A stretch of DNA of 40,540 nucleotides, taken from assembly GCA_964637665.1 (NCBI GenBank), contig CAZWUX010000005.1, positions 932 to 41,471 on the forward strand. The letters are read 5' to 3'. Positions within the stretch are counted from its first letter, which is position 1. Each line of letters starts with the position of its first letter. This DNA is from an uncultured Anaerolineae bacterium (GTDB lineage: Bacteria > Chloroflexota > Anaerolineae > Aggregatilineales > UBA3940). Under the pieces are notes generated by a model that was not told where the DNA came from, did not search any database, and saw nothing but the letters and a program-made list of their open reading frames with translations. The position numbers were made by a program, and so were the translations under genes. Shown piece after piece: positions 1 to 40,540 of the stretch.

Positions 1-184
1 TTCCCCTGAAACCCTTCGCCGCGCCCTCCTCCCCGCCCCGCTTCCACGCGATGACGTTGCCCATCGGGTCGACCGTCACCTCATCGGCCAGCCCGTCGAT
101 CTCGCCCAGTATCACGTCGCGAATCCGGTCCTCGAACCCGCTGGGGCCGTACGTCTCGACGAGTTTGCGTATCGTTTCGATCAC
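1..184 (-). CDS. M42 family (TET/FrvX-like) peptidase, N-terminal fragment; third paralogue, gene continues beyond the window edge
   Basis: My own minus-strand translation from GTG 184-182 gives VIETIRKLVETYGPSGFEDRIRDVILGEIDGLADEVTVDPMGNVIAWKRGGEE. This parallels the N-termini of the two complete M42 genes (MDILRQLSEALGVSGAEAEV..VETDTMGNLLVLKKG). GGGAG lies about 8 nt upstream and an in-frame TGA lies 5 codons upstream. Not in the supplied ORF track because it runs off the window. Confidence 0.6.
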   Translation of the reverse strand, partial: MIETIRKLVETYGPSGFEDRIRDVILGEIDGLADEVTVDPMGNVIAWKRGGEEGAAKGFRG

Positions 185-217
185 TTCACCACTCCCATTT
201 CATGGCGGCGGGGCCGC

Positions 218-898
218 TCACGCGCGTGAGATGCTCCCGCCCCGCAGACCCTTGTAAAGATACATCGCGAGCAGCCCGGCGATGAAACCGCCGATGTGCG
301 CGAAATAGGCGACCCCGCCCGTCGCCCCGGATATCTGGCCGAGCGAGAAGATGCCGCGAAGCACCTGAATCCCGATCCACACGCCCAGCACGAGGATGGC
401 TGAAACCGTCGCCCGGCGCCAGAAGTAGCCCAGCGTCAGGATCACGTCGACGCGCGCCTGCGGGAACAGCGCGAGATAGCCGCCCAGCACCCCCGCGATC
501 GCACCGCTCGCGCCGAGGTTGGGCACGGTGCTCGCCGGACCGGCTAATGCCTGCGCGAAGGTCGCGAAGACCCCGCTGCCGAAGTAAAAGAGCAGGTAGA
601 GCACCGGGCCGAGCGTGTCCTCGACGTTGTCGCCGAAGATCCACAGGTAGAGCATGTTGCCGATCAGGTGCAGCCACCCGCCGTGCAGGAACATGGCGGT
701 GAACACGGTGATGAACTCCGCGCCGGGGTTGGCGATCAACTGCGCCGGGATGAACGCCCACCGCTGGAGGAATGGGTCAAGCTGGCCGCTCGCCAATAAA
801 AGCTGCTCGTATAGAAACACGATCGTGTTGACGGCGATCAGCCCGACGGTGACGACCGGGAACGTTCCGCTGGGGCGATGGTCGCGTATGGGGATCAC
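218..898 (-). CDS. Rhomboid family intramembrane serine protease
   Basis: Motifs FLHGGWLHLIGNMLYLWIFGDNVED and GASGAIAGVLGGY (catalytic GxSG) plus a downstream AHIGGF His. The ORF runs 218-1063, but I trimmed the start to GTG 898-896 so it does not overlap the NUDIX gene that ends at 921. Confidence 0.85.
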   Translation of the reverse strand: MIPIRDHRPSGTFPVVTVGLIAVNTIVFLYEQLLLASGQLDPFLQRWAFIPAQLIANPGAEFITVFTAMFLHGGWLHLIGNMLYLWIFGDNVEDTLGPVLYLLFYFGSGVFATFAQALAGPASTVPNLGASGAIAGVLGGYLALFPQARVDVILTLGYFWRRATVSAILVLGVWIGIQVLRGIFSLGQISGATGGVAYFAHIGGFIAGLLAMYLYKGLRGGSISRA

Positions 899-920
899 GG
901 TTTGCCCTCCCGATAAACCT

Positions 921-1346
921 CTACGTGCGCGCTCTGGCGGCGAAAAACTGGCGGAGGATCGCCTCGAAACCGAAGGCCAGCGGCAGGCCCGCCAGATCGG
1001 CTGGCCCGGCGAACCGTACGGCCTGTCCCTCGTATAATGGCAGATCGGCGGCGTCGACCTCAAGCTGGCCGGTGAAAAAGGTCTGCCTGACCGTATAATC
1101 GGCGCGCGGCGCGTCGACCGTTCGCCAGACCGTCAGCGGCAGGTCGAGCGCCATCTCCTCCCGAAGCTCGCGCCGTATGGCCTCGGCGGGCGTCTCGCCC
1201 GGCTCGACGTGCCCGCCGGGGATCGTCCAGTGGCCGGGGTAGAGCAGCGCCGGGTCGTCGTCGCGAAGCTGGAGCAGCACCTCCCCTGCCGGGTTAACCA
1301 GCAGCGCCGAGACGACGGGGACAGGTTGTCCGCGCGCCCCCGTCAC
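921..1346 (-). CDS. NUDIX hydrolase
   Basis: Nudix box GGHVEPGETPAEAIRRELREEMAL (Gx5Ex7REUxEExGU). GTG start. Confidence 0.85.
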   Translation of the reverse strand: MTGARGQPVPVVSALLVNPAGEVLLQLRDDDPALLYPGHWTIPGGHVEPGETPAEAIRRELREEMALDLPLTVWRTVDAPRADYTVRQTFFTGQLEVDAADLPLYEGQAVRFAGPADLAGLPLAFGFEAILRQFFAARART

Positions 1347-1449
1347 GGCATCCCGACCTGAGGGGCGGAAATCCCCCGGCAGGTCACAGGCCGGGGGAGG
1401 GCGGCGAAGCGCGGGCCGATACGCCCATCACCAGAGGGTGACATCACCA

Positions 1450-2481
1450 TCACCGGGCCAGCACGTTCCGGTCAAAGCGTTCGAGCGCCCCCCGCACCAG
1501 CCGGATCATGTTCTCGTAATCCCCCTTGCTGAGGATGGCCGCCGGGCTGTGAATGTAGCGGCACGGCACGGACACCGCGCCCGCCGGGATGCCCCCCAGC
1601 GCGTTCACGATGGCCCCGCCGTCCGTGCCCCCGATGCCCGGCTGCTTGACCTGCGTCGGGATGTCGAGCGCGCGCGCCGTCTCTTTAAGCAGGCGGTTGA
1701 TGCGCGCGTCGTAGATGACGCTGTGGTCCATCACGTTGAGCGCCGGGCCTTTGTGAAGCTCCGTCGTTGGCGAAACGTCGTCCTCTTTCGGTAGGTCGTC
1801 CGCGATGGTCCCTTCCAGCACGAAAGCGGCGTCCGGCTCGACGCGGTGGGCGGCGATCTGCGCCCCGCGCAGCCCGACCTCCTCCTGCACGGCGAACACC
1901 CCCCACAGGTCGAACGGGAACGGCTCGCCCTGAAGCAGGTGGACCAGCACCGCGCAGCCCGCCCGGTCGTCGAACGCCTTGCCGCGCACCGTCGGACCGA
2001 GGTCCATAAAGGCCGAGTCGAACGCGATGCGCGTGCCGAGCGGGGCCTGCTTGCGGGCGGCCTCCTTCTTCGTCTCGCCGATGTCGACCCGCATGTCGTC
2101 CAGCTTGACGACCTTTTTCCGCTCGGTCGCCGAGAGCAGGTGGATGGGCTTCGCGCCGATCACGCCGGGCAGCTTGCCTTTGCCGACCAGCACGCGCGTC
2201 CCCGGCAGGATGCGGTCGTCGAGGCCGCCTACCGACCGGATTTTCAGCATCCCATCCGACGTGTAGCCCGTCACCATCAGCCCGACCTCGTCCATGTGGG
2301 CGTCGACGAGCACCTTCAGCCCGTCCGCGCCCGTGCCTTTCTTGAGCACGAGCAGATTGCCCATCGTATCCGTCTCGACGGCGTCGACGTGCGGCTCGAT
2401 CAGGTCGAGGATCACACGCCGGACCTCGGCCTCCGCCCCGCTGACTCCGAGCGCCTCAGAAAGCTGCCTCAGGATGTCCAT
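1450..2481 (-). CDS. M42 family metallo-aminopeptidase (TET/FrvX/endoglucanase-like)
   Basis: Family hallmarks include DAHMDEVGLMV, FAVQEEVGLRGA and the PCRYIHSP end region. Start trimmed to the ATG at 2481 (MDILRQL...); the ORF's 36-codon 5' extension overlaps the upstream small gene. Confidence 0.9.
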   Translation of the reverse strand: MDILRQLSEALGVSGAEAEVRRVILDLIEPHVDAVETDTMGNLLVLKKGTGADGLKVLVDAHMDEVGLMVTGYTSDGMLKIRSVGGLDDRILPGTRVLVGKGKLPGVIGAKPIHLLSATERKKVVKLDDMRVDIGETKKEAARKQAPLGTRIAFDSAFMDLGPTVRGKAFDDRAGCAVLVHLLQGEPFPFDLWGVFAVQEEVGLRGAQIAAHRVEPDAAFVLEGTIADDLPKEDDVSPTTELHKGPALNVMDHSVIYDARINRLLKETARALDIPTQVKQPGIGGTDGGAIVNALGGIPAGAVSVPCRYIHSPAAILSKGDYENMIRLVRGALERFDRNVLAR

Positions 2482-2489
2482 AAACCGCC

Positions 2490-2687
2490 TTATTTGTCCT
2501 TTGATTCGCCGAACCGGGGTGCGAGCATCATCCCCAGAAAAAGCAGCACCAGCCCCAGCCAGCGCAGGACGCCGTGCGCCAGCAGCCACAGCGCGACCCC
2601 GCCGAGGGCCAGCGCCGCGCCGAGCGCGAAAGCGGCGGTGCGATGCGCCTCCAGCCAGAGAAAGAACCGTTCGACCAGCCCGCTCAC
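2490..2687 (-). CDS. Small (65 aa) two-helix membrane protein, unknown function
   Basis: The ORF exactly fills the gap between neighbouring genes. Two hydrophobic helices (AAFALGAALALGGVALWLLA and WLGLVLLFLGMMLA). No recognisable family. Confidence 0.45.
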   Translation of the reverse strand: MSGLVERFFLWLEAHRTAAFALGAALALGGVALWLLAHGVLRWLGLVLLFLGMMLAPRFGESKDK

Positions 2688-2691
2688 CGGG

Positions 2692-2889
2692 CTAACTCCG
2701 GGCGGCGCGGTCTGCGCCGAAGCCGGGGATGATCGCCAGCCCGGCGACGATCAGGCCCATGCCGAGCATCGCCAGCGGCAGGCTGACCTGCACATAAAGG
2801 TCGCTCAGCAGCACGCCTGCGCTGGTCAGGATCATCGCCACGATGACCCGCGCCACAAACGAACCGTAGAGCCGCTTCACAAGGTCCAT
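2692..2889 (-). CDS. Small (65 aa) two-helix membrane protein, unknown function
   Basis: The ORF lies 4 nt upstream of the previous small gene and 21 nt downstream of the M42 gene. Two hydrophobic helices (FVARVIVAMILTSAGVLL and LAMLGMGLIVAGLAII). Confidence 0.45.
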   Translation of the reverse strand: MDLVKRLYGSFVARVIVAMILTSAGVLLSDLYVQVSLPLAMLGMGLIVAGLAIIPGFGADRAARS

Positions 2890-2910
2890 GATGCCATCCG
2901 TCCGGTGGGG

Positions 2911-3969
2911 TTAATCCGCGTCGAGCGCCAGCCTGTCCAGCGTCGTCCCGTCGAGGTCGCTGACGAACGCGGCGATGAGCCGCGCGACGCGCCTGATGTC
3001 CTTCAGGGAGATGATCTCGACCGGTGTGTGCATGTTTCGCAGGGGGATGCCGATGATCGCCGTTGGCACGCCGTCCCGGCTGACCTGAATCGGCCATCCC
3101 TCCGTGCCGGAATGGCGTGGCGCGGGTTCGGGGTGCAGACTGATGTCCAGCCGCTCGGCTTTCTCGCGCAGCATGTCGAACAACTTCGGGTGGGCGTTCG
3201 GCCCGATGACGATGGAAGGCCCCTCGCCGAGCTTGAAGCCGTCATCCTCCGAGACGCCGCCGCCCGTCCCGAAGGTAACGTCGACCACGATGGCGATGTC
3301 AGGCCGGGTGCGCCACGCGATGGTCTGCCCGCCGCCGAGCGTGACCTCCTCCTGCACGGTCGCCGCGACGAGTACGTCCCACGTATGGGTGCGGCCCGCC
3401 AGCTCGTGGAGAAGCTGTGTCAGCGCCGCGACCGACGCCCGGTTGTCGAGCGCCTTTCCGCTGATCAGATCGCCGCCGAGCTTCACCGGCTCCTGCGCGA
3501 AGGTGACGGGCGTGCCGATCGGAACGAGCGATTTCATCGTTTCTTCGTCCAGCCCGGTGTCGACGACGAGATCGTCCATCGCGGGGTAGTCGTTACGCTC
3601 GCTCGCGGGCAGGACGTGAGGCGGTCGGCTGCCGATCAGGCCGGGCAGGTCCCGCTCGCCGTGTACGACGACCGGCTGGCTGAGCAAAACGCGCCGGTCG
3701 ATGCCGCCCACATGCGTGACGCGCAAAAACGCGTCCTCGACGCGCGTCACCATCAGACCGATCTCGTCCATGTGGGCCGTGACGAGCGCGCGGCGGCGCG
3801 GCGGCTCGCCGTTCCCGTGCAGGGTGGCGAGCAGCGTGCCCAGCCCGTCGACCTCGAACCCATCCGCCAGCCCCTCCCACGCGGCGCGGATCGTCTCCCG
3901 CACGGACGATTCATACCCGGAGATGCCGGGCGCTTTCGAAAGCGCGATCAAATGTTTTTCCAGGTCCAT
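2911..3969 (-). CDS. M42 family metallo-aminopeptidase (TET/FrvX-like), paralogue of 1450-2481
   Basis: MDLEKHLIALSKAPGISGYESSVRETI..., TAHMDEIGLMV, ATVQEEVTLGG and IPLRNMHTP all parallel the other M42 copy. Confidence 0.9.
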   Translation of the reverse strand: MDLEKHLIALSKAPGISGYESSVRETIRAAWEGLADGFEVDGLGTLLATLHGNGEPPRRRALVTAHMDEIGLMVTRVEDAFLRVTHVGGIDRRVLLSQPVVVHGERDLPGLIGSRPPHVLPASERNDYPAMDDLVVDTGLDEETMKSLVPIGTPVTFAQEPVKLGGDLISGKALDNRASVAALTQLLHELAGRTHTWDVLVAATVQEEVTLGGGQTIAWRTRPDIAIVVDVTFGTGGGVSEDDGFKLGEGPSIVIGPNAHPKLFDMLREKAERLDISLHPEPAPRHSGTEGWPIQVSRDGVPTAIIGIPLRNMHTPVEIISLKDIRRVARLIAAFVSDLDGTTLDRLALDAD

Positions 3970-4045
3970 GCCTGTGTCTTTTCTATCTGTCGTGTAAGTG
4001 CAGCCACAAGTGCATCCACCTTAATCCGGCTGGAAAAAGCTGCAC

Positions 4046-5182
4046 CTATGGCGCGTTGACGGTGATCGTCACGGTGGCGGAGTCCGTGCCGCCGTTGCCA
4101 TCCGAAATGGTGTAGTTGAACGAGTCCCCGCCGGTGAAGCCGCCGTCGGGCGTGTAACGCAGCCTACCCGGCCCGGTCTGCTCGACCGTGCCGTCATCCG
4201 GCTGCGTGAAGGAGTTGATGGTCAGATCGTCTCCGTTCGGGTCACTGTCGTTGTTCAGGACATTGACGGCGACCGGGCTGCCCGCCGTTGTGGATGCGCT
4301 GTCGTCGTTAGCGGTGGGCGGCTGGTTGGCCTCAACCGTCACGGTGACCGTCGCCGTGTCCGTGCCGCCGCGCCCATCCGACACGGTGTAACTGAACAAA
4401 TCCGTGCCGGAGAAACCGCCCGCCGGGGTGTAGCGGCACTGCGCCCCACCGGAGCAGTCCACCGTGCCACCCTCGCCGGACGTTTCATCATAATCCGAGA
4501 TCGTCAGCGAATCGCCGTTCGGATCGGTGTCGTTGCCCAGCACGTTGATGTCGACGGGTTCACCCTGGCCGGTCGATGCGCTGTCCGCATTGGCGGTCGG
4601 CGGCTGGTTGGCCCCGGCGGTGGCCGTCAGGTTGGCGTTCGCCGTCGCCGTCGCATTGGCATTCGCCGTCGCCGTTGCGTTGGCGTTCGCCGTCGCCGTC
4701 GCGTTGGCATTCGCCGTGGCGGTTGCGTTGGCGTTCGCCGTCGCCGTCTGGTCGAGCGCCTGCTGGGTCTGGGTGGCCTGCATCTGCTGGGTGGGGGCGA
4801 CGGCGGTGGCGGTCAGGCTGTTGGCCCCCTGTGTGAGCAGCGCCTCGACGGTCGCCGTCGCGTCGAGGTCGGGCGTCGTCGTGATGGTGGGCGTGCGGGT
4901 CGGCGTGCTCGTCTCTGGCTCGAACTGGGTGGGCGTCACCGGGAGGGTGAGCGTCGGGCCGCCGGGCGTGATCGTGGGCGTCTCGGTGATCGTTTCCGTT
5001 ACGGCGGGCGTCTCGCTGACGGCGAGGCTGGGAGTCGGCGTCGGGCGGCCTTCCCCACCGCTGAACCCGACGAGCATGACGATGCCGCAGAAGTAGCACG
5101 GCAGCGTCCCCAGGATGACGTAGATCAGGGTGCGGTGCGTGCGGCGGCGGCGCTCCTCGATTGTCGGATAGCTGTCAGTCAT
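4046..5182 (-). CDS. N-terminally membrane-anchored surface protein: Thr/Pro-rich linker, (ANANATAT)n tract and two Ig/cadherin-like (tandem-95-type) repeats
   Basis: Two roughly 95-aa repeats with NQPPTAN.DSAST..G.PV..NVL.ND.DPNGD.LTI...RYTP..GF.G.D.F.YT.SDG.GGTD.ATVT.TV. TM helix LIYVILGTLPCYFCGIVMLVGF. Start trimmed to the ATG at 5182 (MTDSYPTIEE...). Confidence 0.75.
   Translation of the reverse strand: MTDSYPTIEERRRRTHRTLIYVILGTLPCYFCGIVMLVGFSGGEGRPTPTPSLAVSETPAVTETITETPTITPGGPTLTLPVTPTQFEPETSTPTRTPTITTTPDLDATATVEALLTQGANSLTATAVAPTQQMQATQTQQALDQTATANANATATANANATATANANATATANANATATANANLTATAGANQPPTANADSASTGQGEPVDINVLGNDTDPNGDSLTISDYDETSGEGGTVDCSGGAQCRYTPAGGFSGTDLFSYTVSDGRGGTDTATVTVTVEANQPPTANDDSASTTAGSPVAVNVLNNDSDPNGDDLTINSFTQPDDGTVEQTGPGRLRYTPDGGFTGGDSFNYTISDGNGGTDSATVTITVNAP
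4623..4748 (-). repeat. In-frame 24-nt tandem repeat (about 5 copies) encoding (ANANATAT)n
   Basis: Plus-strand unit gcgttggcattcgccgtcgccgtc/gcattggcattcgccgtcgccgtt repeated head to tail. The protein reads ATANANATATANANATATANANATATANANATATANANLTATA. Confidence 0.85.
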
Positions 5183-5461
5183 ACCGGTAATGCTTCCCCT
5201 GAATGGCGGCGCTGCCCGGTGGCAGACCGAGGTCAGTCTAGCACGCAGGGGGGGATGTGTCAACGAAGGTGGGGGTCTGGAGCCTGTTCCAAAATGTGGA
5301 TGAAACGCTCCGGGCCGGACGTTCAGGCCGGGGGCGGCTGTCACGGTCGGGTATTCAGGTTCTGATGTTCTTCCGGCGGCCCGCCCGCCATCTTTTTTAA
5401 TCCGCCAGCAAACTGAATATAATCGAGCCTGACCGTCCACTGCGTCATTATTGGGGAAGTC

Positions 5462-7486
5462 ATGTCATCGTCGCTCATCGGCCAGAAGCTGGGCCAGTAC
5501 GAGATACGCGCGCTGCTGGGGAAGGGCGGCATGTCGACGGTGTATCTCGCCTACCAGCCCGTGATGGACCGCGTCGTGGCGGTGAAGGTGCTGCCCCCCG
5601 AATTTCTGCACGACGAGACGTTCCTCACCCGGTTCCGGCGCGAGATTCAGACCATCGCCAACCTGGAGCACCTGCACATCCTGCCGGTGTATGACGTGGG
5701 CGAGGCGGAGAGTGTGCCCTACTTCGTGATGCGCTATCTGGCGGGCGGCACGCTGGCCGATCTGATCGTCGACCGCCTGCCCGACATGCGGACCGTGCTC
5801 CGCGTGACCGAGCAGATCGCCGGGGCGCTCGACTACGCCCACCAGCGCGGCATCATCCACCGCGACCTCAAGCCGTCGAACATCCTGCTCGACGGGGGCG
5901 GCAACGCCTATCTGGCCGATTTCGGGATCGCGCGCATTCAGGAGGCGGTCAGCGTGACGACCGGCTCCCACGTGATCGGCACGCCGCGCTACGTCGCGCC
6001 GGAGATGGTGCGGCAGGGCGAGAAGATCACCCCGTCCGTCGACGTGTACGCGCTGGGCGTCATCGTCTACGAGATGCTGGCGGGCGAGCCGCCTTACGTC
6101 GACGACGACCCGATGAAGGTGCTCGCGGCCCACGTCATGGAGCCGATCCCCTCGGTGCGGGACTTCGACCCCAACCTCAGCCCGGTGATCGATGTCGTGC
6201 TGCGGCGCTGCCTCGCCAAGCAGCCGCGCGACCGCTACCCGTCGGCGGGCGAGTTCGTGTCCGCGCTGCGCAAGGCATCTCAGGCGGGGTTCGATACGCT
6301 GGAGTCGCTGCCCCCCATCAGCGAGGCGACGCCTTCCCCCGATCGGCCCGATCAGGACTGGACTCCTCACCCCGCCGCAGCGCCGCGTCCACGTCGGCGC
6401 AGGCGGGATGCCCCTGACAGGCCGCGTTTCGGCGGCTGCCTGATCGGGCTGGGAATTTTGCTGGCGTTGATCGTGGGGATGGGGGCCGCCGCCTTCTATC
6501 TGACAGACGGCGCGCCGCTGACACTGCTGGCCGTGCTGACGCCCATCGCAACGCGGCCTGCGACCCCAACCGTCACGCCTGTTGCGATTACGGCGACACC
6601 TCCCCCGTCTAACCAGACGCCATCGCCCTCCGCGCCGCCGATCCTCCCCCTACCTGAATCCGGTGCGCGGCTGGCCTTCGCCTCGAACCGGGACGGCGAT
6701 TACGAAATTTACCTGATGGATATCGACGGCGAAAACCTGACTCAGCTTACCGACAACGGCGTATATGATTTCGACCCGGCCTGGTCGCCCGACGGCAACC
6801 AGATCGTCTATGCGTCGACGGTGGGCGGCGACGCCGAGATCGTGGTGATGGACGCCGACGGCGGAAACGCGCAGGCGCTGACCGAGAACACGGCGCGCGA
6901 CGCCGGCCCGGCTTGGTCGCCGGACGGATCGCGCATCGCCTTCGCGTCCGACCGGGAGGGCAGCTTCGACATCTACCTGATGGACCCCGACGGCGGCAAC
7001 CTCACCCGCCTGACGAGCGACGAGGGCATCGACGAGCTTGACCCGGCGTGGTCGCCGGACGGATCGCAGATCGCCTATTACACTCGTCGGGACGAGGAGG
7101 CCGAGACGACCGAGATATACGTCATTCCGGCGGCGGGCGGGGAGGCGCGGCGCCTGACGGAGAACGGCACCATCGATCAGTGGCCTGACTGGTCGCCAGA
7201 TGAGGGGAATCTGGCTTATACTTCAGGCGAGGGGCTGACGCGTGGGCGGCGGGCCATCTTCGTGCTCGATCTCGCCACGCTGCAAGCCCGCCGGATGACG
7301 GATGGGACGGCCAGAGACGACGACCCGGCGTGGTCGCCGGACGGCAGCGCCATCGCATTCGATTCAGACCGGGACGGAGACGGCTATTTCGACCTCTACG
7401 TGTTGAACACCGGCGCGCGTGAGCTTCGTCAGGTGACGACTGAACAGGCGAACGACGTTGCCCCGGCATGGCAGCCTCTGCCATGA
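5462..7486 (+). CDS. Transmembrane Ser/Thr protein kinase (Hanks type) with extracytoplasmic TolB-like (PD40/WD40-like) beta-propeller
   Basis: GKGGMSTVY G-loop, VAVK (K42), HRDLKPSN (D135), DFG (153-155) and YVAPE. TM helix CLIGLGILLALIVGMGAAAFYL. Five repeats of D/GPAWSPDG..IA/VY/F. Confidence 0.9.
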   Translation: MSSSLIGQKLGQYEIRALLGKGGMSTVYLAYQPVMDRVVAVKVLPPEFLHDETFLTRFRREIQTIANLEHLHILPVYDVGEAESVPYFVMRYLAGGTLADLIVDRLPDMRTVLRVTEQIAGALDYAHQRGIIHRDLKPSNILLDGGGNAYLADFGIARIQEAVSVTTGSHVIGTPRYVAPEMVRQGEKITPSVDVYALGVIVYEMLAGEPPYVDDDPMKVLAAHVMEPIPSVRDFDPNLSPVIDVVLRRCLAKQPRDRYPSAGEFVSALRKASQAGFDTLESLPPISEATPSPDRPDQDWTPHPAAAPRPRRRRRDAPDRPRFGGCLIGLGILLALIVGMGAAAFYLTDGAPLTLLAVLTPIATRPATPTVTPVAITATPPPSNQTPSPSAPPILPLPESGARLAFASNRDGDYEIYLMDIDGENLTQLTDNGVYDFDPAWSPDGNQIVYASTVGGDAEIVVMDADGGNAQALTENTARDAGPAWSPDGSRIAFASDREGSFDIYLMDPDGGNLTRLTSDEGIDELDPAWSPDGSQIAYYTRRDEEAETTEIYVIPAAGGEARRLTENGTIDQWPDWSPDEGNLAYTSGEGLTRGRRAIFVLDLATLQARRMTDGTARDDDPAWSPDGSAIAFDSDRDGDGYFDLYVLNTGARELRQVTTEQANDVAPAWQPLP

Positions 7487-7525
7487 ACTTCAACTGCCGA
7501 CGCCAACCAGCTGGAAAGGACTGTC

Positions 7526-9700
7526 GTGGCTGAAGATACGCTGATCGGTCAGCAGCTCGGCCAGTTTTCGATTGAATATCCCATCCAGCACCTCGACGGT
7601 GCGACGTTTTACCGGGGGTTCCACTCACGGACCGGTGAGGCCGTCGTCGTGACCGTCTATCCGCCGGAACTGATCCCGGATGAGATCGCCGCGCAGCGCT
7701 ACGTCGAGCAGGTGGAGGCGCTGGCCCGGCTGGATCACCCTTACCTTGAGCCGGTGCTGGGCGGCGGGCAGTTCGATGGGCAGCCCTACCTCGTCGGCCC
7801 GCTGATGACCGGTCTGACGCTGGCCGAGCGCATCGAGAACGACGGTCCGCTCACGCCGGAGGCGCTCGTCCCGGTGCTGGAGCGGGTGGCGGATGCCCTC
7901 GACGCGCTGCACGCGCAGGGCGTCACGCACGGCAACGTCTCACCCGATACGATCTTCGAGGCGGGCACCGCCCACGTCCGGCTGGGCGGCCTGCTGCCGG
8001 AGGAGCTGCGGGCGGCCATCGCGGCGCGGGCGGGGCTGCCGGGCGGCGGCGATCCGGCTTATACGGCCCCGGAGATCACGCGCGGGATGCGCAAGACGAC
8101 CCCTGCCACAGACATCTACGCGCTGGGGGCGACGGCCTTCGAGGCGCTGACCGGGCAGCCCCCTTACGGCGGCGACGACCCCATCGAGCAGTTGATGAGC
8201 CATCTGAGCAACCCCGTCCCCTCCCTGATCGAGGTTCTGCCCGACCTGCCCTGGGCGGTCGACGTGGTGATCCGGCGCTCGCTCGCCAAGCGCCCCGCCG
8301 ACCGCTATGCGCAGGCCGGGGATTTCGCCCGCTCATTTGTCACGGCGGCGGAGCTGGCCCCCGGCCCCGACGCAACGCCGATTTTCCCGGAGGGCATGGG
8401 AAGCCCGGCAGCGCCGGGCGGCGGAGAGCCGCCCGAACTTCCCCCACACACGCCGCAGGGCTTCGGGCCGCCGGAGTCCGGGGGGCCGCGCCGGGGACGT
8501 TCCGGGCGGAGGCCGTCACGCCGGAGAGGCGCATCGTGGCCGGTGACCGTGATCACGATGCTCCTGTTCGTCGTGGCCTGGTTCACGGTGGGCGCGCTGA
8601 TCGGCCAGCAGGCGCGCGATCAGGTCGAGCTGCGCCAGATCGCCGCGCTCCGCGCGACGCGGACCCAGCAGGCGGGGACCTTCATGGCGGAGGCGACGGG
8701 CACACAGGCCGGGGTCTACGCAGGGGCGACGGCCACCCGGCAGATGGTCGATATGGCGACGGCGATAGCCGCCCCGGTCGACACCACACCCACGTCCGTG
8801 CCGACCGCTACCCTGACCCCCACGCCGATGCCGACCCCCACGCCGTTTGCGGGCAGTGGTGGGCTGATCGCCTACGTGACCGACCGCGACGGCGACCCGG
8901 AGATCTTCGTCTACGATCTGGCGATCGGCGAGGAAAAGCGCGTCACCGATAATATCGACATCGACGGCGCGCCCGCGTTTTCGCCGGATGGCCGCTTGTT
9001 GGCTTATCACTCCAACGCCACGGCGGGCGGGCGTCACATCTTCCTCGTTGCGATCGAGTGCGTCGACGCGCCGGAGGGATGCGAGAGCACCCGCCGCGAG
9101 CTGACGAGCGGGCCGCGCGTCGACTCGTGGCCCACGTGGTCGCCGGAAGGGGATCGCATCGTGTTCACCTCGCGCGAGAACGAGCGCTGGTGGTTCCGGT
9201 CGGTGACGCTAGCGGGCGAGGAGACGGAGCTTTCCCAGATCGTGGGCGACATGCGGCTGGTCGACTGGTCGCCGGACGGCATCCTGACGTTCTTCGGGCC
9301 GAACTTCGACGGCGGATTCGAGCTTCAACGGCTGCCCTACGACGGCATCTCGACGGAGCGCGAGCCGATCACAGGGTCGGGTGGCTCGATTGAATCCCTC
9401 GACTACTCGCCCGACCGCTCGACGATCATCTACTCGCAGTTGACGGGCGTCTCTCGCCAGTTGTTCATATCGGACGCAAGCTGCAACCTGATCGACCAGT
9501 GCGTGATCCGCCGGATCACGGACGACCGGTGGAACTACCGTATGCCCCGCTTCTCGCCGGACGGGACGCGCATCCTCACCAGCGCGAATTTGGAAGGCGA
9601 CTACTCACTTTATATACTCGATCTGCAAGGCAACGTGCTGGATAAGCTCGTCGGGCTGCCGGAGGATCAACCTCGCGGCGTGTGGCAGCCTGCGCCCTGA
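7526..9700 (+). CDS. Transmembrane pseudokinase paralogue with TolB-like beta-propeller
   Basis: Collinear with the upstream kinase, but the catalytic motifs are changed: G-loop is HLDGATFYR, VAVK is VVVT (T43), HRD is HGN (135-137) and DFG is LGG (153-155). APE is retained (YTAPE). TM helix VTVITMLLFVVAWFTVGALIG. PD40-type repeats FSPDG, WSPEG, WSPDG, YSPDR and FSPDG. GTG start 39 nt after the kinase stop. Confidence 0.85.
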   Translation: MAEDTLIGQQLGQFSIEYPIQHLDGATFYRGFHSRTGEAVVVTVYPPELIPDEIAAQRYVEQVEALARLDHPYLEPVLGGGQFDGQPYLVGPLMTGLTLAERIENDGPLTPEALVPVLERVADALDALHAQGVTHGNVSPDTIFEAGTAHVRLGGLLPEELRAAIAARAGLPGGGDPAYTAPEITRGMRKTTPATDIYALGATAFEALTGQPPYGGDDPIEQLMSHLSNPVPSLIEVLPDLPWAVDVVIRRSLAKRPADRYAQAGDFARSFVTAAELAPGPDATPIFPEGMGSPAAPGGGEPPELPPHTPQGFGPPESGGPRRGRSGRRPSRRRGASWPVTVITMLLFVVAWFTVGALIGQQARDQVELRQIAALRATRTQQAGTFMAEATGTQAGVYAGATATRQMVDMATAIAAPVDTTPTSVPTATLTPTPMPTPTPFAGSGGLIAYVTDRDGDPEIFVYDLAIGEEKRVTDNIDIDGAPAFSPDGRLLAYHSNATAGGRHIFLVAIECVDAPEGCESTRRELTSGPRVDSWPTWSPEGDRIVFTSRENERWWFRSVTLAGEETELSQIVGDMRLVDWSPDGILTFFGPNFDGGFELQRLPYDGISTEREPITGSGGSIESLDYSPDRSTIIYSQLTGVSRQLFISDASCNLIDQCVIRRITDDRWNYRMPRFSPDGTRILTSANLEGDYSLYILDLQGNVLDKLVGLPEDQPRGVWQPAP

Positions 9701-9720
9701 GTTGACTGGCGGATCGCGCT

Positions 9721-12051
9721 ATGCCATCCATCCGAATATTGTTTAAGCTGTTCTGGGACGATCTGCGCGACGATCTGCCGAGCCTGCTGCTGGTGGGCTT
9801 ATTGCTGCTCGTCGCGGCGTGGTCGGTCGTGGCTGCCGGGTGGGTCGAGGGGATCGGCCTGCTGCCTGCCGTCGTGCTGATCGGCCTGCTGATGGGCTAC
9901 CTGCTCGCCGTATCCCACTTCTCCGAATTATCCTCGCTCATCGCGTCGCTCGTATACGGCTGGTTCACGGTGTGGGCGCTGGCCGGGCGGCTTATCCCTG
10001 AGGCGGAGACCTTCCGTGAGCGCCTGCTTGAGCTGAACTTCCGCTTCGCAACGTGGGTCGAGCAGGCGCTGGGGGGCGGCTTCAGCCGGGATAACCTGAT
10101 CTTCCTGCTGCTCGTCTGTCTGCTGGGCTGGTATCTCAGCTTCAACGCGGCGTGGGCGCTGTTCCGGCGTCGGCGGCTGTGGCAGGCGACGGTGCCTATC
10201 GGGCTGGCGATGCTGATCAACGCCTACCAGATCGTCGGCCCGCTGCCCGTCGATCTCTATTTGATGATCTTCCTGCTGCTGACGCTGCTGCTCGCCGTCC
10301 GCACGAACGCCGTCAGCCGGGAACAGGTATGGCAGCACGCCGGGGCGGGGTTCAGACCGGATGCCCGCTTCGCGCTGTTCCGGGGTGGGGTGGCCGCCGT
10401 GATCGTGCTGCTGGCGCTGGCGTGGGTCACGCCCAAAGCGTCGGCCAACGAGGAGCTTGCCGCACTGTGGGAGGAACCACAGGGCCCCTGGTCGACGGTC
10501 GAGAAGACGTTCCAGCGTTTGTTCAACGCCGTCGAGAGTCAGGCCCCGCCAGCGGCCTCGTATTACGGCGGCGCGACGCTCTCGATGGGCGGGCCGATCC
10601 ACCTGAGCGATACCCCGGTCATGACCGTCTTCGCGCCGGGCGGCTACCGCTACTACTGGCGCTCGCGCGTGTTCGACACGTACACAGACGGTCAGTGGTG
10701 GGCGCGGCCCGATTCCCGGTCCGCATCCGACTTCGGCATCTTGCCGCAGGAGTCGAGCGAGGCCCCGCTGCTCCGGCGCAACGTCCAGCAGCGGTTCGTG
10801 TTGAGCCTGCCCTCGACGCGGCTGCTCTACGCGGCCCCCCAGCCCCAGTCCTTCGCGTCTCTCCCGGTGACGGCGGAGGTGATCTACACGACGCCCGGCA
10901 GCGACTTTGCGACGGTGTCTGCTGTTCAGGCCCGCAATACGCTGGAAGCGGGCGATGTCTACGGCGTCACGTCCGCGATCAGCATCGCCGATGAACTCAG
11001 CCTGCGTCAGGCCGGGACCAGCTACCCCGCCTGGGTCACGGATCACTACCTCGATCTGCCCCCGAACATCACCACCCGCACGCAGGACCTGGCCGCCGAG
11101 ATCGCCGTCGAAGCGGAGAACCCCTACGACGCCGCGCGGGCGGTCGAGACGTACCTGCGGGAGAATATCGCCTACAACGAGGCGGTTCAGCCCCCGCCGG
11201 AGGACGCGGAGCCGGTCGATTACGTGCTGTTCGAATCGCGGGAGGGCTACTGCACGTACTATGCCTCGGCCATGACCGTCATGCTGCGCTCGCTGGACAT
11301 CCCTGCGCGGATGGTGGCGGGGTTCTCGCAGGGCACGTTCGACCCGGAGCTGAACGGCTTCGTCGTGCTCGAATCGGACGCGCACACATGGGTGCAGGTC
11401 TACTTCCCCCGCTATGGCTGGATCGACTTCGAGCCGACGGCGGCGCGCGCGCCCATTGTGCGGCAGGAGCAGCTCAGCCTCGACGACCTGACGACGCCTG
11501 AGGAAACCGGCGCGATCCCTGAGGCGGCGGAGCCGGACGACGAGGGCAGCGGGATCGTCCTTGAGGATCGGGGGCAGGCGGGCTTCCAGGCTTCCCAGTT
11601 TGCGGAAAAGGGTGCCTTCTCGTGGATTCCGCCGCTGCTGCGCTGGCTCGTGCTGCTCGTGCTGCTCGCGGCGGGCGTTGTGGCCGGGCTGTGGTACTGG
11701 CGCATGGAGAGCGGTCTGCGCGGCCTCGGCGATGTGGCGCGGGGCTATGCCCGGCTGAACATCTTCGCACCCTGGCTGGGCGTCGACCTCTCGCAGAGCG
11801 ATACGCCCCACGAGCGCGTGCGGGCGTACCGGCAGGTTATCCCGGAGAGCGAAGGCCCGGTGCGGCGCATCGTCGATTTATACGTCGAGGAACAGTACAC
11901 GGAAGACCATCTGGGACAGCGCACGCTCGACGCCTACCGCCAGGCTCGCGACGCGTGGGACGAGGTGCGGAAGCGCGTGCTGCGGCTGGGGCTTCTCCGG
12001 CGCATCGGTCGGATGAACCCCTTCCGCGACCGGGACACGACGATCCGTTAG
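9721..12051 (+). CDS. Transglutaminase-like (TgpA-type) polytopic membrane protein
   Basis: N-terminal multi-TM region, then a transglutaminase core EGYCTYYASAMTVMLRSLDIPARMVAGF ... DAHTWVQVYFPRYGWIDFEPT (Cys-His-Asp triad context), then a further TM and a C-terminal helical domain. Starts 20 nt after the pseudokinase stop. Confidence 0.85.
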   Translation: MPSIRILFKLFWDDLRDDLPSLLLVGLLLLVAAWSVVAAGWVEGIGLLPAVVLIGLLMGYLLAVSHFSELSSLIASLVYGWFTVWALAGRLIPEAETFRERLLELNFRFATWVEQALGGGFSRDNLIFLLLVCLLGWYLSFNAAWALFRRRRLWQATVPIGLAMLINAYQIVGPLPVDLYLMIFLLLTLLLAVRTNAVSREQVWQHAGAGFRPDARFALFRGGVAAVIVLLALAWVTPKASANEELAALWEEPQGPWSTVEKTFQRLFNAVESQAPPAASYYGGATLSMGGPIHLSDTPVMTVFAPGGYRYYWRSRVFDTYTDGQWWARPDSRSASDFGILPQESSEAPLLRRNVQQRFVLSLPSTRLLYAAPQPQSFASLPVTAEVIYTTPGSDFATVSAVQARNTLEAGDVYGVTSAISIADELSLRQAGTSYPAWVTDHYLDLPPNITTRTQDLAAEIAVEAENPYDAARAVETYLRENIAYNEAVQPPPEDAEPVDYVLFESREGYCTYYASAMTVMLRSLDIPARMVAGFSQGTFDPELNGFVVLESDAHTWVQVYFPRYGWIDFEPTAARAPIVRQEQLSLDDLTTPEETGAIPEAAEPDDEGSGIVLEDRGQAGFQASQFAEKGAFSWIPPLLRWLVLLVLLAAGVVAGLWYWRMESGLRGLGDVARGYARLNIFAPWLGVDLSQSDTPHERVRAYRQVIPESEGPVRRIVDLYVEEQYTEDHLGQRTLDAYRQARDAWDEVRKRVLRLGLLRRIGRMNPFRDRDTTIR

Positions 12052-12176
12052 GCGGGCGCGATGTGCGGCCCCGTGACGAGCACATCGGCGCTGACCTCCG
12101 CCGACGCAGGGTTAGCTGCGCGTGGTGGTGTGCCAGCCGCGAGCGTTTCATTCCATAATATCCCGGTGCGTGCGGC

Positions 12177-13100
12177 CTACTCCAGAAACAGGTCGCCCTG
12201 CGCCACGATCACGACCTGCCCGCCGACCCGCACCTCGGTAATCATCCCCTCACGGATATCCACCTCGATGTCAAGCAGGCTGGGGCGGCCCATCTCGTAC
12301 CCCTGTTCGACGACCATGTGCGTCGTCGAGGCCTGCGCCTCGTAGTCGAACACGTTGTGCGCGAGCAGGTAAGCGCCCAGCGCGCCGCCCATGCTGCCCG
12401 TCGCCGGGTCCTCGAACACGCCGATCAGCGGGCCAAAATTCCGCGCGTGGGCGTGATGTGCCTTTTCGAGCGTCTCCAGCGTGAAAACCTCCGCGCCGGT
12501 CACGCTCATCGAGCGGCATATCTCGTTGAAGACGCCCACGTTCAGGTTAATGCGCTCGACGGCATCCAGCGAGGCCAGTGGGATGATCAGGCCGGGCAGC
12601 CCGGTCGAGAAAACCTGCGCGGGTAGATCGGGATGGATGTCGGTGGGCATCAGGCCCAGCGCCGCCGCCAGCCGCTCCTGATCGAGATACATCTCGCCGT
12701 GACGCGCCTCACCCTGCGTCATGACGGCGCGGTTGATCTCGCCGTTTGCGTCGGCGATGAGGTCAACCGGCAGCGTGCCGACCTTCACCTGCTGCCAGAT
12801 ACGTGTCACCGGGCCGCTGATGTCGTATCGATTCAGCCGCGCCAGCACGACGTGCGTGCCGATGGTCGGGTGCCCGGCAAATGGTAGTTCGGCGGAGGGC
12901 GTGAAGAAGCGTACCTGAACGTTGGCATCCGGATCGGTTGGGGGAAGGACGAAGCTCGTCTCCGAGAGGTTCATCTCGCGGGCGATCTTCTGCATCTCGT
13001 CGTCGCTAAGCCCTTCCGCATCAGGGAAAATAGCTACAGGGTTGCCGCCGAAGATCACGTCTGTGAACACGTCGGCCTGGATAAACTGGAAGCGTCTCAC
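12177..13100 (-). CDS. PhzF family isomerase-like protein
   Basis: The N-terminus FIQADVFTDVIFGGNPVAIFPDAEGLSDDEMQKIAREMNLSETSFVLP is typical of PhzF/YddE. GTG start with GGAGG 6 nt upstream. Confidence 0.85.
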   Translation of the reverse strand: MRRFQFIQADVFTDVIFGGNPVAIFPDAEGLSDDEMQKIAREMNLSETSFVLPPTDPDANVQVRFFTPSAELPFAGHPTIGTHVVLARLNRYDISGPVTRIWQQVKVGTLPVDLIADANGEINRAVMTQGEARHGEMYLDQERLAAALGLMPTDIHPDLPAQVFSTGLPGLIIPLASLDAVERINLNVGVFNEICRSMSVTGAEVFTLETLEKAHHAHARNFGPLIGVFEDPATGSMGGALGAYLLAHNVFDYEAQASTTHMVVEQGYEMGRPSLLDIEVDIREGMITEVRVGGQVVIVAQGDLFLE

Positions 13101-13202
13101 GCTTTGCCTCCGGGCGAAGAATGGGTGTCAGGCGTGAGCCATTCTACCACATTGGCCGGATGGGAGGAAGATGACTTTCGTACACAAGCCCGGTATCTAT
13201 CA

Positions 13203-15440
13203 TCACGGCTGGTGCATCCCGGCGGATTCCATATCGGCAGAACGCGCGAGCACGCGCTCTGTGCCCTGCCGGGCGATGGCGGCGTGTTCTGGGTCCCCGG
13301 CGGCGTTGTAGAAGGACTCTGCCCGCTCGAAGAGGTTGGCGGCTTTTTCGTACTGCTGCCGGGCTTCGTACGTCCCGGCTAGATTGTAAAGCGCGGTAGC
13401 CTCCCCTTTTGTGTCGCCCAGCGAGCGGTGGATGGCGAGCGCCTTGCGGTGCGCGTCATCCGCTTTTTCGTAGTCGCCTGCCATGTGCAGCGCCGCGCCG
13501 AGCCTGCCCCACAGCTTGCCCTCCTGTGCGTGGTCGCCCAACTGCTGCGCGGCGTGAATCGCGTCTTTGAGCGAGCCTGCCGCCGCCCGGTACTTTCCCT
13601 GCCGGTAGCGCGCCGCGCCGAGCGTGCTCAGGAACCGCGCGTGCTGCGCCTCGTGCTCGACGCGGTACAGCAGAGCCTCTTCGAGCAAACTCGCCGCGCG
13701 CTCCGCGTTGCCGAGCCGGTACGACACCTCGCCGAGCTTGCCGATAAACAGCCCGTACAACGTTTCGTCACTGGTGACGCGCGGCAGCGCGTCGGTCAGG
13801 TTGGCTGCGGCGGCCTCGTAGATGCCCATCTCATAATGCACGACCCCCATGTGCCCCTGGATGAACCCCTCCAGAAACGGATCGTCGATCTCCTCAAGGA
13901 TGGGCAGCGCGTCGACGAACTGGCTGAGCGCGTATTCGCGCTCGCCGGTGGCGGCGTAGATCCGCCCCAGGCAGGCCAGAACCGCCGCCTCGCTGCGATG
14001 GTCGCCAAGCTCACGGAAATGCACGAGCGCCTGCCAGTAATGGTTGATGGCCTCGCTGGTCTCGCCGCGCGCGTAAAGGTCGTGACCGATGCGGCTCAAC
14101 AAGCCTGCGATCTCGCGCTGGCTGCCCTGTTCCTCGGCTTCTAGCAGCTGGGCCTGAAGCGAGGCGAGCGGCGTCCCATCGCCGGGCGCTCCGGGGCTGA
14201 TGGGCAGCGATCCGGGGCCGGGTCGAGCCAGCCTTCTCGGTGTCTCTGCGGCTGGTACTGAGATGGATTCCGGCGGCCCGTCTCCGGGGCTGGCTTTCAG
14301 CGCTCCGGTTTCCAGCCACCAGGGCAGATCGCCGGGGTGGGCATGGCGCGGCTGCGGTGTGTCGACCTCGCTCCACGCTGGCGGCTGTTCGATAGGCGGT
14401 GGCTCGGCCTGCACAGGCGATTCGCCGGTTTCGCGGGTCGGGGATGGCACGTCCGGCGATGTGCTGTCCGTCGGCGGCGCGTCCACAGGCGGCGCATCCG
14501 GCAGTTTCGCCTCCGGCGGTGCCATATCGGGCAGTGTTGCCTCCGGTGATGCCATGTCCGGCAGTGTCACTTCCCGCAGAGGGGGCATGTCTTGCGGTAC
14601 TGCATCCGGTGGTGGGGCCTCCTGTGCTTCCGGGATCGTGGGCGTCGTGAGGCTCAAGTCGAGCAGCGTGCCCTCCAGATCGTCGTCCTGGGTGATGGGC
14701 GTGGCTGGCTCGAATTCTTCCGGCGGCGCTTCATCCTCCTGACTTTCCGGTTTTTCCCGCCGCGCGAACAACCTTGCGAAAAAGCCGCGCTTCTGCGCGT
14801 GCGGCTCGCCGCCGTCCCCGGCTGGCGTGGCTTCCGGGGGAGGCTCGTCGTACGGCAGATCATCCTGTTCCTCATCGAACAGACTATCGAAAAACTGGAA
14901 CTCCTCGACGGTCTGCCCCTGCTCGCCTTTCCCATCCCGAACACCGCCGGGCTCGTCGGGAATCTGCGGGGAGGAATCCTGCACGAGCGGCGCGAGACGC
15001 CGCGTTCGCTTCCCGACGAAATGCTGGAGCAGCCTGTCGACGCGCCCTTCCCCGCGACGGTCGGGCTTGAACAACCGCCGCGCCTGGGCGAGCCGGGCAG
15101 ACCGCACGAGTGTACCATCACGGTAGTGCCGGAACTCGATGAAATTCGTGACGAGCAGGTCGCCTTCCGGGGGGCCGACTTCGCCCTGCCAGCCCTGTTC
15201 GACCTCGTCGAGGTCTGTGGTGATCTCCTCGTACAGGATGTGGCCGGTGGGCTGCCCATCGACCAGAACGACGAGATCGGCGCTGCTGAAACCCGCCAGC
15301 GTCCGCACCGGGGCGGTCGTCACCCCCTCTGCGGTGGACGCGATCAGGGCCTTGAGCGGCTGGCGATACGCGGACGCGTCGTGCGTCCCCGCCTCGTACA
15401 AGCTACGAATCTTTATGAGGTAGCGGGCAATCTCGGCCAT
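13203..15440 (-). CDS. Three-part protein: N-terminal PD-(D/E)xK-like domain of the type IIG/BREX-methylase N-terminal kind (apparently degenerate), long acidic/Pro-rich linker, C-terminal TPR array
   Basis: The N-terminus SAYRQPLKALI...ADLVVLVDGQPTGHILYEEI...LLVTNFIEFRHYRDG matches my remembered pattern tE.tYR..l..Ll...PDf.i...iGyiEaK...lilTdyl.F.fYrdG. C-terminal TPR-like repeats include AINHYWQALVHFRELGD and EKADDAHRKALAIHRSLGD. Start chosen at the ATG at 15440 because AAGGAG lies 7 nt upstream; the ORF extends to 15467. Confidence 0.7.
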   Translation of the reverse strand: MAEIARYLIKIRSLYEAGTHDASAYRQPLKALIASTAEGVTTAPVRTLAGFSSADLVVLVDGQPTGHILYEEITTDLDEVEQGWQGEVGPPEGDLLVTNFIEFRHYRDGTLVRSARLAQARRLFKPDRRGEGRVDRLLQHFVGKRTRRLAPLVQDSSPQIPDEPGGVRDGKGEQGQTVEEFQFFDSLFDEEQDDLPYDEPPPEATPAGDGGEPHAQKRGFFARLFARREKPESQEDEAPPEEFEPATPITQDDDLEGTLLDLSLTTPTIPEAQEAPPPDAVPQDMPPLREVTLPDMASPEATLPDMAPPEAKLPDAPPVDAPPTDSTSPDVPSPTRETGESPVQAEPPPIEQPPAWSEVDTPQPRHAHPGDLPWWLETGALKASPGDGPPESISVPAAETPRRLARPGPGSLPISPGAPGDGTPLASLQAQLLEAEEQGSQREIAGLLSRIGHDLYARGETSEAINHYWQALVHFRELGDHRSEAAVLACLGRIYAATGEREYALSQFVDALPILEEIDDPFLEGFIQGHMGVVHYEMGIYEAAAANLTDALPRVTSDETLYGLFIGKLGEVSYRLGNAERAASLLEEALLYRVEHEAQHARFLSTLGAARYRQGKYRAAAGSLKDAIHAAQQLGDHAQEGKLWGRLGAALHMAGDYEKADDAHRKALAIHRSLGDTKGEATALYNLAGTYEARQQYEKAANLFERAESFYNAAGDPEHAAIARQGTERVLARSADMESAGMHQP
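14496..14588 (-). repeat. About three imperfect 30-nt in-frame tandem repeats in the linker of the TPR protein
   Basis: Plus-strand units atccggcagtttcgcctccggcggtgccat, atcgggcagtgttgcctccggtgatgccat and gtccggcagtgtcacttcccgc... encode LPDMASPEATLPDMAPPEAKLPD. Confidence 0.5.
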
Positions 15441-15654
15441 GCGCCTGCTCCTTCGAACGATTGCCATCCCGGCGGCTGGCCGGGGGCTGATAAGGGCATC
15501 CTGCGAGAGTATGATTCTATGACATTATATATTGGAACGGCTGGCCTCGCTTTCCCATTTCGCCGATGTTTGGCATCGTCGTCCCTTGAAGGCCGGTGCT
15601 TGCAAGGCTTATACTTGAAGCAGCCACCCCTGTTATAAAGAAGCGAGGAGTACC

Positions 15655-16050
15655 GTGCAGCGACTTCAGGTTCGGACGCAGCAGAGCAAGCAGGTCGTTG
15701 ACATCACCGGGCGGATAAACGGTCTGCTGGCTGACGCCGGGTTCGACTCCGGTGTCTGCCACCTGTTCATCACCCACACGACGGCGGCCCTCACGACGGC
15801 GGACCTCGACCCCGGCACGGATCGGGATATGCTCGATGCCTTCACGACGATGATCCCTGATCTCGATTATCGCCATCCACATAACCCCGCCCACGCGCCC
15901 GATCATATTCTGGCGACGCTGCTCGGCGCGTCGGTGACGGTTCCCGTCGAGGGCGGCAGGCTCGTGCTGGGGACGTGGCAGCGCGTCGTCCTGTTCGAGT
16001 TCGACGGGCCGCGCAGCCGCGAGGTCGTCGTGACGCTGACGGACGGCTGA
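15655..16050 (+). CDS. YjbQ/UPF0047 family protein (secondary thiamine-phosphate synthase-like)
   Basis: 131 aa with a family-typical layout: ...ITHTTAALTTADLDPGTDRDM...HP...APDHILATLLGASVTVPVEGGRLVLGTWQRVVLFEFDGPRSREVVV. GTG start preceded by GAGGAG. Confidence 0.85.
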   Translation: MQRLQVRTQQSKQVVDITGRINGLLADAGFDSGVCHLFITHTTAALTTADLDPGTDRDMLDAFTTMIPDLDYRHPHNPAHAPDHILATLLGASVTVPVEGGRLVLGTWQRVVLFEFDGPRSREVVVTLTDG

Positions 16051-16155
16051 TGCCCCGGCGCGTTTGGCATTCCATCCTGAAGTCGATAACATTAGCGGCG
16101 GGATACCTGCCTCATTTTTACCAGTACTCTGTGCAGCGGCGCGGCGGGAGGTTGT

Positions 16156-17544
16156 ATGTTTAAGCTCTCCAGACCCCATAGACACGACGCCCTGCACCGG
16201 GCGCCCCTGTTGATCGCGGCGTTGGCTCTGGCGCTGCTGCTGCCCGCCTGCGACGTGCTGAACCTGCGCCCCGCTTCCCAACCCACCGAAACAACGGAAC
16301 AGCCCACACCCACCGAGTCGTCGCCCACCCTCGAAGCGCCGTCTGCTGCCGAGCCGTCGTTCGACGAGCCCGAAGTGGCAGACGATGGGGATGAGATAGT
16401 CCTCGTCGTGTGGATGCCGGAGGCGCTCAGCCCGGAGCCTGACAGCCCCGCCGAGGAGGAATGGGGCGCACAGATCGCGGCCTTCGAGGAATCACATCCT
16501 GATCTGCAGGTTGAGGTTCACACAAAGCTGACGACCGGCTCCGGCAGCACGCTGGCCTACCTGCGCAGCGCGCCGCCCGTCGCGCCGTCCATTCTGCCCG
16601 ACCTCGCGCTGCTCGATCAGGAATCTATCATCCAGGCGGCGAGTGAGAACCTCGTCGTGCCGATGGAAACGCTGCTCGATCCGGCCATCGTTAACTCCCT
16701 GTACCCGGTGGCGGTCGAGCTTGGTACGGTAGATGACACGCTGGTGGGTGTGCCGTATACGCTCCAGTTCGACCACGTCGTCTACCGCGAGACGCTGTTC
16801 CCGGATCCACCCAACTCGTTCGACGCCGTGCTCGAAAGCCCGGTCCCACTCGTCTTTCCGGCGGGCACGCCCGGCAGCGTCAACCGGACGGTCCTCACGC
16901 AGTACCTCGCAGCGGGCGGGACGCTCTCCGACGCGGACGGTAACCCACATCTCGACGCAGTCGCATTGGCCGAGGTGCTGACCTTTTATGAGGCCGCGCG
17001 CGAGGCCGGGGTCATCGATCCGGCTCTCTTCCAGATCAGCGACCCGGATGATAGCTGGGCCATGTATCTGGGCCGTCAGGCCGGGCTGGCGACGGTCAGC
17101 TCGACGACCTACCTCGCCGGGCGTGACGAGCTTCGTTCGAGCGCGCTGACGTGGATTCCGACCCCGGACGGCGAGCCATTCGCGCTCGTCACCGGCTGGC
17201 TGTGGGTGATCACCACCGGGGACCCCGACCGGCAGGCGGCGGCGATGGCATTGTTCAACTTTTTGATGAACCCGGTGAATCAGGGCGGGTACTCACAGGC
17301 CGTCCACTGGCTGCCTTCGCAGGGCGGGGCGCTGGCCGTGTGGGGCGACGACGACGATTACGTCCCCTTCGCAGATCGGCTGCTCGGCAGCGCTGTTCCA
17401 CTGCCCCAGCCGGGCGTTCGGACTGCGACCGGTACGGCCATTCAGGAGGCGCTCGAAGCAGTGCTGCTGAACGGCGCGGTGCCTATTCAGACGGCCAACG
17501 AGGCCGCCCAGCAGGTCAATCCCACCGGGACCGAAACCCAGTAG
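16156..17544 (+). CDS. Extracellular solute-binding lipoprotein (ABC-transporter family 1 SBP-like)
   Basis: Lipoprotein signal LLIAALALALLLPAC followed by a Thr/Pro/Glu linker and an SBP-like body. GGAGG upstream of the ATG. No permease or ATPase genes are adjacent. Confidence 0.7.
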   Translation: MFKLSRPHRHDALHRAPLLIAALALALLLPACDVLNLRPASQPTETTEQPTPTESSPTLEAPSAAEPSFDEPEVADDGDEIVLVVWMPEALSPEPDSPAEEEWGAQIAAFEESHPDLQVEVHTKLTTGSGSTLAYLRSAPPVAPSILPDLALLDQESIIQAASENLVVPMETLLDPAIVNSLYPVAVELGTVDDTLVGVPYTLQFDHVVYRETLFPDPPNSFDAVLESPVPLVFPAGTPGSVNRTVLTQYLAAGGTLSDADGNPHLDAVALAEVLTFYEAAREAGVIDPALFQISDPDDSWAMYLGRQAGLATVSSTTYLAGRDELRSSALTWIPTPDGEPFALVTGWLWVITTGDPDRQAAAMALFNFLMNPVNQGGYSQAVHWLPSQGGALAVWGDDDDYVPFADRLLGSAVPLPQPGVRTATGTAIQEALEAVLLNGAVPIQTANEAAQQVNPTGTETQ

Positions 17545-17556
17545 GGAGCGGGGGCT

Positions 17557-18891
17557 ATGTCTCGACCGGCAGATGACGCGGCGGGCGCTGCGCCCGTGCC
17601 GCGATACGCGGACAGAGAGCAGCACGTCAGGGCGTTCGTCGACAGCGCGCTGGCGGCGGCGAATCCGGCGCGCGCACTTGAGGCCAACTGGCCCCCGGCC
17701 CTCGACGAGGCCCGCCGCAAAGTCGTCGTCGGCGCGGGCAAGGCAGCGCTCGAAATGGCCCTCAAGCTCGACGAGCTTTGCAAGGGCGATCTGGCTGGCG
17801 GCGCGGTGGCTGTCGTGCCTGAGCGGCTGGAGCGTCTCGCCGATCTGCCTGTCTCGTTTACCGCCTACCCGACTTCTCACCCGCTGCCCGACGAGCGCAA
17901 CGTCGAGGCAGCCCGCTCGATTGCCCGCGTCGCGCGCGAGGCAGGCGAGGGCGATACGCTGATCGCCCTGATCTCCGGCGGCGGATCGGCCATGCTGACC
18001 CTGCCCGCCGATGGCCTGACGCTCGACGACCTGCGCGCCATCACCGACGCGCTCCAGAAGGCGGGCGTGCCCATCAACGATCTGAATACGGTCCGCAAGC
18101 ACTGCGAGCAGCTTAAAGGCGGCGGACTGGCGCGGCTGGCCCACCCGGCGGAGGTATGGGCCTTTATTCTGTCGGATGTCGTCGGCGATCCGCTGGACGT
18201 GATCGCCTCCGGCCCGACGGCCCCCGATCCGACGACCTACGGCGAGGCGCTCGCCGTGCTGGACGCCTACGATCTGCGTGGCGCTTCCCCCGCCGTGACG
18301 AATCATCTGGAGGCGGGCGCGCGCGGCGATCACCCTGAGACCGTCAAACCCGGCGATCCTGTGCTGGATCGTGTCACCAATCGCCTGATCGGCAGCAACC
18401 GGATCGCGCTCAAGGCGGTGAGCGACTACGCCGAATCGTCCGGCTGGCGTATTGCCGGGTTCGAGGTCGGCGTGGAGGGCGAGGCGCGGCTGGTCGGCGC
18501 GCAGCTTGCCATGCTGGCGCACGACATTCACCAGCGCGTCGACCGCCCGGCCTGCTACCTGATGGGTGGCGAGACGACCGTGACCGTTCAGGGCGCTGGC
18601 CGGGGCGGGCGCAATCAGGAGCTTGCGCTGGCGGCTGCCATCGAGCTTGACGGGGCCGAAGGAATTGCCCTCGCCTCGATCGCAACGGACGGCGTGGACG
18701 GCCCGACGGACGCCGCCGGGGCGTTCGTGACCGGCCAAACCTGCGAGCAGGCGCGGGCGCTTGGCCTCGATCCGGGGAATTACCTCGACCGGAACGACAG
18801 CTATCACTTCTTCGAGCAAGTGGGCGGACTGATCAAGCTCGGCCCGACCGGCACGAACGTCAACGACCTGATGATGGCCTTCGTCTATTAA
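17557..18891 (+). CDS. Glycerate 2-kinase / hydroxypyruvate reductase-like protein (DUF4147 + MOFRL family)
   Basis: GAGKAALEMA, ALISGGGSAMLTLP and GGETTVTVQGAGRGGRNQELALAAAIEL are typical of the MOFRL family. Confidence 0.85.
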   Translation: MSRPADDAAGAAPVPRYADREQHVRAFVDSALAAANPARALEANWPPALDEARRKVVVGAGKAALEMALKLDELCKGDLAGGAVAVVPERLERLADLPVSFTAYPTSHPLPDERNVEAARSIARVAREAGEGDTLIALISGGGSAMLTLPADGLTLDDLRAITDALQKAGVPINDLNTVRKHCEQLKGGGLARLAHPAEVWAFILSDVVGDPLDVIASGPTAPDPTTYGEALAVLDAYDLRGASPAVTNHLEAGARGDHPETVKPGDPVLDRVTNRLIGSNRIALKAVSDYAESSGWRIAGFEVGVEGEARLVGAQLAMLAHDIHQRVDRPACYLMGGETTVTVQGAGRGGRNQELALAAAIELDGAEGIALASIATDGVDGPTDAAGAFVTGQTCEQARALGLDPGNYLDRNDSYHFFEQVGGLIKLGPTGTNVNDLMMAFVY

Positions 18892-18893
18892 GT

Positions 18894-18927
18894 GGAAACA
18901 AGAAAGTCCGTTGTCCTTCTTGTTTCC
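18894..18927 (+). terminator. Stem-loop immediately after the glycerate kinase stop (11-bp stem, no U-tract)
   Basis: GGAAACAAGAA (18894-18904) pairs with TTCTTGTTTCC (18917-18927). Confidence 0.4.
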
Positions 18928-19161
18928 TGTTAAGCAGCCCTTTTCTCTAAAAAACAGTTTGTTGGGGCTGCTTAGTTCGACATCTCTCTGGCCGTGTGCT
19001 AACCTAATGTGCCGGACGCCTGCCCATCGCCGCCACAGGGCGGCGTGGGCGCATCGCACGCGGGGTCACGACGCTGTTCTTATATCCTTTATTGCCCGAC
19101 GACGTAATTTGAGTACGGCTATGCTGCTGACCGGCGAATTCATCATTTATCTGGAGGTCAC

Positions 19162-20592
19162 ATGACGATCCGCTTTGGAACGGACGGATGGCGCGCGGTC
19201 ATCTCCGAGACGTTCACCTTTGCCAATCTGCGCCTGCTCGCGCAGGCGATTGCCGACCTGATTCTGGAGGAGAACGACGACGGCGAGCACCACGCCGTCG
19301 TCGGGTTCGATACGCGCTTCCTCTCCGACCGCTACGGGCACGAGGTCGCCCGCGTGCTGGCCGGGAACGGCATCCGCGTGCTGCTCACATCCTCCGATGC
19401 GCCTACGCCCGCCGTCTCGTACACGGTGAAGAACACCGGCGCGGCAGCCGGGGTCATGATCACGGCCAGCCACAACGCGCCGCGCTACAACGGCGTGAAG
19501 CTCAAAGCGGCGTTTGGCGGGGCCGCCCTGCCGGATCAGGGCCGCCGGGTGGAGGTCCACCTGCGCGACAACGAGGAACGGGCGCGCGGCCCCAACCTGA
19601 TCGACTTCACCTTCGCCGAGAATCAGGGCTTGATCGAGCTTTTCAACCCCGCACCCGCCTACTACGCTCACCTGCGCACGCTCGTCGACCTCGACGCGAT
19701 CTGTCAGGCGGACCTCGGCGTGATCCACGATCCGATGTACGGGTCGGGCCGGGGGTACATTAAGGCGCTGCTGGGCGGCGTCGGCTGCCAGGTCCACGAG
19801 GTCCGGGGCGAGATGAATCCCGGCTTCGGCGGCATCCACCCGGAGCCGCTGGGTAAGTACCTCGCCGCGCTGGCCGCCGCGCTCCAGTCCGGGTTCGGGT
19901 CGGTCGGCATCGCGACGGACGGCGACGCGGATCGCATCGGCGCGATGGACGGCACGGGCCGCTTCGTCGATCCGCACCGCATCTTCGCGCTGGTCCTGAA
20001 ATACCTCGTCGAGGAACGCGGGCAGACCGGCTGCGTCGTGCGCACCGTCTCGACGACCCGCATGATCGACCGGCTGTGCCAGCGCTACGGGCTCGATCTG
20101 CACGAGACGCCCGTCGGCTTCAACCACATCGCCGATATCATGCTGACCGAGGACGTGCTGATCGGCGGTGAGGAGTCGGGCGGCATGAGCGTCAAGGGCC
20201 ATATCCCGGAGGGGGACGGCATCCTGATGGGTCTGCTGCTGCTTGAGGTGATCGCCAAATCCGGCAAGCCGCTCGAAGCGCTGGTGGATGAGCTTGAAGC
20301 GGATGTCGGCCCGGCGCACTACGCCCGCACCGATCTGCGCCTCAGCCGTCCGGTGATCAAGGCAGAGATGGTCCGACAGCTTTCTGAGGATGCGCCGGAT
20401 AAGATCGCCGGGGTCGGCGTGGCCGAGGTGTCGACCATCGACGGAGTGAAATACATCATGGCCGACGATAGCTGGCTGTTGATCCGCCCCAGCGGCACCG
20501 AGCCGGTGCTGCGCGTGTACGCCGAGGCGACGAACGAGGCGCTCCGCGCGGGATTACTGGCCTACGGACAGGAGATCGCGGAATCGGTGTAG
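19162..20592 (+). CDS. Phosphoglucomutase/phosphomannomutase family protein
   Basis: Active-site TASHNAPRYNGVK, metal loop DGDADR and sugar loop GGEESGG. GGAGG upstream of the ATG. Confidence 0.9.
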   Translation: MTIRFGTDGWRAVISETFTFANLRLLAQAIADLILEENDDGEHHAVVGFDTRFLSDRYGHEVARVLAGNGIRVLLTSSDAPTPAVSYTVKNTGAAAGVMITASHNAPRYNGVKLKAAFGGAALPDQGRRVEVHLRDNEERARGPNLIDFTFAENQGLIELFNPAPAYYAHLRTLVDLDAICQADLGVIHDPMYGSGRGYIKALLGGVGCQVHEVRGEMNPGFGGIHPEPLGKYLAALAAALQSGFGSVGIATDGDADRIGAMDGTGRFVDPHRIFALVLKYLVEERGQTGCVVRTVSTTRMIDRLCQRYGLDLHETPVGFNHIADIMLTEDVLIGGEESGGMSVKGHIPEGDGILMGLLLLEVIAKSGKPLEALVDELEADVGPAHYARTDLRLSRPVIKAEMVRQLSEDAPDKIAGVGVAEVSTIDGVKYIMADDSWLLIRPSGTEPVLRVYAEATNEALRAGLLAYGQEIAESV

Positions 20593-20614
20593 CAGATTCT
20601 CATCCGGTTTCACA

Positions 20615-20642
20615 CGCTCCGCATTCGTGCGGGGCGTTTTTT
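20615..20642 (+). terminator. Rho-independent terminator of the PGM/PMM gene
   Basis: CGCTCCGCA-ttcg-TGCGGGGCG followed by TTTTTT. Confidence 0.8.
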
Positions 20643-22419
20643 GTATGTGACAATACTTATATAGGAACTAAAAACAATGGTATATAATGAGTCTTAACCC
20701 ATTACCCGGCAGCTTAACAGGTGTACGAAAATGAAGAGCCAGCGCAGCGATACTCAGATTATACATACAAAGTCAGGCCAGCCGCGTTTTGTTATCCATG
20801 TGAGCCACAAGGGACTCAATCAATATCAGGCGATACGTGCAACCAGTCGCTTTGAGGCAGAGCAAAAAGCTCTGGCAAAGATGGCCCAGTGGGATCAAAT
20901 GTGGGAACGTAAGCAGAAGACCGAACAAAAGAAAGAAACCATAGAGAATAAGAAGGAACTAGCCGCGGATCGAACTGAAGCTGCACAAAAGAGTCTTCAT
21001 GACCTGGAGACGCTTCTAGTCGATGGCTTGAACCCACACAACCCGCTTCCCCGCCCGGAAGAACCAAAATTACCTATCGGGCCAGTTCATCCGGCTATTC
21101 CCTCCGAACCCAAGCTCACAGATCCGGCTTACAACGTTGAACTCACATTTGTGCAAAAAGTGCTGGAAGCTCTCATACCTCCCCGGAAAGAATCGAGGGA
21201 AAGCGAGCTGAAGGTTCGCTATGAACGAGATCACGCGAAATGGGCAAAGGAAAGACAGGTGATGCTTTCTGAGTATGAAGCGCGCCTAGCCCAGCAGAAG
21301 AAGCGTGTTCAGCAGTTGAAAGCACAGCATCAGAAAGAGATAGCGGGCTGGGAGAAACTCCTAGAAGACTACCGGGCAGGGAAGTCCAACGCTGTTCTTC
21401 AATATTGTCTGGCCGTGCTGGCTAAGTCGAGCTACCCGACGCAGTTTCCACCGTCCCGCAAACTCCATTACAACGCCAACACAAAAATGCTCGTCATAGA
21501 TTATCAATTTCCCGCGCCGGATGATTTGCCCACCTTGAAGGAAGTAAGGTATATCCAGTCACGAGATGAGTTTGACGAAAAACACATCAGTGATGCCGAG
21601 CTACGAAGAAGATATGACCAGGTCTTATATCAAATAGCGCTCCGTACGCTCTACGAATTATTCAAGCTGGACGATGCCGAAGTTATCGATGCAATTGTCT
21701 TTCACGGATTAGTTGAATCAATCGATCCATCGACGGGACAAGAGGTGTATGCGTGCGTCTTATCTGTGATGACGAAAAAAGATGAGTTCATGCAAATAAA
21801 CTTGGAGAACGTCGATCCCAAGGCGTGCTTCAAGAAACTCAAGGGGGTTGGTAGTTCAAAGCTGCACAGTCTAACCCCAATTGCTCCTGTCTTAGTCTTG
21901 AATAGGGAGGACAAACGCTTTATCGAAGGGTATAAGGTGGTGGATGGCTTGCAAGAGGGCGATAACCTTGCGGCGATGGATTGGGAGGATTTTGAGCACC
22001 TCGTCCGTGAGTTATTCGAGAAAGAGTTTTCAGGACCGAACAGTGAGGTAAAGGTGACTCGTGCCAGCCGTGATGGCGGCATCGACGCCGTCGTGTTCGA
22101 TCCTGATCCCCTGCATGGGGGCAAAGTGGTTATTCAGGCCAAGCGATACACCAATACGGTGGGGGTTTCCGCCGTTAGAGACTTATATGGCTCTGTTATG
22201 AATGAGGGGGCTAACAAGGGCATACTGGTCACGACATCAGATTATGGCCCTGATGCCCATCAGTTTGCAAAGGACAAACCGCTCGTGCTGCTGAGCGGCA
22301 GCAATCTCCTTCATCTACTCCAAAAACATGGGCATAAAGCCTATATTGATCTAAAAGAGGCAAAGTCCATTCTCGCAGAGGATAAATAGCGAGGTTCGTG
22401 TTGCCGAATCACCCCATAA
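20643..22419. other. Low-G+C single-gene islet between convergent housekeeping genes
   Basis: Two 60-nt samples inside it that I counted by hand gave 48 % and 52 % G+C. A 60-nt sample at the 3' end of nfi gave 67 %. AT-rich upstream region carries TGgTATATAAT (20679-20689). Confidence 0.6.
20731..22389 (+). CDS. 552-aa fusion protein: Lys/Glu/Gln-rich coiled-coil-like N-terminus, uncharacterised middle domain, C-terminal Mrr-type (PD-(D/E)xK, Mrr_cat) restriction endonuclease domain
   Basis: The C-terminus DWEDFEHLVRELFEKEF...SRDGGIDAVVFD...KVVIQAKRYTNTVGVSAVRDLYGSV...GILVTTSDYGPDA matches the Mrr catalytic-domain pattern (D ... Q/E-x-K). AGGTG lies 8 nt before the ATG. Confidence 0.8.
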   Translation: MKSQRSDTQIIHTKSGQPRFVIHVSHKGLNQYQAIRATSRFEAEQKALAKMAQWDQMWERKQKTEQKKETIENKKELAADRTEAAQKSLHDLETLLVDGLNPHNPLPRPEEPKLPIGPVHPAIPSEPKLTDPAYNVELTFVQKVLEALIPPRKESRESELKVRYERDHAKWAKERQVMLSEYEARLAQQKKRVQQLKAQHQKEIAGWEKLLEDYRAGKSNAVLQYCLAVLAKSSYPTQFPPSRKLHYNANTKMLVIDYQFPAPDDLPTLKEVRYIQSRDEFDEKHISDAELRRRYDQVLYQIALRTLYELFKLDDAEVIDAIVFHGLVESIDPSTGQEVYACVLSVMTKKDEFMQINLENVDPKACFKKLKGVGSSKLHSLTPIAPVLVLNREDKRFIEGYKVVDGLQEGDNLAAMDWEDFEHLVRELFEKEFSGPNSEVKVTRASRDGGIDAVVFDPDPLHGGKVVIQAKRYTNTVGVSAVRDLYGSVMNEGANKGILVTTSDYGPDAHQFAKDKPLVLLSGSNLLHLLQKHGHKAYIDLKEAKSILAEDK

Positions 22420-23079
22420 CTAAAACGCCCCGGCCAGATTATGCGCGGCGCGGATCGGCTCAGGCAGCCGGTAGCGAGTCGCGCAGCGCAGCACGAGTTC
22501 CCGCGCGGTGTCGAACGTCGCCCGATGCCCCGGCGAGACGAACACCGGCTTGACGTTCGTCCGCGTGCGCAGCACGACGCCCACCTGCTCGCCCCGATCG
22601 ATCAGCGGGGAGAACGATCCCTTCTCCGCACCCGGCTCGACGTACGCGCCCGTCAGGCGCGATTTCGCGCAGCCGACGGTCGGCGCATCCCACCACAGCC
22701 CGATGTGACTCGCTATCCCGATGCGGCGCGGATGGGCGATCCCCTGCCCATCGAAGATGTAAACGTCCGGCTTGCGGTCGAGCTGTGCGTGCGCGGCGAG
22801 GATCACCTCCCCTTCACGGAAACTCAGCAGCCCGCTGATATATGGGAACGGCGTCGGCATCCGCGCGGTGGCCGATTCGACCATCTCCAGGCCGGGGAAG
22901 GTCATCACGACGATGGCCGCCCGGCTGATCCCCCGCTTCACGCTCACGTCGACACCCCCGATGAACTGCACCGCGTCCACGTCAATGGGCGTCGTGATGT
23001 CGACCTGCGCGGCGAGATCTTTTTGAAGATGAATCGCGTCGCGCAGGGTGAGGTTCCAGAGATGCGAGATAGCGGGCAT
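22420..23079 (-). CDS. nfi: Endonuclease V (deoxyinosine 3' endonuclease)
   Basis: LQKDLAAQV..., IGGVDVS, PYISGLLSFREG and IFDGQGIAHPRRIGIASHIGL...TVGCAKSRL are canonical. Confidence 0.9.
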   Translation of the reverse strand: MPAISHLWNLTLRDAIHLQKDLAAQVDITTPIDVDAVQFIGGVDVSVKRGISRAAIVVMTFPGLEMVESATARMPTPFPYISGLLSFREGEVILAAHAQLDRKPDVYIFDGQGIAHPRRIGIASHIGLWWDAPTVGCAKSRLTGAYVEPGAEKGSFSPLIDRGEQVGVVLRTRTNVKPVFVSPGHRATFDTARELVLRCATRYRLPEPIRAAHNLAGAF

Positions 23080-23266
23080 GGAGTGATCCTGTCACTGGCA
23101 CTTGCTGTGATTATAACGTGGCGCGGTCTGGCCGCCGCCGTTCCGTTCTATCGATTTTCAAACCAAAGTCAACCCGTTCGTCTATTGAGCTTTATACCGG
23201 GCACCCCTACACTCAGGGGGTAATTATTACATTATCATCCATCATCGACTCAACGGAGTAACCCTC

Positions 23267-23635
23267 ATGGTCACCAATCGCAAGTTGTTTTTCTCGCTGT
23301 TCGGGCTGCTGAAGCTGCGCAGGCAGCGAGGAAATGAGTGGCGCCGTCTCGTCGACCGTGTGAACGCGCTGCCGGTCGACGCCCCCGAAGTGATCGCCTT
23401 CCGGCTGACGATCGACCGGGTCCGCCGGGCGCAGGGTGAAGATCTGCGCGCGTGCCATGACCCGTTCTGCGCAAACTGTGTTTCTCAGGTTGTGGCGGGC
23501 TTCGAGGGCGATGAGAAAGATCTGCTCGCGCTGTACCATCGCAATCTGGCCGAGGTGAACTTCACGATTCGCACGATGCGCAGGCGCGCCGTCAAGCGCG
23601 AGGCGCGGCCCGCAGCGCTCAGGCGGGTGGCCTGA
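23267..23635 (+). CDS. Hypothetical 122-aa basic protein with a C-H-x3-C-x2-C cluster
   Basis: An ORF with a downstream terminator and a plausible TTGAGC-17-TACACT promoter (23185-23213). Motif ACHDPFCANC (C63, H64, C68, C71). No family recognised. Confidence 0.5.
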   Translation: MVTNRKLFFSLFGLLKLRRQRGNEWRRLVDRVNALPVDAPEVIAFRLTIDRVRRAQGEDLRACHDPFCANCVSQVVAGFEGDEKDLLALYHRNLAEVNFTIRTMRRRAVKREARPAALRRVA

Positions 23636-23660
23636 CCGGCAGAGTCGAAGCGAAACACAG

Positions 23661-23688
23661 AGCGGCTGCTACATGCAGCCGCTTTTTT
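23661..23688 (+). terminator. Rho-independent terminator
   Basis: AGCGGCTGC-tacat-GCAGCCGCT followed by TTTTTT. Confidence 0.7.
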
Positions 23689-23721
23689 GATCCGACAGGA
23701 TGGGTGAGCCGCATTCCGGCG

Positions 23722-24135
23722 TCAGCCGGGCGGCTCGCTGACAGCGGAGGCGTGCCCGCCCAGCGCGATGATCTCATGCAGCTCGTCGACCAGCGCGCTG
23801 AGGTTGAGCGGCTTTTTTAGATAGCGGGTGGCCCCGGCTGCGTAGCCGCGCGCCACGTCGGAGGCCGTCGTGCGGGCGGTGAGCATCAGCACCGGCACGT
23901 CCGCCGTCTCCGGCGTGGCCCGGACGTGCTCGCAGATCTCGAAGCCGCTCATATCGGGCAGCATGAGGTCGATCAGCGCGGCGTCAGGCACGTGGGTGAT
24001 GATCAACTCCAGCCCGATCTTGGCCTGGCTGGCGACCAGCGCCTTGAAGCCCTTCATTTCGAGGTATTTCTCAAGCAGACGGACGGTCGCTGTCTCGTCG
24101 TCGATGATCACGATCAGGGGTTTTTCTTCCGCCAT
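23722..24135 (-). CDS. Single-domain response regulator (CheY-like receiver)
   Basis: IVIIDDE (acidic pocket), phospho-acceptor context ALIDLMLPDMSG, LMLTAR and YLKKP. Confidence 0.9.
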   Translation of the reverse strand: MAEEKPLIVIIDDETATVRLLEKYLEMKGFKALVASQAKIGLELIITHVPDAALIDLMLPDMSGFEICEHVRATPETADVPVLMLTARTTASDVARGYAAGATRYLKKPLNLSALVDELHEIIALGGHASAVSEPPG

Positions 24136-25335
24136 CTACGTGTCGTCTCCTTCGACCTCGGTCTGCTGGCGTGGCGCGAACGGTTTCTCGTATAAACGGT
24201 ACGTCTTATAGACTCTAGCGCCGAGCATCCTAATGGCGCGGTTCATCATATCGTTATTCGCCAGAATCCACGACATCTCGATGTTCATATAGCCTGCCGA
24301 AAGCCCCGCCTTGATCATCTCGTAATAGAGCAGCGCGTCCGCGCCCGACCCCCGGTATTCGTCCAGCACGCCGAGCGCCCAGGCGCGTATACTCGAAATC
24401 CCCCCGGCGATCTTCCAGTGCCACAGCAGCCGTAAAAGCTGCCACCAGTGCGGCTCGCCGGGCTTGCTGTTCGCCTTGCGCAGCGGCTCGTAGATGTTGG
24501 GGAGCGGCAGCCCGAAGGCGATTGGCTCACCCTCCACCTCGACGACGAACGTGACTCGCGGATCGATGATCGCCTTCAACTCCTCGGCAACGTGGTCGAT
24601 CTCCTCGTCCGTGAAGGGCACGAATCCCCAGTTTTTCGACCACGCCTGATTGTAGACGCGCTTGACGATCGCGATCTCCCGGTCGAAGTGGCGCATATCC
24701 GCGTTCCGCAGGGTGAAATTGCGGCGCTCGCGGATCTTGTTGACGACCCGCGTCAGCTTCTCCGGCAGCTTGTCGACCTTGCGCCCGCCCCATTCGTTCC
24801 CGTCGAAGTGCCACGCCCACAGGTCCATCTCCTGGACCATGCCGGGGTAGCTCTCGACGAATTCCTGATAGTAGGGGCGCGCGTGCGACATCATGACCAT
24901 CGGCGGCGTGTCGAAGCCGTCGATCAGCAGACCCAGTTCGCTGTTCGTGCTGAACGTCGCCGGTCCGATCATCCGGTCGACCCCGCGCTCGCGCAGCCAC
25001 GCCTCCGCCGCTGCGAGCAGGCCGTGCGCGGCCTCGCGATCCTCCAGCACTTCGAACTGGCCGAACCAGCCCGCATTCTCCTCCTGAAAATCGTTGTAGT
25101 GATGGTTGACGTGCGCGATGATCGTGCCGACGGGCCTATCGTCGCGCCATGCGACGTACTTCTTGAGGTCGATGTGGCGCAGTTCGATGTTGTATTCCGG
25201 GTCGAAGAAGCGAACGTGGTCGCGCCACAGCGGGGCAACCCGGTTCGGATCGTCGGCGTAAATCTCCCAGGGTAGGCGCAGAAAAGCCTCATTTTCGGCG
25301 TCGGTGCTGACTTCGTGGATGTCAAGCTCGCTCAT
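24136..25335 (-). CDS. Putative GNAT-like N-acyltransferase family protein (about 400 aa)
   Basis: The sequence flavour (LPWEIYADDPNRVAPL..., C-terminal YRGSGADALLYYEM resembling an acyl-CoA binding R/Q-x-x-G-x-G/A segment) suggests the GNAT superfamily. The family assignment is tentative. Its stop abuts the receiver gene's start. Confidence 0.5.
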   Translation of the reverse strand: MSELDIHEVSTDAENEAFLRLPWEIYADDPNRVAPLWRDHVRFFDPEYNIELRHIDLKKYVAWRDDRPVGTIIAHVNHHYNDFQEENAGWFGQFEVLEDREAAHGLLAAAEAWLRERGVDRMIGPATFSTNSELGLLIDGFDTPPMVMMSHARPYYQEFVESYPGMVQEMDLWAWHFDGNEWGGRKVDKLPEKLTRVVNKIRERRNFTLRNADMRHFDREIAIVKRVYNQAWSKNWGFVPFTDEEIDHVAEELKAIIDPRVTFVVEVEGEPIAFGLPLPNIYEPLRKANSKPGEPHWWQLLRLLWHWKIAGGISSIRAWALGVLDEYRGSGADALLYYEMIKAGLSAGYMNIEMSWILANNDMMNRAIRMLGARVYKTYRLYEKPFAPRQQTEVEGDDT

Positions 25336-25427
25336 AATGTCTCCCCTCTGGCGGTCGGGTGCCCGTGTCCGGCGGTTGTGAATGAAATGATGAATGCTCC
25401 GGCGGTGAGTCTCTGTGGGATGCGCCG

Positions 25428-26201
25428 TCAGGCGTTCATCTCCCAGATCAGGCGCAGGCCGTCGAGCGTCAGATTAGGGGCGATGGCCTGGATCACGTCT
25501 GTGTGCTCCGCGAAGACCGGCGCAAGTCCGCCGGTTGCGATCACCTTCACGTCGTCTTCGCCCAGCTCCGCAGTGATGCGCGCCACCAGCCCTTCGATCA
25601 ATCCCACGTAGCCCAGAAACAGCCCGCTCTGCATTGCGTGCTGCGTATTTCGACCGATGGCCGCCGGGGGCGCGGTGAGATCGACTGTGACGAGCCGCGC
25701 CGCCCGGCTGACGAGCGCGTCGTGCGCCAGCCAGATGCCCGGCGCAATCGCCCCGCCCAGGTAGCCGCCGTCGCCGTTCACCACGTCGAACGTCGTCGCG
25801 GTGCCGAAGTCGATCACGATGGCCGGGACACCGTACAGCGCGCGGACCGCCGTCGCATTGACGATCCGGTCCGCCCCGATCTCCTGCGGGTTGTCAAGCA
25901 GGATGTCGACGCCGCTCTCGACTTCGTGGGTGATGTTGAGCGGCGTCACGCCGAGGTAGCGTTCGGCCATCTCGATGAAACGCGGCGTCAGAATCGGGAC
26001 GACACTCGCCAGCACGGCGGCGTCCACGTCGTCGAACGCCAGCCCCTCCTCCTCGAAGAAATTCCGCAGCAGCACTGCGTACTCATCACCCATCCGCTCG
26101 TGGACGGTCTGCGAGCGCCACGTAGACAGCCAGCTGCCCGCCTCGCGGTCGTAGACGCCGAAGTGGATATTGGTATTGCCGATGTCGATGGCGAGCAGCA
26201 T
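25428..26201 (-). CDS. coaX: Type III pantothenate kinase
   Basis: LLAIDIGNTNIHFGVY, GADRIVNA and IVIDFGTATTFD. Start trimmed to the ATG at 26201 so it does not overlap panC. Confidence 0.9.
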   Translation of the reverse strand: MLLAIDIGNTNIHFGVYDREAGSWLSTWRSQTVHERMGDEYAVLLRNFFEEEGLAFDDVDAAVLASVVPILTPRFIEMAERYLGVTPLNITHEVESGVDILLDNPQEIGADRIVNATAVRALYGVPAIVIDFGTATTFDVVNGDGGYLGGAIAPGIWLAHDALVSRAARLVTVDLTAPPAAIGRNTQHAMQSGLFLGYVGLIEGLVARITAELGEDDVKVIATGGLAPVFAEHTDVIQAIAPNLTLDGLRLIWEMNA

Positions 26202-26205
26202 CCGT

Positions 26206-27054
26206 CTAAAGTTCCTCTCTGCCGACCAGCATATTGTCAATCAGCCGCGTCTCTCCGACGTAAACGGCCATACTGAGCAGGCCCGCCTTAACCGGGCCGC
26301 CGAGTTCTTTCAGCGTCGTCGGGTCGGCAGCGCTGACGTACTCCGGGCGGGCCAGCGCCTCACTGGCTAAAATAGCGGCCATCGTCTCGCGCAGGTGGTC
26401 GGCCTCTGTGCGGCCCGCTTCCCACTCTGCGACGGCGGCTGACAGCGCCTTGTAAAGCGCTGACGCCGCCGCCCGCTCGGCGGGGTTGAGGAGCGCGTTC
26501 CGGCTGGAGAGCGCCAGCCCGTCCGGCTCCCGCACGATGGGGCAGACCCGTAGTTCGAGCGGGAAGGCGAGGTCGCGCACCATCTGCCGGATGGTGACGA
26601 CCTGCTGGGCGTCTTTCTGCCCGAAATACGCAACGGTCGGCTGTACCACGTTAAACAACTTGGCGACGACGGTGGTTACGCCCTTGAAATGGCCGGGCCG
26701 GTGCGCGCCCTCAAGCGGCTGCGTCACCTCTGCGACCTCGACCGTCGTCTGGTAGCCGGGCGGGTACATGTCGCCCTCCGTCGGGGCCCACACGAGGTCG
26801 ACGCCCTCCGCGGCGAGCAGGTCCGCATCGCGGCCCAGATCGCGGGGGTAGGCGGCCAGATCGTCGGGGTTGTTGAACTGGGTCGGATTGACGAAGACGC
26901 TCACCGCGACGCGCTCATTTTCCTCCCGCGCCCGCCTCACGAGCGAGAGGTGCCCGTCGTGCAGCGCACCCATCGTCGGGACGAGCCCCCACGACGGCCC
27001 GGCCCCCACCCGGCGAATAGCCCGTACCTGCTCGATGCCGCTGACAATCTCCAT
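26206..27054 (-). CDS. panC: Pantoate--beta-alanine ligase
   Basis: VPTMGALHDGHLSLV (HIGH-type), VSVFVNPTQF and GQKDAQQ. The ATG at 27054 has GAAGGAAG 7 nt upstream; a GTG at 27069 is the alternative start. Confidence 0.9.
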   Translation of the reverse strand: MEIVSGIEQVRAIRRVGAGPSWGLVPTMGALHDGHLSLVRRAREENERVAVSVFVNPTQFNNPDDLAAYPRDLGRDADLLAAEGVDLVWAPTEGDMYPPGYQTTVEVAEVTQPLEGAHRPGHFKGVTTVVAKLFNVVQPTVAYFGQKDAQQVVTIRQMVRDLAFPLELRVCPIVREPDGLALSSRNALLNPAERAAASALYKALSAAVAEWEAGRTEADHLRETMAAILASEALARPEYVSAADPTTLKELGGPVKAGLLSMAVYVGETRLIDNMLVGREEL

Positions 27055-27111
27055 CTGGTCTTCCTTCACTCCATACGATGTTATGTTGATGTCGCCGATA
27101 TCGGGCCGCCG

Positions 27112-27633
27112 CTACGTTTCGCGCTGCCACGTTTCATAGCGGACGACCTGATCGATGTCCTTACGCCGCTTGAAGGTGGGCTCATCTGCCGGGAACCCCA
27201 GCGGCGTCATGACGACGGGTTCCGTGCCATCCGGCAGGCCGAGCACGTCCCTCGCCGCCGCCGGGTCGAAGTCGGCGATCCAGCAGGTGCCTAGCCCCAG
27301 GTCGGTGGCCGCCAGAATCAGGTGATCCATCGCGATCGCCACGTCGACCCACGCATAATTCCGCCCATCGGCGCTGGTCCATGCCTCACCCGTGACGGCC
27401 ACTGCCGCGATGACGACCGGGGCCTCGACGAACCAGTCCCGCTCGTAGATGCGCTTTAGCTCATCCCGCCGTCCGGCGGTCGGGACGACGATCAGCCGGA
27501 AGGGCTGGTTGTTATGGGCGGAGGGCGCTAACCGGGCCGCCTCCAACACCTGGGCGAGCATGTCCTCCGGCACCGGGTCGGGATGGTAATCGCGGACGCT
27601 GTAGCGAATTTCGGCCAATTCCAGAAAATCCAT
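27112..27633 (-). CDS. Nitroreductase family protein
   Basis: RYSVRDYHPDPVPEDML..LEAARLAPSAHNNQPFRLIVV. The ATG at 27633 has AAGGAG 7 nt upstream. Confidence 0.85.
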   Translation of the reverse strand: MDFLELAEIRYSVRDYHPDPVPEDMLAQVLEAARLAPSAHNNQPFRLIVVPTAGRRDELKRIYERDWFVEAPVVIAAVAVTGEAWTSADGRNYAWVDVAIAMDHLILAATDLGLGTCWIADFDPAAARDVLGLPDGTEPVVMTPLGFPADEPTFKRRKDIDQVVRYETWQRET

Positions 27634-27689
27634 CGGGCGGCTCCTTGTCATGCGGCGGGGAGTCAGGCAAAAAGAATGGGCAGCGCACG

Positions 27690-28613
27690 TCAGATACGGT
27701 GTAGCGCAGTCTCCTCGCGGGCCTTGATCAGCCCATACAGCAGCGCGGTTGTCGGGGTAGGGACGTTGTTGGCGCGGCCCTCACGGATGACGGCCCCGGC
27801 GATCGCCTCGATCTCGGTCGGGGCGCCGCGCTTCACATCCTGAAGCATCGAGGAATAATTGGCCGCCGTTGCCTCCGCGACACGCGCGGCCTCGGCGGCG
27901 GGATCATCATAAGGAAGCGTGATGCCCTTCGCCTCGGCGACCCGCGCGACCTCACGCGCGGCGCTCGCCATCAACTGCCGCGCCCACGCCGATTCGAGCA
28001 GCGCGCCATTCGGCACTTCGAGCAGCGCCGTCAGCGGGTTGATCGCGACGTTGGCGACGAGCTTCCCCCACACGAGCGCGCTGACATCCTCCGCCACCTC
28101 GACGGCGAACCCGGCCTGATCCAGCAGGGCGGCGAGCGTCTGCACCGCCGGGCCGATCTCCCTCCGGCTCGCCAGAATTGTCTTGCCCTGCCCTGCGTAG
28201 CGCAGCACGCCGGGCCGCTCGACCGTCGCGCCCTCCGTCGTGACGCCCTGCGCTGCCCGCACCGGGCCGGTGTGCCGGGCGATAATGTCGAGGTTGCCCA
28301 GCCCGTTCTGGAGCGTCAGCGCGATGCCGTCCGGCTTGAGCAGCCCGGTAGCCTGCCGCGCGACGGCATCCGTGCGGGGGGATTTCGTCAGGATCAGCGC
28401 TGCGTCGACCGGGCCGATGCTGTCCACGTCGTCAGTCGCATGCAGATCGGCGTATTCCTCGTAGTGATCGGGATGCACGATGCGCAGCCGGGCGCGGCGC
28501 AGCATGTCGATCTGCTCCCGCCACCGTCCGGCGAGCGTCACGTCAGCCACCTTCGACAGCCCCGCACCGAACAGGCAGCCCATCGCCCCGACGCCGAAAA
28601 TCACGATCTTCAT
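27690..28613 (-). CDS. panE: 2-dehydropantoate 2-reductase (ketopantoate reductase, ApbA/PanE family)
   Basis: MKIVIFGVGAMGCLFG Rossmann N-terminus and the C-terminal SMLQDVKRGAPTEIEAI motif. Start trimmed to the ATG at 28613; the 56-codon ORF extension overlaps panB. Confidence 0.85.
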   Translation of the reverse strand: MKIVIFGVGAMGCLFGAGLSKVADVTLAGRWREQIDMLRRARLRIVHPDHYEEYADLHATDDVDSIGPVDAALILTKSPRTDAVARQATGLLKPDGIALTLQNGLGNLDIIARHTGPVRAAQGVTTEGATVERPGVLRYAGQGKTILASRREIGPAVQTLAALLDQAGFAVEVAEDVSALVWGKLVANVAINPLTALLEVPNGALLESAWARQLMASAAREVARVAEAKGITLPYDDPAAEAARVAEATAANYSSMLQDVKRGAPTEIEAIAGAVIREGRANNVPTPTTALLYGLIKAREETALHRI

Positions 28614-28626
28614 GCGTCCGCCCTGC

Positions 28627-29472
28627 TCAGTCATCGAACTCGGCCTCGATTGCCTTCCATACCTCGTCATCCATGCTGAAGCTGTGCGCCTCCGCGGGGA
28701 AGGCCCCGCTGCGCACGTCGTCTCGGTAGGCCTCGAAGGCGGCCTGCATCGCCTGCCCGATCTCGGCGTAGCGTTTGACAAACGTCGGCGTGAAGCGGTC
28801 GAACAGCCCGATCAGGTCGTGGGTGACGAGCACCTGGCCGTCGCAGCCCGCCCCCGCGCCGATGCCGATGGTCGGCACGTCGACCCGCCGCGTGATCAAT
28901 CCGGCCAGCCGCGCGGGGATGCCCTCCAGCACGATGCTGAACACCCCTGCCTCCGCCAGCGCCTCCGCATCCCGCACGATCTGCCGCGCGCCGTCCAGCG
29001 CCTTCCCCTGAATACGCATCCCACCAAAAGCCCTGACACTCTGCGGCGTCAGGCCGATGTGCCCCTGCACGGCGATTCCGACGCTGACCAGCCCTCGGAC
29101 CGTGCTTGCCATCGGCTCCCCGCCCTCGATCTTGACCGCGTCCGCGCCTCCTTCGGACAGCATCCGCGCCGCATTTCTTTTTGCTTCGTCCTCTGTGACC
29201 TGATAGGTCATAAACGGCATGTCACCGACGACGAGCGCGCGCTGCACCCCGCGCCGCACCGCCTGGCAGTGGACGATCATCATGTCGAGTGTGACGGGCA
29301 GCGTCGTCTCGTAGCCGTGCACGACCATCCCCGCCGAATCGCCGACGAGCACGAGGTCGATCCCCGCCCGGTCGACGAGCAGCCCGGTCGGATAGTCATA
29401 GGCTGTCAGCGCGGTGATGCGTTCGCCGCGCGTTTTCATGTCACGCAGGGTGTGAAGGGTAACCTTCTCCAA
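28627..29472 (-). CDS. panB: 3-methyl-2-oxobutanoate hydroxymethyltransferase
   Basis: ITALTAYDY, LVGDSAGMVVHGYETTLPVT, VKIEGG, GHIGLTPQS and IGIGAG. TTG start with GAGGAG 6 nt upstream. Confidence 0.9.
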   Translation of the reverse strand: MEKVTLHTLRDMKTRGERITALTAYDYPTGLLVDRAGIDLVLVGDSAGMVVHGYETTLPVTLDMMIVHCQAVRRGVQRALVVGDMPFMTYQVTEDEAKRNAARMLSEGGADAVKIEGGEPMASTVRGLVSVGIAVQGHIGLTPQSVRAFGGMRIQGKALDGARQIVRDAEALAEAGVFSIVLEGIPARLAGLITRRVDVPTIGIGAGAGCDGQVLVTHDLIGLFDRFTPTFVKRYAEIGQAMQAAFEAYRDDVRSGAFPAEAHSFSMDDEVWKAIEAEFDD

Positions 29473-29537
29473 GCGGTTCTCCTCGGCGGCAGGGAAAGCG
29501 CCCGCAGGCTCTGAGGCGGGCGCGCTCTGGCGGCCTC

Positions 29538-29566
29538 ATTGTAGCGTTGTGGTCAGGGGGCGGCAA
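29538..29566 (-). promoter_or_regulatory. Candidate sigma-70-type promoter for the pan operon
   Basis: On the minus strand, TTGCCG (29566-29561), a 17-nt spacer, then TACAAT (29543-29538), about 60 nt upstream of the panB start. Confidence 0.3.
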
Positions 29567-29591
29567 ATACCCTGCCGCCGGTTTGTGAATT

Positions 29592-29620
29592 TTGACATTT
29601 ATTTTGGCCCGCGCTATAGT
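29592..29620 (+). promoter_or_regulatory. Near-consensus sigma-70-type promoter facing the Rieske/cytochrome genes
   Basis: TTGACA (29592-29597), a 17-nt spacer, then TATAGT (29615-29620). It implies a leader of about 260 nt to the ATG at 29890. Confidence 0.4.
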
Positions 29621-29889
29621 GTTGCGCATAACCATGACTATCGCGATAATATTTATCATATAACGATACGCGCGTTTTAGCTTGCGTAGTTTACCCGGCT
29701 TTGTTGTATAATAGCTGCCGCGTCTGTTCCCTCAAGCCCTTTTCCGGGCCTCGATTGAGAGGCCTGTGAGGGGAGGCGGAGCGCATTTTCCTTAACGTCT
29801 TCCAGCCCCACGTCAGTCGCGGCTGGCGTAAACGGCCACCAACCCACAATGAAGAGGCGCCACACGCCTCAACAGGAGGAGTATCTCAC

Positions 29890-30456
29890 ATGATGGAGGC
29901 TGCCATCGAGAACCCGCGCCCGATGAACCGGCGCGAGTTCATGTTCTATATCTGGGGGGCGTCAATGACGCTGGCGATGGCCGGTTCGGCGGGCGTCGTG
30001 CTGTGGTTTGCCTACCCCCGCTTCCGTGAGGGCGAATTCGGCGGCCTGTTCAGCGTTCCGGTCAGCGCGGTGCCACAGTTGGACAGCCCCCCGCAGGAGA
30101 ATCCGCAGGGTCGTTTCTGGCTGGTCAACACGGATGACGGTGTGCTGGCGCTTTACAAGGTCTGCACCCATCTCGGCTGCCTGTATAAATGGGTCCCGAG
30201 CAACGACCGGTTTGAATGCCCCTGTCATGGCTCTAAATTCCATAAAGATGGCAATTGGATCGAAGGCCCCGCGCCCCGCAATCTGGACCGCTTCGTGATC
30301 CAGGCGGTCGACGCGAACGGCGAGGTCGTCGCCGAGACGCCGACCGGCGATGCCAACACCGATCCACAGGCGGGCAACCCGATCACGCTCCCGGCGGAGG
30401 CCGTCGAACTGCAAATCGACACAGGCGACCGCGTTAAAGGGGCGCTGCACGACTGA
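29890..30456 (+). CDS. Rieske [2Fe-2S] protein, b6f/bc-type, with Tat-like signal anchor
   Basis: CTHLGC...CPCHGS boxes (CTHLGCLYKWVPSNDRFECPCHGSKF) followed by GPAPRNL. NRREFMF twin-arginine motif plus a hydrophobic helix. AGGAGGAG upstream. Confidence 0.9.
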   Translation: MMEAAIENPRPMNRREFMFYIWGASMTLAMAGSAGVVLWFAYPRFREGEFGGLFSVPVSAVPQLDSPPQENPQGRFWLVNTDDGVLALYKVCTHLGCLYKWVPSNDRFECPCHGSKFHKDGNWIEGPAPRNLDRFVIQAVDANGEVVAETPTGDANTDPQAGNPITLPAEAVELQIDTGDRVKGALHD

Positions 30457-30540
30457 TATCTGCTTCCTTCTTCTTTAAAAGGAGGCGTTGAAGGAGCCAT
30501 TTATCGATGCAATCTAATCTTGCCGGGGAGACACTGGCCG

Positions 30541-31467
30541 ATGGCCGATAACGAAGCCGAGGTTTACGAGGAGGAACGCCCGCACAGCAGCGGCCTGAAG
30601 AGCTTCTTCGTCGACACGATGTCGCTTGAGCAGCGGCAGCTTTTTGGCACGCTCATTTTTTTCGCCATTATTCTCGTCGCCGGATGGGTGGGCGTCAACG
30701 AGCCGAGACGGATGCAGACCTTTACCACGCAGTACGAGGGCCGCTCCATCGAGCGCGGCGCGGTGATCTTCAACCAGAACTGCTCGTCCTGTCATGGTCT
30801 CGACGGCAGGGGGCTGGAGGGCGTCGCCCCCGCGCTGAACAGCCCGGCGCTGTTTGACGGAACGCGCCTCTCCGAACTCGGCTGGACCGGCACGCTGTAC
30901 GACTACGTCCAACTGACCGTCTCCGCCGGACGCCCCGCCAAGAGCGGCGACTGGCCCCAGCCGATGCCCACCTGGAGCCAGGAGTACGGCGGCCCGATGC
31001 GCCCCGATCAGGTTCGCGACGTGGTGAACTACGTCATGAACTATGGGAAATTCTACGAAGAGGGCTACGAGGGCGAGATACCCGAAGTCGCGCTGCCCAC
31101 CGAGGAAGCGCCGTCCTATGAGCCGGTCGGGACCGATGTCACCGCCGAACTGCCTGAGGGCGACCCGGCGCGCGGAGAGGCGCTCTTTACCGGCGAGGAG
31201 CTTGCGCCGGACGGGACGAATCTGGCCTGCACGAGCTGCCACTCACTGGACGGCTCCGTGCTCGTCGGCCCATCGTTGCAGGGAATCGGGAGCATAGACT
31301 TGCCCGAAGGCTACGACTCGCTCGACATGTACCTGCACGAATCCATCGTCCAGCCGCAGGCCTACAAGGTGCCGGGCTTCGAGGATATCAACATGCCCGA
31401 TACCTTCGGCGAGCGGCTCGACGCGCAGAGTCTGGCAGACCTGATCGCCTTCCTGAAGACTCAGTAG
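30541..31467 (+). CDS. Membrane-anchored dihaem cytochrome c
   Basis: Two CxxCH motifs (CSSCHG, CTSCHS) and an N-terminal TM helix LFGTLIFFAIILVAGWVGV. The start is uncertain (ATG 30541 chosen; in-frame TTG at 30520 in the ORF track). Confidence 0.85.
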   Translation: MADNEAEVYEEERPHSSGLKSFFVDTMSLEQRQLFGTLIFFAIILVAGWVGVNEPRRMQTFTTQYEGRSIERGAVIFNQNCSSCHGLDGRGLEGVAPALNSPALFDGTRLSELGWTGTLYDYVQLTVSAGRPAKSGDWPQPMPTWSQEYGGPMRPDQVRDVVNYVMNYGKFYEEGYEGEIPEVALPTEEAPSYEPVGTDVTAELPEGDPARGEALFTGEELAPDGTNLACTSCHSLDGSVLVGPSLQGIGSIDLPEGYDSLDMYLHESIVQPQAYKVPGFEDINMPDTFGERLDAQSLADLIAFLKTQ

Positions 31468-31581
31468 CGGCGGCACGCTGGCTGCCCTGAACGTGACAGA
31501 TGAGGGCGGCGCTGCCCTGTGGCGGCAGCCGCCCTGTTGTTCCCCTCAGGGGCTTGCTGCTGATCGCTGTTGGAGGCCACA

Positions 31582-32412
31582 ATGCGCTTGCGAAAGATCA
31601 TCTTTCCCGCCGGAGTGATTGGGCTGCTCGCCGCCGCGCTGGCGGTCGCCGGTCCGGTCACCGCGCAGGATGGGGGCGACCCGGAGAACGGCGCGGCGTT
31701 GTATGCATCGAACTGCCTCGTGTGTCACGGCCCGAACGGCGAGGGCCGGGTCGGGGCGACGCTCGATCAGGTGTTCGCGACGATCGACACGGATACTTTC
31801 CTCACCGAGGCCATCAGCCGGGGTGTTCAGGGGTCGATGATGCCCGCCTGGAGCCAGAACTTCGGCGGCCCGCTGACCTCCAGCGAGGTTCAGGACATCG
31901 TCGCCTACATCGAGTCGTGGGGAACGGCCATTGAGCCGCCCGTGCCCGCCCCAGGCCCACCCCCGCAGAACATCCCACCCGTGCCGGAGGTCGACGGCGA
32001 CCCGGAGGCCGGGTACACCGTCTACGCGCAGAACTGTGTCGCCTGTCACGGCCCGGAGGGCGAGGGCCGCATTGGCGCGACGCTGGACAGGCCATTTTCC
32101 GCCATCTCGCCCGACGCCTTCATCGTCCAGACCGTCAGCCGGGGGGTCGAGGGATCGCTGATGCCACCCTTCGCCCAGGCAAACGGCGGCCCACTCACCG
32201 AGCAGCAAATCAACGACGTGGCGGCCTACGTCTTCAGCATCCAGCGGACGGCTCCCGCGCCTTCAGGCGAGCGGGTCGGGCGCGGCAGCGCGCTGCCGCT
32301 GGTCTTCATCCTGATCGGTGTCCTCGTCGTCATTATCGCGCTGGGGGTGAGCGTGCAGCGGCGCGGAGGCGAGACACCCGGCCCGCCGGATCATGAACAC
32401 GACGATCACTAG
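31582..32412 (+). CDS. Dihaem cytochrome c (two tandem class-I domains) with signal peptide, C-terminal TM anchor and His/Asp-rich tail
   Basis: Internal duplication DPENGAALYASNCLVCHGPNGEGRVGATLD / DPEAGYTVYAQNCVACHGPEGEGRIGATLD, each followed by G(S)xMP. TM helix LPLVFILIGVLVVIIALGV. Tail PPDHEHDDH. The ATG at 31582 has GGAGG 6 nt upstream. Confidence 0.85.
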   Translation: MRLRKIIFPAGVIGLLAAALAVAGPVTAQDGGDPENGAALYASNCLVCHGPNGEGRVGATLDQVFATIDTDTFLTEAISRGVQGSMMPAWSQNFGGPLTSSEVQDIVAYIESWGTAIEPPVPAPGPPPQNIPPVPEVDGDPEAGYTVYAQNCVACHGPEGEGRIGATLDRPFSAISPDAFIVQTVSRGVEGSLMPPFAQANGGPLTEQQINDVAAYVFSIQRTAPAPSGERVGRGSALPLVFILIGVLVVIIALGVSVQRRGGETPGPPDHEHDDH

Positions 32413-32416
32413 GAGC

Positions 32417-33346
32417 ATGATGACTGCCAACCGAACGCAGAGGATGTGGCTCACCGTCGCGCTGCTGGCCCTGACGCTGGCACTGGCGGGGGCGATCCTG
32501 CCCTCCCACGCATGGGCACAGGCCGACATCACCCTCGAAACCGTAACGGTGCGCGTCTGGCCGGAGTTCGACCAGCCCTCCGCGCTCGTCTTCTACGTCG
32601 GCGATCTGCCTGCGGATACCGCTTTTCCGGTCGATGTTCGCATCCCGATCCCATCCGGCGTCGATGTGAACGCCGTCGCCTACACGGATGAGACGACGGG
32701 CGAATTGTTCTCCGCCGATTACGAGGTGGTGGACGGCGCGGTCACCATGTCACTGCCGGGGCCAACCTTCTGGATCGAGTTCTACGACGATCTGACCATC
32801 GACGGCGATACCCGCCAGTACGAGGCGACGTGGACCTCCCCCTATCTGGTCGAGACGCTGATCTGGGAGATCGAGCTGCCCGTCGGCGGCACGAATTTCG
32901 AACTCGACACGGGGGCCGCCAGCGAAGCGGTCACCGATCCGAACGGCCTACCCGCTTTCCGGGTCACGGAGACGGGCGTCGACGCGGGTGAAACGGCAGC
33001 GCTGGCCTTCACCTACACCAAGGCGGACGACGCGCTGTCCATCGACCAGATACAACCTGCTGCCGCTGCCGGGGGGGAAACCACCGCGACGCCGCCACCA
33101 GCGTCCTCCAACGAGCCGCCAACGTGGCTGATCATCCTGCTGCTCGTGGTGGGGCTGGGCCTCGTCGGGCTGGGCGTGTGGTGGTTCCTGCGACAGTCCG
33201 GCTCAGCCCGTCCATCGGGCGGCAGACGCGCCCCCGGAAGCCGCTCTAGCGGCGGAGGCGGCGCGCGCTTCTGCACGAAGTGCGGCGCACGGGCTCAGCC
33301 CGGCGACAAGTTCTGCCGCGAGTGCGGCACGAAGCTGCGGACATAA
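32417..33346 (+). CDS. Bitopic membrane protein: signal peptide, extracytoplasmic domain of unknown family, TM helix, cytoplasmic Gly/Arg/Ser linker and C-terminal zinc-ribbon
   Basis: Signal MMTANRTQRMWLTVALLALTLALAGAILPSHAWA. TM helix WLIILLLVVGLGLVGLGVWWF. Zinc ribbon FCTKCGARAQPGDKFCRECG. The exact start is uncertain. Confidence 0.6.
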   Translation: MMTANRTQRMWLTVALLALTLALAGAILPSHAWAQADITLETVTVRVWPEFDQPSALVFYVGDLPADTAFPVDVRIPIPSGVDVNAVAYTDETTGELFSADYEVVDGAVTMSLPGPTFWIEFYDDLTIDGDTRQYEATWTSPYLVETLIWEIELPVGGTNFELDTGAASEAVTDPNGLPAFRVTETGVDAGETAALAFTYTKADDALSIDQIQPAAAAGGETTATPPPASSNEPPTWLIILLLVVGLGLVGLGVWWFLRQSGSARPSGGRRAPGSRSSGGGGARFCTKCGARAQPGDKFCRECGTKLRT

Positions 33347-33364
33347 GCCATCCACACGAAATGG

Positions 33365-33399
33365 ATGCCCCTGCCGCCGGTTGGCAGGGGCATTTTGTT
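33365..33399 (+). terminator. Rho-independent terminator closing the Rieske/cytochrome transcription unit
   Basis: ATGCCCCTGCC-gccggtt-GGCAGGGGCAT followed by TTTTGTT. Confidence 0.7.
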
Positions 33400-33455
33400 A
33401 TGCCATCATAGCATAGGTACGATGGACGGTTGAACATCCCCGGAAAGGACGGCCT

Positions 33456-34139
33456 GTGACGGTGTCGGCCACCGATTTTTCGCTCTCGGAGCGGCTGTCT
33501 CAACATCCGTATTTTCGCAACCTTGCCCCCGGCGGCGTCGAGCTGCTCGCCTCGTCGGCGCTGCGCCGCCGTTTTGCGGCGGGCGAAGTGCTCTTTCTGG
33601 AGGGCGATCCGTCCGCCGGGCTGTGGGTCGTCGAGCGGGGGCGGATCAAGGTCTACAAGCTGCACGTCGAGGGGCGCGAGCACATCCTCCACCTGTTCGG
33701 CCCCGGCGATTCGTTCAACGAGGTCGCCGCGCTCGACGGCGGCCCGAATCCGGCCAACGCGGGCGCGCTCAGCGATGCGGTCGTCTGGGTCGTGCCCGCC
33801 GACGTGATTCAGTCGATGCTGGCGCGCGATCCGTCGCTGGCGCAGGCCGTGATTCACGGGATGAGCGAGCGGATGCGAATGCTCGTCCAGCAGATCGAAG
33901 CCCTCGCCCTGTACGCCGTGCAGGCGCGGCTCGCCCGCTTCCTGATTGACCGGTCGGAGGACCCGGCGCTCGAAGGGCCGGGCATCACCCGCGCGGCGAT
34001 TGCCGCCCACCTCGCCACCACGCCCGAAACCGTCAGCCGGGCGCTGCGCGCGCTGGAGGAGGCCGGGGCGATCCGCTTCGACCGCCACCGTATTGTGATC
34101 GTTGACCTCGACCTGCTGCGCAGCCTCGCCCTGCTGTAG
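33456..34139 (+). CDS. Crp/Fnr family transcriptional regulator, without the FNR N-terminal Cys cluster (Dnr/NnrR-like class by that criterion)
   Basis: cNMP-binding-type beta-roll (FLEGDPSAGLWVVERGRIKVY) and C-terminal HTH ITRAAIAAHLATTPETVSRALRALEEAGAI with the E--SR recognition motif. There are no cysteines anywhere in the 227-aa protein. Confidence 0.9.
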   Translation: MTVSATDFSLSERLSQHPYFRNLAPGGVELLASSALRRRFAAGEVLFLEGDPSAGLWVVERGRIKVYKLHVEGREHILHLFGPGDSFNEVAALDGGPNPANAGALSDAVVWVVPADVIQSMLARDPSLAQAVIHGMSERMRMLVQQIEALALYAVQARLARFLIDRSEDPALEGPGITRAAIAAHLATTPETVSRALRALEEAGAIRFDRHRIVIVDLDLLRSLALL

Positions 34140-34248
34140 CCCTCCCCACTGCTCGCCAACCCGCCGATTTCGCGCATCGCCCCGGCGGTTCATGGCGGTA
34201 CGTGCCTCGTGAGCCGTTCGTTTTCAGGCCCGGTGATCTGCATCCCAA

Positions 34249-34262
34249 TTGATCTGGATCAA
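34249..34262 (+). promoter_or_regulatory. Perfect FNR/Dnr-type box TTGAT-N4-ATCAA
   Basis: TTGATCTGGATCAA is centred 56.5 nt upstream of the ferredoxin ATG. A TATCCT -10-like hexamer at 34285-34290 fits a class II (-41.5) arrangement. Confidence 0.65.
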
Positions 34263-34311
34263 GGAAGAACAGGTTTAACGCGGTTATCCTGCAATCAGGA
34301 GATCGTGATTT

Positions 34312-34542
34312 ATGGCACAACCATTTGACCGTGCGTGGCTGCCCATCATCGACGGCACGCGCTGCGAGGGGTGCGGCGACTGCGTGGCGGCCTGTCCGGC
34401 GGGCGCGCTGGCATTGGTGGAGGGGCGGGCCGCGCTCATCCATCCGGCTGACTGCACCTACTGCACGGCCTGCGAAGACCTCTGCCCGAACGGCGCGATT
34501 GCGCTTCCCTTCCTGATTTGCCGGGGGGACGCGGAGACGTGA
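34312..34542 (+). CDS. 2x[4Fe-4S] ferredoxin (76 aa)
   Basis: CEGCGDCVAACP and CTYCTACEDLCP. Confidence 0.9.
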   Translation: MAQPFDRAWLPIIDGTRCEGCGDCVAACPAGALALVEGRAALIHPADCTYCTACEDLCPNGAIALPFLICRGDAET

Positions 34543-34659
34543 AGGCCGTTTAATGGCAGGGGGATGCCTGGCCGCGCGGCGGAGGGAGGCGTCGGCTGGC
34601 AGGTGGGGATCGCCATTCCGTAAATTCAGGTTAGGGAGTCGCATACCACGAGGTTGCAG

Positions 34660-35055
34660 ATGCCTTTCCTGACCCGCCTTTTTATCCGTACCTCACTGGC
34701 CTATTTCCTTCTCGCGCTCGTCGCGGGGATTCTGCTGGCCCTGCCCGTGCCAGTGCCGGGGTTGCGCCCGGTTTACTTCCACCTGCTGATGGTCGGCTGG
34801 GTGACGCAGCTTATCGTCGGCGTGGCGCACTGGATGTTCCCGAAATATTCCGCCGACAGGCCGCGCGGCAGCCGGACGCTGGCCTGGGCGACGTTCATCC
34901 TGCTCAATGCCGGGCTGTTGATGCGCGCCCTCGGCGAGCCGCTGGTCGCCTCTGGCGCTCCGGTGGGTGGGCTGCTGGCCGCGTCGGCGGTCCTTCAAGC
35001 GCTCGGCGGCTGGACGTTCGTCGTCAACGTGTGGCCCCGCGTGAAGGAGCGCTAG
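34660..35055 (+). CDS. Four-helix integral membrane protein, unknown family (paralogue A)
   Basis: About 4 predicted TM helices. Shares H..L.(L)MVGW..QL..GVA.W..P+.S..RPR ... LLNAG.L ... ALG...F....W.RVK with the next gene. ATG at 34660 (GAGG upstream); the track starts at TTG 34654. Confidence 0.6.
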   Translation: MPFLTRLFIRTSLAYFLLALVAGILLALPVPVPGLRPVYFHLLMVGWVTQLIVGVAHWMFPKYSADRPRGSRTLAWATFILLNAGLLMRALGEPLVASGAPVGGLLAASAVLQALGGWTFVVNVWPRVKER

Positions 35056-35460
35056 ATGCCGCGCCTCAGCACGTGGATGGTGCGCGTGGCGCTCGTCCAC
35101 TTCGGCCTCGGATTCACGTTCGGCGCGCTGATGCTGTGGAACAAAGGACTGCCGGTGTCGGGCGCGCTGTGGCGGCTGCTGCCTCTCCACACCGAGCTGG
35201 TTCTCATGGGCTGGACCGTTCAGCTTGCGATGGGCGTCGCGTTCTGGATTCTGCCGCGCTTCTCCGGCAGGCGTCCGCGTGCGTGGCTGGCATGGCTGGC
35301 CTTCGGGCTGCTGAACGCGGGCGTGCTGAGCGTCTGTGCCGGGCGCTGGTGGCCTGAGGTGGGCGGGCTCATCGCGGTTGGCCGGATCGTCGAAGCGCTG
35401 GGTGTGGCAGCCTTCGCTGCGCACGCATGGTCACGCGTCAAGTCGCCGGGCGCGCGGTGA
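35056..35460 (+). CDS. Four-helix integral membrane protein, unknown family (paralogue B)
   Basis: Its ATG directly abuts the stop of paralogue A (TAGATG). It carries the same motif set (LHTELVLMGWTVQLAMGVAFWILPRFSGRRPR, LLNAGVL, EALGVAAFAAHAWSRVK). Confidence 0.6.
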   Translation: MPRLSTWMVRVALVHFGLGFTFGALMLWNKGLPVSGALWRLLPLHTELVLMGWTVQLAMGVAFWILPRFSGRRPRAWLAWLAFGLLNAGVLSVCAGRWWPEVGGLIAVGRIVEALGVAAFAAHAWSRVKSPGAR

Positions 35461-35494
35461 TAGATCGATGGATGGACTGAAAGGGGGGAGCCTC

Positions 35495-36448
35495 ATGCTC
35501 GGCTCATTGGCGGATACAAATTTTGCGGAAGAGCTGCTGGCCGTGCAGGCGCGAAGCTGGCCCTCGTGGGAGCTGGCCGGTCTGCGCCCCACGCCGGAGG
35601 AAACCTGGGAGCGCTTGCGTGTGTTCCTCAAATTCGGTCAGGACGACCGGGCGGCGATGCTCCAAACCGTCGAGCCGCTTCTCAAGCGGGCGCACGAGCT
35701 TGTCGTCAGCAACTACGATCACCTCCTGTCCGACGAGGGCGCAGCGGCGGTTCTTGGCTGGGAGGAGGGCCCCGACCCGGCTCACCTCGCCGAGCGCCGC
35801 CAGTTTTTCACAGTGTGGATCGCCCGCACGCTCGGCATGGACCTGAGCGACGATTTCGCCCGCTACCTGTTCCGGGCGGGCCGGATGCACGCCGCCCACG
35901 GCCCGCGCGAGGTCCACGTCCCGGAGTTGTACGTCACCGGGGCGATCAGCCTCGTCCACGCGGCGTTCGCGCGCTTTCTGGCCGAGGAGATGCCGGGTGC
36001 GCCCGTCGTGCCGCCCGCGCTGGCAGGCTGGAATAAGATGTTGGCGATGCACCTTCAAATGATGCTCGACGGCTACCACGCGGCGCGCGACGTGGATCGG
36101 GGCGATTTCGCCGTCCCGGTCAGGTTGTTCGGGCTGGTGCGGGCGGCGGCAGGCCGCAGTGAGCTGCCCATCGCCGTTCCGATCGGCGCGACGGTGGCGG
36201 ACGTGCTGCGCAAGTTCTTCAACTACTATCCTCACATCCGGGGCCTCGTGCTTGAGAAGCGCGAAAGGGAGGCCGATCAGCCGGAGGGTGTCGGCACGCC
36301 CTGGGTCACGCTCGACCGGGTTTACGTCGTGCGGAATCACCCGGCGTGGCGAGTCCTGCTTAACGGGCGCAACGTCGCGCACCTCGGCGGGCCGGACGTT
36401 TCCGTGTCCGAGGGGGATGACCTCCAGCTGTTCTCGCCCGGACGCTAG
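35495..36448 (+). CDS. Protoglobin (globin-coupled-sensor-type haem domain) fused to a C-terminal MoaD/ThiS-like beta-grasp domain that lacks the terminal Gly-Gly
   Basis: The N-terminal part aligns by eye with Methanosarcina protoglobin as I remember it (..VSNYDHLL.., ERRQFFTVWIARTL, FRAGRMHAAHG with a candidate proximal His, YVTGAISLV, WNKMLAMHLQMMLDGY). The C-terminal VRLFGLVRAAAGRSELPIAVPIGATVADVLRKFFNYYP...VLLNGRNVAHLGGPDVSVSEGDDLQLFSPGR follows the MoaD pattern (V.FFA.vRe..G......tV..L......P....avN...v.....l.dGDEvAffPPvtGG) but ends in PGR. The start is either the ATG at 35495 (GGGGGAG upstream) or the ATG at 35468. Confidence 0.8.
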   Translation: MLGSLADTNFAEELLAVQARSWPSWELAGLRPTPEETWERLRVFLKFGQDDRAAMLQTVEPLLKRAHELVVSNYDHLLSDEGAAAVLGWEEGPDPAHLAERRQFFTVWIARTLGMDLSDDFARYLFRAGRMHAAHGPREVHVPELYVTGAISLVHAAFARFLAEEMPGAPVVPPALAGWNKMLAMHLQMMLDGYHAARDVDRGDFAVPVRLFGLVRAAAGRSELPIAVPIGATVADVLRKFFNYYPHIRGLVLEKREREADQPEGVGTPWVTLDRVYVVRNHPAWRVLLNGRNVAHLGGPDVSVSEGDDLQLFSPGR

Positions 36449-36484
36449 CGATCAACGTCGTTTACGGAAAGGTGATGCACTGAT

Positions 36485-36817
36485 ATGGACCCCTATACCT
36501 ATCTAGCCGATCTGCCGGGGATGCTGCCCGGCGTGCCTCAGGACAGCATCCTCAGCCGGACGGTGTTCGCCGACGGCCAGATGAAGACCGTGCTGTTCCG
36601 GTTTGCCGCGGGCGAGGAGCTTTCCGAGCACACGTCGACCCAGACGGCGGTTCTGTATTTCGTCGAGGGCGAGGCCAGCGTGACGCTGGCCGGGGATGAG
36701 GTCGAGGCCCGGCCCGGTACGTGGATTCACATGCAGCCGCGTCTGGAGCACAGCATCCGGGCGCGCACCCCGGTCACGATGCTGCTGATGATGATCCAGC
36801 CGCTCGAAGGCGAGTAG
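36485..36817 (+). CDS. Cupin-domain protein (110 aa)
   Basis: Cupin_2-like GEELSEHTS...YFVEGEA...G.......PGTWIHMQPRLEHSIRA. Confidence 0.75.
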   Translation: MDPYTYLADLPGMLPGVPQDSILSRTVFADGQMKTVLFRFAAGEELSEHTSTQTAVLYFVEGEASVTLAGDEVEARPGTWIHMQPRLEHSIRARTPVTMLLMMIQPLEGE

Positions 36818-36906
36818 ATCGGCCTCACGCTACCTCGTGAGCCTCCCGGCTCGCGCTCGACAGACCTGTTTCTGTATCCCCACTGCCTCACAGGAAGGGG
36901 CGAACG

Positions 36907-38196
36907 ATGGAACATGATGCCAACGAGAACGATCGCGGATCGCTGCGCGTGCTGATCGTCGGGCTGGTGGCGGTGGTCGCCGTCATCGGCCTGGCGCTCG
37001 TCGTGGGTGCGGTCGGCACGGGCCTGGGCCGCGCGGAGCAGGGCCGGGTGGACGCGCTGGCGAACAGCCGCAACGACTGTGTGACGTGCCACCGCCGCGA
37101 GACGCCCGGCATTGTCGCGCAGTACGGGGCCAGCACGATGGCCGCCGCCGAGGTGGTCTGCCAGGACTGCCACGAGGTCGCAGCGGACTACCCCGGCGCG
37201 GTCGAGCACGAAGGCACCTACGTGCTGCCCATGCCGACGACCGCCATGTGCTCGGAGTGCCACGCGGCGGAGGTCGCCCAGTTCAACCGGAGCCGCCACG
37301 GGCTGCCCGCCTACGTCGCCTACGCCGGGACCGAGGGCCTGTCGGACGAGCACCTTGCCTTTTATCAGAGCATCACCGAGGCCGATCCACCTCCCAACCC
37401 GGAGCGCAACGCCCTGTTCGCGCTCGAAGGCGAGGAGATCACCCAATTTGCTTGTGAGCAGTGCCACGACGTGGGCAAACCAGCAGCAGACGGCTCGGTG
37501 GGCGACTGCACGAAGTGCCACCTGCGCCACGAGTTCAGCCTGTCGCAGGTCCGCAAGCCGGAGACGTGCAACTACTGCCATATCGGCCCCGATCATCCGC
37601 AGTATGAGATCTACGTCGAGTCGCCGCACGGCATCGCCTACGCGACGGGCGGCGATACGTGGAACTGGGAGGCCGAACCCGGCACGCTGACGGTCGAGGA
37701 TTTCCCGGCCCCGACGTGCGCCACCTGCCATATCAGCGGGTTCGGCACGCAGGCCACGACGCACGACGTGGGCGAGCGCCTGACGTGGTATCTGTTCTCA
37801 CCGGTCAGCGAGCGCCGCCCATCGTGGCAGGATAACCGGCTGCGGATGCAGGGTGTGTGCTTCGAGTGCCACAATCAGGATTTCGTCGAGGACTACTACG
37901 ACAACGGCGATCTCGCCGTCGAGCACGTCAACGAGTGGGTGCTGGAGAGCCAGTCGATCACGCAGCCGCTCGCCGAAAACGGCCTGCTCACCGACGAGCC
38001 ATTCGACGAGCCAATCGATTTCACGTCGTTTAACCTGTGGCATCACTGGGGCCGCACGGCCAAGTTCGGCGTGTGGATGCAGGGGCCGGACTACACCCAG
38101 TGGCACGGCGCTTATGAGGTGCTGCACGACCTCGCGGAGCTTCGCGAGATGACGGACGAGAAACTCTCGGAGGCCGGGATCGAGGCAGGGCGGTAG
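36907..38196 (+). CDS. Octahaem cytochrome c of the hydroxylamine oxidoreductase (HAO) family, with N-terminal TM/signal anchor
   Basis: Eight CxxCH motifs (CVTCH, CQDCH, CSECH, CEQCH, CTKCH, CNYCH, CATCH, CFECH). CTKCHLRHEFSLSQVRKPETCNYCHIGPDHPQYEIYVESPHG closely parallels N. europaea HAO [42 protein letters not shown] (from memory). Hydrophobic segment LRVLIVGLVAVVAVIGLALVVGAVG. Confidence 0.9.
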   Translation: MEHDANENDRGSLRVLIVGLVAVVAVIGLALVVGAVGTGLGRAEQGRVDALANSRNDCVTCHRRETPGIVAQYGASTMAAAEVVCQDCHEVAADYPGAVEHEGTYVLPMPTTAMCSECHAAEVAQFNRSRHGLPAYVAYAGTEGLSDEHLAFYQSITEADPPPNPERNALFALEGEEITQFACEQCHDVGKPAADGSVGDCTKCHLRHEFSLSQVRKPETCNYCHIGPDHPQYEIYVESPHGIAYATGGDTWNWEAEPGTLTVEDFPAPTCATCHISGFGTQATTHDVGERLTWYLFSPVSERRPSWQDNRLRMQGVCFECHNQDFVEDYYDNGDLAVEHVNEWVLESQSITQPLAENGLLTDEPFDEPIDFTSFNLWHHWGRTAKFGVWMQGPDYTQWHGAYEVLHDLAELREMTDEKLSEAGIEAGR

Positions 38197-38198
38197 CC

Positions 38199-39107
38199 AT
38201 GTACCATCTGGCAACGCTCTACCCACCGGTCAGACGGGTCAGGCTGCCACTGAGCCGCGATCAGTTGATGCTGCTCATGGCGGCGATCAACGAGATATTC
38301 CTCGGCGTCGACATCTATCTGGCGCACAGCATCAGCGGGACCATCGTGCCCAACGAGTGGATTCCCATCATCTTCGGTCCGCTCGCCGGGGCGCTGCTGC
38401 TCATCGCCGGGTTGATCGCGATCCGCCGCCGTTCGCTGGCGACGGTTATCGCCAACGTCGTGTTTGTGGCGAGCATCGCCGTCGGCCTGCTCGGCGCGTA
38501 CTTCCACTGGCTGCGGGCCGTGCGCCCATTTGCCCCGCCCGGCGAGCGCCTGACCGTGACCCTGCTGATCTGGGCGCCGCCCGTGATCGGCCCCCTGATG
38601 TTCGCGATGGTCGGCTGGCTGGGCATCAGCGCGGCATGGGTCGAGAACCCGCCGGGCAGCGGCAGGCTCGTCCTGCTTGGCAACCGGACGCTCAATCTGC
38701 CCTACAGCAAGACGCGCGCCTACTTCTTCATCGTCGGGCTGGGCACGCTTGCCACCGTGCTGAGCAGCGTGCTCGATCACGCCCGCGCCGGTTTCGCCAA
38801 CCCCTGGCTGTGGCTGCCGACCGCCGCCGGGGTGTTCGGGACCGCCGTCGCGCTGACGCTCGGCACGATCCGGCGGCCCACCCCCACCGACCTCGCCACC
38901 TACGCGGGGGCGATGGTCCTGCTGATCCTCGTCGGCGTCGTGGGGGCGGCCCTGCACGTCAACGACAGCCTGACGAGCCGGGGCGTGTTCGTCGCCGAGC
39001 GGTTCATACGCGGCGCACCGGTCCTCGCCCCGCTACTGTTCGCCAACATGGGGGTGCTGGGGCTGATCGCGCTGCTCGATCCACGCGAATCACCCCCCGG
39101 ATCGTAG
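38199..39107 (+). CDS. Polytopic (about 8 TM) membrane protein with internal 2 x 4-TM duplication and four positionally conserved His; unknown family
   Basis: The ATG lies 2 nt after the HAO-like stop. Matched halves: YLAHS / VLDHA, GAYFHW / GAALHV and APPVIGPLMFAMVGWLG / GAPVLAPLLFANMGVLG. Confidence 0.7.
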   Translation: MYHLATLYPPVRRVRLPLSRDQLMLLMAAINEIFLGVDIYLAHSISGTIVPNEWIPIIFGPLAGALLLIAGLIAIRRRSLATVIANVVFVASIAVGLLGAYFHWLRAVRPFAPPGERLTVTLLIWAPPVIGPLMFAMVGWLGISAAWVENPPGSGRLVLLGNRTLNLPYSKTRAYFFIVGLGTLATVLSSVLDHARAGFANPWLWLPTAAGVFGTAVALTLGTIRRPTPTDLATYAGAMVLLILVGVVGAALHVNDSLTSRGVFVAERFIRGAPVLAPLLFANMGVLGLIALLDPRESPPGS

Positions 39108-39146
39108 CGCTCTGCTGGACGCATCAAAGGCGCTCTGGTAAACTCG

Positions 39147-39172
39147 CGAGGGCCAGTTCGAACTGGCCCTCG
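39147..39172. terminator. 26-nt perfect palindrome (strong hairpin) at the end of the gene string; candidate bidirectional or factor-assisted terminator, or a protein-binding site
   Basis: CGAGGGCCAGTTCGAACTGGCCCTCG. There is no U-tract on either side. Confidence 0.45.
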
Positions 39173-39380
39173 TTGTGCGCCGGATCGATTGGGTTTTGCT
39201 TGTGCATTTTGCTACAATCCGGGTTGTTGATGTCTGGATGCGATTTGTGATAAGTGTCATTTTTAAAACCTGACAAATGATGGGCGCAGTCTGCCGCGTC
39301 TTTGGATATACTAGGTAAAATAAACAACAATTATCTTAATTCTTCTCGAAAAGAACCTTTCGATTTCTTAGGAGAGAGAC

Positions 39381-39905
39381 GTGGCTGAGACGACAATGCC
39401 AACCTCGCAGGTTCCACCCGTCAAGAGTGGTGGGCGCGCCAAGTTCCTCGTCGCCGGTGTGATCTTGCTGGCTGCTATCGTGTTCCTGATCGTCACGAAC
39501 CTGACATCCCAGCAGGAGTACTTCATGACGGTCAACGAGCTGATGTCCCGCCAGGACGAGATCGCAGGGCATAACGTTCGTATCTCCGGCGTGGTGCTGG
39601 GCGATACGATCGAGTACGACGGCGAGACGCTGAGCTTCACCATCGCGAACATCCCCGACTCGGCGGCTGAGATCGAGGACGAGGGCGGTCTGGCCGAAGT
39701 GCTGCATCAGGCCGTCAACGATACAAGCTCCCAGCGCGTTCAGGTTGTGCTATATGACGAACCGAAGCCCGACCTGCTCAAGCACGAGGCCCAGGCCATC
39801 GTCACCGGCTCGCTGGGGGATGACGGCGTGTTCTACGCGGATGAGCTGCTTCTGAAGTGCCCCACCCGCTACGAGGAAGCTGTTCCAGAGCAGGCCGCCA
39901 GATAA
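39381..39905 (+). CDS. ccmE: Cytochrome c maturation haem chaperone CcmE, CxxxY variant
   Basis: N-terminal anchor FLVAGVILLAAIVFLIV, an OB-fold-like body (VRISGVVLGDTIEYDGETLSFTI) and PDLLKHEAQAIVTGSL. The C-terminal ELLLKCPTRYEE aligns with E. coli EVLAKHDENYTP. GTG start. Confidence 0.85.
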   Translation: MAETTMPTSQVPPVKSGGRAKFLVAGVILLAAIVFLIVTNLTSQQEYFMTVNELMSRQDEIAGHNVRISGVVLGDTIEYDGETLSFTIANIPDSAAEIEDEGGLAEVLHQAVNDTSSQRVQVVLYDEPKPDLLKHEAQAIVTGSLGDDGVFYADELLLKCPTRYEEAVPEQAAR

Positions 39906-40107
39906 GCGGTCTGTCGCCAGCTATTCGCTCCGGGCGCGGTGAAATACATCCTGTGCCCGGTTCTTCACGCCATTTCCAGCCACCCCCACAGGGGTAGGGT
40001 GGCTGGACGGGCCGCAGGCCCGCCGGGCGTAGCCCGGATGGCGTGTCAAGCAGATCCGCGAAGCGGATTGCCATTCACGCCCGGCCATGTGAAGGAGTCT
40101 GTCTCAC

Positions 40108-40540
40108 GTGAACCCCGAACTCGGTACGATTTTTCTGCTGCTGGCCCTCGCCAGCACGATCTACGCGCTGATCGCGTCGCTCGTCGGCGGGCGTAACGAG
40201 AACGACGCCCTCGTCGAGAGCGCCCGTAACGCGGCGGTGATGGTCTGGCCGCTGCTCACGCTGGCGGTGATCCTGCTGATCGCGCACCTCGTCAGCGGCG
40301 ATTTCGGCGTCTCGTATGTGTGGGCCGTGACGGATCGCAATATGCCCACCTATCTGAAGATCACCGCGCTGTGGGGATCGCAGGCCGGGTCACTGCTCTT
40401 CTGGTCATGGCTGATGAGCACCTTCACCTCCGCCGTGATGCTGCGTAACTGGCGGCGCGAGCGGACCATCATGCCCTGGGTCATCGCCGCAACGATGGGC
40501 ACGCTCGCCAATTTCATACTGCTCGTCACCTTCTGGGAGA
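40108..40540 (+). CDS. ccmF: Cytochrome c-type biogenesis protein CcmF (haem lyase component), 5' part; continues beyond the window
   Basis: My own translation from GTG 40108 gives VNPELGTIFLLLALASTIYALIASLVGG...GDFGVSYVWAVTDRNMPTYLKITALWGSQAGSLLFWSWLMS. This parallels E. coli CcmF ([36 protein letters not shown]). Not in the ORF track because there is no stop within the window. Confidence 0.85.
   Translation, partial: MNPELGTIFLLLALASTIYALIASLVGGRNENDALVESARNAAVMVWPLLTLAVILLIAHLVSGDFGVSYVWAVTDRNMPTYLKITALWGSQAGSLLFWSWLMSTFTSAVMLRNWRRERTIMPWVIAATMGTLANFILLVTFWE

Follow-up and report, generated by a model that had tools for sequence, protein, structure and literature searches.

The window analyzed here, a 40,540-nt stretch of one contig from an uncultured Anaerolineae bacterium, contains a short AT-rich islet with a single gene between two convergent native genes. 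On its left lies the PGM/PMM gene (19162–20592, + strand; Pfam PGM_PMM_I-IV; GC3 0.883), which has 84.7% identity to its orthologue in the related genome G004, and on its right lies nfi, encoding endonuclease V (22420–23079, − strand; Pfam Endonuclease_5, E = 9e-73; GC3 0.845). The left edge of the islet is the intrinsic terminator of PGM/PMM (20614–20645, + strand), a hairpin with a 10-bp stem (20614–20637) followed by a T-run, with a centroid energy of −17.4 kcal/mol (z = −2.75). The original prediction placed one 552-aa ORF in the islet, and we located it at 20731–22389 on the + strand as an Mrr-type nuclease gene of the PADLOC PDLC03663 family; it is followed by 30 bp that separate the two convergent stops (22390–22419), in which no terminator was found on either strand. 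The AT-rich region upstream of the ORF (20646–20730, + strand) had been described as promoter-like, which held in part: direct reading gave a perfect TATAAT (20683–20688) and an AGGTG ribosome-binding site (20719–20723) 7 nt ahead of the ATG, but the −35 element is poor and a consensus scan for a full sigma-70 promoter upstream of the ORF returned no match on the + strand. The AT-richness of the islet itself was clear, with a G+C content of 0.44–0.54 in 300-bp windows over 20650–22449 vs. 0.62–0.71 in the flanks. The ORF has 49.2% G+C and a GC3 of 0.535, compared with 0.82–0.88 in five neighbor genes; against a genome mean of 0.650 (sd 0.034, 1660-bp windows) its z-score is −4.6, and just 9 of 9887 windows genome-wide are as low in G+C.

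Our searches agreed with the earlier claim that no methyltransferase, integrase or transposase is nearby: neither the tyrosine recombinase family PF00589 nor the rve transposase family PF00665, nor any of four DNA-methyltransferase Pfam families, was matched on the contig of the window. Matches to PF01555, PF02086 and PF02384 occurred only on other contigs of the genome, and the C5-cytosine methyltransferase family PF00145 had no match anywhere in this 89%-complete genome. No tRNA was present and no direct repeat flanked the islet. There is a real, imperfect inverted repeat of 18 nt (11/11 in the core, CGGGGCGTTTT), the left arm of which (20630–20647) is the native terminator tail and the right arm of which (22415–22432) overlaps the final nfi codons (…AGAF*). 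We rejected these arms as the ends of a mobile element; they are native sequence, because G004 shows the same complementarity between terminator tail and nfi end around a different gene. Thus, searches for the hallmarks of an integrated mobile element or genomic island found no integrase or transposase, no tRNA to serve as a target, no direct repeats at the flanks and no inverted repeats attributable to element ends.

Horizontal acquisition of the gene, as had been proposed, is supported by its foreign composition, its patchy, non-syntenic distribution and the content of the same slot in G004. In that genome, the lone relative in which the PGM–nfi synteny is kept, an I42-like gene takes the place of the nuclease gene. 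Relatives do not all carry the gene at this locus with native composition: full-length copies were found in three of 23 genomes of the same taxonomic family, each at another locus, and in the phylum the family is present in 14 of 401 genomes. The same-family copies are 54–60% identical to the window protein, vs. 74–85% for the flanking core genes. At 77 loci, homologue genes average 6.6 G+C points below their flanks, with deficits of up to 33 points, and the tree requires 38 changes of phylum where 21 would be the minimum, which argues for frequent cross-phylum transfer. Homologues occur in 21 plasmid records, while phage records gave nothing beyond weak matches to the Mrr domain. It is improbable, in our estimation, that the gene is instead a long-standing possession of the bacterial family that has relocated within the chromosome, its low G+C kept by selection or by a Lys/Glu-rich composition. 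The tree does group the window's copy with those of its own taxonomic family and other Anaerolineae (SH-aLRT 91–94), so an acquisition older within the lineage can be envisaged, and a family-wide G+C below that of the host could reflect constraint rather than recency. However, the GC3 deficit of 0.3 (0.535 vs. about 0.85) goes beyond what amino-acid content would give, and the scarcity of full-length copies in the family, their different loci and their low identity relative to the flanking core genes all speak against long residence. A donor among lower-G+C relatives explains tree and composition together, because the gene is compositionally native in the family member G021, where the locus has ~51% G+C. 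The PGM–nfi interval was rejected as a general insertion hotspot, since synteny is kept in G004 only and the case does not generalize; in eight other relatives PGM was absent from the flank downstream of nfi (about 2–7 kb examined, contig ends limiting some). An I42 gene also adjoins the copy of the nuclease gene in the relative G010, but across 84 loci no I42 cluster turned up repeatedly and we rejected this link, which is probably one of local synteny.

The assembly's own gene call for the ORF (P0002) has 375 aa only; the additional N-terminal 177 aa of the 552-aa ORF align to homologues starting at residue 1–3, and the ORF is unbroken and keeps all residues that are invariant in the family. 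The protein opens with a small basic beta-meander head (aa 1–38; 20731–20844, + strand) in which H26 and L29 are invariant and strands were modeled at residues 9–12, 18–26 and 31–37 (AF2 pLDDT >90). Its mean pI is 9.4 over 36 sequences and 9.2 over 25 sequences, and it has no Pfam or PDB sequence match; dsRBD-like matches in a whole-chain Foldseek search, given with no query range, are a hint for it. This conserved beta-module had been missed by the original prediction. Two long helices follow (aa 39–215; 20845–21375, + strand), at residues 40–93 and 140–215, joined by a Pro-rich linker that varies in length among aligned homologues; they are predicted to form a coiled coil, in keeping with the coiled-coil-like N-terminus proposed earlier. 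After these comes a conserved acidic alpha/beta core domain (aa 216–372; 21376–21846, + strand; pI about 4.8, net charge about −9) with invariant R305, E309, D314, G326 and G336, which when modeled alone reached a pLDDT of 85 and a pTM of 0.79 (AF2). A conserved linker of low model confidence (aa 373–413; 21847–21969, + strand; pLDDT <50 at 374–393), with the invariant columns KLKGVGSSKLHSLTPIAP ... D394-x-R396-F397, leads to the C-terminal PD-(D/E)xK nuclease domain (aa 414–552; 21970–22386, + strand). The claim that the C-terminus is an Mrr nuclease was upheld by a strong Pfam match of aa 414–530 to Mrr_cat (PF04471; E = 6e-33, 113.8 bits vs. a cut-off of 21, profile positions 2–115 of 115) and by the presence of the GIDAV and VIQAKRY motifs. 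The catalytic codons (all + strand) start at 21994 (E422), 22084 (D452), 22135 (Q469) and 22141 (K471), and E422, D452 and Q469-A-K471 do not vary in any of 36 family members. Foldseek matched this domain to the nuclease domains of MspJI, AspBHI, AF1548, Can2 and Cdn1. No membrane anchor was detected in the 552-aa protein (maximum hydropathy 1.09).

Upstream of the nuclease domain, no Pfam family matched aa 1–405 even at E-values up to 10, and the middle (core) domain, which the original prediction could not recognize, likewise had no Pfam match, no PDB sequence match and no confident PDB fold match; the best PDB match of the core alone had an E-value of 4e-3 and a TM-score of 0.23. Long whole-chain alignments to AspBHI and MspJI raised the idea of an SRA-like reader, which we rejected because the domain folded alone matches neither. 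Weak fold matches of the middle domain were to SfiI, HincII, RecE, UL24 and cap-snatching endonucleases, but it was also rejected as a second active PD-(D/E)xK nuclease, as its D257...E271-x-K273 pattern is conserved in just 49/71, 55/71 and 60/71 sequences, respectively, and the window protein has Arg273. At most, the modeled domain may be a degenerate nuclease-like fold.

The window gene is a further member of a widespread nuclease family that has already been catalogued. As a PADLOC check, the protein matched PDLC03663, ‘mREase_IV’, a putative Type IV methyl-directed restriction enzyme, over aa 148–538 (E = 1.1e-61; model positions 144–531 of 544), i.e., from the second helix through the core domain to the Mrr domain, while aa 1–147 (head and first helix) and model positions 1–143 stay unaligned. 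The non-Mrr part contributes to this likeness, as the fragment of aa 1–405 alone still matched with an E-value of 7.4e-31. Full-length relatives were found in at least 557 species from most phyla, with homologues in many genomes annotated as ‘restriction endonuclease’; short proteins of ~325 aa with the middle and Mrr domains alone were rejected as a separate architecture, being mostly mis-called starts or fragments. The description of the gene as an uncharacterized single-gene defense candidate therefore needs qualification: the family is already modeled by PADLOC as Type IV, although our literature searches found no experimental work on any protein of this architecture. The ‘Type IV’ label of PDLC03663 was apparently given for the Mrr_cat domain alone, with ‘methyl-directed’ being an annotation. 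That the gene acts singly agrees with its neighborhoods, where no partner recurs across 84 loci and no neighbor family is present in more than nine of them. Genes adjacent to homologues matched 123 PADLOC families vs. 64 for distal genes (E ≤ 1e-10, 148 proteins each), a difference of only about two-fold in a count of families rather than proteins. Among four long contigs with homologues, one held a clear defense island and three had purely housekeeping neighbors; copies within defense islands adjoin, e.g., McrB-like plus PDDEXK_7, Fic, and PIN/MazE genes.

Compared with characterized systems, the protein shares parts with several. Its PF04471 catalytic family is that of E. coli Mrr and other classical Mrr types (Mrr_N winged helix plus Mrr_cat), such as Rv2528c (PMC11279042), with which it has in common the D...QxK motif and upstream Glu, a single polypeptide and the lack of a methyltransferase partner; however, Mrr_N is absent and in its place stand 405 residues of head, coiled coil and acidic core with neither Pfam nor PDB match. 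A true classical Mrr is present in the relative G024, where it adjoins nfi. The best fold matches of the whole model were to MspJI and AspBHI (Type IIM modification-dependent endonucleases; PDB 4f0p and 4oc8), with E-values of 6e-6 to 9e-6 but low TM-scores (0.17–0.23); these, too, carry a reader domain and then a PD-(D/E)xK domain on a single chain, but their N-terminal domain is SRA-like. CoCoNuTs, the coiled-coil nuclease tandems (PMC11090510), resemble the window protein in that extensive coiled coils and nuclease domains occur together in a Type IV context, but they are McrBC systems that include a GTPase, with predicted RNA targeting (PMC11090510), and McrB and McrC genes are absent here. 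Nor is the window protein a nuclease tandem, since the D/E-x-K pattern of its middle domain is not invariant.

The acidic core and coiled coil are a portable scaffold, found in relatives with other partners. Two defense systems are linked to the window protein through this module. In P0309 the core domain precedes TerB_N/TerB/TerB_C, which recall the SngA-like TerB component of Shango; relative to that system, the window gene has an Mrr nuclease in place of TerB and no helicase or ATPase partners. In the genome G158 the module stands alone without a nuclease (PDLC03663 positions 10–382, E = 1.5e-34) and overlaps, in translational coupling, the start of a PD-Lambda-1/SNIPE-type DUF4041-T5orf172 gene (E = 3e-104). 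SNIPE/PD-Lambda-1 (DUF4041 plus GIY-YIG/T5orf172) defends as a single protein, its nuclease conserved and its N-terminal adaptor regions variable (PMC13190303); the window protein has no DUF4041, GIY-YIG or membrane anchor and its link to SNIPE is the shared scaffold only. In addition, P0254 has HIRAN followed by the module and Mrr, an RNase_T head is found in three proteins (P0358, P0275 and P0348), and a protein of genome G249 joins DUF4236 to the module.

Taking these results together, we lean, with modest confidence, to the explanation that a single gene makes up the islet, that it came by horizontal transfer, and that it encodes a soluble stand-alone defense nuclease in which an Mrr effector is joined to a modular N-terminal scaffold for control and targeting. 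We infer a defense role and, on the strength of the predicted structure, the charge and the swapping of domains, the following division of labor within the protein. The C-terminal Mrr_cat domain would be the effector that cuts DNA, and the N-terminal two-thirds would be a control and targeting scaffold of three parts: the small basic head probably contacts nucleic acid, the long coiled coil probably brings together two or more nuclease domains by oligomerization, and the acidic alpha/beta core probably gates activation or relays it. As the likelier trigger we favor a phage component, or some structural feature of incoming DNA, over a base modification that the middle domain would read. Such reading is expected of a classical Type IV enzyme, whose N-terminal or middle region would recognize m5C, hm5C, m6A or a similar modified base, with Mrr cleaving nearby, and both the PADLOC label and the original prediction had proposed it. 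We regard this as possible but doubtful. Along with the Mrr_cat domain, the ‘mREase_IV’ match (E = 1e-61) and the top whole-chain PDB fold matches, AspBHI (E = 5.6e-6) and MspJI (E = 8.6e-6), do point to modification-dependent enzymes, no cognate methyltransferase or conserved partner gene accompanies the nuclease, and the host would tolerate an m5C-directed enzyme, since no C5-cytosine methyltransferase was found in its 89%-complete genome. But the protein contains no modified-base reader domain of the SRA, PUA/EVE/YTH, winged-helix/Mrr_N or DUF3427 types, nor any other reader Pfam domain, and a fold search with just the middle domain gave no structure of the SRA, PUA, EVE or winged-helix kind. 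Among the three functions originally offered for the nuclease effector, whose catalytic residues are indeed intact and invariant, modification-dependent restriction is hence the least well supported, because the middle domain is consistently acidic and resembles none of the known readers, and the same module serves non-Mrr effectors, being fused to TerB and paired with a SNIPE-type nuclease. The reader interpretation is further weakened by the use of the scaffold with HIRAN and RNase_T heads, by the fact that SNIPE discriminates self from non-self spatially and not by modification (PMC13190303), and by a label seemingly derived from Mrr_cat in an architecture for which no tested member was found in the literature.

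The other two functions on offer, abortive infection and a toxin-like activity, would have a phage cue free the Mrr domain, which then degrades the cell's own DNA as well and kills the infected cell. This seems unlikely to us, though the single gene lacks an immunity or modification partner, Mrr_cat is an effector in Lamassu, Avs and NLR-like systems (bioRxiv 10.1101/2024.07.02.601686; PMC9122126), a TerB/Shango-type effector is likewise coupled to the scaffold, and the acidic core could be an autoinhibitor. No NTPase or other recognized sensor domain is present, the HIRAN and RNase_T heads of relatives suggest direct engagement of DNA instead of protein sensing, and our results fit cleavage of self as well as of non-self. 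These same heads are typical of DNA-repair proteins, and the gene adjoins nfi, a repair endonuclease, as does the classical Mrr of G024, so a role outside defense was also considered, either as a repair or recombination nuclease or as a functionless, decaying passenger. We judge it highly improbable: adjacency to nfi is not conserved, the family is patchy (14 of the 401 phylum genomes) and frequently transferred across phyla, and the ORF is intact with all of its family-invariant residues.

Beyond the stand-alone defense nuclease that we favor for this locus, we tentatively speculate that the coiled coil and acidic core, with its R305-x3-E309-x4-D314 pattern, could be an undescribed portable switch or scaffold coupling interchangeable nucleic-acid-binding heads (the small basic beta-module, HIRAN, RNase_T and DUF4236) to interchangeable effectors (the Mrr nuclease, Shango TerB and, in trans, a SNIPE-type nuclease). 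If true, this would be a modular defense class that discriminates self from non-self independently of DNA modification, and the ‘Type IV methyl-directed’ label would be wrong for the whole family. The main interest lies in the family, which spans at least 557 species, has its core domain in 3083 clusters at 50% identity, and is named ‘Type IV’ apparently by its nuclease domain alone, an annotation that covers thousands of genes. The N-terminal scaffold of the family, 400 residues long and conserved, is of no known fold and is common to components of the experimentally validated Shango and SNIPE systems. For the source genome itself the finding is routine, one more horizontally acquired restriction-type gene; the remaining low-G+C islets of this genome carry mostly ORFans.

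The islet between the PGM/PMM gene (19162-20592, + strand) and the convergent nfi (22420-23079, - strand) contains a single Mrr-type nuclease ORF at 20731-22389 (+), encoding 552 aa as originally predicted. The assembly's own gene call (P0002) is 375 aa long, starting at internal Met178 and leaving out window positions 20731-21261, i.e., the conserved head and first helix; the 552-aa reading is the correct one, since its first 177 residues align with homologues from the homologues' own first residues. A start mis-called in this way also seems to lie behind many of the family's database entries of ~325 aa. Upstream of the ORF lie the PGM/PMM terminator (20614-20637; a 10-bp stem followed by a T-run), a perfect TATAAT without a good -35 (20683-20688) and an AGGTG 7 nt 5' of the ATG; a consensus promoter scan of this region identified no + strand promoter. 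The ORF ends 30 bp from the nfi stop codon, and the gap between the convergent stops (22390-22419) lacks a terminator on both strands, so the nuclease and nfi transcripts would each run antisense into the other gene, an arrangement consistent with a recent, unpolished insertion.

The AT-richness first remarked in this segment was borne out by windowed G+C (0.44-0.54 over the islet vs. 0.62-0.71 alongside) and by GC3, which is 0.535 for the ORF (49.2% G+C) and 0.82-0.88 for five neighbouring genes. Measured against every 1660-bp window in the 4.9-Mb assembly (n = 9887; mean G+C 0.650, sd 0.034) the gene has z = -4.6, with equally low windows (9/9887) falling into 12 islets; the deviation is thus genuine and well outside chance, and as it sits in synonymous positions it is not explained by amino-acid content. 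The genome has eleven further low-G+C islets (≤52%, genome 65%): C7:21601-23660, C139:8801-10860, those on contigs C144, C155 and C407, and six others. When the longest ORFs of six of these were scanned, five had no Pfam match; a 539-aa ORF in the C139 islet had a sub-threshold match to the nSTAND1 NTPase.

The sole Pfam match of the 552-aa protein was to Mrr_cat (aa 414-530, E = 6e-33), and this nuclease should be active, as E422, D452 and Q469-x-K471 are invariant in 36/36 sequences. A whole-chain AlphaFold2 model from a 36-sequence alignment (mean pLDDT 81) predicted a beta-meander of three strands (aa 9-37), a pair of long helices (aa 40-93 and 140-215) with a Pro-rich, length-variable linker between them, an alpha/beta domain (aa ~219-370) and a conserved, disordered linker (aa 374-393) followed by the Mrr domain; the protein has no membrane segment. 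This agreed with the original prediction of an Mrr-type PD-(D/E)xK C-terminus, a coiled-coil-like N-terminus and a middle of ~200 aa without a recognised domain. The best fold matches of the whole model were to AspBHI and MspJI (E ~6e-6 to 9e-6), followed by other Mrr-like nuclease domains (AF1548, Cdn1, Can2 and Rpb5). Searches with the middle domain gave no Pfam or PDB-sequence match and no strong PHROG match. Modelled by itself from 71 sequences (pLDDT 85, pTM 0.79), it had no confident match among PDB folds (best E = 4e-3, TM 0.23), and its matches in a viral fold library were limited to uncharacterised phage proteins. Its acidic character is consistent (pI ~4.8, net charge ~-9), as is the basic character of the N-terminal beta-module (pI ~9.3). 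A D...E-x-K pattern on consecutive strands of the middle domain is not invariant, and we rejected the idea of a second active nuclease.

Searches with the coiled coil and this acidic core showed the two to be portable as a module. In the compared genome G158, a 491-aa protein with 28% identity to the window protein consists of coiled coil and core only (PADLOC model PDLC03663, positions 10-382, E = 1.5e-34), and a DUF4041-T5orf172 gene (PADLOC PD-Lambda-1/SNIPE score 3e-104) begins within its gene, giving a two-gene unit (L121:556-3457) of nuclease-less module and SNIPE/PD-Lambda-1-type gene. The latter is anchor-less, with an N-terminus of PxGW repeats. In another genome (G249) a DUF4236 domain precedes the module and there is no nuclease. 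The core domain occurred in 3083 clusters of a library of 1.84 billion representatives, and non-canonical members included the module followed by TerB_N/TerB/TerB_C (a Shango-type effector), HIRAN with module and Mrr, and RNase_T, in some cases with HEAT repeats, ahead of the module; in the Pfam lists of the homologue search some members had N-terminal zinc-ribbon or RNase_T additions. HIRAN, as known from HLTF, binds 3' DNA ends and RNase_T is a 3'-5' exonuclease family; thus modules that bind or process DNA ends recurrently occupy the variable head position. In SNIPE, phage DNA is discriminated spatially and the variable N-terminal regions are adaptors (PMC13190303).

The PADLOC search matched PDLC03663 ('mREase_IV', a putative Type IV methyl-directed restriction enzyme) to aa 148-538 (E = 1e-61; 7e-31 for the non-Mrr part alone). 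This is a full-length model of the same architecture, and the gene therefore belongs to a large, already catalogued family; our literature searches found no paper testing a member. The nuclease domain appears to be the basis of the 'methyl-directed' label, and in the window protein we found no recognised modified-base reader, the structural mark of Type IV enzymes. The host genome has no detectable C5-cytosine methyltransferase and three N6/N4-type methyltransferases, a set compatible with, and not diagnostic of, an m5C/hm5C-directed enzyme. We consider strict modification dependence rather unlikely and the 'Type IV' label possibly wrong; the remaining interest lies in that label and in a scaffold of unknown fold. 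Our slight preference is for a stand-alone defence nuclease under the control of its scaffold. A double-strand cut by a PD-(D/E)xK enzyme usually takes two active sites, and the coiled coil may assemble at least two chains. The basic head, given its charge and the HIRAN and RNase_T swaps, may contact nucleic acid; the conservation, charge and portability of the acidic core between effectors suggest that it gates or relays activation; and the Mrr domain, with its invariant catalytic residues, would cut DNA. That such cutting would be self-cleavage of the abortive-infection type seems improbable to us.

A defence nuclease of some kind is the probable identity of the protein, and a non-defence role is very improbable. 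Genes directly flanking homologues matched 123 PADLOC families, roughly double the 64 families matched by those 7-8 positions off, a crude count, and of four long contigs inspected three had housekeeping neighbours and one was an obvious defence island (McrB-like and PDDEXK_7, Fic and PIN/MazE genes). The gene works alone, as predicted, since across 84 homologue loci no neighbour family recurred in more than nine and the recurring ones were generic. A word-indexed search gave at least 8000 candidates, 7999 of them significant; among the 120 matches listed, most were 514-650 aa (a few up to ~800) with 47-75% identity over near-full length, and those with a name were called 'restriction endonuclease'. 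In a pattern scan that took one genome from each species, the gene was present in at least 557 species, from most bacterial phyla and including an ANME-2 archaeon; P0072 is a Methanobacterium copy. The gene is sparse in the window's own phylum (14/401 evenly sampled genomes), occurs on 21 plasmids, some just 16-50 kb, and had nothing above a weak Mrr-domain match in phage records. It averages 6.6 G+C points under its flanks (77 loci; largest deficit 33 points), and a tree of 90 homologues needs 38 phylum changes (minimum 21), with near-identical copies in different phyla. Bacteroidota and Ignavibacteriota MAG copies (L042 and L047) are nearly identical (branch lengths 0.035), and an ANME-2 archaeal copy (L063) is sister to an Ignavibacteria copy (L070); these pairs look like very recent interphylum or interdomain transfers, or binning errors.

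Among 40 relatives examined, full-length homologues (54-60% identity) were present in only 3 of 23 same-family genomes, and there was one further, diverged copy in the same order. Comparison of the PGM/PMM-nfi junction found PGM (85%) convergent with nfi (74%) in only one relative, G004, whose corresponding slot (L011:1032-1475, equivalent to window 20646-22419) holds a 147-aa chagasin/Inhibitor_I42-like gene with native G+C and an NPTTGYRWE motif. In G010 the homologue and nfi are on separate contigs and the homologue's neighbours are unrelated genes; an Inhibitor_I42 gene (L026:9311-9706) is immediately upstream of it, and this gene and the I42-like one of G004 are probably a remnant of local synteny. 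With its foreign GC3, this patchy distribution and a different gene in the G004 slot, horizontal acquisition was upheld, and with it the overall reading of an acquired single-gene nuclease effector, here an unexceptional member of that large family. In the tree the window copy clusters, with moderate support, with copies from its taxonomic family and from elsewhere in the Anaerolineae, including G021, where the locus has ~51% G+C and the gene is compositionally native; the simplest history is a gain from a relative of lower G+C in the same class, too recent for synonymous sites to have ameliorated. As expected from the first reading, neither a tyrosine recombinase nor an rve transposase was found on the contig. 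It also has no tRNA or Rfam family. An 18-nt imperfect inverted repeat brackets the islet (20630-20647 / 22415-22432); we rejected it as mobile-element ends, its arms being the native terminator tail and last nfi codons, and the corresponding repeat in G004 (L011:943-960 / 1497-1514) surrounding a different gene. The tail and codons are complementary in both genomes, with differing actual sequences, which may be a chance outcome of G-rich codons followed by TTT/TAG or the vestige of a shared bidirectional terminator. In G024, a different genome of the same order, nfi has a second and independent Mrr-type gene beside it: a classical Mrr of 284 aa (L137:6744-7598; Mrr_N-like winged helix and Mrr_cat) located 22 bp upstream of nfi, with 57-62% G+C vs. 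70-76% in its flanks.

What the first reader, a model, noticed from the sequence alone, without database searches (positions are those of the whole stretch)
33456..39172. Candidate undescribed gas-sensing N-oxide/hydroxylamine redox module under a Dnr-type regulator
A Cys-less Crp/Fnr regulator is followed on the same strand by a perfect FNR/Dnr box and seven tightly spaced genes. The gaps between them are 117, 0, 34, 36, 89 and 2 nt.
- The genes are a 2x[4Fe-4S] ferredoxin, two paralogous 4-TM proteins, a protoglobin fused to a MoaD/ThiS-like beta-grasp domain, a cupin, a membrane-anchored HAO-family octahaem cytochrome c, and an internally duplicated His-bearing 8-TM protein.
- I see no convincing terminator until the 26-nt palindrome at 39147-39172.
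- To my knowledge this composition does not match the canonical hao-haoB-cycA-cycB, nrfA/H, epsilon-Hao or nor operons.
- The haem gas sensor, the octahaem enzyme and two kinds of uncharacterised membrane partners suggest a self-contained, oxygen- or NO-regulated electron-transfer unit. System I cytochrome c maturation genes follow immediately downstream.
Basis: partly seen in the sequence, partly recalled or inferred. Interest (0 to 1): 0.8.

Follow-up and report, generated by a model that had tools for sequence, protein, structure and literature searches.

The report
Membrane-bound octahaem enzyme with unknown partner
A Chloroflexota gene cluster places a widespread but unstudied enzyme pair (a hydroxylamine-oxidoreductase-like octahaem cytochrome and a new eight-helix membrane protein) behind an oxygen/NO-type switch together with variable nitrite/NO-associated helper genes, so the pair is the real novelty and the seven-gene set is a local mosaic.

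Summary
Gene order, the gaps (117/0/34/36/89/2 nt), domain calls, a perfect FNR box and the terminal palindrome are all as described.

- In 80 genomes encoding close relatives of the octahaem protein, only two genes always travel together: the HAO-family octahaem cytochrome and the 8-TM protein (80/80, adjacent). That pairing persists at 30-34% 8-TM identity, including in a spore-former.
- The other genes belong to separate, recombining cassettes. A Cys-less Crp/Fnr regulator, FNR box and ferredoxin precede NirK in other Anaerolineae. The two 4-TM proteins are miniature haem-copper-oxidase subunit-I-like modules found next to NirK, a cd1-like protein, Hcp or Hao. The protoglobin/beta-grasp fusion is rare (one other locus).
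- The 8-TM protein has four invariant histidines, an internal 2x4-TM duplication, and no Pfam, NCBIfam or PDB relative.

Best reading: an FNR-type-regulated, quinone-coupled, two-subunit N-oxide/hydroxylamine redox module, probably reductive, with accessory nitrosative-stress genes. Whether the enzyme carries the P460 tyrosine cross-link is unresolved. I found no description of the pair in the searched literature.

The parts
33456..34139 (+). Cys-less Crp/Fnr-family regulator (227 aa) with an FNR-type ETVSR recognition helix
   Evidence: Pfam cNMP_binding 5.7e-24 and HTH_Crp_2 4.1e-16. No Cys and an ExxSR motif, shared with orthologues at 48-60% identity in L040, L041, L044, L045, L055 and L061. 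Below cut-off for all NCBIfam equivalogs.
34249..34262 (+). Perfect FNR/Dnr-type box TTGATCTGGATCAA, 50 nt upstream of the ferredoxin start codon
   Evidence: Only match in the window; 0.01 expected by chance. Equivalent perfect boxes lie next to the regulator and upstream of Hao operons in other loci.
34312..34542 (+). 2x[4Fe-4S] ferredoxin (76 aa), cytoplasmic
   Evidence: Pfam Fer4/Fer4_10/Fer4_7. The same 76-aa ferredoxin follows the regulator in L044, L045, L061, L096 and L097. In L045 a flavodoxin takes its place before Hao.
34660..35055 (+). 4-TM protein a, a miniature haem-copper-oxidase subunit-I-like module
   Evidence: Sub-threshold Pfam COX1 hit to profile positions 3-103. Paralogue of 4-TM b. 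Always found as a tandem pair.
35056..35460 (+). 4-TM protein b, a miniature haem-copper-oxidase subunit-I-like module
   Evidence: Pfam COX1 9.9e-8, below cut-off. 1656 homologues, some named 'cbb3-type cytochrome oxidase subunit I'. AF2 pLDDT 85.5. Best Foldseek matches are ba3/aa3 oxidase subunit I, TM-score 0.70-0.74, probability 1.0.
35495..36448 (+). Protoglobin domain fused to a MoaD/ThiS-like beta-grasp domain that ends in PGR (317 aa)
   Evidence: Pfam Protoglobin 7.5e-12 and ThiS 1.7e-4; NCBIfam SAMP1 below cut-off. C-terminus PGR is conserved in the only other homologue, L047. A metagenome scan found no further copies.
36485..36817 (+). Small cupin (110 aa)
   Evidence: Pfam Cupin_2 1.5e-9. 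Lies upstream of Hao in 13 of 80 loci.
36907..38196 (+). HAO-family octahaem cytochrome c with an N-terminal membrane anchor (429 aa)
   Evidence: Eight CxxCH motifs and PF13447 at 113 bits. PDB profile hits: IhOCC 4qo5 1.1e-39 and N. europaea HAO 5.8e-31. All haem motifs and D229-H230 (aligned to NeHAO D267-H268) are conserved in 80 sequences.
38199..39107 (+). 8-TM protein (2x4 TM) with four invariant histidines; obligate partner of the octahaem protein
   Evidence: Adjacent to Hao in 80/80 loci and in remote relatives L088, L093 and L094. H43, H103, H194 and H253 are invariant down to 24% identity. No Pfam, NCBIfam or PDB relative. AF2 pLDDT 74.7, eight helices.
39147..39172 (+). 26-nt perfect palindrome, a probable end-of-operon hairpin
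   Evidence: 12-bp GC-rich stem with a UUCG loop; z = -3.12, 0 of 200 shuffles fold as well. No U-tract follows.

Best explanation
The cluster is a mosaic operon under a Cys-less FNR-family regulator. Its functional core is a two-subunit, membrane-bound redox module.

- **Catalytic subunit.** The periplasmic HAO-family octahaem cytochrome is held at the membrane by its N-terminal helix. It most likely reduces nitrite, NO and/or hydroxylamine (reverse-HURM or NrfA-like chemistry).
- **Membrane subunit.** The 8-TM protein is proposed to be its quinol-oxidising partner. It would bind one cofactor, most simply a bis-His haem b, in each 4-helix repeat near the outer face of the membrane, and so connect the menaquinone pool to haem 1 of the octahaem protein. 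In this scheme it replaces c554/cM552, NapC/NrfH or the dihaem partner of anammox HAOr.
- **Accessory genes.** The ferredoxin, cupin, miniature oxidase-like 4-TM pair and protoglobin fusion are accessory nitrite/NO-stress genes of the same regulon. In other genomes they are attached to NirK, a cd1-like protein or Hcp instead.

Shown: the obligate Hao/8-TM pairing, the invariant histidines, the FNR boxes with orthologous regulators, and the association of the accessory genes with N-oxide enzymes. Inferred: haem or quinone binding by the 8-TM protein, the direction of catalysis, the substrates, and co-transcription.
For: - **Pairing.** Hao and 8-TM are adjacent in 80/80 genome loci, with a 2-nt gap in this window. 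Pairs are also found at 30-34% 8-TM identity, including in a spore-former carrying Ger genes.
- **Link to c-type cytochromes in general.** One remote 8-TM homologue sits behind a monohaem cytochrome c instead of Hao. This argues for a general redox-partner role.
- **Conserved residues and topology.** Four histidines lie at the C-terminal ends of TM1, 3, 5 and 7 and are invariant in 23 sequences down to 24% identity. They sit in duplicated AH...EWxP...VGxxGxxFH...APxxAPL motifs. Positive-inside charge counting on the sequence, using the AF2 helices, places them on the outer side, facing the periplasmic enzyme.
- **No other quinol dehydrogenase.** No NapC/NrfH, cM552, c554 or HaoB-like gene is in the cluster.
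- **Enzyme family.** The octahaem protein has HAO-family haem motifs and the distal Asp-His pair. Its closest solved relative is IhOCC, which the literature describes as a nitrite reductase lacking P460 (PMC9250108).
- **Literature prior.** Most non-anammox bacterial HAOs are inferred to be reductive (PMC12758564). HAOs without the cross-link reduce nitrite, NO and hydroxylamine (PMC8042395).
- **Regulation and context.** Perfect FNR boxes lie upstream of Hao operons in 8 other loci, all of them loci with orthologous ExxSR regulators where the contig allows. The same regulator-ferredoxin cassette drives NirK (TIGR02376, 335 bits) followed by the 4-TM pair. The 4-TM pair also sits next to a cd1-like protein and next to Hcp.
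Against: - No cofactor or quinone site can be demonstrated. The 8-TM model has only moderate confidence (pLDDT 74.7) and matches no known fold.
- All four histidines lie at one membrane face. That would equally suit a metal site or a channel.
- An invariant Tyr396 lies in the loop that carries the cross-linking Tyr467 in N. europaea HAO, so an oxidative P460 enzyme is not excluded.
- About 70 of the 80 loci show no FNR box or orthologous regulator, so anaerobic/NO control is not a general property of the pair.
- The cytoplasmic ferredoxin, cupin and protoglobin have no obvious place in a periplasmic electron chain.
- An 8-bp hairpin lies in the 89-nt gap before hao, and no transcript data exist, so the genes may not be one transcript.
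Confidence: 0.5

Rival explanations
1. The octahaem protein is an oxidative, P460-type HAO. Invariant Tyr396 cross-links to haem 4 of a neighbouring subunit. The pair oxidises hydroxylamine to NO and passes the electrons through the 8-TM protein to quinone, forming a minimal forward hydroxylamine:quinone redox module.
For: Tyr396 is conserved in 79 of 80 sequences and lies in the loop between the last two helices, the same topological position as NeHAO Tyr467 in GGWTY467TEGW. The best local alignment pairs Y396-T with Y467-T. The distal Asp-His pair is conserved in 79-80 of 80 sequences; the position aligned to NeHAO Tyr334 (Y295) is Tyr in only 58 of 80 and Phe in 18.
Against: - That alignment scores no better than shuffled sequence.
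- Anchoring on HxNP...GW with a paralogue (L094) places Gln398 or Trp399 at the Tyr467 position.
- IhOCC, which the literature describes as lacking P460, has Trp at the Tyr396 position (PMC9250108).
- The literature infers most bacterial HAOs outside anammox and ammonia oxidisers to be reductive (PMC12758564).
- FNR-type control and linkage to nitrite-reductase cassettes point to anaerobic N-oxide reduction.
Confidence: 0.2
2. The 8-TM protein is not an electron-transfer subunit. It is instead a channel or transporter for substrate or product (nitrite, ammonium, hydroxylamine), a metal-binding protein, or an assembly/maturation factor dedicated to the octahaem protein.
For: The four invariant histidines cluster at one membrane face rather than spanning it. 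The protein resembles no known cytochrome b family. One remote homologue follows a hemerythrin-like gene rather than a cytochrome.
Against: Four of five remote homologues examined sit directly behind c-type cytochrome genes, one of them a simple monohaem cytochrome. All eight haem sites are standard CxxCH, so no special lyase is needed. Without this protein the enzyme has no visible link to the quinone pool.
Confidence: 0.15
3. The cluster is a chance juxtaposition of independent units: regulator-ferredoxin, the 4-TM pair, the protoglobin fusion, and cupin-Hao-8-TM. The accessory genes act in general nitrosative or oxidative stress defence, with no direct role in Hao chemistry.
For: Each block occurs without the others elsewhere. 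The 4-TM pair stands alone or lies beside AhpC, PCuAC/SCO1, NirK, Hcp or a cd1-like protein. The whole seven-gene order was found in no other genome.
Against: All genes share a strand with short gaps, behind a single FNR box and with no strong internal terminator. The protoglobin fusion is again next to Hao/8-TM in L047, and the 4-TM pair is again directly upstream of Hao in L063.
Confidence: 0.3

Closest known systems
hao-haoB-cycA-cycB cluster of ammonia oxidisers (hydroxylamine:ubiquinone redox module)
   Same: An HAO-family octahaem cytochrome with the same haem motifs and distal Asp-His pair. The gene immediately downstream encodes a co-conserved membrane-associated protein of unknown function.
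   Different: No c554 or cM552 genes. The partner is a polytopic 2x4-TM histidine-bearing protein with no hit to any NCBIfam or Pfam model. The anchor is N-terminal rather than C-terminal. The cross-linking tyrosine is not established. The cluster is under FNR-type control in a non-nitrifying phylum.
Reductive HAOs: epsilon-Hao, anammox HAOr (Kustc0458/0457) and Ignicoccus IhOCC (PDB 4qo5)
   Same: Octahaem HAO fold. IhOCC is the best solved match (1.1e-39). These enzymes reduce nitrite, NO or hydroxylamine when the cross-link is absent (PMC8042395, PMC9250108).
   Different: Their partners are c-type cytochromes (a dihaem protein or NapC/NrfH-type), not an integral 8-TM protein. Here the His of the distal Asp-His pair is retained, whereas IhOCC has Val at that position.
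NrfHA / NrfABCD quinol:nitrite oxidoreductases
   Same: A proposed functional analogue: a periplasmic multihaem N-oxide reductase wired to the quinone pool by a dedicated membrane subunit.
   Different: No CxxCK haem and no NrfH, NrfB, NrfC or NrfD homologue. The only signal is a weak NrfH-like hit to the enzyme's own N-terminal anchor plus first haem (2.8e-5).
Dnr/NnrR/FixK-type members of the Crp/Fnr family with TTGAT-N4-ATCAA boxes
   Same: Same domain architecture, ExxSR recognition helix, perfect box, no FNR cysteine cluster, and control of nitrite-reductase and related genes.
   Different: No equivalog match. The sensing mechanism is unknown. The regulator is consistently followed by a small 2x[4Fe-4S] ferredoxin, which is not a feature of described Dnr systems to my knowledge.
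Haem-copper oxidase / NO reductase subunit I (for the two 4-TM proteins)
   Same: Sequence similarity (sub-threshold Pfam COX1 hit to the N-terminal ~100 profile positions) and fold similarity (TM-score 0.70-0.74, probability 1.0) to subunit I, including a near-invariant histidine in TM2.
   Different: Only 4 of 12 helices are present, with no binuclear-centre ligands. They are encoded as a tandem paralogous pair of about 135 aa each.

Membership tests
HAO family of octahaem cytochromes c | Eight CxxCH haem-binding motifs in the HAO arrangement, with significant similarity to solved HAOs | tested here: met
   Eight CxxCH motifs, 100% conserved in 80 sequences. PF13447 113 bits. Profile against PDB: IhOCC 1.1e-39, NeHAO 5.8e-31, kustc1061 2.1e-23, HDH 1.2e-21.
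HAO family of octahaem cytochromes c | Distal active-site Asp-His pair (NeHAO D267-H268) | tested here: met
   CHIGPDHP aligns with NeHAO [8 protein letters not shown]. D229 and H230 are conserved in 79-80 of 80 sequences.
Oxidative (P460) HAO | Tyrosine that cross-links to haem 4 of the adjacent subunit (NeHAO Tyr467) | tested here: inconclusive
   The NeHAO motif GGWTY467TEGW was verified against PDB chains. The window protein has an invariant GPDY396TQWH400G in the equivalent loop, but alignments are not significant and give different register choices: Y396, Q398/W399 or H400.
Oxidative (P460) HAO | Covalent homotrimer with a 460-475 nm Soret band | not testable with these tools
   Needs purified protein or a haem-aware multimer model.
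Canonical hao operon (haoA-haoB-cycA-cycB) | Adjacent cytochrome c554 and cM552 genes | tested here: not met
   No such genes lie in 33456-39905. Cytochrome_C554 hits fall only inside the octahaem protein itself.
Canonical hao operon (haoA-haoB-cycA-cycB) | The downstream gene is a HaoB homologue | tested here: inconclusive
   The 8-TM protein hits no NCBIfam or Pfam model at E <= 0.1, and 2504 homologues are all unnamed. No HaoB sequence was available for a direct comparison.
NrfA-type cytochrome c nitrite reductase | CxxCK active-site haem and an NrfH or NrfBCD partner | tested here: not met
   All eight motifs are CxxCH. No NrfH/B/C/D homologue is present.
FNR sensu stricto | N-terminal cysteine cluster for a [4Fe-4S] oxygen sensor | tested here: not met
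   The regulator has zero cysteines. Orthologues have 0-3 at non-conserved positions.
Crp/Fnr family, FNR-box-binding subgroup (Dnr/NnrR/FixK-like) | cNMP-binding domain plus Crp HTH with an ExxSR helix, and a cognate TTGAT-N4-ATCAA site | tested here: met
   Pfam domains. ETVSR motif. Perfect box with 0.01 expected by chance. Boxes co-occur with orthologous regulators in other loci.
Crp/Fnr family, FNR-box-binding subgroup (Dnr/NnrR/FixK-like) | NO- or haem-dependent activation (Dnr proper) | not testable with these tools
   No sequence signature was available. All NCBIfam equivalogs are far below cut-off.
MoaD/ThiS/SAMP sulfur-carrier or modifier proteins | C-terminal Gly-Gly | tested here: not met
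   The fusion ends ...FSPGR, and the L047 homologue ends ...FPPGR. The Pfam ThiS score is exactly at cut-off and NCBIfam SAMP1 is below cut-off.
Protoglobin / globin-coupled sensors | Protoglobin domain | tested here: met
   PF11563, 46 bits against a cut-off of 25. The L047 homologue scores 42.9 bits. Histidines H132 and H135 are invariant in the 3-sequence alignment. Haem binding itself was not tested.
   Of 80 loci: Hao + 8-TM in 80, Crp-like in 17-19, cupin in 13, ferredoxin in 7, 4-TM pair in 3, protoglobin fusion in 1.
Haem-copper oxidase superfamily (4-TM proteins) | Twelve-helix subunit I with binuclear-centre histidines | tested here: not met
   Only four helices are present. Similarity is limited to profile positions ~2-108 and is below the Pfam cut-off. 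The fold match covers about 150 of ~550 residues.

The most novel reading that the evidence does not exclude
The 8-TM protein founds a new class of integral-membrane, histidine-ligated (haem b or metal) quinol:multihaem-cytochrome oxidoreductase subunits. Together with the HAO-like enzyme it forms a two-protein 'mini-HURM'. That would give hundreds of Anaerolineae species, and some spore-forming bacteria (inferred from adjacent Ger genes), an unrecognised respiratory or detoxifying route for nitrite, NO or hydroxylamine. If Tyr396 does cross-link, it would instead give them an unrecognised hydroxylamine-oxidising, NO-producing route. In parallel, the tandem miniature oxidase-like 4-TM proteins would be a new NO-handling membrane device.
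Probability: 0.35. Interest if true: 0.75.

Novelty: new variant of a known kind. Interest (0 to 1): 0.6.

Why it matters
**Misread survey marker.** Genes of this Chloroflexota HAO-like clade are common in public data: more than 2,900 protein clusters and at least 584 species-level genomes. Sources name them variously 'hydroxylamine dehydrogenase', 'nitrate reductase' or 'multiheme cytochrome'. In metagenome surveys they are therefore likely to be counted as nitrification markers. Knowing that they form an obligate pair with an unknown membrane protein, and in some genomes belong to an FNR-type nitrite/NO regulon, changes how such counts should be read.

**A testable target.** The pairing defines a concrete two-protein system for biochemistry in organisms that dominate wastewater flocs, anammox granules and sediments.

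**A gap in family and structure libraries.** The 8-TM family and the miniature oxidase-like pair are both membrane-protein families with no functional annotation. The 8-TM family matches no Pfam, NCBIfam or PDB entry; the 4-TM pair only reaches sub-threshold similarity to COX1.

Tried and rejected
- **8-TM as a fusion of the two 4-TM proteins.** Rejected: hhalign probability 0.35%.
- **8-TM as a member of a known family.** No hit for the window protein or ten remote homologues in Pfam, nor for the window protein in NCBIfam. No PDB sequence hit with a 23-sequence profile at E <= 10. No Foldseek hit better than E 0.16 or TM-score 0.33.
- **Deciding the cross-linking tyrosine by sequence.** A family profile against the verified NeHAO C-terminus gave no significant alignment. 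MAFFT and local alignment gave conflicting registers, and the local score equalled the shuffle mean. A C-terminal peptide query against PDB recovered only IhOCC weakly.
- **Finding more protoglobin/beta-grasp fusions.** The metagenome scan returned only the window's own contig.
- **Literature.** Nine full-text searches and eleven papers read found no description of the Chloroflexota Hao/8-TM pair or of the 4-TM pair.
- **Structured RNAs.** Rfam found no structured RNA in 33000-40540.
- **Ccm genes as part of the unit.** Rejected: CcmE is linked in only 6 of 80 loci.

Full report
**1. What is in the sequence**

The gaps are 117, 0, 34, 36, 89 and 2 nt. The public record of this contig (an NCBI contig of 41,471 bp, also present as a 3.1-kb JGI metagenome contig) calls the same proteins.

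Profile searches confirm each assignment:
- a Crp/Fnr regulator (cNMP_binding + HTH_Crp_2);
- a 76-aa 2x[4Fe-4S] ferredoxin;
- a protoglobin domain (46 bits) fused to a borderline ThiS/MoaD-like beta-grasp domain;
- a Cupin_2 protein;
- an octahaem cytochrome of Pfam PF13447 (113 bits) with eight CxxCH motifs;
- CcmE downstream.

The regulator has no cysteine and carries an ETVSR motif of the ExxSR type used by FNR-box binders. The box TTGATCTGGATCAA at 34249-34262 is the only match in the 40.5-kb window. A perfect match is expected 0.01 times by chance. It sits 50 nt before the ferredoxin start codon.

The 26-nt palindrome at 39147-39172 forms a 12-bp hairpin that no shuffle equals (z = -3.1), though no U-tract follows. 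Inside the cluster only weak hairpins are found. No Rfam family matches. Co-transcription remains an inference.

**2. The conserved core is two genes, not seven**

The octahaem protein has more than 2,900 homologous protein clusters. The 120 best hits listed are about 70% identical or more, and those that carry an organism name are from Chloroflexota. A scan of one genome per species found at least 584 encoding stretches, and I kept 80 loci with up to 10 kb of flank. They come from Anaerolineales, Caldilineales, Promineifilaceae, Ardenticatenaceae, Aggregatilinea and Thermoflexus.

tblastn with every window protein, and an independent all-against-all clustering of ORFs, gave the same picture:

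| Gene | Loci out of 80 |
|---|---|
| 8-TM directly downstream of the octahaem gene | 80 |
| Crp-family regulator | 17-19 |
| Cupin | 13 |
| Ferredoxin | 7 |
| CcmE | 6 |
| 4-TM pair | 3 |
| Protoglobin fusion | 1 |

No other gene family recurs in more than about 10% of loci.

The pair, however, is conserved very deeply. I looked up remote 8-TM homologues found by an exhaustive HMMER search:
- At 33-34% identity the gene overlaps the end of a 50%-identical octahaem gene, on a contig that also carries GerA/GerB/GerC spore-germination genes. This is very probably a member of the Bacillota.
- At 30% and 33% identity it again follows one or two PF13447 octahaem genes.
- At 29% it follows a monohaem cytochrome c.
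- At 25% it follows a hemerythrin-like ORF.

**3. The 8-TM protein**

It is an internal duplication of a 4-TM unit (halves 30% identical, E 3e-9). In 23 sequences spanning down to 24% identity, the invariant residues include four histidines (H43, H103, H194, H253). They are embedded in repeated motifs AH...EWxP...VGxxGxxFH...APxxAPL.

AlphaFold2 gives eight helices (pLDDT 74.7, pTM 0.77). The histidines lie at the C-terminal ends of helices 1, 3, 5 and 7. Counting Arg/Lys in the loops (13 against 7) favours an N-in topology, which puts all four histidines near the outer face. That topology is my inference from the sequence.

The family has no recognisable relative:
- no Pfam or NCBIfam hit for the window protein, and no Pfam hit for ten remote members;
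- no name in 2,504 homologous clusters apart from one stray 'NapE' label;
- no PDB sequence relative with a profile at E <= 10;
- no structural match better than E 0.16 and TM-score 0.33.

It is not related to the 4-TM proteins.

Histidines on alternate helices of a four-helix bundle are the classical geometry for bis-His haem b. I therefore propose one haem per repeat, near the periplasmic face. This is inference; a metal site or a channel would fit the same data.

**4. The octahaem protein**

Its closest solved relatives are Ignicoccus IhOCC (1.1e-39), N. europaea HAO (5.8e-31), kustc1061, HAOr and HDH. All eight haem motifs and the distal Asp-His pair (D229-H230, aligned to NeHAO D267-H268) are conserved in 79-80 of 80 sequences. 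The residue aligned to NeHAO Tyr334 is Tyr or Phe. The N-terminus is a hydrophobic helix conserved across the family, and the first haem region weakly resembles NrfH.

The key question is whether the P460 cross-linking tyrosine is present. I verified from PDB chains that NeHAO Tyr467 lies in GGWTY467TEGW, between the last two helices. The window protein has an almost invariant GPDY396TQWH400G in the topologically equivalent loop. The alignment evidence conflicts:
- Profile, MAFFT and local alignments are either not significant or disagree on register.
- A paralogue in L094 (HLNPDYLHWYGW against NeHAO HVNPGGWTYTEGW) suggests a one-residue indel. That would place Gln398 or Trp399, not Tyr396, at the cross-link position.
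- IhOCC has Trp where this family has Tyr396. The literature describes IhOCC as lacking P460 (PMC9250108).

From the literature, HAOs lacking the tyrosine are reductive (PMC8042395), and most bacterial HAOs outside anammox and ammonia oxidisers are inferred to be reductive, often with His at the key site (PMC12758564). I therefore favour a reductive enzyme but mark this test as inconclusive.

**5. The accessory genes belong to a recombining N-oxide regulon**

*Regulator, box and ferredoxin.*
- Orthologues of the regulator (48-60% identity, ExxSR motif, no conserved Cys) occur in six of the 80 loci (L040, L041, L044, L045, L055, L061).
- All six carry a perfect TTGAT-N4-ATCAA box. Eight of the 80 loci have one upstream of the Hao operon.
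- In L041, L045 and L061 one box lies next to the regulator gene and another directly upstream of the Hao operon.
- In these genomes the gene after the box is the same 76-aa ferredoxin, then usually the cupin, then Hao and the 8-TM gene. In L045 a flavodoxin replaces the ferredoxin before Hao.

*The same cassette with other enzymes.*
- The regulator-ferredoxin cassette is followed by a copper nitrite reductase (TIGR02376, 335 bits, above cut-off) and then the 4-TM pair in L045. A Cu-oxidase-domain protein, which I read as NirK-like, takes that place in L096.
- The 4-TM pair follows a cytochrome c/cd1-type protein in L082 and Hcp hydroxylamine reductase (837 bits) in L020.
- It directly precedes Hao in a Thermoflexus MAG (L063).
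- It also occurs alone, or with AhpC or PCuAC/SCO1.

*The 4-TM proteins.* They are always a tandem paralogous pair (38% identity here). They belong to a family of at least 1,656 clusters, some annotated as 'cbb3-type cytochrome oxidase subunit I'. The AF2 model (pLDDT 85.5) matches subunit I of ba3/aa3 oxidases over its four helices (TM-score 0.70-0.74, probability 1.0). They are therefore miniature haem-copper-oxidase-like modules, with a near-invariant histidine in TM2. Their repeated placement next to nitrite-, NO- or hydroxylamine-converting enzymes suggests an NO-related role. The role itself is unknown.

*The protoglobin/beta-grasp fusion.* It is rare. The only other copy found (52% identity) lies immediately after Hao and the 8-TM gene in an Ardenticatenaceae MAG, behind a different Crp-family regulator. 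A metagenome scan added nothing. Both copies end in PGR rather than GG, so the beta-grasp domain is not a sulfur carrier or modifier.

**6. Most likely mechanism**

The window fuses two recurrent cassettes. One is regulator-box-ferredoxin...4-TM pair. The other is the Hao/8-TM pair, here preceded by a cupin, as it is in 13 of the 80 loci. A rare protoglobin fusion lies between them.

I propose that under anoxia and/or NO the Cys-less FNR-family regulator activates transcription from the box. The exported, membrane-anchored octahaem enzyme docks on the 8-TM subunit, which oxidises menaquinol at the outer face and feeds electrons into the haem chain. The enzyme then reduces nitrite, NO and/or hydroxylamine. 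The 4-TM pair, protoglobin fusion, cupin and ferredoxin would deal with NO or hydroxylamine sensing or damage on the membrane and cytoplasmic side.

- Shown: the pairing, the conserved residues, the boxes with their regulators, and the genomic associations.
- Inferred: cofactors, quinone coupling, direction of catalysis, substrates and operon structure.

Confidence is about 0.5. The rivals are an oxidative P460 enzyme (0.2), a non-redox role for the 8-TM protein (0.15), and functional independence of the accessory genes (0.3). These address different aspects of the model and are not mutually exclusive.

**7. Comparison with known systems and novelty**

| Known system | Same | Different |
|---|---|---|
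| AOB hao cluster | Enzyme family; a co-conserved downstream membrane-protein gene | No c554/cM552; the partner matches no known family model |
| NrfHA | Predicted logic: periplasmic multihaem reductase wired to quinol | No shared components |
| epsilon-Hao, HAOr, IhOCC | HAO fold | Different partner |

Nine full-text searches and eleven papers read turned up no description of this pair or of the miniature oxidase-like pair. Chloroflexota 'hao' genes appear only as annotation items in metagenome surveys. I cannot exclude descriptions in journals outside the searched library.

I classify the finding as a new variant of a known kind. The two-gene core and its regulon context still deserve attention, and I score interest at 0.6.

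Noticed in passing
window 34660-35460; loci L020, L045, L063, L082, L083, L085, L096-L098: Tandem pairs of ~135-aa 4-TM proteins resemble one third of haem-copper oxidase subunit I in sequence and in predicted fold. They form a large unstudied family (at least 1,656 clusters). They recur next to NirK, a cd1-like protein, Hcp, Hao, PCuAC/SCO1 or AhpC genes.
   Followed up: partly
window 33456-34542; L044, L045, L061, L096, L097: The Cys-less Crp/Fnr regulator is repeatedly followed by an FNR box and the same 76-aa 2x[4Fe-4S] ferredoxin, whatever enzyme comes next. This may be a regulator/iron-sulfur sensing couple.
   Followed up: partly
L045 1644-2459 (-); L082 6409-7227 (-): A YwiC-like membrane protein (PF14256) accompanies the nitrite-reductase / 4-TM cassettes. 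In L082 it has its own perfect FNR box.
   Followed up: no
window 29890-33346: Directly upstream, on the same strand, lie a Rieske protein, two dihaem c-type cytochromes (one N-terminally and one C-terminally anchored) and a membrane protein ending in a zinc ribbon. No cytochrome b gene is nearby. Homologues of the cytochromes lie near Hao in a few other loci.
   Followed up: partly
window 20000-23000: A low-GC stretch (0.49-0.60 against ~0.66 elsewhere) contains an Mrr-type restriction endonuclease gene (20731-22389). It is probably a horizontally acquired island.
   Followed up: no
L094 1378-3526; L095 998-3527: One lineage has two tandem Hao paralogues before the 8-TM gene. Their 'cross-link loop' differs: PESLQSEG in one and PDYLHWYG in the other. 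They are useful for resolving which residue is functionally important.
   Followed up: partly
L090 2-292: The most remote 8-TM homologue examined (25% identity) follows a hemerythrin-like ORF rather than a cytochrome. I assigned that ORF by eye from its translation, without a profile search.
   Followed up: no
L006, L003, L032 and others, 2-5 kb upstream of Hao: Five loci carry a ThiS/MoaD-like protein with a C-terminal GG, a ThiF/MoeB-like E1, a cysteine-synthase-like protein and a JAMM-like protease near Hao. These labels are from reading the representative ORF sequences by eye, without a profile search. Together they look like a sulfur-carrier cysteine pathway. The linkage is probably coincidental.
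   Followed up: no
window 39173-39380: An AT-rich (~58% GC) 200-nt spacer lies between the palindrome and ccmE. It probably holds the ccm promoter, which would mark a separate transcription unit.
   Followed up: no

Follow-up and report, generated by a model that had tools for sequence, protein, structure and literature searches.

The window analysed here, a 40,540-nucleotide stretch of DNA from an uncultured Anaerolineae bacterium, encodes a protein in which a sensor-type globin domain is joined to a MoaD/SAMP1-type beta-grasp domain that has lost its terminal Gly-Gly. Comparative analysis revealed a well-conserved family with an apparently new kind of output, a ubiquitin-like (Ubl) domain without its chemistry but under strong sequence conservation. 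We tentatively propose, with a probability of about 0.45, that the fusion protein is a cytoplasmic haem-based sensor of O2 and/or NO that uses the inactivated MoaD-type Ubl as a non-enzymatic protein-binding transmitter. The family is tied to two testable settings, the Anaerolineae clusters for N2O, nitrite and NO respiration and a tungsten-enzyme/cofactor cluster. What protoglobins and many sensor globins do physiologically is not yet clear, and the output types of globin-coupled sensors form only a handful. Wastewater and sediments harbour abundant Anaerolineae, whose clade II NosZ is relevant to N2O emissions. If true, the sensor reading would reveal O2 or NO sensing around N2O reduction in Anaerolineae and would provide an example of a sulfur-carrier Ubl redeployed as a signalling module.

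Gene and domain structure of the fusion protein

The open reading frame listed in the initial annotation was borne out by its translation, by a Shine-Dalgarno-like run (AAAGGGGGGAG, positions 35480-35490) ahead of the ATG at 35495, by the stop codon at 36446-36448, and by an identical 317-aa protein (P0001) in the protein collection. Longer frames starting from GTG 35336 or ATG 35468 were rejected; ATG 35495 is preferred because it follows the Shine-Dalgarno-like run and yields the 317 aa of the database twin, and because the homologues vary at their N-termini. Neither a signal peptide nor a membrane segment was found in the protein sequence, and the protein is therefore expected to be cytoplasmic. 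In the high-confidence AF2 model (pLDDT 91.5, pTM 0.87), the H helix of the globin continues straight into the first beta-strand of the beta-grasp, and a pTM of this height over a two-domain chain suggests a fixed arrangement of the two domains. The coordinates of the fusion gene, its domains, and the surrounding genes are given in Table 1.

Table 1. Features of the fusion gene and its operon (positions in the window)
Feature	Position	Strand	Evidence
Cysteine-free Crp/Fnr-family regulator ahead of the operon	33456..34139	+	Pfam cNMP_binding plus HTH_Crp_2
Perfect FNR/CRP-type box TTGATCTGGATCAA, 50 bp ahead of the first operon gene	34249..34262	+	Motif scan
2x[4Fe-4S] ferredoxin, first operon gene	34312..34542	+	Pfam Fer4
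Two tandem ~134-aa membrane proteins resembling haem-copper oxidase subunit I helices I-III	34654..35460	+	Pfam COX1, below cutoff
Sensor-globin/MoaD-like fusion gene, 317 aa plus stop	35495..36448	+	ORF and translation
Sensor (S-family) globin domain, residues about 34-201	35594..36097	+	Pfam PF11563; AF2 helices 34-201; Foldseek
Tyr74 codon, predicted distal B10 tyrosine	35714..35716	+	Conservation; alignment with Tyr45 of AfGcHK
His132 codon, predicted proximal (F8) haem ligand	35888..35890	+	Conservation; alignment with His99 of AfGcHK
Family-specific 5-residue insertion after F8 (A-H135-G136-P-R138)	35894..35908	+	Gap in AfGcHK alignment
MoaD/SAMP1-type beta-grasp, residues 203-317	36101..36445	+	Pfam; profile vs. 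PDB; Foldseek
Beta-hairpin insertion in beta-grasp, residues about 253-285, conserved G-T-P-W motif	36251..36349	+	Alignment gap; AF2
C-terminal Pro-Gly-Arg replacing xxGly-Gly	36437..36445	+	Tail alignments
110-aa cupin, 36 nt downstream of the fusion gene	36485..36817	+	Pfam Cupin_2
HAO/HDH-like octahaem cytochrome c	36907-38196	+	Pfam Multi-haem_cyto 1.4e-32; eight CxxCH motifs
302-aa membrane protein	38199-39107	+	Synteny in L085 and L086, together with the octahaem cytochrome c

The Protoglobin model PF11563 matched residues 37-197 (E 7.5e-12; 46 bits vs. a cutoff of 25), as well as 28 of 28 members of the fusion family. Foldseek comparison of the globin part of the AF2 model gave the best fit with the sensor globin of the kinase AfGcHK (5ohe/5ohf; TM 0.89, rmsd 2.0 A, 23% identity) and further matches with the Geobacter globin-coupled sensor (GsGCS), HemAT, BpeGReg, and DosC, the sensor domains reaching TM 0.81-0.89 vs. 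0.71-0.77 for MaPgb. Two predicted haem ligands are invariant in 106 sequences, namely Tyr74, whose counterpart is Tyr45 of AfGcHK as counted by hand on the HMM alignment, and His132, the first histidine of MHAAHG, which corresponds in the alignment to His99, the proximal ligand of AfGcHK, and ends helix 119-132 of the model. The latter confirms the candidate proximal histidine placed within FRAGRMHAAHG by the initial annotation. H135, G136, and R138 of the insertion that follows are likewise invariant in the 106 sequences. The N-terminal globin claimed earlier is confirmed, by sequence and predicted structure, as a haem-type sensor globin fold with conserved predicted ligand residues; the protein would bind haem, with His132 on the proximal and Tyr74 on the distal side, and O2 and/or NO as the probable gas.

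The C-terminal domain matched the ThiS model PF02597 exactly at its cutoff (residues 209-315; E 1.7e-4, 22.5 bits vs. 22.5), and 24 of 28 family members were matched at E<=0.01. A profile of this domain recovered the PDB entries 2m19 (6e-10), 2l52 (6e-9), 1v8c (3e-7), and 1vjk (1e-5), and the beta-grasp part of the model was superimposed by Foldseek on SAMP1 and MoaD structures with TM 0.80-0.86, so that the proposed MoaD/ThiS-like fold is upheld. The scores of the fusion protein against the NCBIfam models TIGR01687 (moaD_arch; 30.5 bits vs. a cutoff of 49.5) and NF041918 (SAMP1 equivalog; 43 vs. 60) were below threshold. Of the two structures suggested earlier for comparison, MaPgb (TM about 0.73) was not the nearest globin. 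The mean column identity of the beta-grasp (65%) is near that of the globin part (71%), and the domain is therefore under purifying selection. A search for a cofactor motif or a conserved cysteine in this domain found none. Its hairpin insertion of ~17-30 aa, which leaves M. acetivorans SAMP1 with a gap of 17 residues in the alignment, forms strands 253-260 and 272-279 in the AF2 model. The hairpin is confidently modelled with the globin present and collapses in confidence in a beta-grasp-only model, a comparison that is confounded by alignment depth (25 vs. 106 sequences).

The protein ends in ...LFSPGR. Among the 120 closest homologues, the tail [FY][PS]P[GA]R was found in all, PGR in 119, and GG in none, and all 80 genomic copies of the fusion likewise have the short PGR-type end without Gly-Gly; across 106 sequences, P315 and R317 never vary, and G316 is kept in 90% or more. 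Closest to the beta-grasp are the AOR-linked MoaD genes that neighbour the fusion (E 4e-15 to 3.5e-8), with tails FPPVGGG[R] that often carry one or two extra residues past GGG, arginine included, and a T. thermophilus MoaD-related protein that is itself a ThiS plus DUF1952 fusion. Compared to the ...PPxxGG of MoaD/SAMP relatives, with four residues after PP, the PGR tail is two residues shorter. Because the tail is short and lacks GG, sulfur-carrier or conjugation chemistry is, judged from sequence, very unlikely, as the initial annotation had concluded from the PGR end.

Family distribution and genomic context

The globin/MoaD-like fusion is present in at least 532 protein clusters and in 193 species genomes, almost all of them from Anaerolineae, although a Deinococcales copy exists. 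Its architecture is unbroken in every one of the 120 best homologues, which are 289-329 aa long, and in 80 species genomes that were each assembled independently. Stand-alone or otherwise fused versions of the hairpin-plus-PGR beta-grasp were sought by a profile search of 1.84 billion representatives, in which this domain was found only in the globin fusion. Short matches resembling stand-alone beta-grasps were rejected as N-terminally truncated fragments of the fusion, and the next relatives beyond the family were ordinary ~92-aa MoaD/SAMP proteins with a GG end. A 645-aa ORF at one locus (L080) was likewise rejected as an extra-domain variant, since it reflects an upstream open frame without an additional domain.

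Annotation pipelines assign the fusion generic names only ('protoglobin domain-containing protein' or 'molybdopterin converting factor small subunit'), and the literature searched on the globin/MoaD pairing, the context genes, the host group, and the product name held no description of the architecture. The earlier suggestion of an undescribed fusion holds in this sense, but the size of the family shows that the fusion is not rare. It represents a conserved, so far undescribed Chloroflexota family and would be a variant of globin-coupled sensors with a new output type.

In the window, the fusion gene is part of an eight-gene co-directional operon located downstream of a Crp/Fnr gene and an FNR-type box. 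A scan of the window that tolerated one mismatch gave the box as the sole match to this motif (0.29 expected). It is a local feature and was rejected as a general one upstream of fusion genes: only 8 perfect boxes were found in about 1 Mb of loci, none of them <350 bp from a fusion gene. Several genes of the region recur elsewhere, including the Crp gene (<=8 kb from the fusion gene in 19 of 80 species loci), the 2x[4Fe-4S] ferredoxin gene (17/80), and the tandem COX1-like membrane proteins (17/80, and also in L085/L086), which have no Pfam or NCBIfam assignment, their COX1 matches being sub-cutoff. The cupin, one of the commonest same-strand immediate neighbours, occurs in 29 of 80 loci, in all of them on the strand of the fusion gene and with a median gap of about 20 nt. 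The octahaem cytochrome c and the 302-aa membrane protein form a pair that is syntenic in L085 and L086. This 302-aa protein shows no homology to a 380-aa membrane protein of the nos-type loci (c9) and was rejected as its homologue; c9 itself has no Pfam or NCBIfam assignment, its homologues are all 'hypothetical', and an NnrS-like identity for it is an unsupported guess.

Genomic context was counted at the 46 species loci flanked by 3 kb or more on each side, and neighbours were surveyed over an 8-kb flank. The fusion gene was located in N-oxide modules at 25 loci, in AFOR/ThiS/DUF1952/MoeA modules at 15, in both at 1, and in neither at 5, so that about 90% of the well-flanked loci belong to one of two contexts. 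The N-oxide context, to which the window belongs, comprises clade II nos genes, NirK, the HAO-like octahaem cytochrome, the cupin, and Crp/Fnr, and was identified by Sec-type NosZ (865 bits), NosD, NosL, and NirK (332 bits). A 617-aa protein at L085 has a precomputed Cytochrom_D1 Pfam match but no NCBIfam NirS match and was rejected as NirS. The second context is the AOR-linked MoaD cluster, defined as a tungsten-cofactor module (Iyer et al., 2006; PMC1779556). Roughly one in three fusion genes adjoins such a MoaD gene, DUF1952, and AFOR. The two contexts interleave on the fusion-protein tree, and no single neighbour gene common to both was found. At the 5 loci of neither kind and in the Deinococcales copy, the fusion gene lies among unrelated genes; the content of two of these loci (L084 and L025) indicates that no partner travels with it.

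Proposed gas sensing and alternative functions

In the proposed mechanism, the transmitter would be a dead Ubl derived from the AOR-linked MoaD genes. A gas ligand at the haem, with His132 proximal and Tyr74 distal, would alter the presentation of the rigidly attached beta-grasp, its hairpin, and the PGR tail, and the beta-grasp would then take up or let go a partner protein non-covalently. Such partner switching may tune O2/NO-sensitive anaerobic modules, both N-oxide respiration (nos, nirK, HAO-like octahaem) and the maturation of tungsten/molybdopterin enzymes. A sensory rather than catalytic role, and with it the existence of a partner, is what we infer because the globin is closest to bona fide sensor domains and conserves the proximal His and distal Tyr, because the beta-grasp is as conserved as the globin while lacking GG, a cofactor motif, and a conserved cysteine, and because the hairpin/PGR beta-grasp is exclusive to fusions whose well-flanked loci mostly lie in N-oxide or AFOR modules. 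The beta-grasp would accordingly be a protein-interaction output, as the initial annotation had favoured. The sensor reading is weakened by the isolated loci (5/46 and the Deinococcales copy) and the lack of a neighbour common to both contexts, by the predicted haem ligands, which suit a catalytic or scavenging globin equally, and by the FNR box, which is not conserved at other loci.

The strongest alternative, which we consider unlikely, is a catalytic or scavenging globin, that is, a cytoplasmic NO dioxygenase, NO reductase, or O2 scavenger that protects or complements the denitrification enzymes or the oxygen-labile tungsten AFOR and uses its beta-grasp to dock an electron donor, for instance the ferredoxin of the operon. 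NO detoxification is an established function of single-domain globins, and the fusion gene lies between NO-producing (NirK, cd1-like) and N2O-consuming (NosZ) functions in clusters where no recognisable NO reductase was found. The ferredoxin gene in 17/80 loci and the ferredoxin-reducing AFOR in 22/80 are consistent with such docking, and the occurrence of the fusion gene alone would fit a self-sufficient protein. However, the nearest structures are sensor domains rather than flavohaemoglobin or single-domain NO-detoxifying globins, and MoaD-type beta-grasps are not known for ferredoxin docking. Flavohaemoglobin-type NO dioxygenases carry an FAD/NAD(P)H reductase module, in place of which the fusion has only a beta-grasp without a redox cofactor motif. 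In a further reading of low likelihood, the fusion could act with the ferredoxin, the cupin, and both COX1-like four-helix proteins as an unrecognised NO-handling module that bridges NirK/cd1-like and NosZ genes in Chloroflexota clusters.

Distinctly less probable is a gas-gated mimic of MoaD, in which the dead Ubl would fill the MoaD-binding site of MoeB, MoaE, MoeA, or a DUF1952 partner and thereby couple Mo/W-cofactor synthesis, needed by both nitrate reductase and AFOR, to O2/NO. The nearest relatives of the beta-grasp, the AOR-linked MoaD next door and the T. thermophilus ThiS-DUF1952 protein, point in this direction, as do the adjacency of ThiS, DUF1952, AFOR, and MoeA in several gene orders, a fusion gene that heads a moeA-moeA-tungstate/molybdate ABC transporter string (L004), a locus combining octahaem, Crp, and cupin genes with MoeA (L053), and the tungsten-cofactor nature of the AOR-linked MoaD cluster (PMC1779556). 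In contrast, more than half of the loci lack a Mo/W-cofactor gene within 8 kb, MoeB, MoaE, and ThiF were not found among the recurrent neighbours in the 8-kb flank, and NosZ, NirK, and the HAO-like enzymes do not use molybdopterin. A broader form, in which haem-bound O2 or NO would control either the plugging of the MoaD-binding site or the binding of the cupin, DUF1952, or Crp, has a similarly low likelihood; if true, it would make both cofactor maturation and N-oxide respiration dependent on gas status.

A genuine sulfur carrier or modifier is highly improbable. Such a role would require removal of the C-terminal arginine, followed by adenylation of the glycine thus exposed and its thiocarboxylation or conjugation, with the globin as cargo. 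The residues past GGG in the AOR-linked MoaD neighbours suggest that C-terminal trimming may occur in these organisms, but here it would yield ...PPG, with a single glycine on a tail that falls two to three residues short. Moreover, Arg317 is invariant, whereas the extra residues of the AOR-linked MoaD genes (c4) vary, no E1-like or JAMM gene recurs in the 8-kb flank of the fusion gene, and the SAMP1 and moaD_arch scores are sub-cutoff. An assembly or gene-calling artefact joining two genes is refuted by the uninterrupted architecture in the 120 best homologues and 80 genomes and by the continuity from H helix to strand in the model.

Relation to known haem sensors and beta-grasp proteins

The fusion shares with globin-coupled sensors (AfGcHK, HemAT, EcDosC, BpeGReg, and GCS-STAS/RsbR-type proteins) an N-terminal globin of the Protoglobin model, the proximal His and distal Tyr, and a C-terminal domain placed directly after the H helix. 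As in the STAS-type sensors, its output would work through protein-protein contact without catalysis. It differs in that the sole C-terminal domain is a MoaD/SAMP1 beta-grasp instead of an MCP, GGDEF/EAL, kinase, or STAS domain, and in the five residues inserted after the proximal His, of which a His, a Gly, and an Arg are invariant. To our knowledge, the outputs of globin-coupled sensors are MCP, GGDEF/EAL, kinase, and STAS domains, with no beta-grasp among them, and we know of no precedent for a beta-grasp Ubl as a sensor output.

With the AOR-linked MoaD, archaeal-type MoaD, and SAMP1 proteins (TIGR01687; 1vjk from P. furiosus, 1v8c from T. thermophilus, and SAMP1 and HVO_2177 from H. volcanii), the fusion has in common the beta-grasp and the ...VLLNGR...GD.I.IFPP pattern. 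Unlike these proteins, the beta-grasp of the fusion sits behind a globin, carries the roughly 17-30-residue hairpin, and ends in PGR instead of xxGG, a tail with which canonical thiocarboxylation or conjugation would presumably be impossible.

H-NOX and NosP resemble the fusion as small cytoplasmic haem proteins encoded in NO-function operons and presumed to bind a partner. Their fold is unrelated, and their kinase or cyclase partner is easily recognised, whereas none such is encoded near the fusion. The protoglobins of Methanosarcina acetivorans and Aeropyrum pernix belong to the same Pfam family and share the 3-on-3 fold with a pre-A helix. However, they are single-domain proteins with TM of about 0.7 to the fusion, which has two domains and is nearer to the sensor domains.

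Domain composition of the fusion protein

The plus-strand ORF ending at position 36448 has three possible starts (GTG 35336, ATG 35468, and ATG 35495). We retained the last of these, as in the initial annotation, because AAAGGGGGGAG lies just upstream of it, the resulting 317-aa product is identical to a protein in a public collection (P0001), and the N-termini of homologues vary ahead of Trp25. In the species locus L080, the fusion frame stays open for ~350 codons further upstream (645-aa ORF) with no extra Pfam domain; translation of this extension is improbable, and the opposite strand there carries an ORF of 285 aa.

The N-terminal half matched the Pfam family Protoglobin (PF11563) at residues 37-197 (E 7.5e-12; 46 bits vs cutoff 25). 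An AlphaFold2 model of the full-length fusion, computed from an alignment of 106 sequences, had a mean pLDDT of 91.5 and helices at residues 34-201. The top PDB matches of this model in Foldseek were sensor globins, among them the globin-coupled histidine kinase AfGcHK (5ohe/5ohf; TM 0.89, rmsd 2.0 A, 23% identity) and the Geobacter globin-coupled sensor, HemAT, BpeGReg, and DosC (TM 0.78-0.85), whereas the Methanosarcina and Aeropyrum protoglobins scored lower (TM 0.67-0.77). The globin fold expected from the initial annotation was thus recovered, and it is nearer to sensor globins than to protoglobins. In the profile alignment of the N-terminal domain, His132 and Tyr74 paired with His99 and Tyr45 of AfGcHK, which we take to be its proximal and distal haem residues, respectively; both are invariant among the 106 family members. 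A five-residue insertion directly after the proximal His contains the invariant His135, Gly136, and Arg138. In P0127, a divergent family member from the representative library, the proximal His is replaced by Tyr and His135 by Asp; this protein may lack haem or ligate it differently.

The C-terminal half matched ThiS (PF02597) at residues 209-315 right at the cutoff (E 1.7e-4; 22.5 bits vs 22.5), and the NCBIfam models SAMP1 (43 bits) and archaeal-type MoaD TIGR01687 (30.5 bits) under their cutoffs. Its profile retrieved from PDB the proteins HVO_2177 (2m19; 6e-10), M. acetivorans SAMP1 (2l52; 6e-9), the T. thermophilus MoaD-related protein 1v8c (3e-7), and P. furiosus 1vjk (1e-5), and an isolated beta-grasp model matched the same MoaD/SAMP set together with MoaD, Urm1, and CysO (TM 0.80-0.86). 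The modeled beta-grasp occupies residues 205-313, three residues past the last helix, and the pTM of 0.87 for a two-domain chain would imply a fixed domain arrangement with a rigid joint. A hairpin insertion with a conserved G-T-P-W motif (residues ~253-285) corresponds to a 17-residue gap relative to 2l52. The hairpin had a pLDDT of 44-57 in the isolated model vs 70-92 in the full-length one, the tail being nearly unaffected (79 vs 85); this hints, though weakly because the two alignments are unequal in depth, at packing of the hairpin against the globin.

The fusion ends two residues (Gly-Arg) past a conserved Pro-Pro (Ser-Pro in the window), whereas its MoaD/SAMP relatives extend four residues past it, with Gly-Gly last. 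Of the 120 best homologues, 119 have the tail PGR and one has PAR; PGR also terminates essentially all copies in the 80 best of 193 genomes, the sole exception (L020) reaching a contig end, and Arg317 is invariant among the 106 family members. Given this short tail and the established chemistry of MoaD, ThiS, and other ubiquitin-like (Ubl) proteins, canonical thiocarboxylation or conjugation is very unlikely. Mean column identity is close for the beta-grasp and the globin (65% vs 71%), which argues for a functional beta-grasp as opposed to a degenerating remnant. Hence the three initial assignments, a haem-type globin with a predicted proximal His, a MoaD/ThiS-like beta-grasp, and a PGR end unsuited to Gly-Gly chemistry, were borne out.

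Distribution of the family

Among 5.8 billion protein clusters searched, with 8000 candidates scored, at least 532 matched the fusion. The best 120 share one architecture (289-329 aa, 54-87% identity), and precomputed Pfam annotation shows ThiS for only about one fifth of them; source names, where given, are "protoglobin domain-containing protein", "hypothetical protein", or "molybdopterin converting factor small subunit". In a scan of 185,579 species, one genome each, relatives were found in 193 genomes. The 80 best are Chloroflexota MAGs (Caldilineaceae, Anaerolineaceae, Ardenticatenaceae, Promineifilaceae, and Aggregatilineales), save one Deinococcales MAG. Among 1.84 billion representatives searched with a beta-grasp-only profile, the combination of hairpin and PGR was confined to the fusion; its short matches were fusion fragments truncated N-terminally. 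The relatives that came next were standard MoaD/SAMP proteins of ~92 aa, with PPVGGG as the C-terminus.

The fusion is thus not rare, and no description of a globin/beta-grasp architecture was found in the literature searched. Comparative-genomic surveys of prokaryotic Ubl proteins cover the MoaD genes adjoining aldehyde:ferredoxin oxidoreductase (AFOR) genes (PMC1779556, PMC2948915), and the word "globin" is absent from the text of the former. What is new is the recognition of the architecture, its dead tail, and its two genomic contexts; the sequences were already in databases under generic names.

Genomic context in the window and across species

The fusion gene belongs to a tight co-directional string (34312-39107) with no convincing internal terminators, in an island flanked by Rieske, cytochrome c, and CcmE genes. 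The perfect FNR/CRP-type palindrome TTGATCTGGATCAA (TTGAT-N4-ATCAA) between the Crp/Fnr and ferredoxin genes, 50 bp ahead of the latter, is the sole such site in the 40.5-kb window (0.29 expected by chance) and is not conserved among other fusion loci. The two COX1-like proteins (~134 aa each, four-helix) are similar to the first three helices (I-III) of subunit I of haem-copper oxidases, with one His in each second-helix region; they match Pfam COX1 below the cutoff (24 and 32 bits), have no family assignment, and recur with the fusion gene in 17 of the 80 best loci. Elsewhere in the window, two adjacent kinases precede a transglutaminase-like protein, and an island of low GC (0.53 vs ~0.66 elsewhere), which may have been acquired horizontally, encodes a protein of 552 aa whose C-terminal part is a restriction endonuclease domain of the Mrr type.

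Features in the window and in other species loci
Locus	Positions	Strand	Feature	Remark
window	5462-7486		Ser/Thr protein kinase	fused to PD40 beta-propeller repeats
window	7526-9700		Ser/Thr protein kinase	fused to PD40 beta-propeller repeats
window	9721-12051		transglutaminase-like protein	TgpA-type
window	20001-22400		low-GC island	
window	33456-34139	+	Crp/Fnr regulator	cysteine-free; upstream of string
window	34249-34262		FNR/CRP-type palindrome	
window	34312-34542	+	ferredoxin	string member
window	34654-35055	+	COX1-like membrane protein	string member
window	35056-35460	+	COX1-like membrane protein	string member, tandem
window	35480-35490		AAAGGGGGGAG	
window	35495-36448	+	fusion	string member
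window	36485-36817	+	cupin	string member
window	36907-38196	+	octahaem cytochrome	string member; pair spans 36907-39107
window	38199-39107	+	membrane protein	string member
L085	8222-10470		octahaem cytochrome/membrane protein pair	
L086	4453-6672		octahaem cytochrome/membrane protein pair	
L035	3614-3892		AFOR-linked MoaD	example of cluster c4
L068	9405-10544		polytopic membrane protein	example of cluster c9
L080	6942-8879		extended fusion frame	

We clustered the ORFs of the window and the 80 best species loci (of 193), annotated the recurrent clusters, and counted context classes on the 46 loci where each flank is 3 kb or longer. N-oxide respiration genes (type A) surround the fusion gene in 25, an AFOR-linked MoaD/tungsten-cofactor cluster (type B) in 15, and both in one (L053); the neighbors in the other five are unrelated genes. 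Types A and B are interleaved on a neighbor-joining tree of the fusion proteins, and therefore neither context can be put down simply to synteny inherited by chance within one lineage. The family is conserved and co-located with N-oxide respiration or tungsten-enzyme/cofactor genes.

The typical type A order is Crp/Fnr, ferredoxin, NosZ, a 230-aa membrane protein, NosD, ABC ATPase, ABC permease, NosL, cytochrome c, cupin, fusion, another cupin, the 380-aa membrane protein, and the pair of COX1-like four-helix proteins. NosZ is of the Sec type (clade II; TIGR04246, 865 bits vs cutoff 625). The 230-aa protein, with no Pfam or NCBIfam match, is a putative NosB by position, and the ATPase and permease are putative NosF and NosY from gene order and sequence reading, not profiles. 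In the window's subclade, an HAO/HDH-like octahaem cytochrome and a ~300-aa membrane protein without a family assignment, always paired, take the place of the nos genes; L086 also has an upstream copper nitrite reductase (TIGR02376, 333 bits vs cutoff 296), and L085 a cytochrome c/cupredoxin/beta-propeller protein with a Cytochrom_D1 match. Cupin genes occur in 29 of the 80 loci, always on the same strand (median gap ~20 nt), and are among the commonest immediate neighbors, directly flanking the fusion gene in 13. The ~380-aa protein of cluster c9, which the window lacks, comes after the cupin in 23 of the 80 loci and carries conserved His-containing motifs (HGPLM..GF and H..F.GF..MIF.HAPI.FP); it has no Pfam or NCBIfam match, and its >4800 homologues are all named "hypothetical".

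Type B loci contain a MoaD/ThiS gene, DUF1952, AFOR, and sometimes MoeA, in at least four gene orders; AFOR directly flanks the fusion gene in 11 loci, on the opposite strand. In L004, two moeA genes and then a tungstate/molybdate-type ABC transporter lie downstream of the fusion gene. The AFOR-linked MoaD proteins of Anaerolineae (cluster c4, loci L007-L081) end in FPPVGGG, frequently followed by one or two residues (R, V, IV, QS, L, or A), which would imply C-terminal trimming before use; a separate DUF1952 gene comes next. T. thermophilus 1v8c apparently joins ThiS and DUF1952 in one chain, which would link this pair, since the beta-grasp profile covers just residues ~1-85 of its 168 and PF09189 presumably originated from it.

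Possible function and classification

The fusion joins a sensor globin with intact ligand residues to a MoaD-type Ubl domain without a reactive tail, and the family is cytoplasmic as judged from its sequences. We tentatively favor an O2/NO sensor of the globin-coupled type (probability about 0.45), in which gas would be sensed at the globin haem and the dead Ubl domain would bind a partner non-covalently as the output, a logic comparable to that of globin-STAS partner-switching proteins. The family offers a testable lead on sensor-globin physiology and on how Anaerolineae may sense O2/NO where they reduce N2O.

Such a sensor competes mainly with a globin that would remove NO or O2 by catalysis or scavenging and use the beta-grasp as a ferredoxin docking domain. 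We consider this less likely, although no recognisable NO reductase gene was found in the nir/nos/octahaem clusters examined and the fusion gene is sometimes solitary, both of which keep it plausible. Within the sensor reading, a gas-gated MoaD mimic acting on molybdopterin/tungsten-cofactor proteins would tie type A to type B, because nitrate reductase and AFOR share the need for this cofactor; we regard this more specific version as rather improbable. A true carrier or modifier role is essentially excluded, and the chance that the fusion is an artefact is practically nil.

The N-terminal half shows all the sequence and structure features of sensor globins testable here; the fusion has no recognised transmitter domain of the kind carried by globin-coupled sensors, and its C-terminal half shares the fold and sequence family of MoaD and SAMP1 but not their defining Gly-Gly. 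On these grounds, we class it as a variant globin-coupled sensor, and neither as a MoaD nor as a protoglobin sensu stricto.
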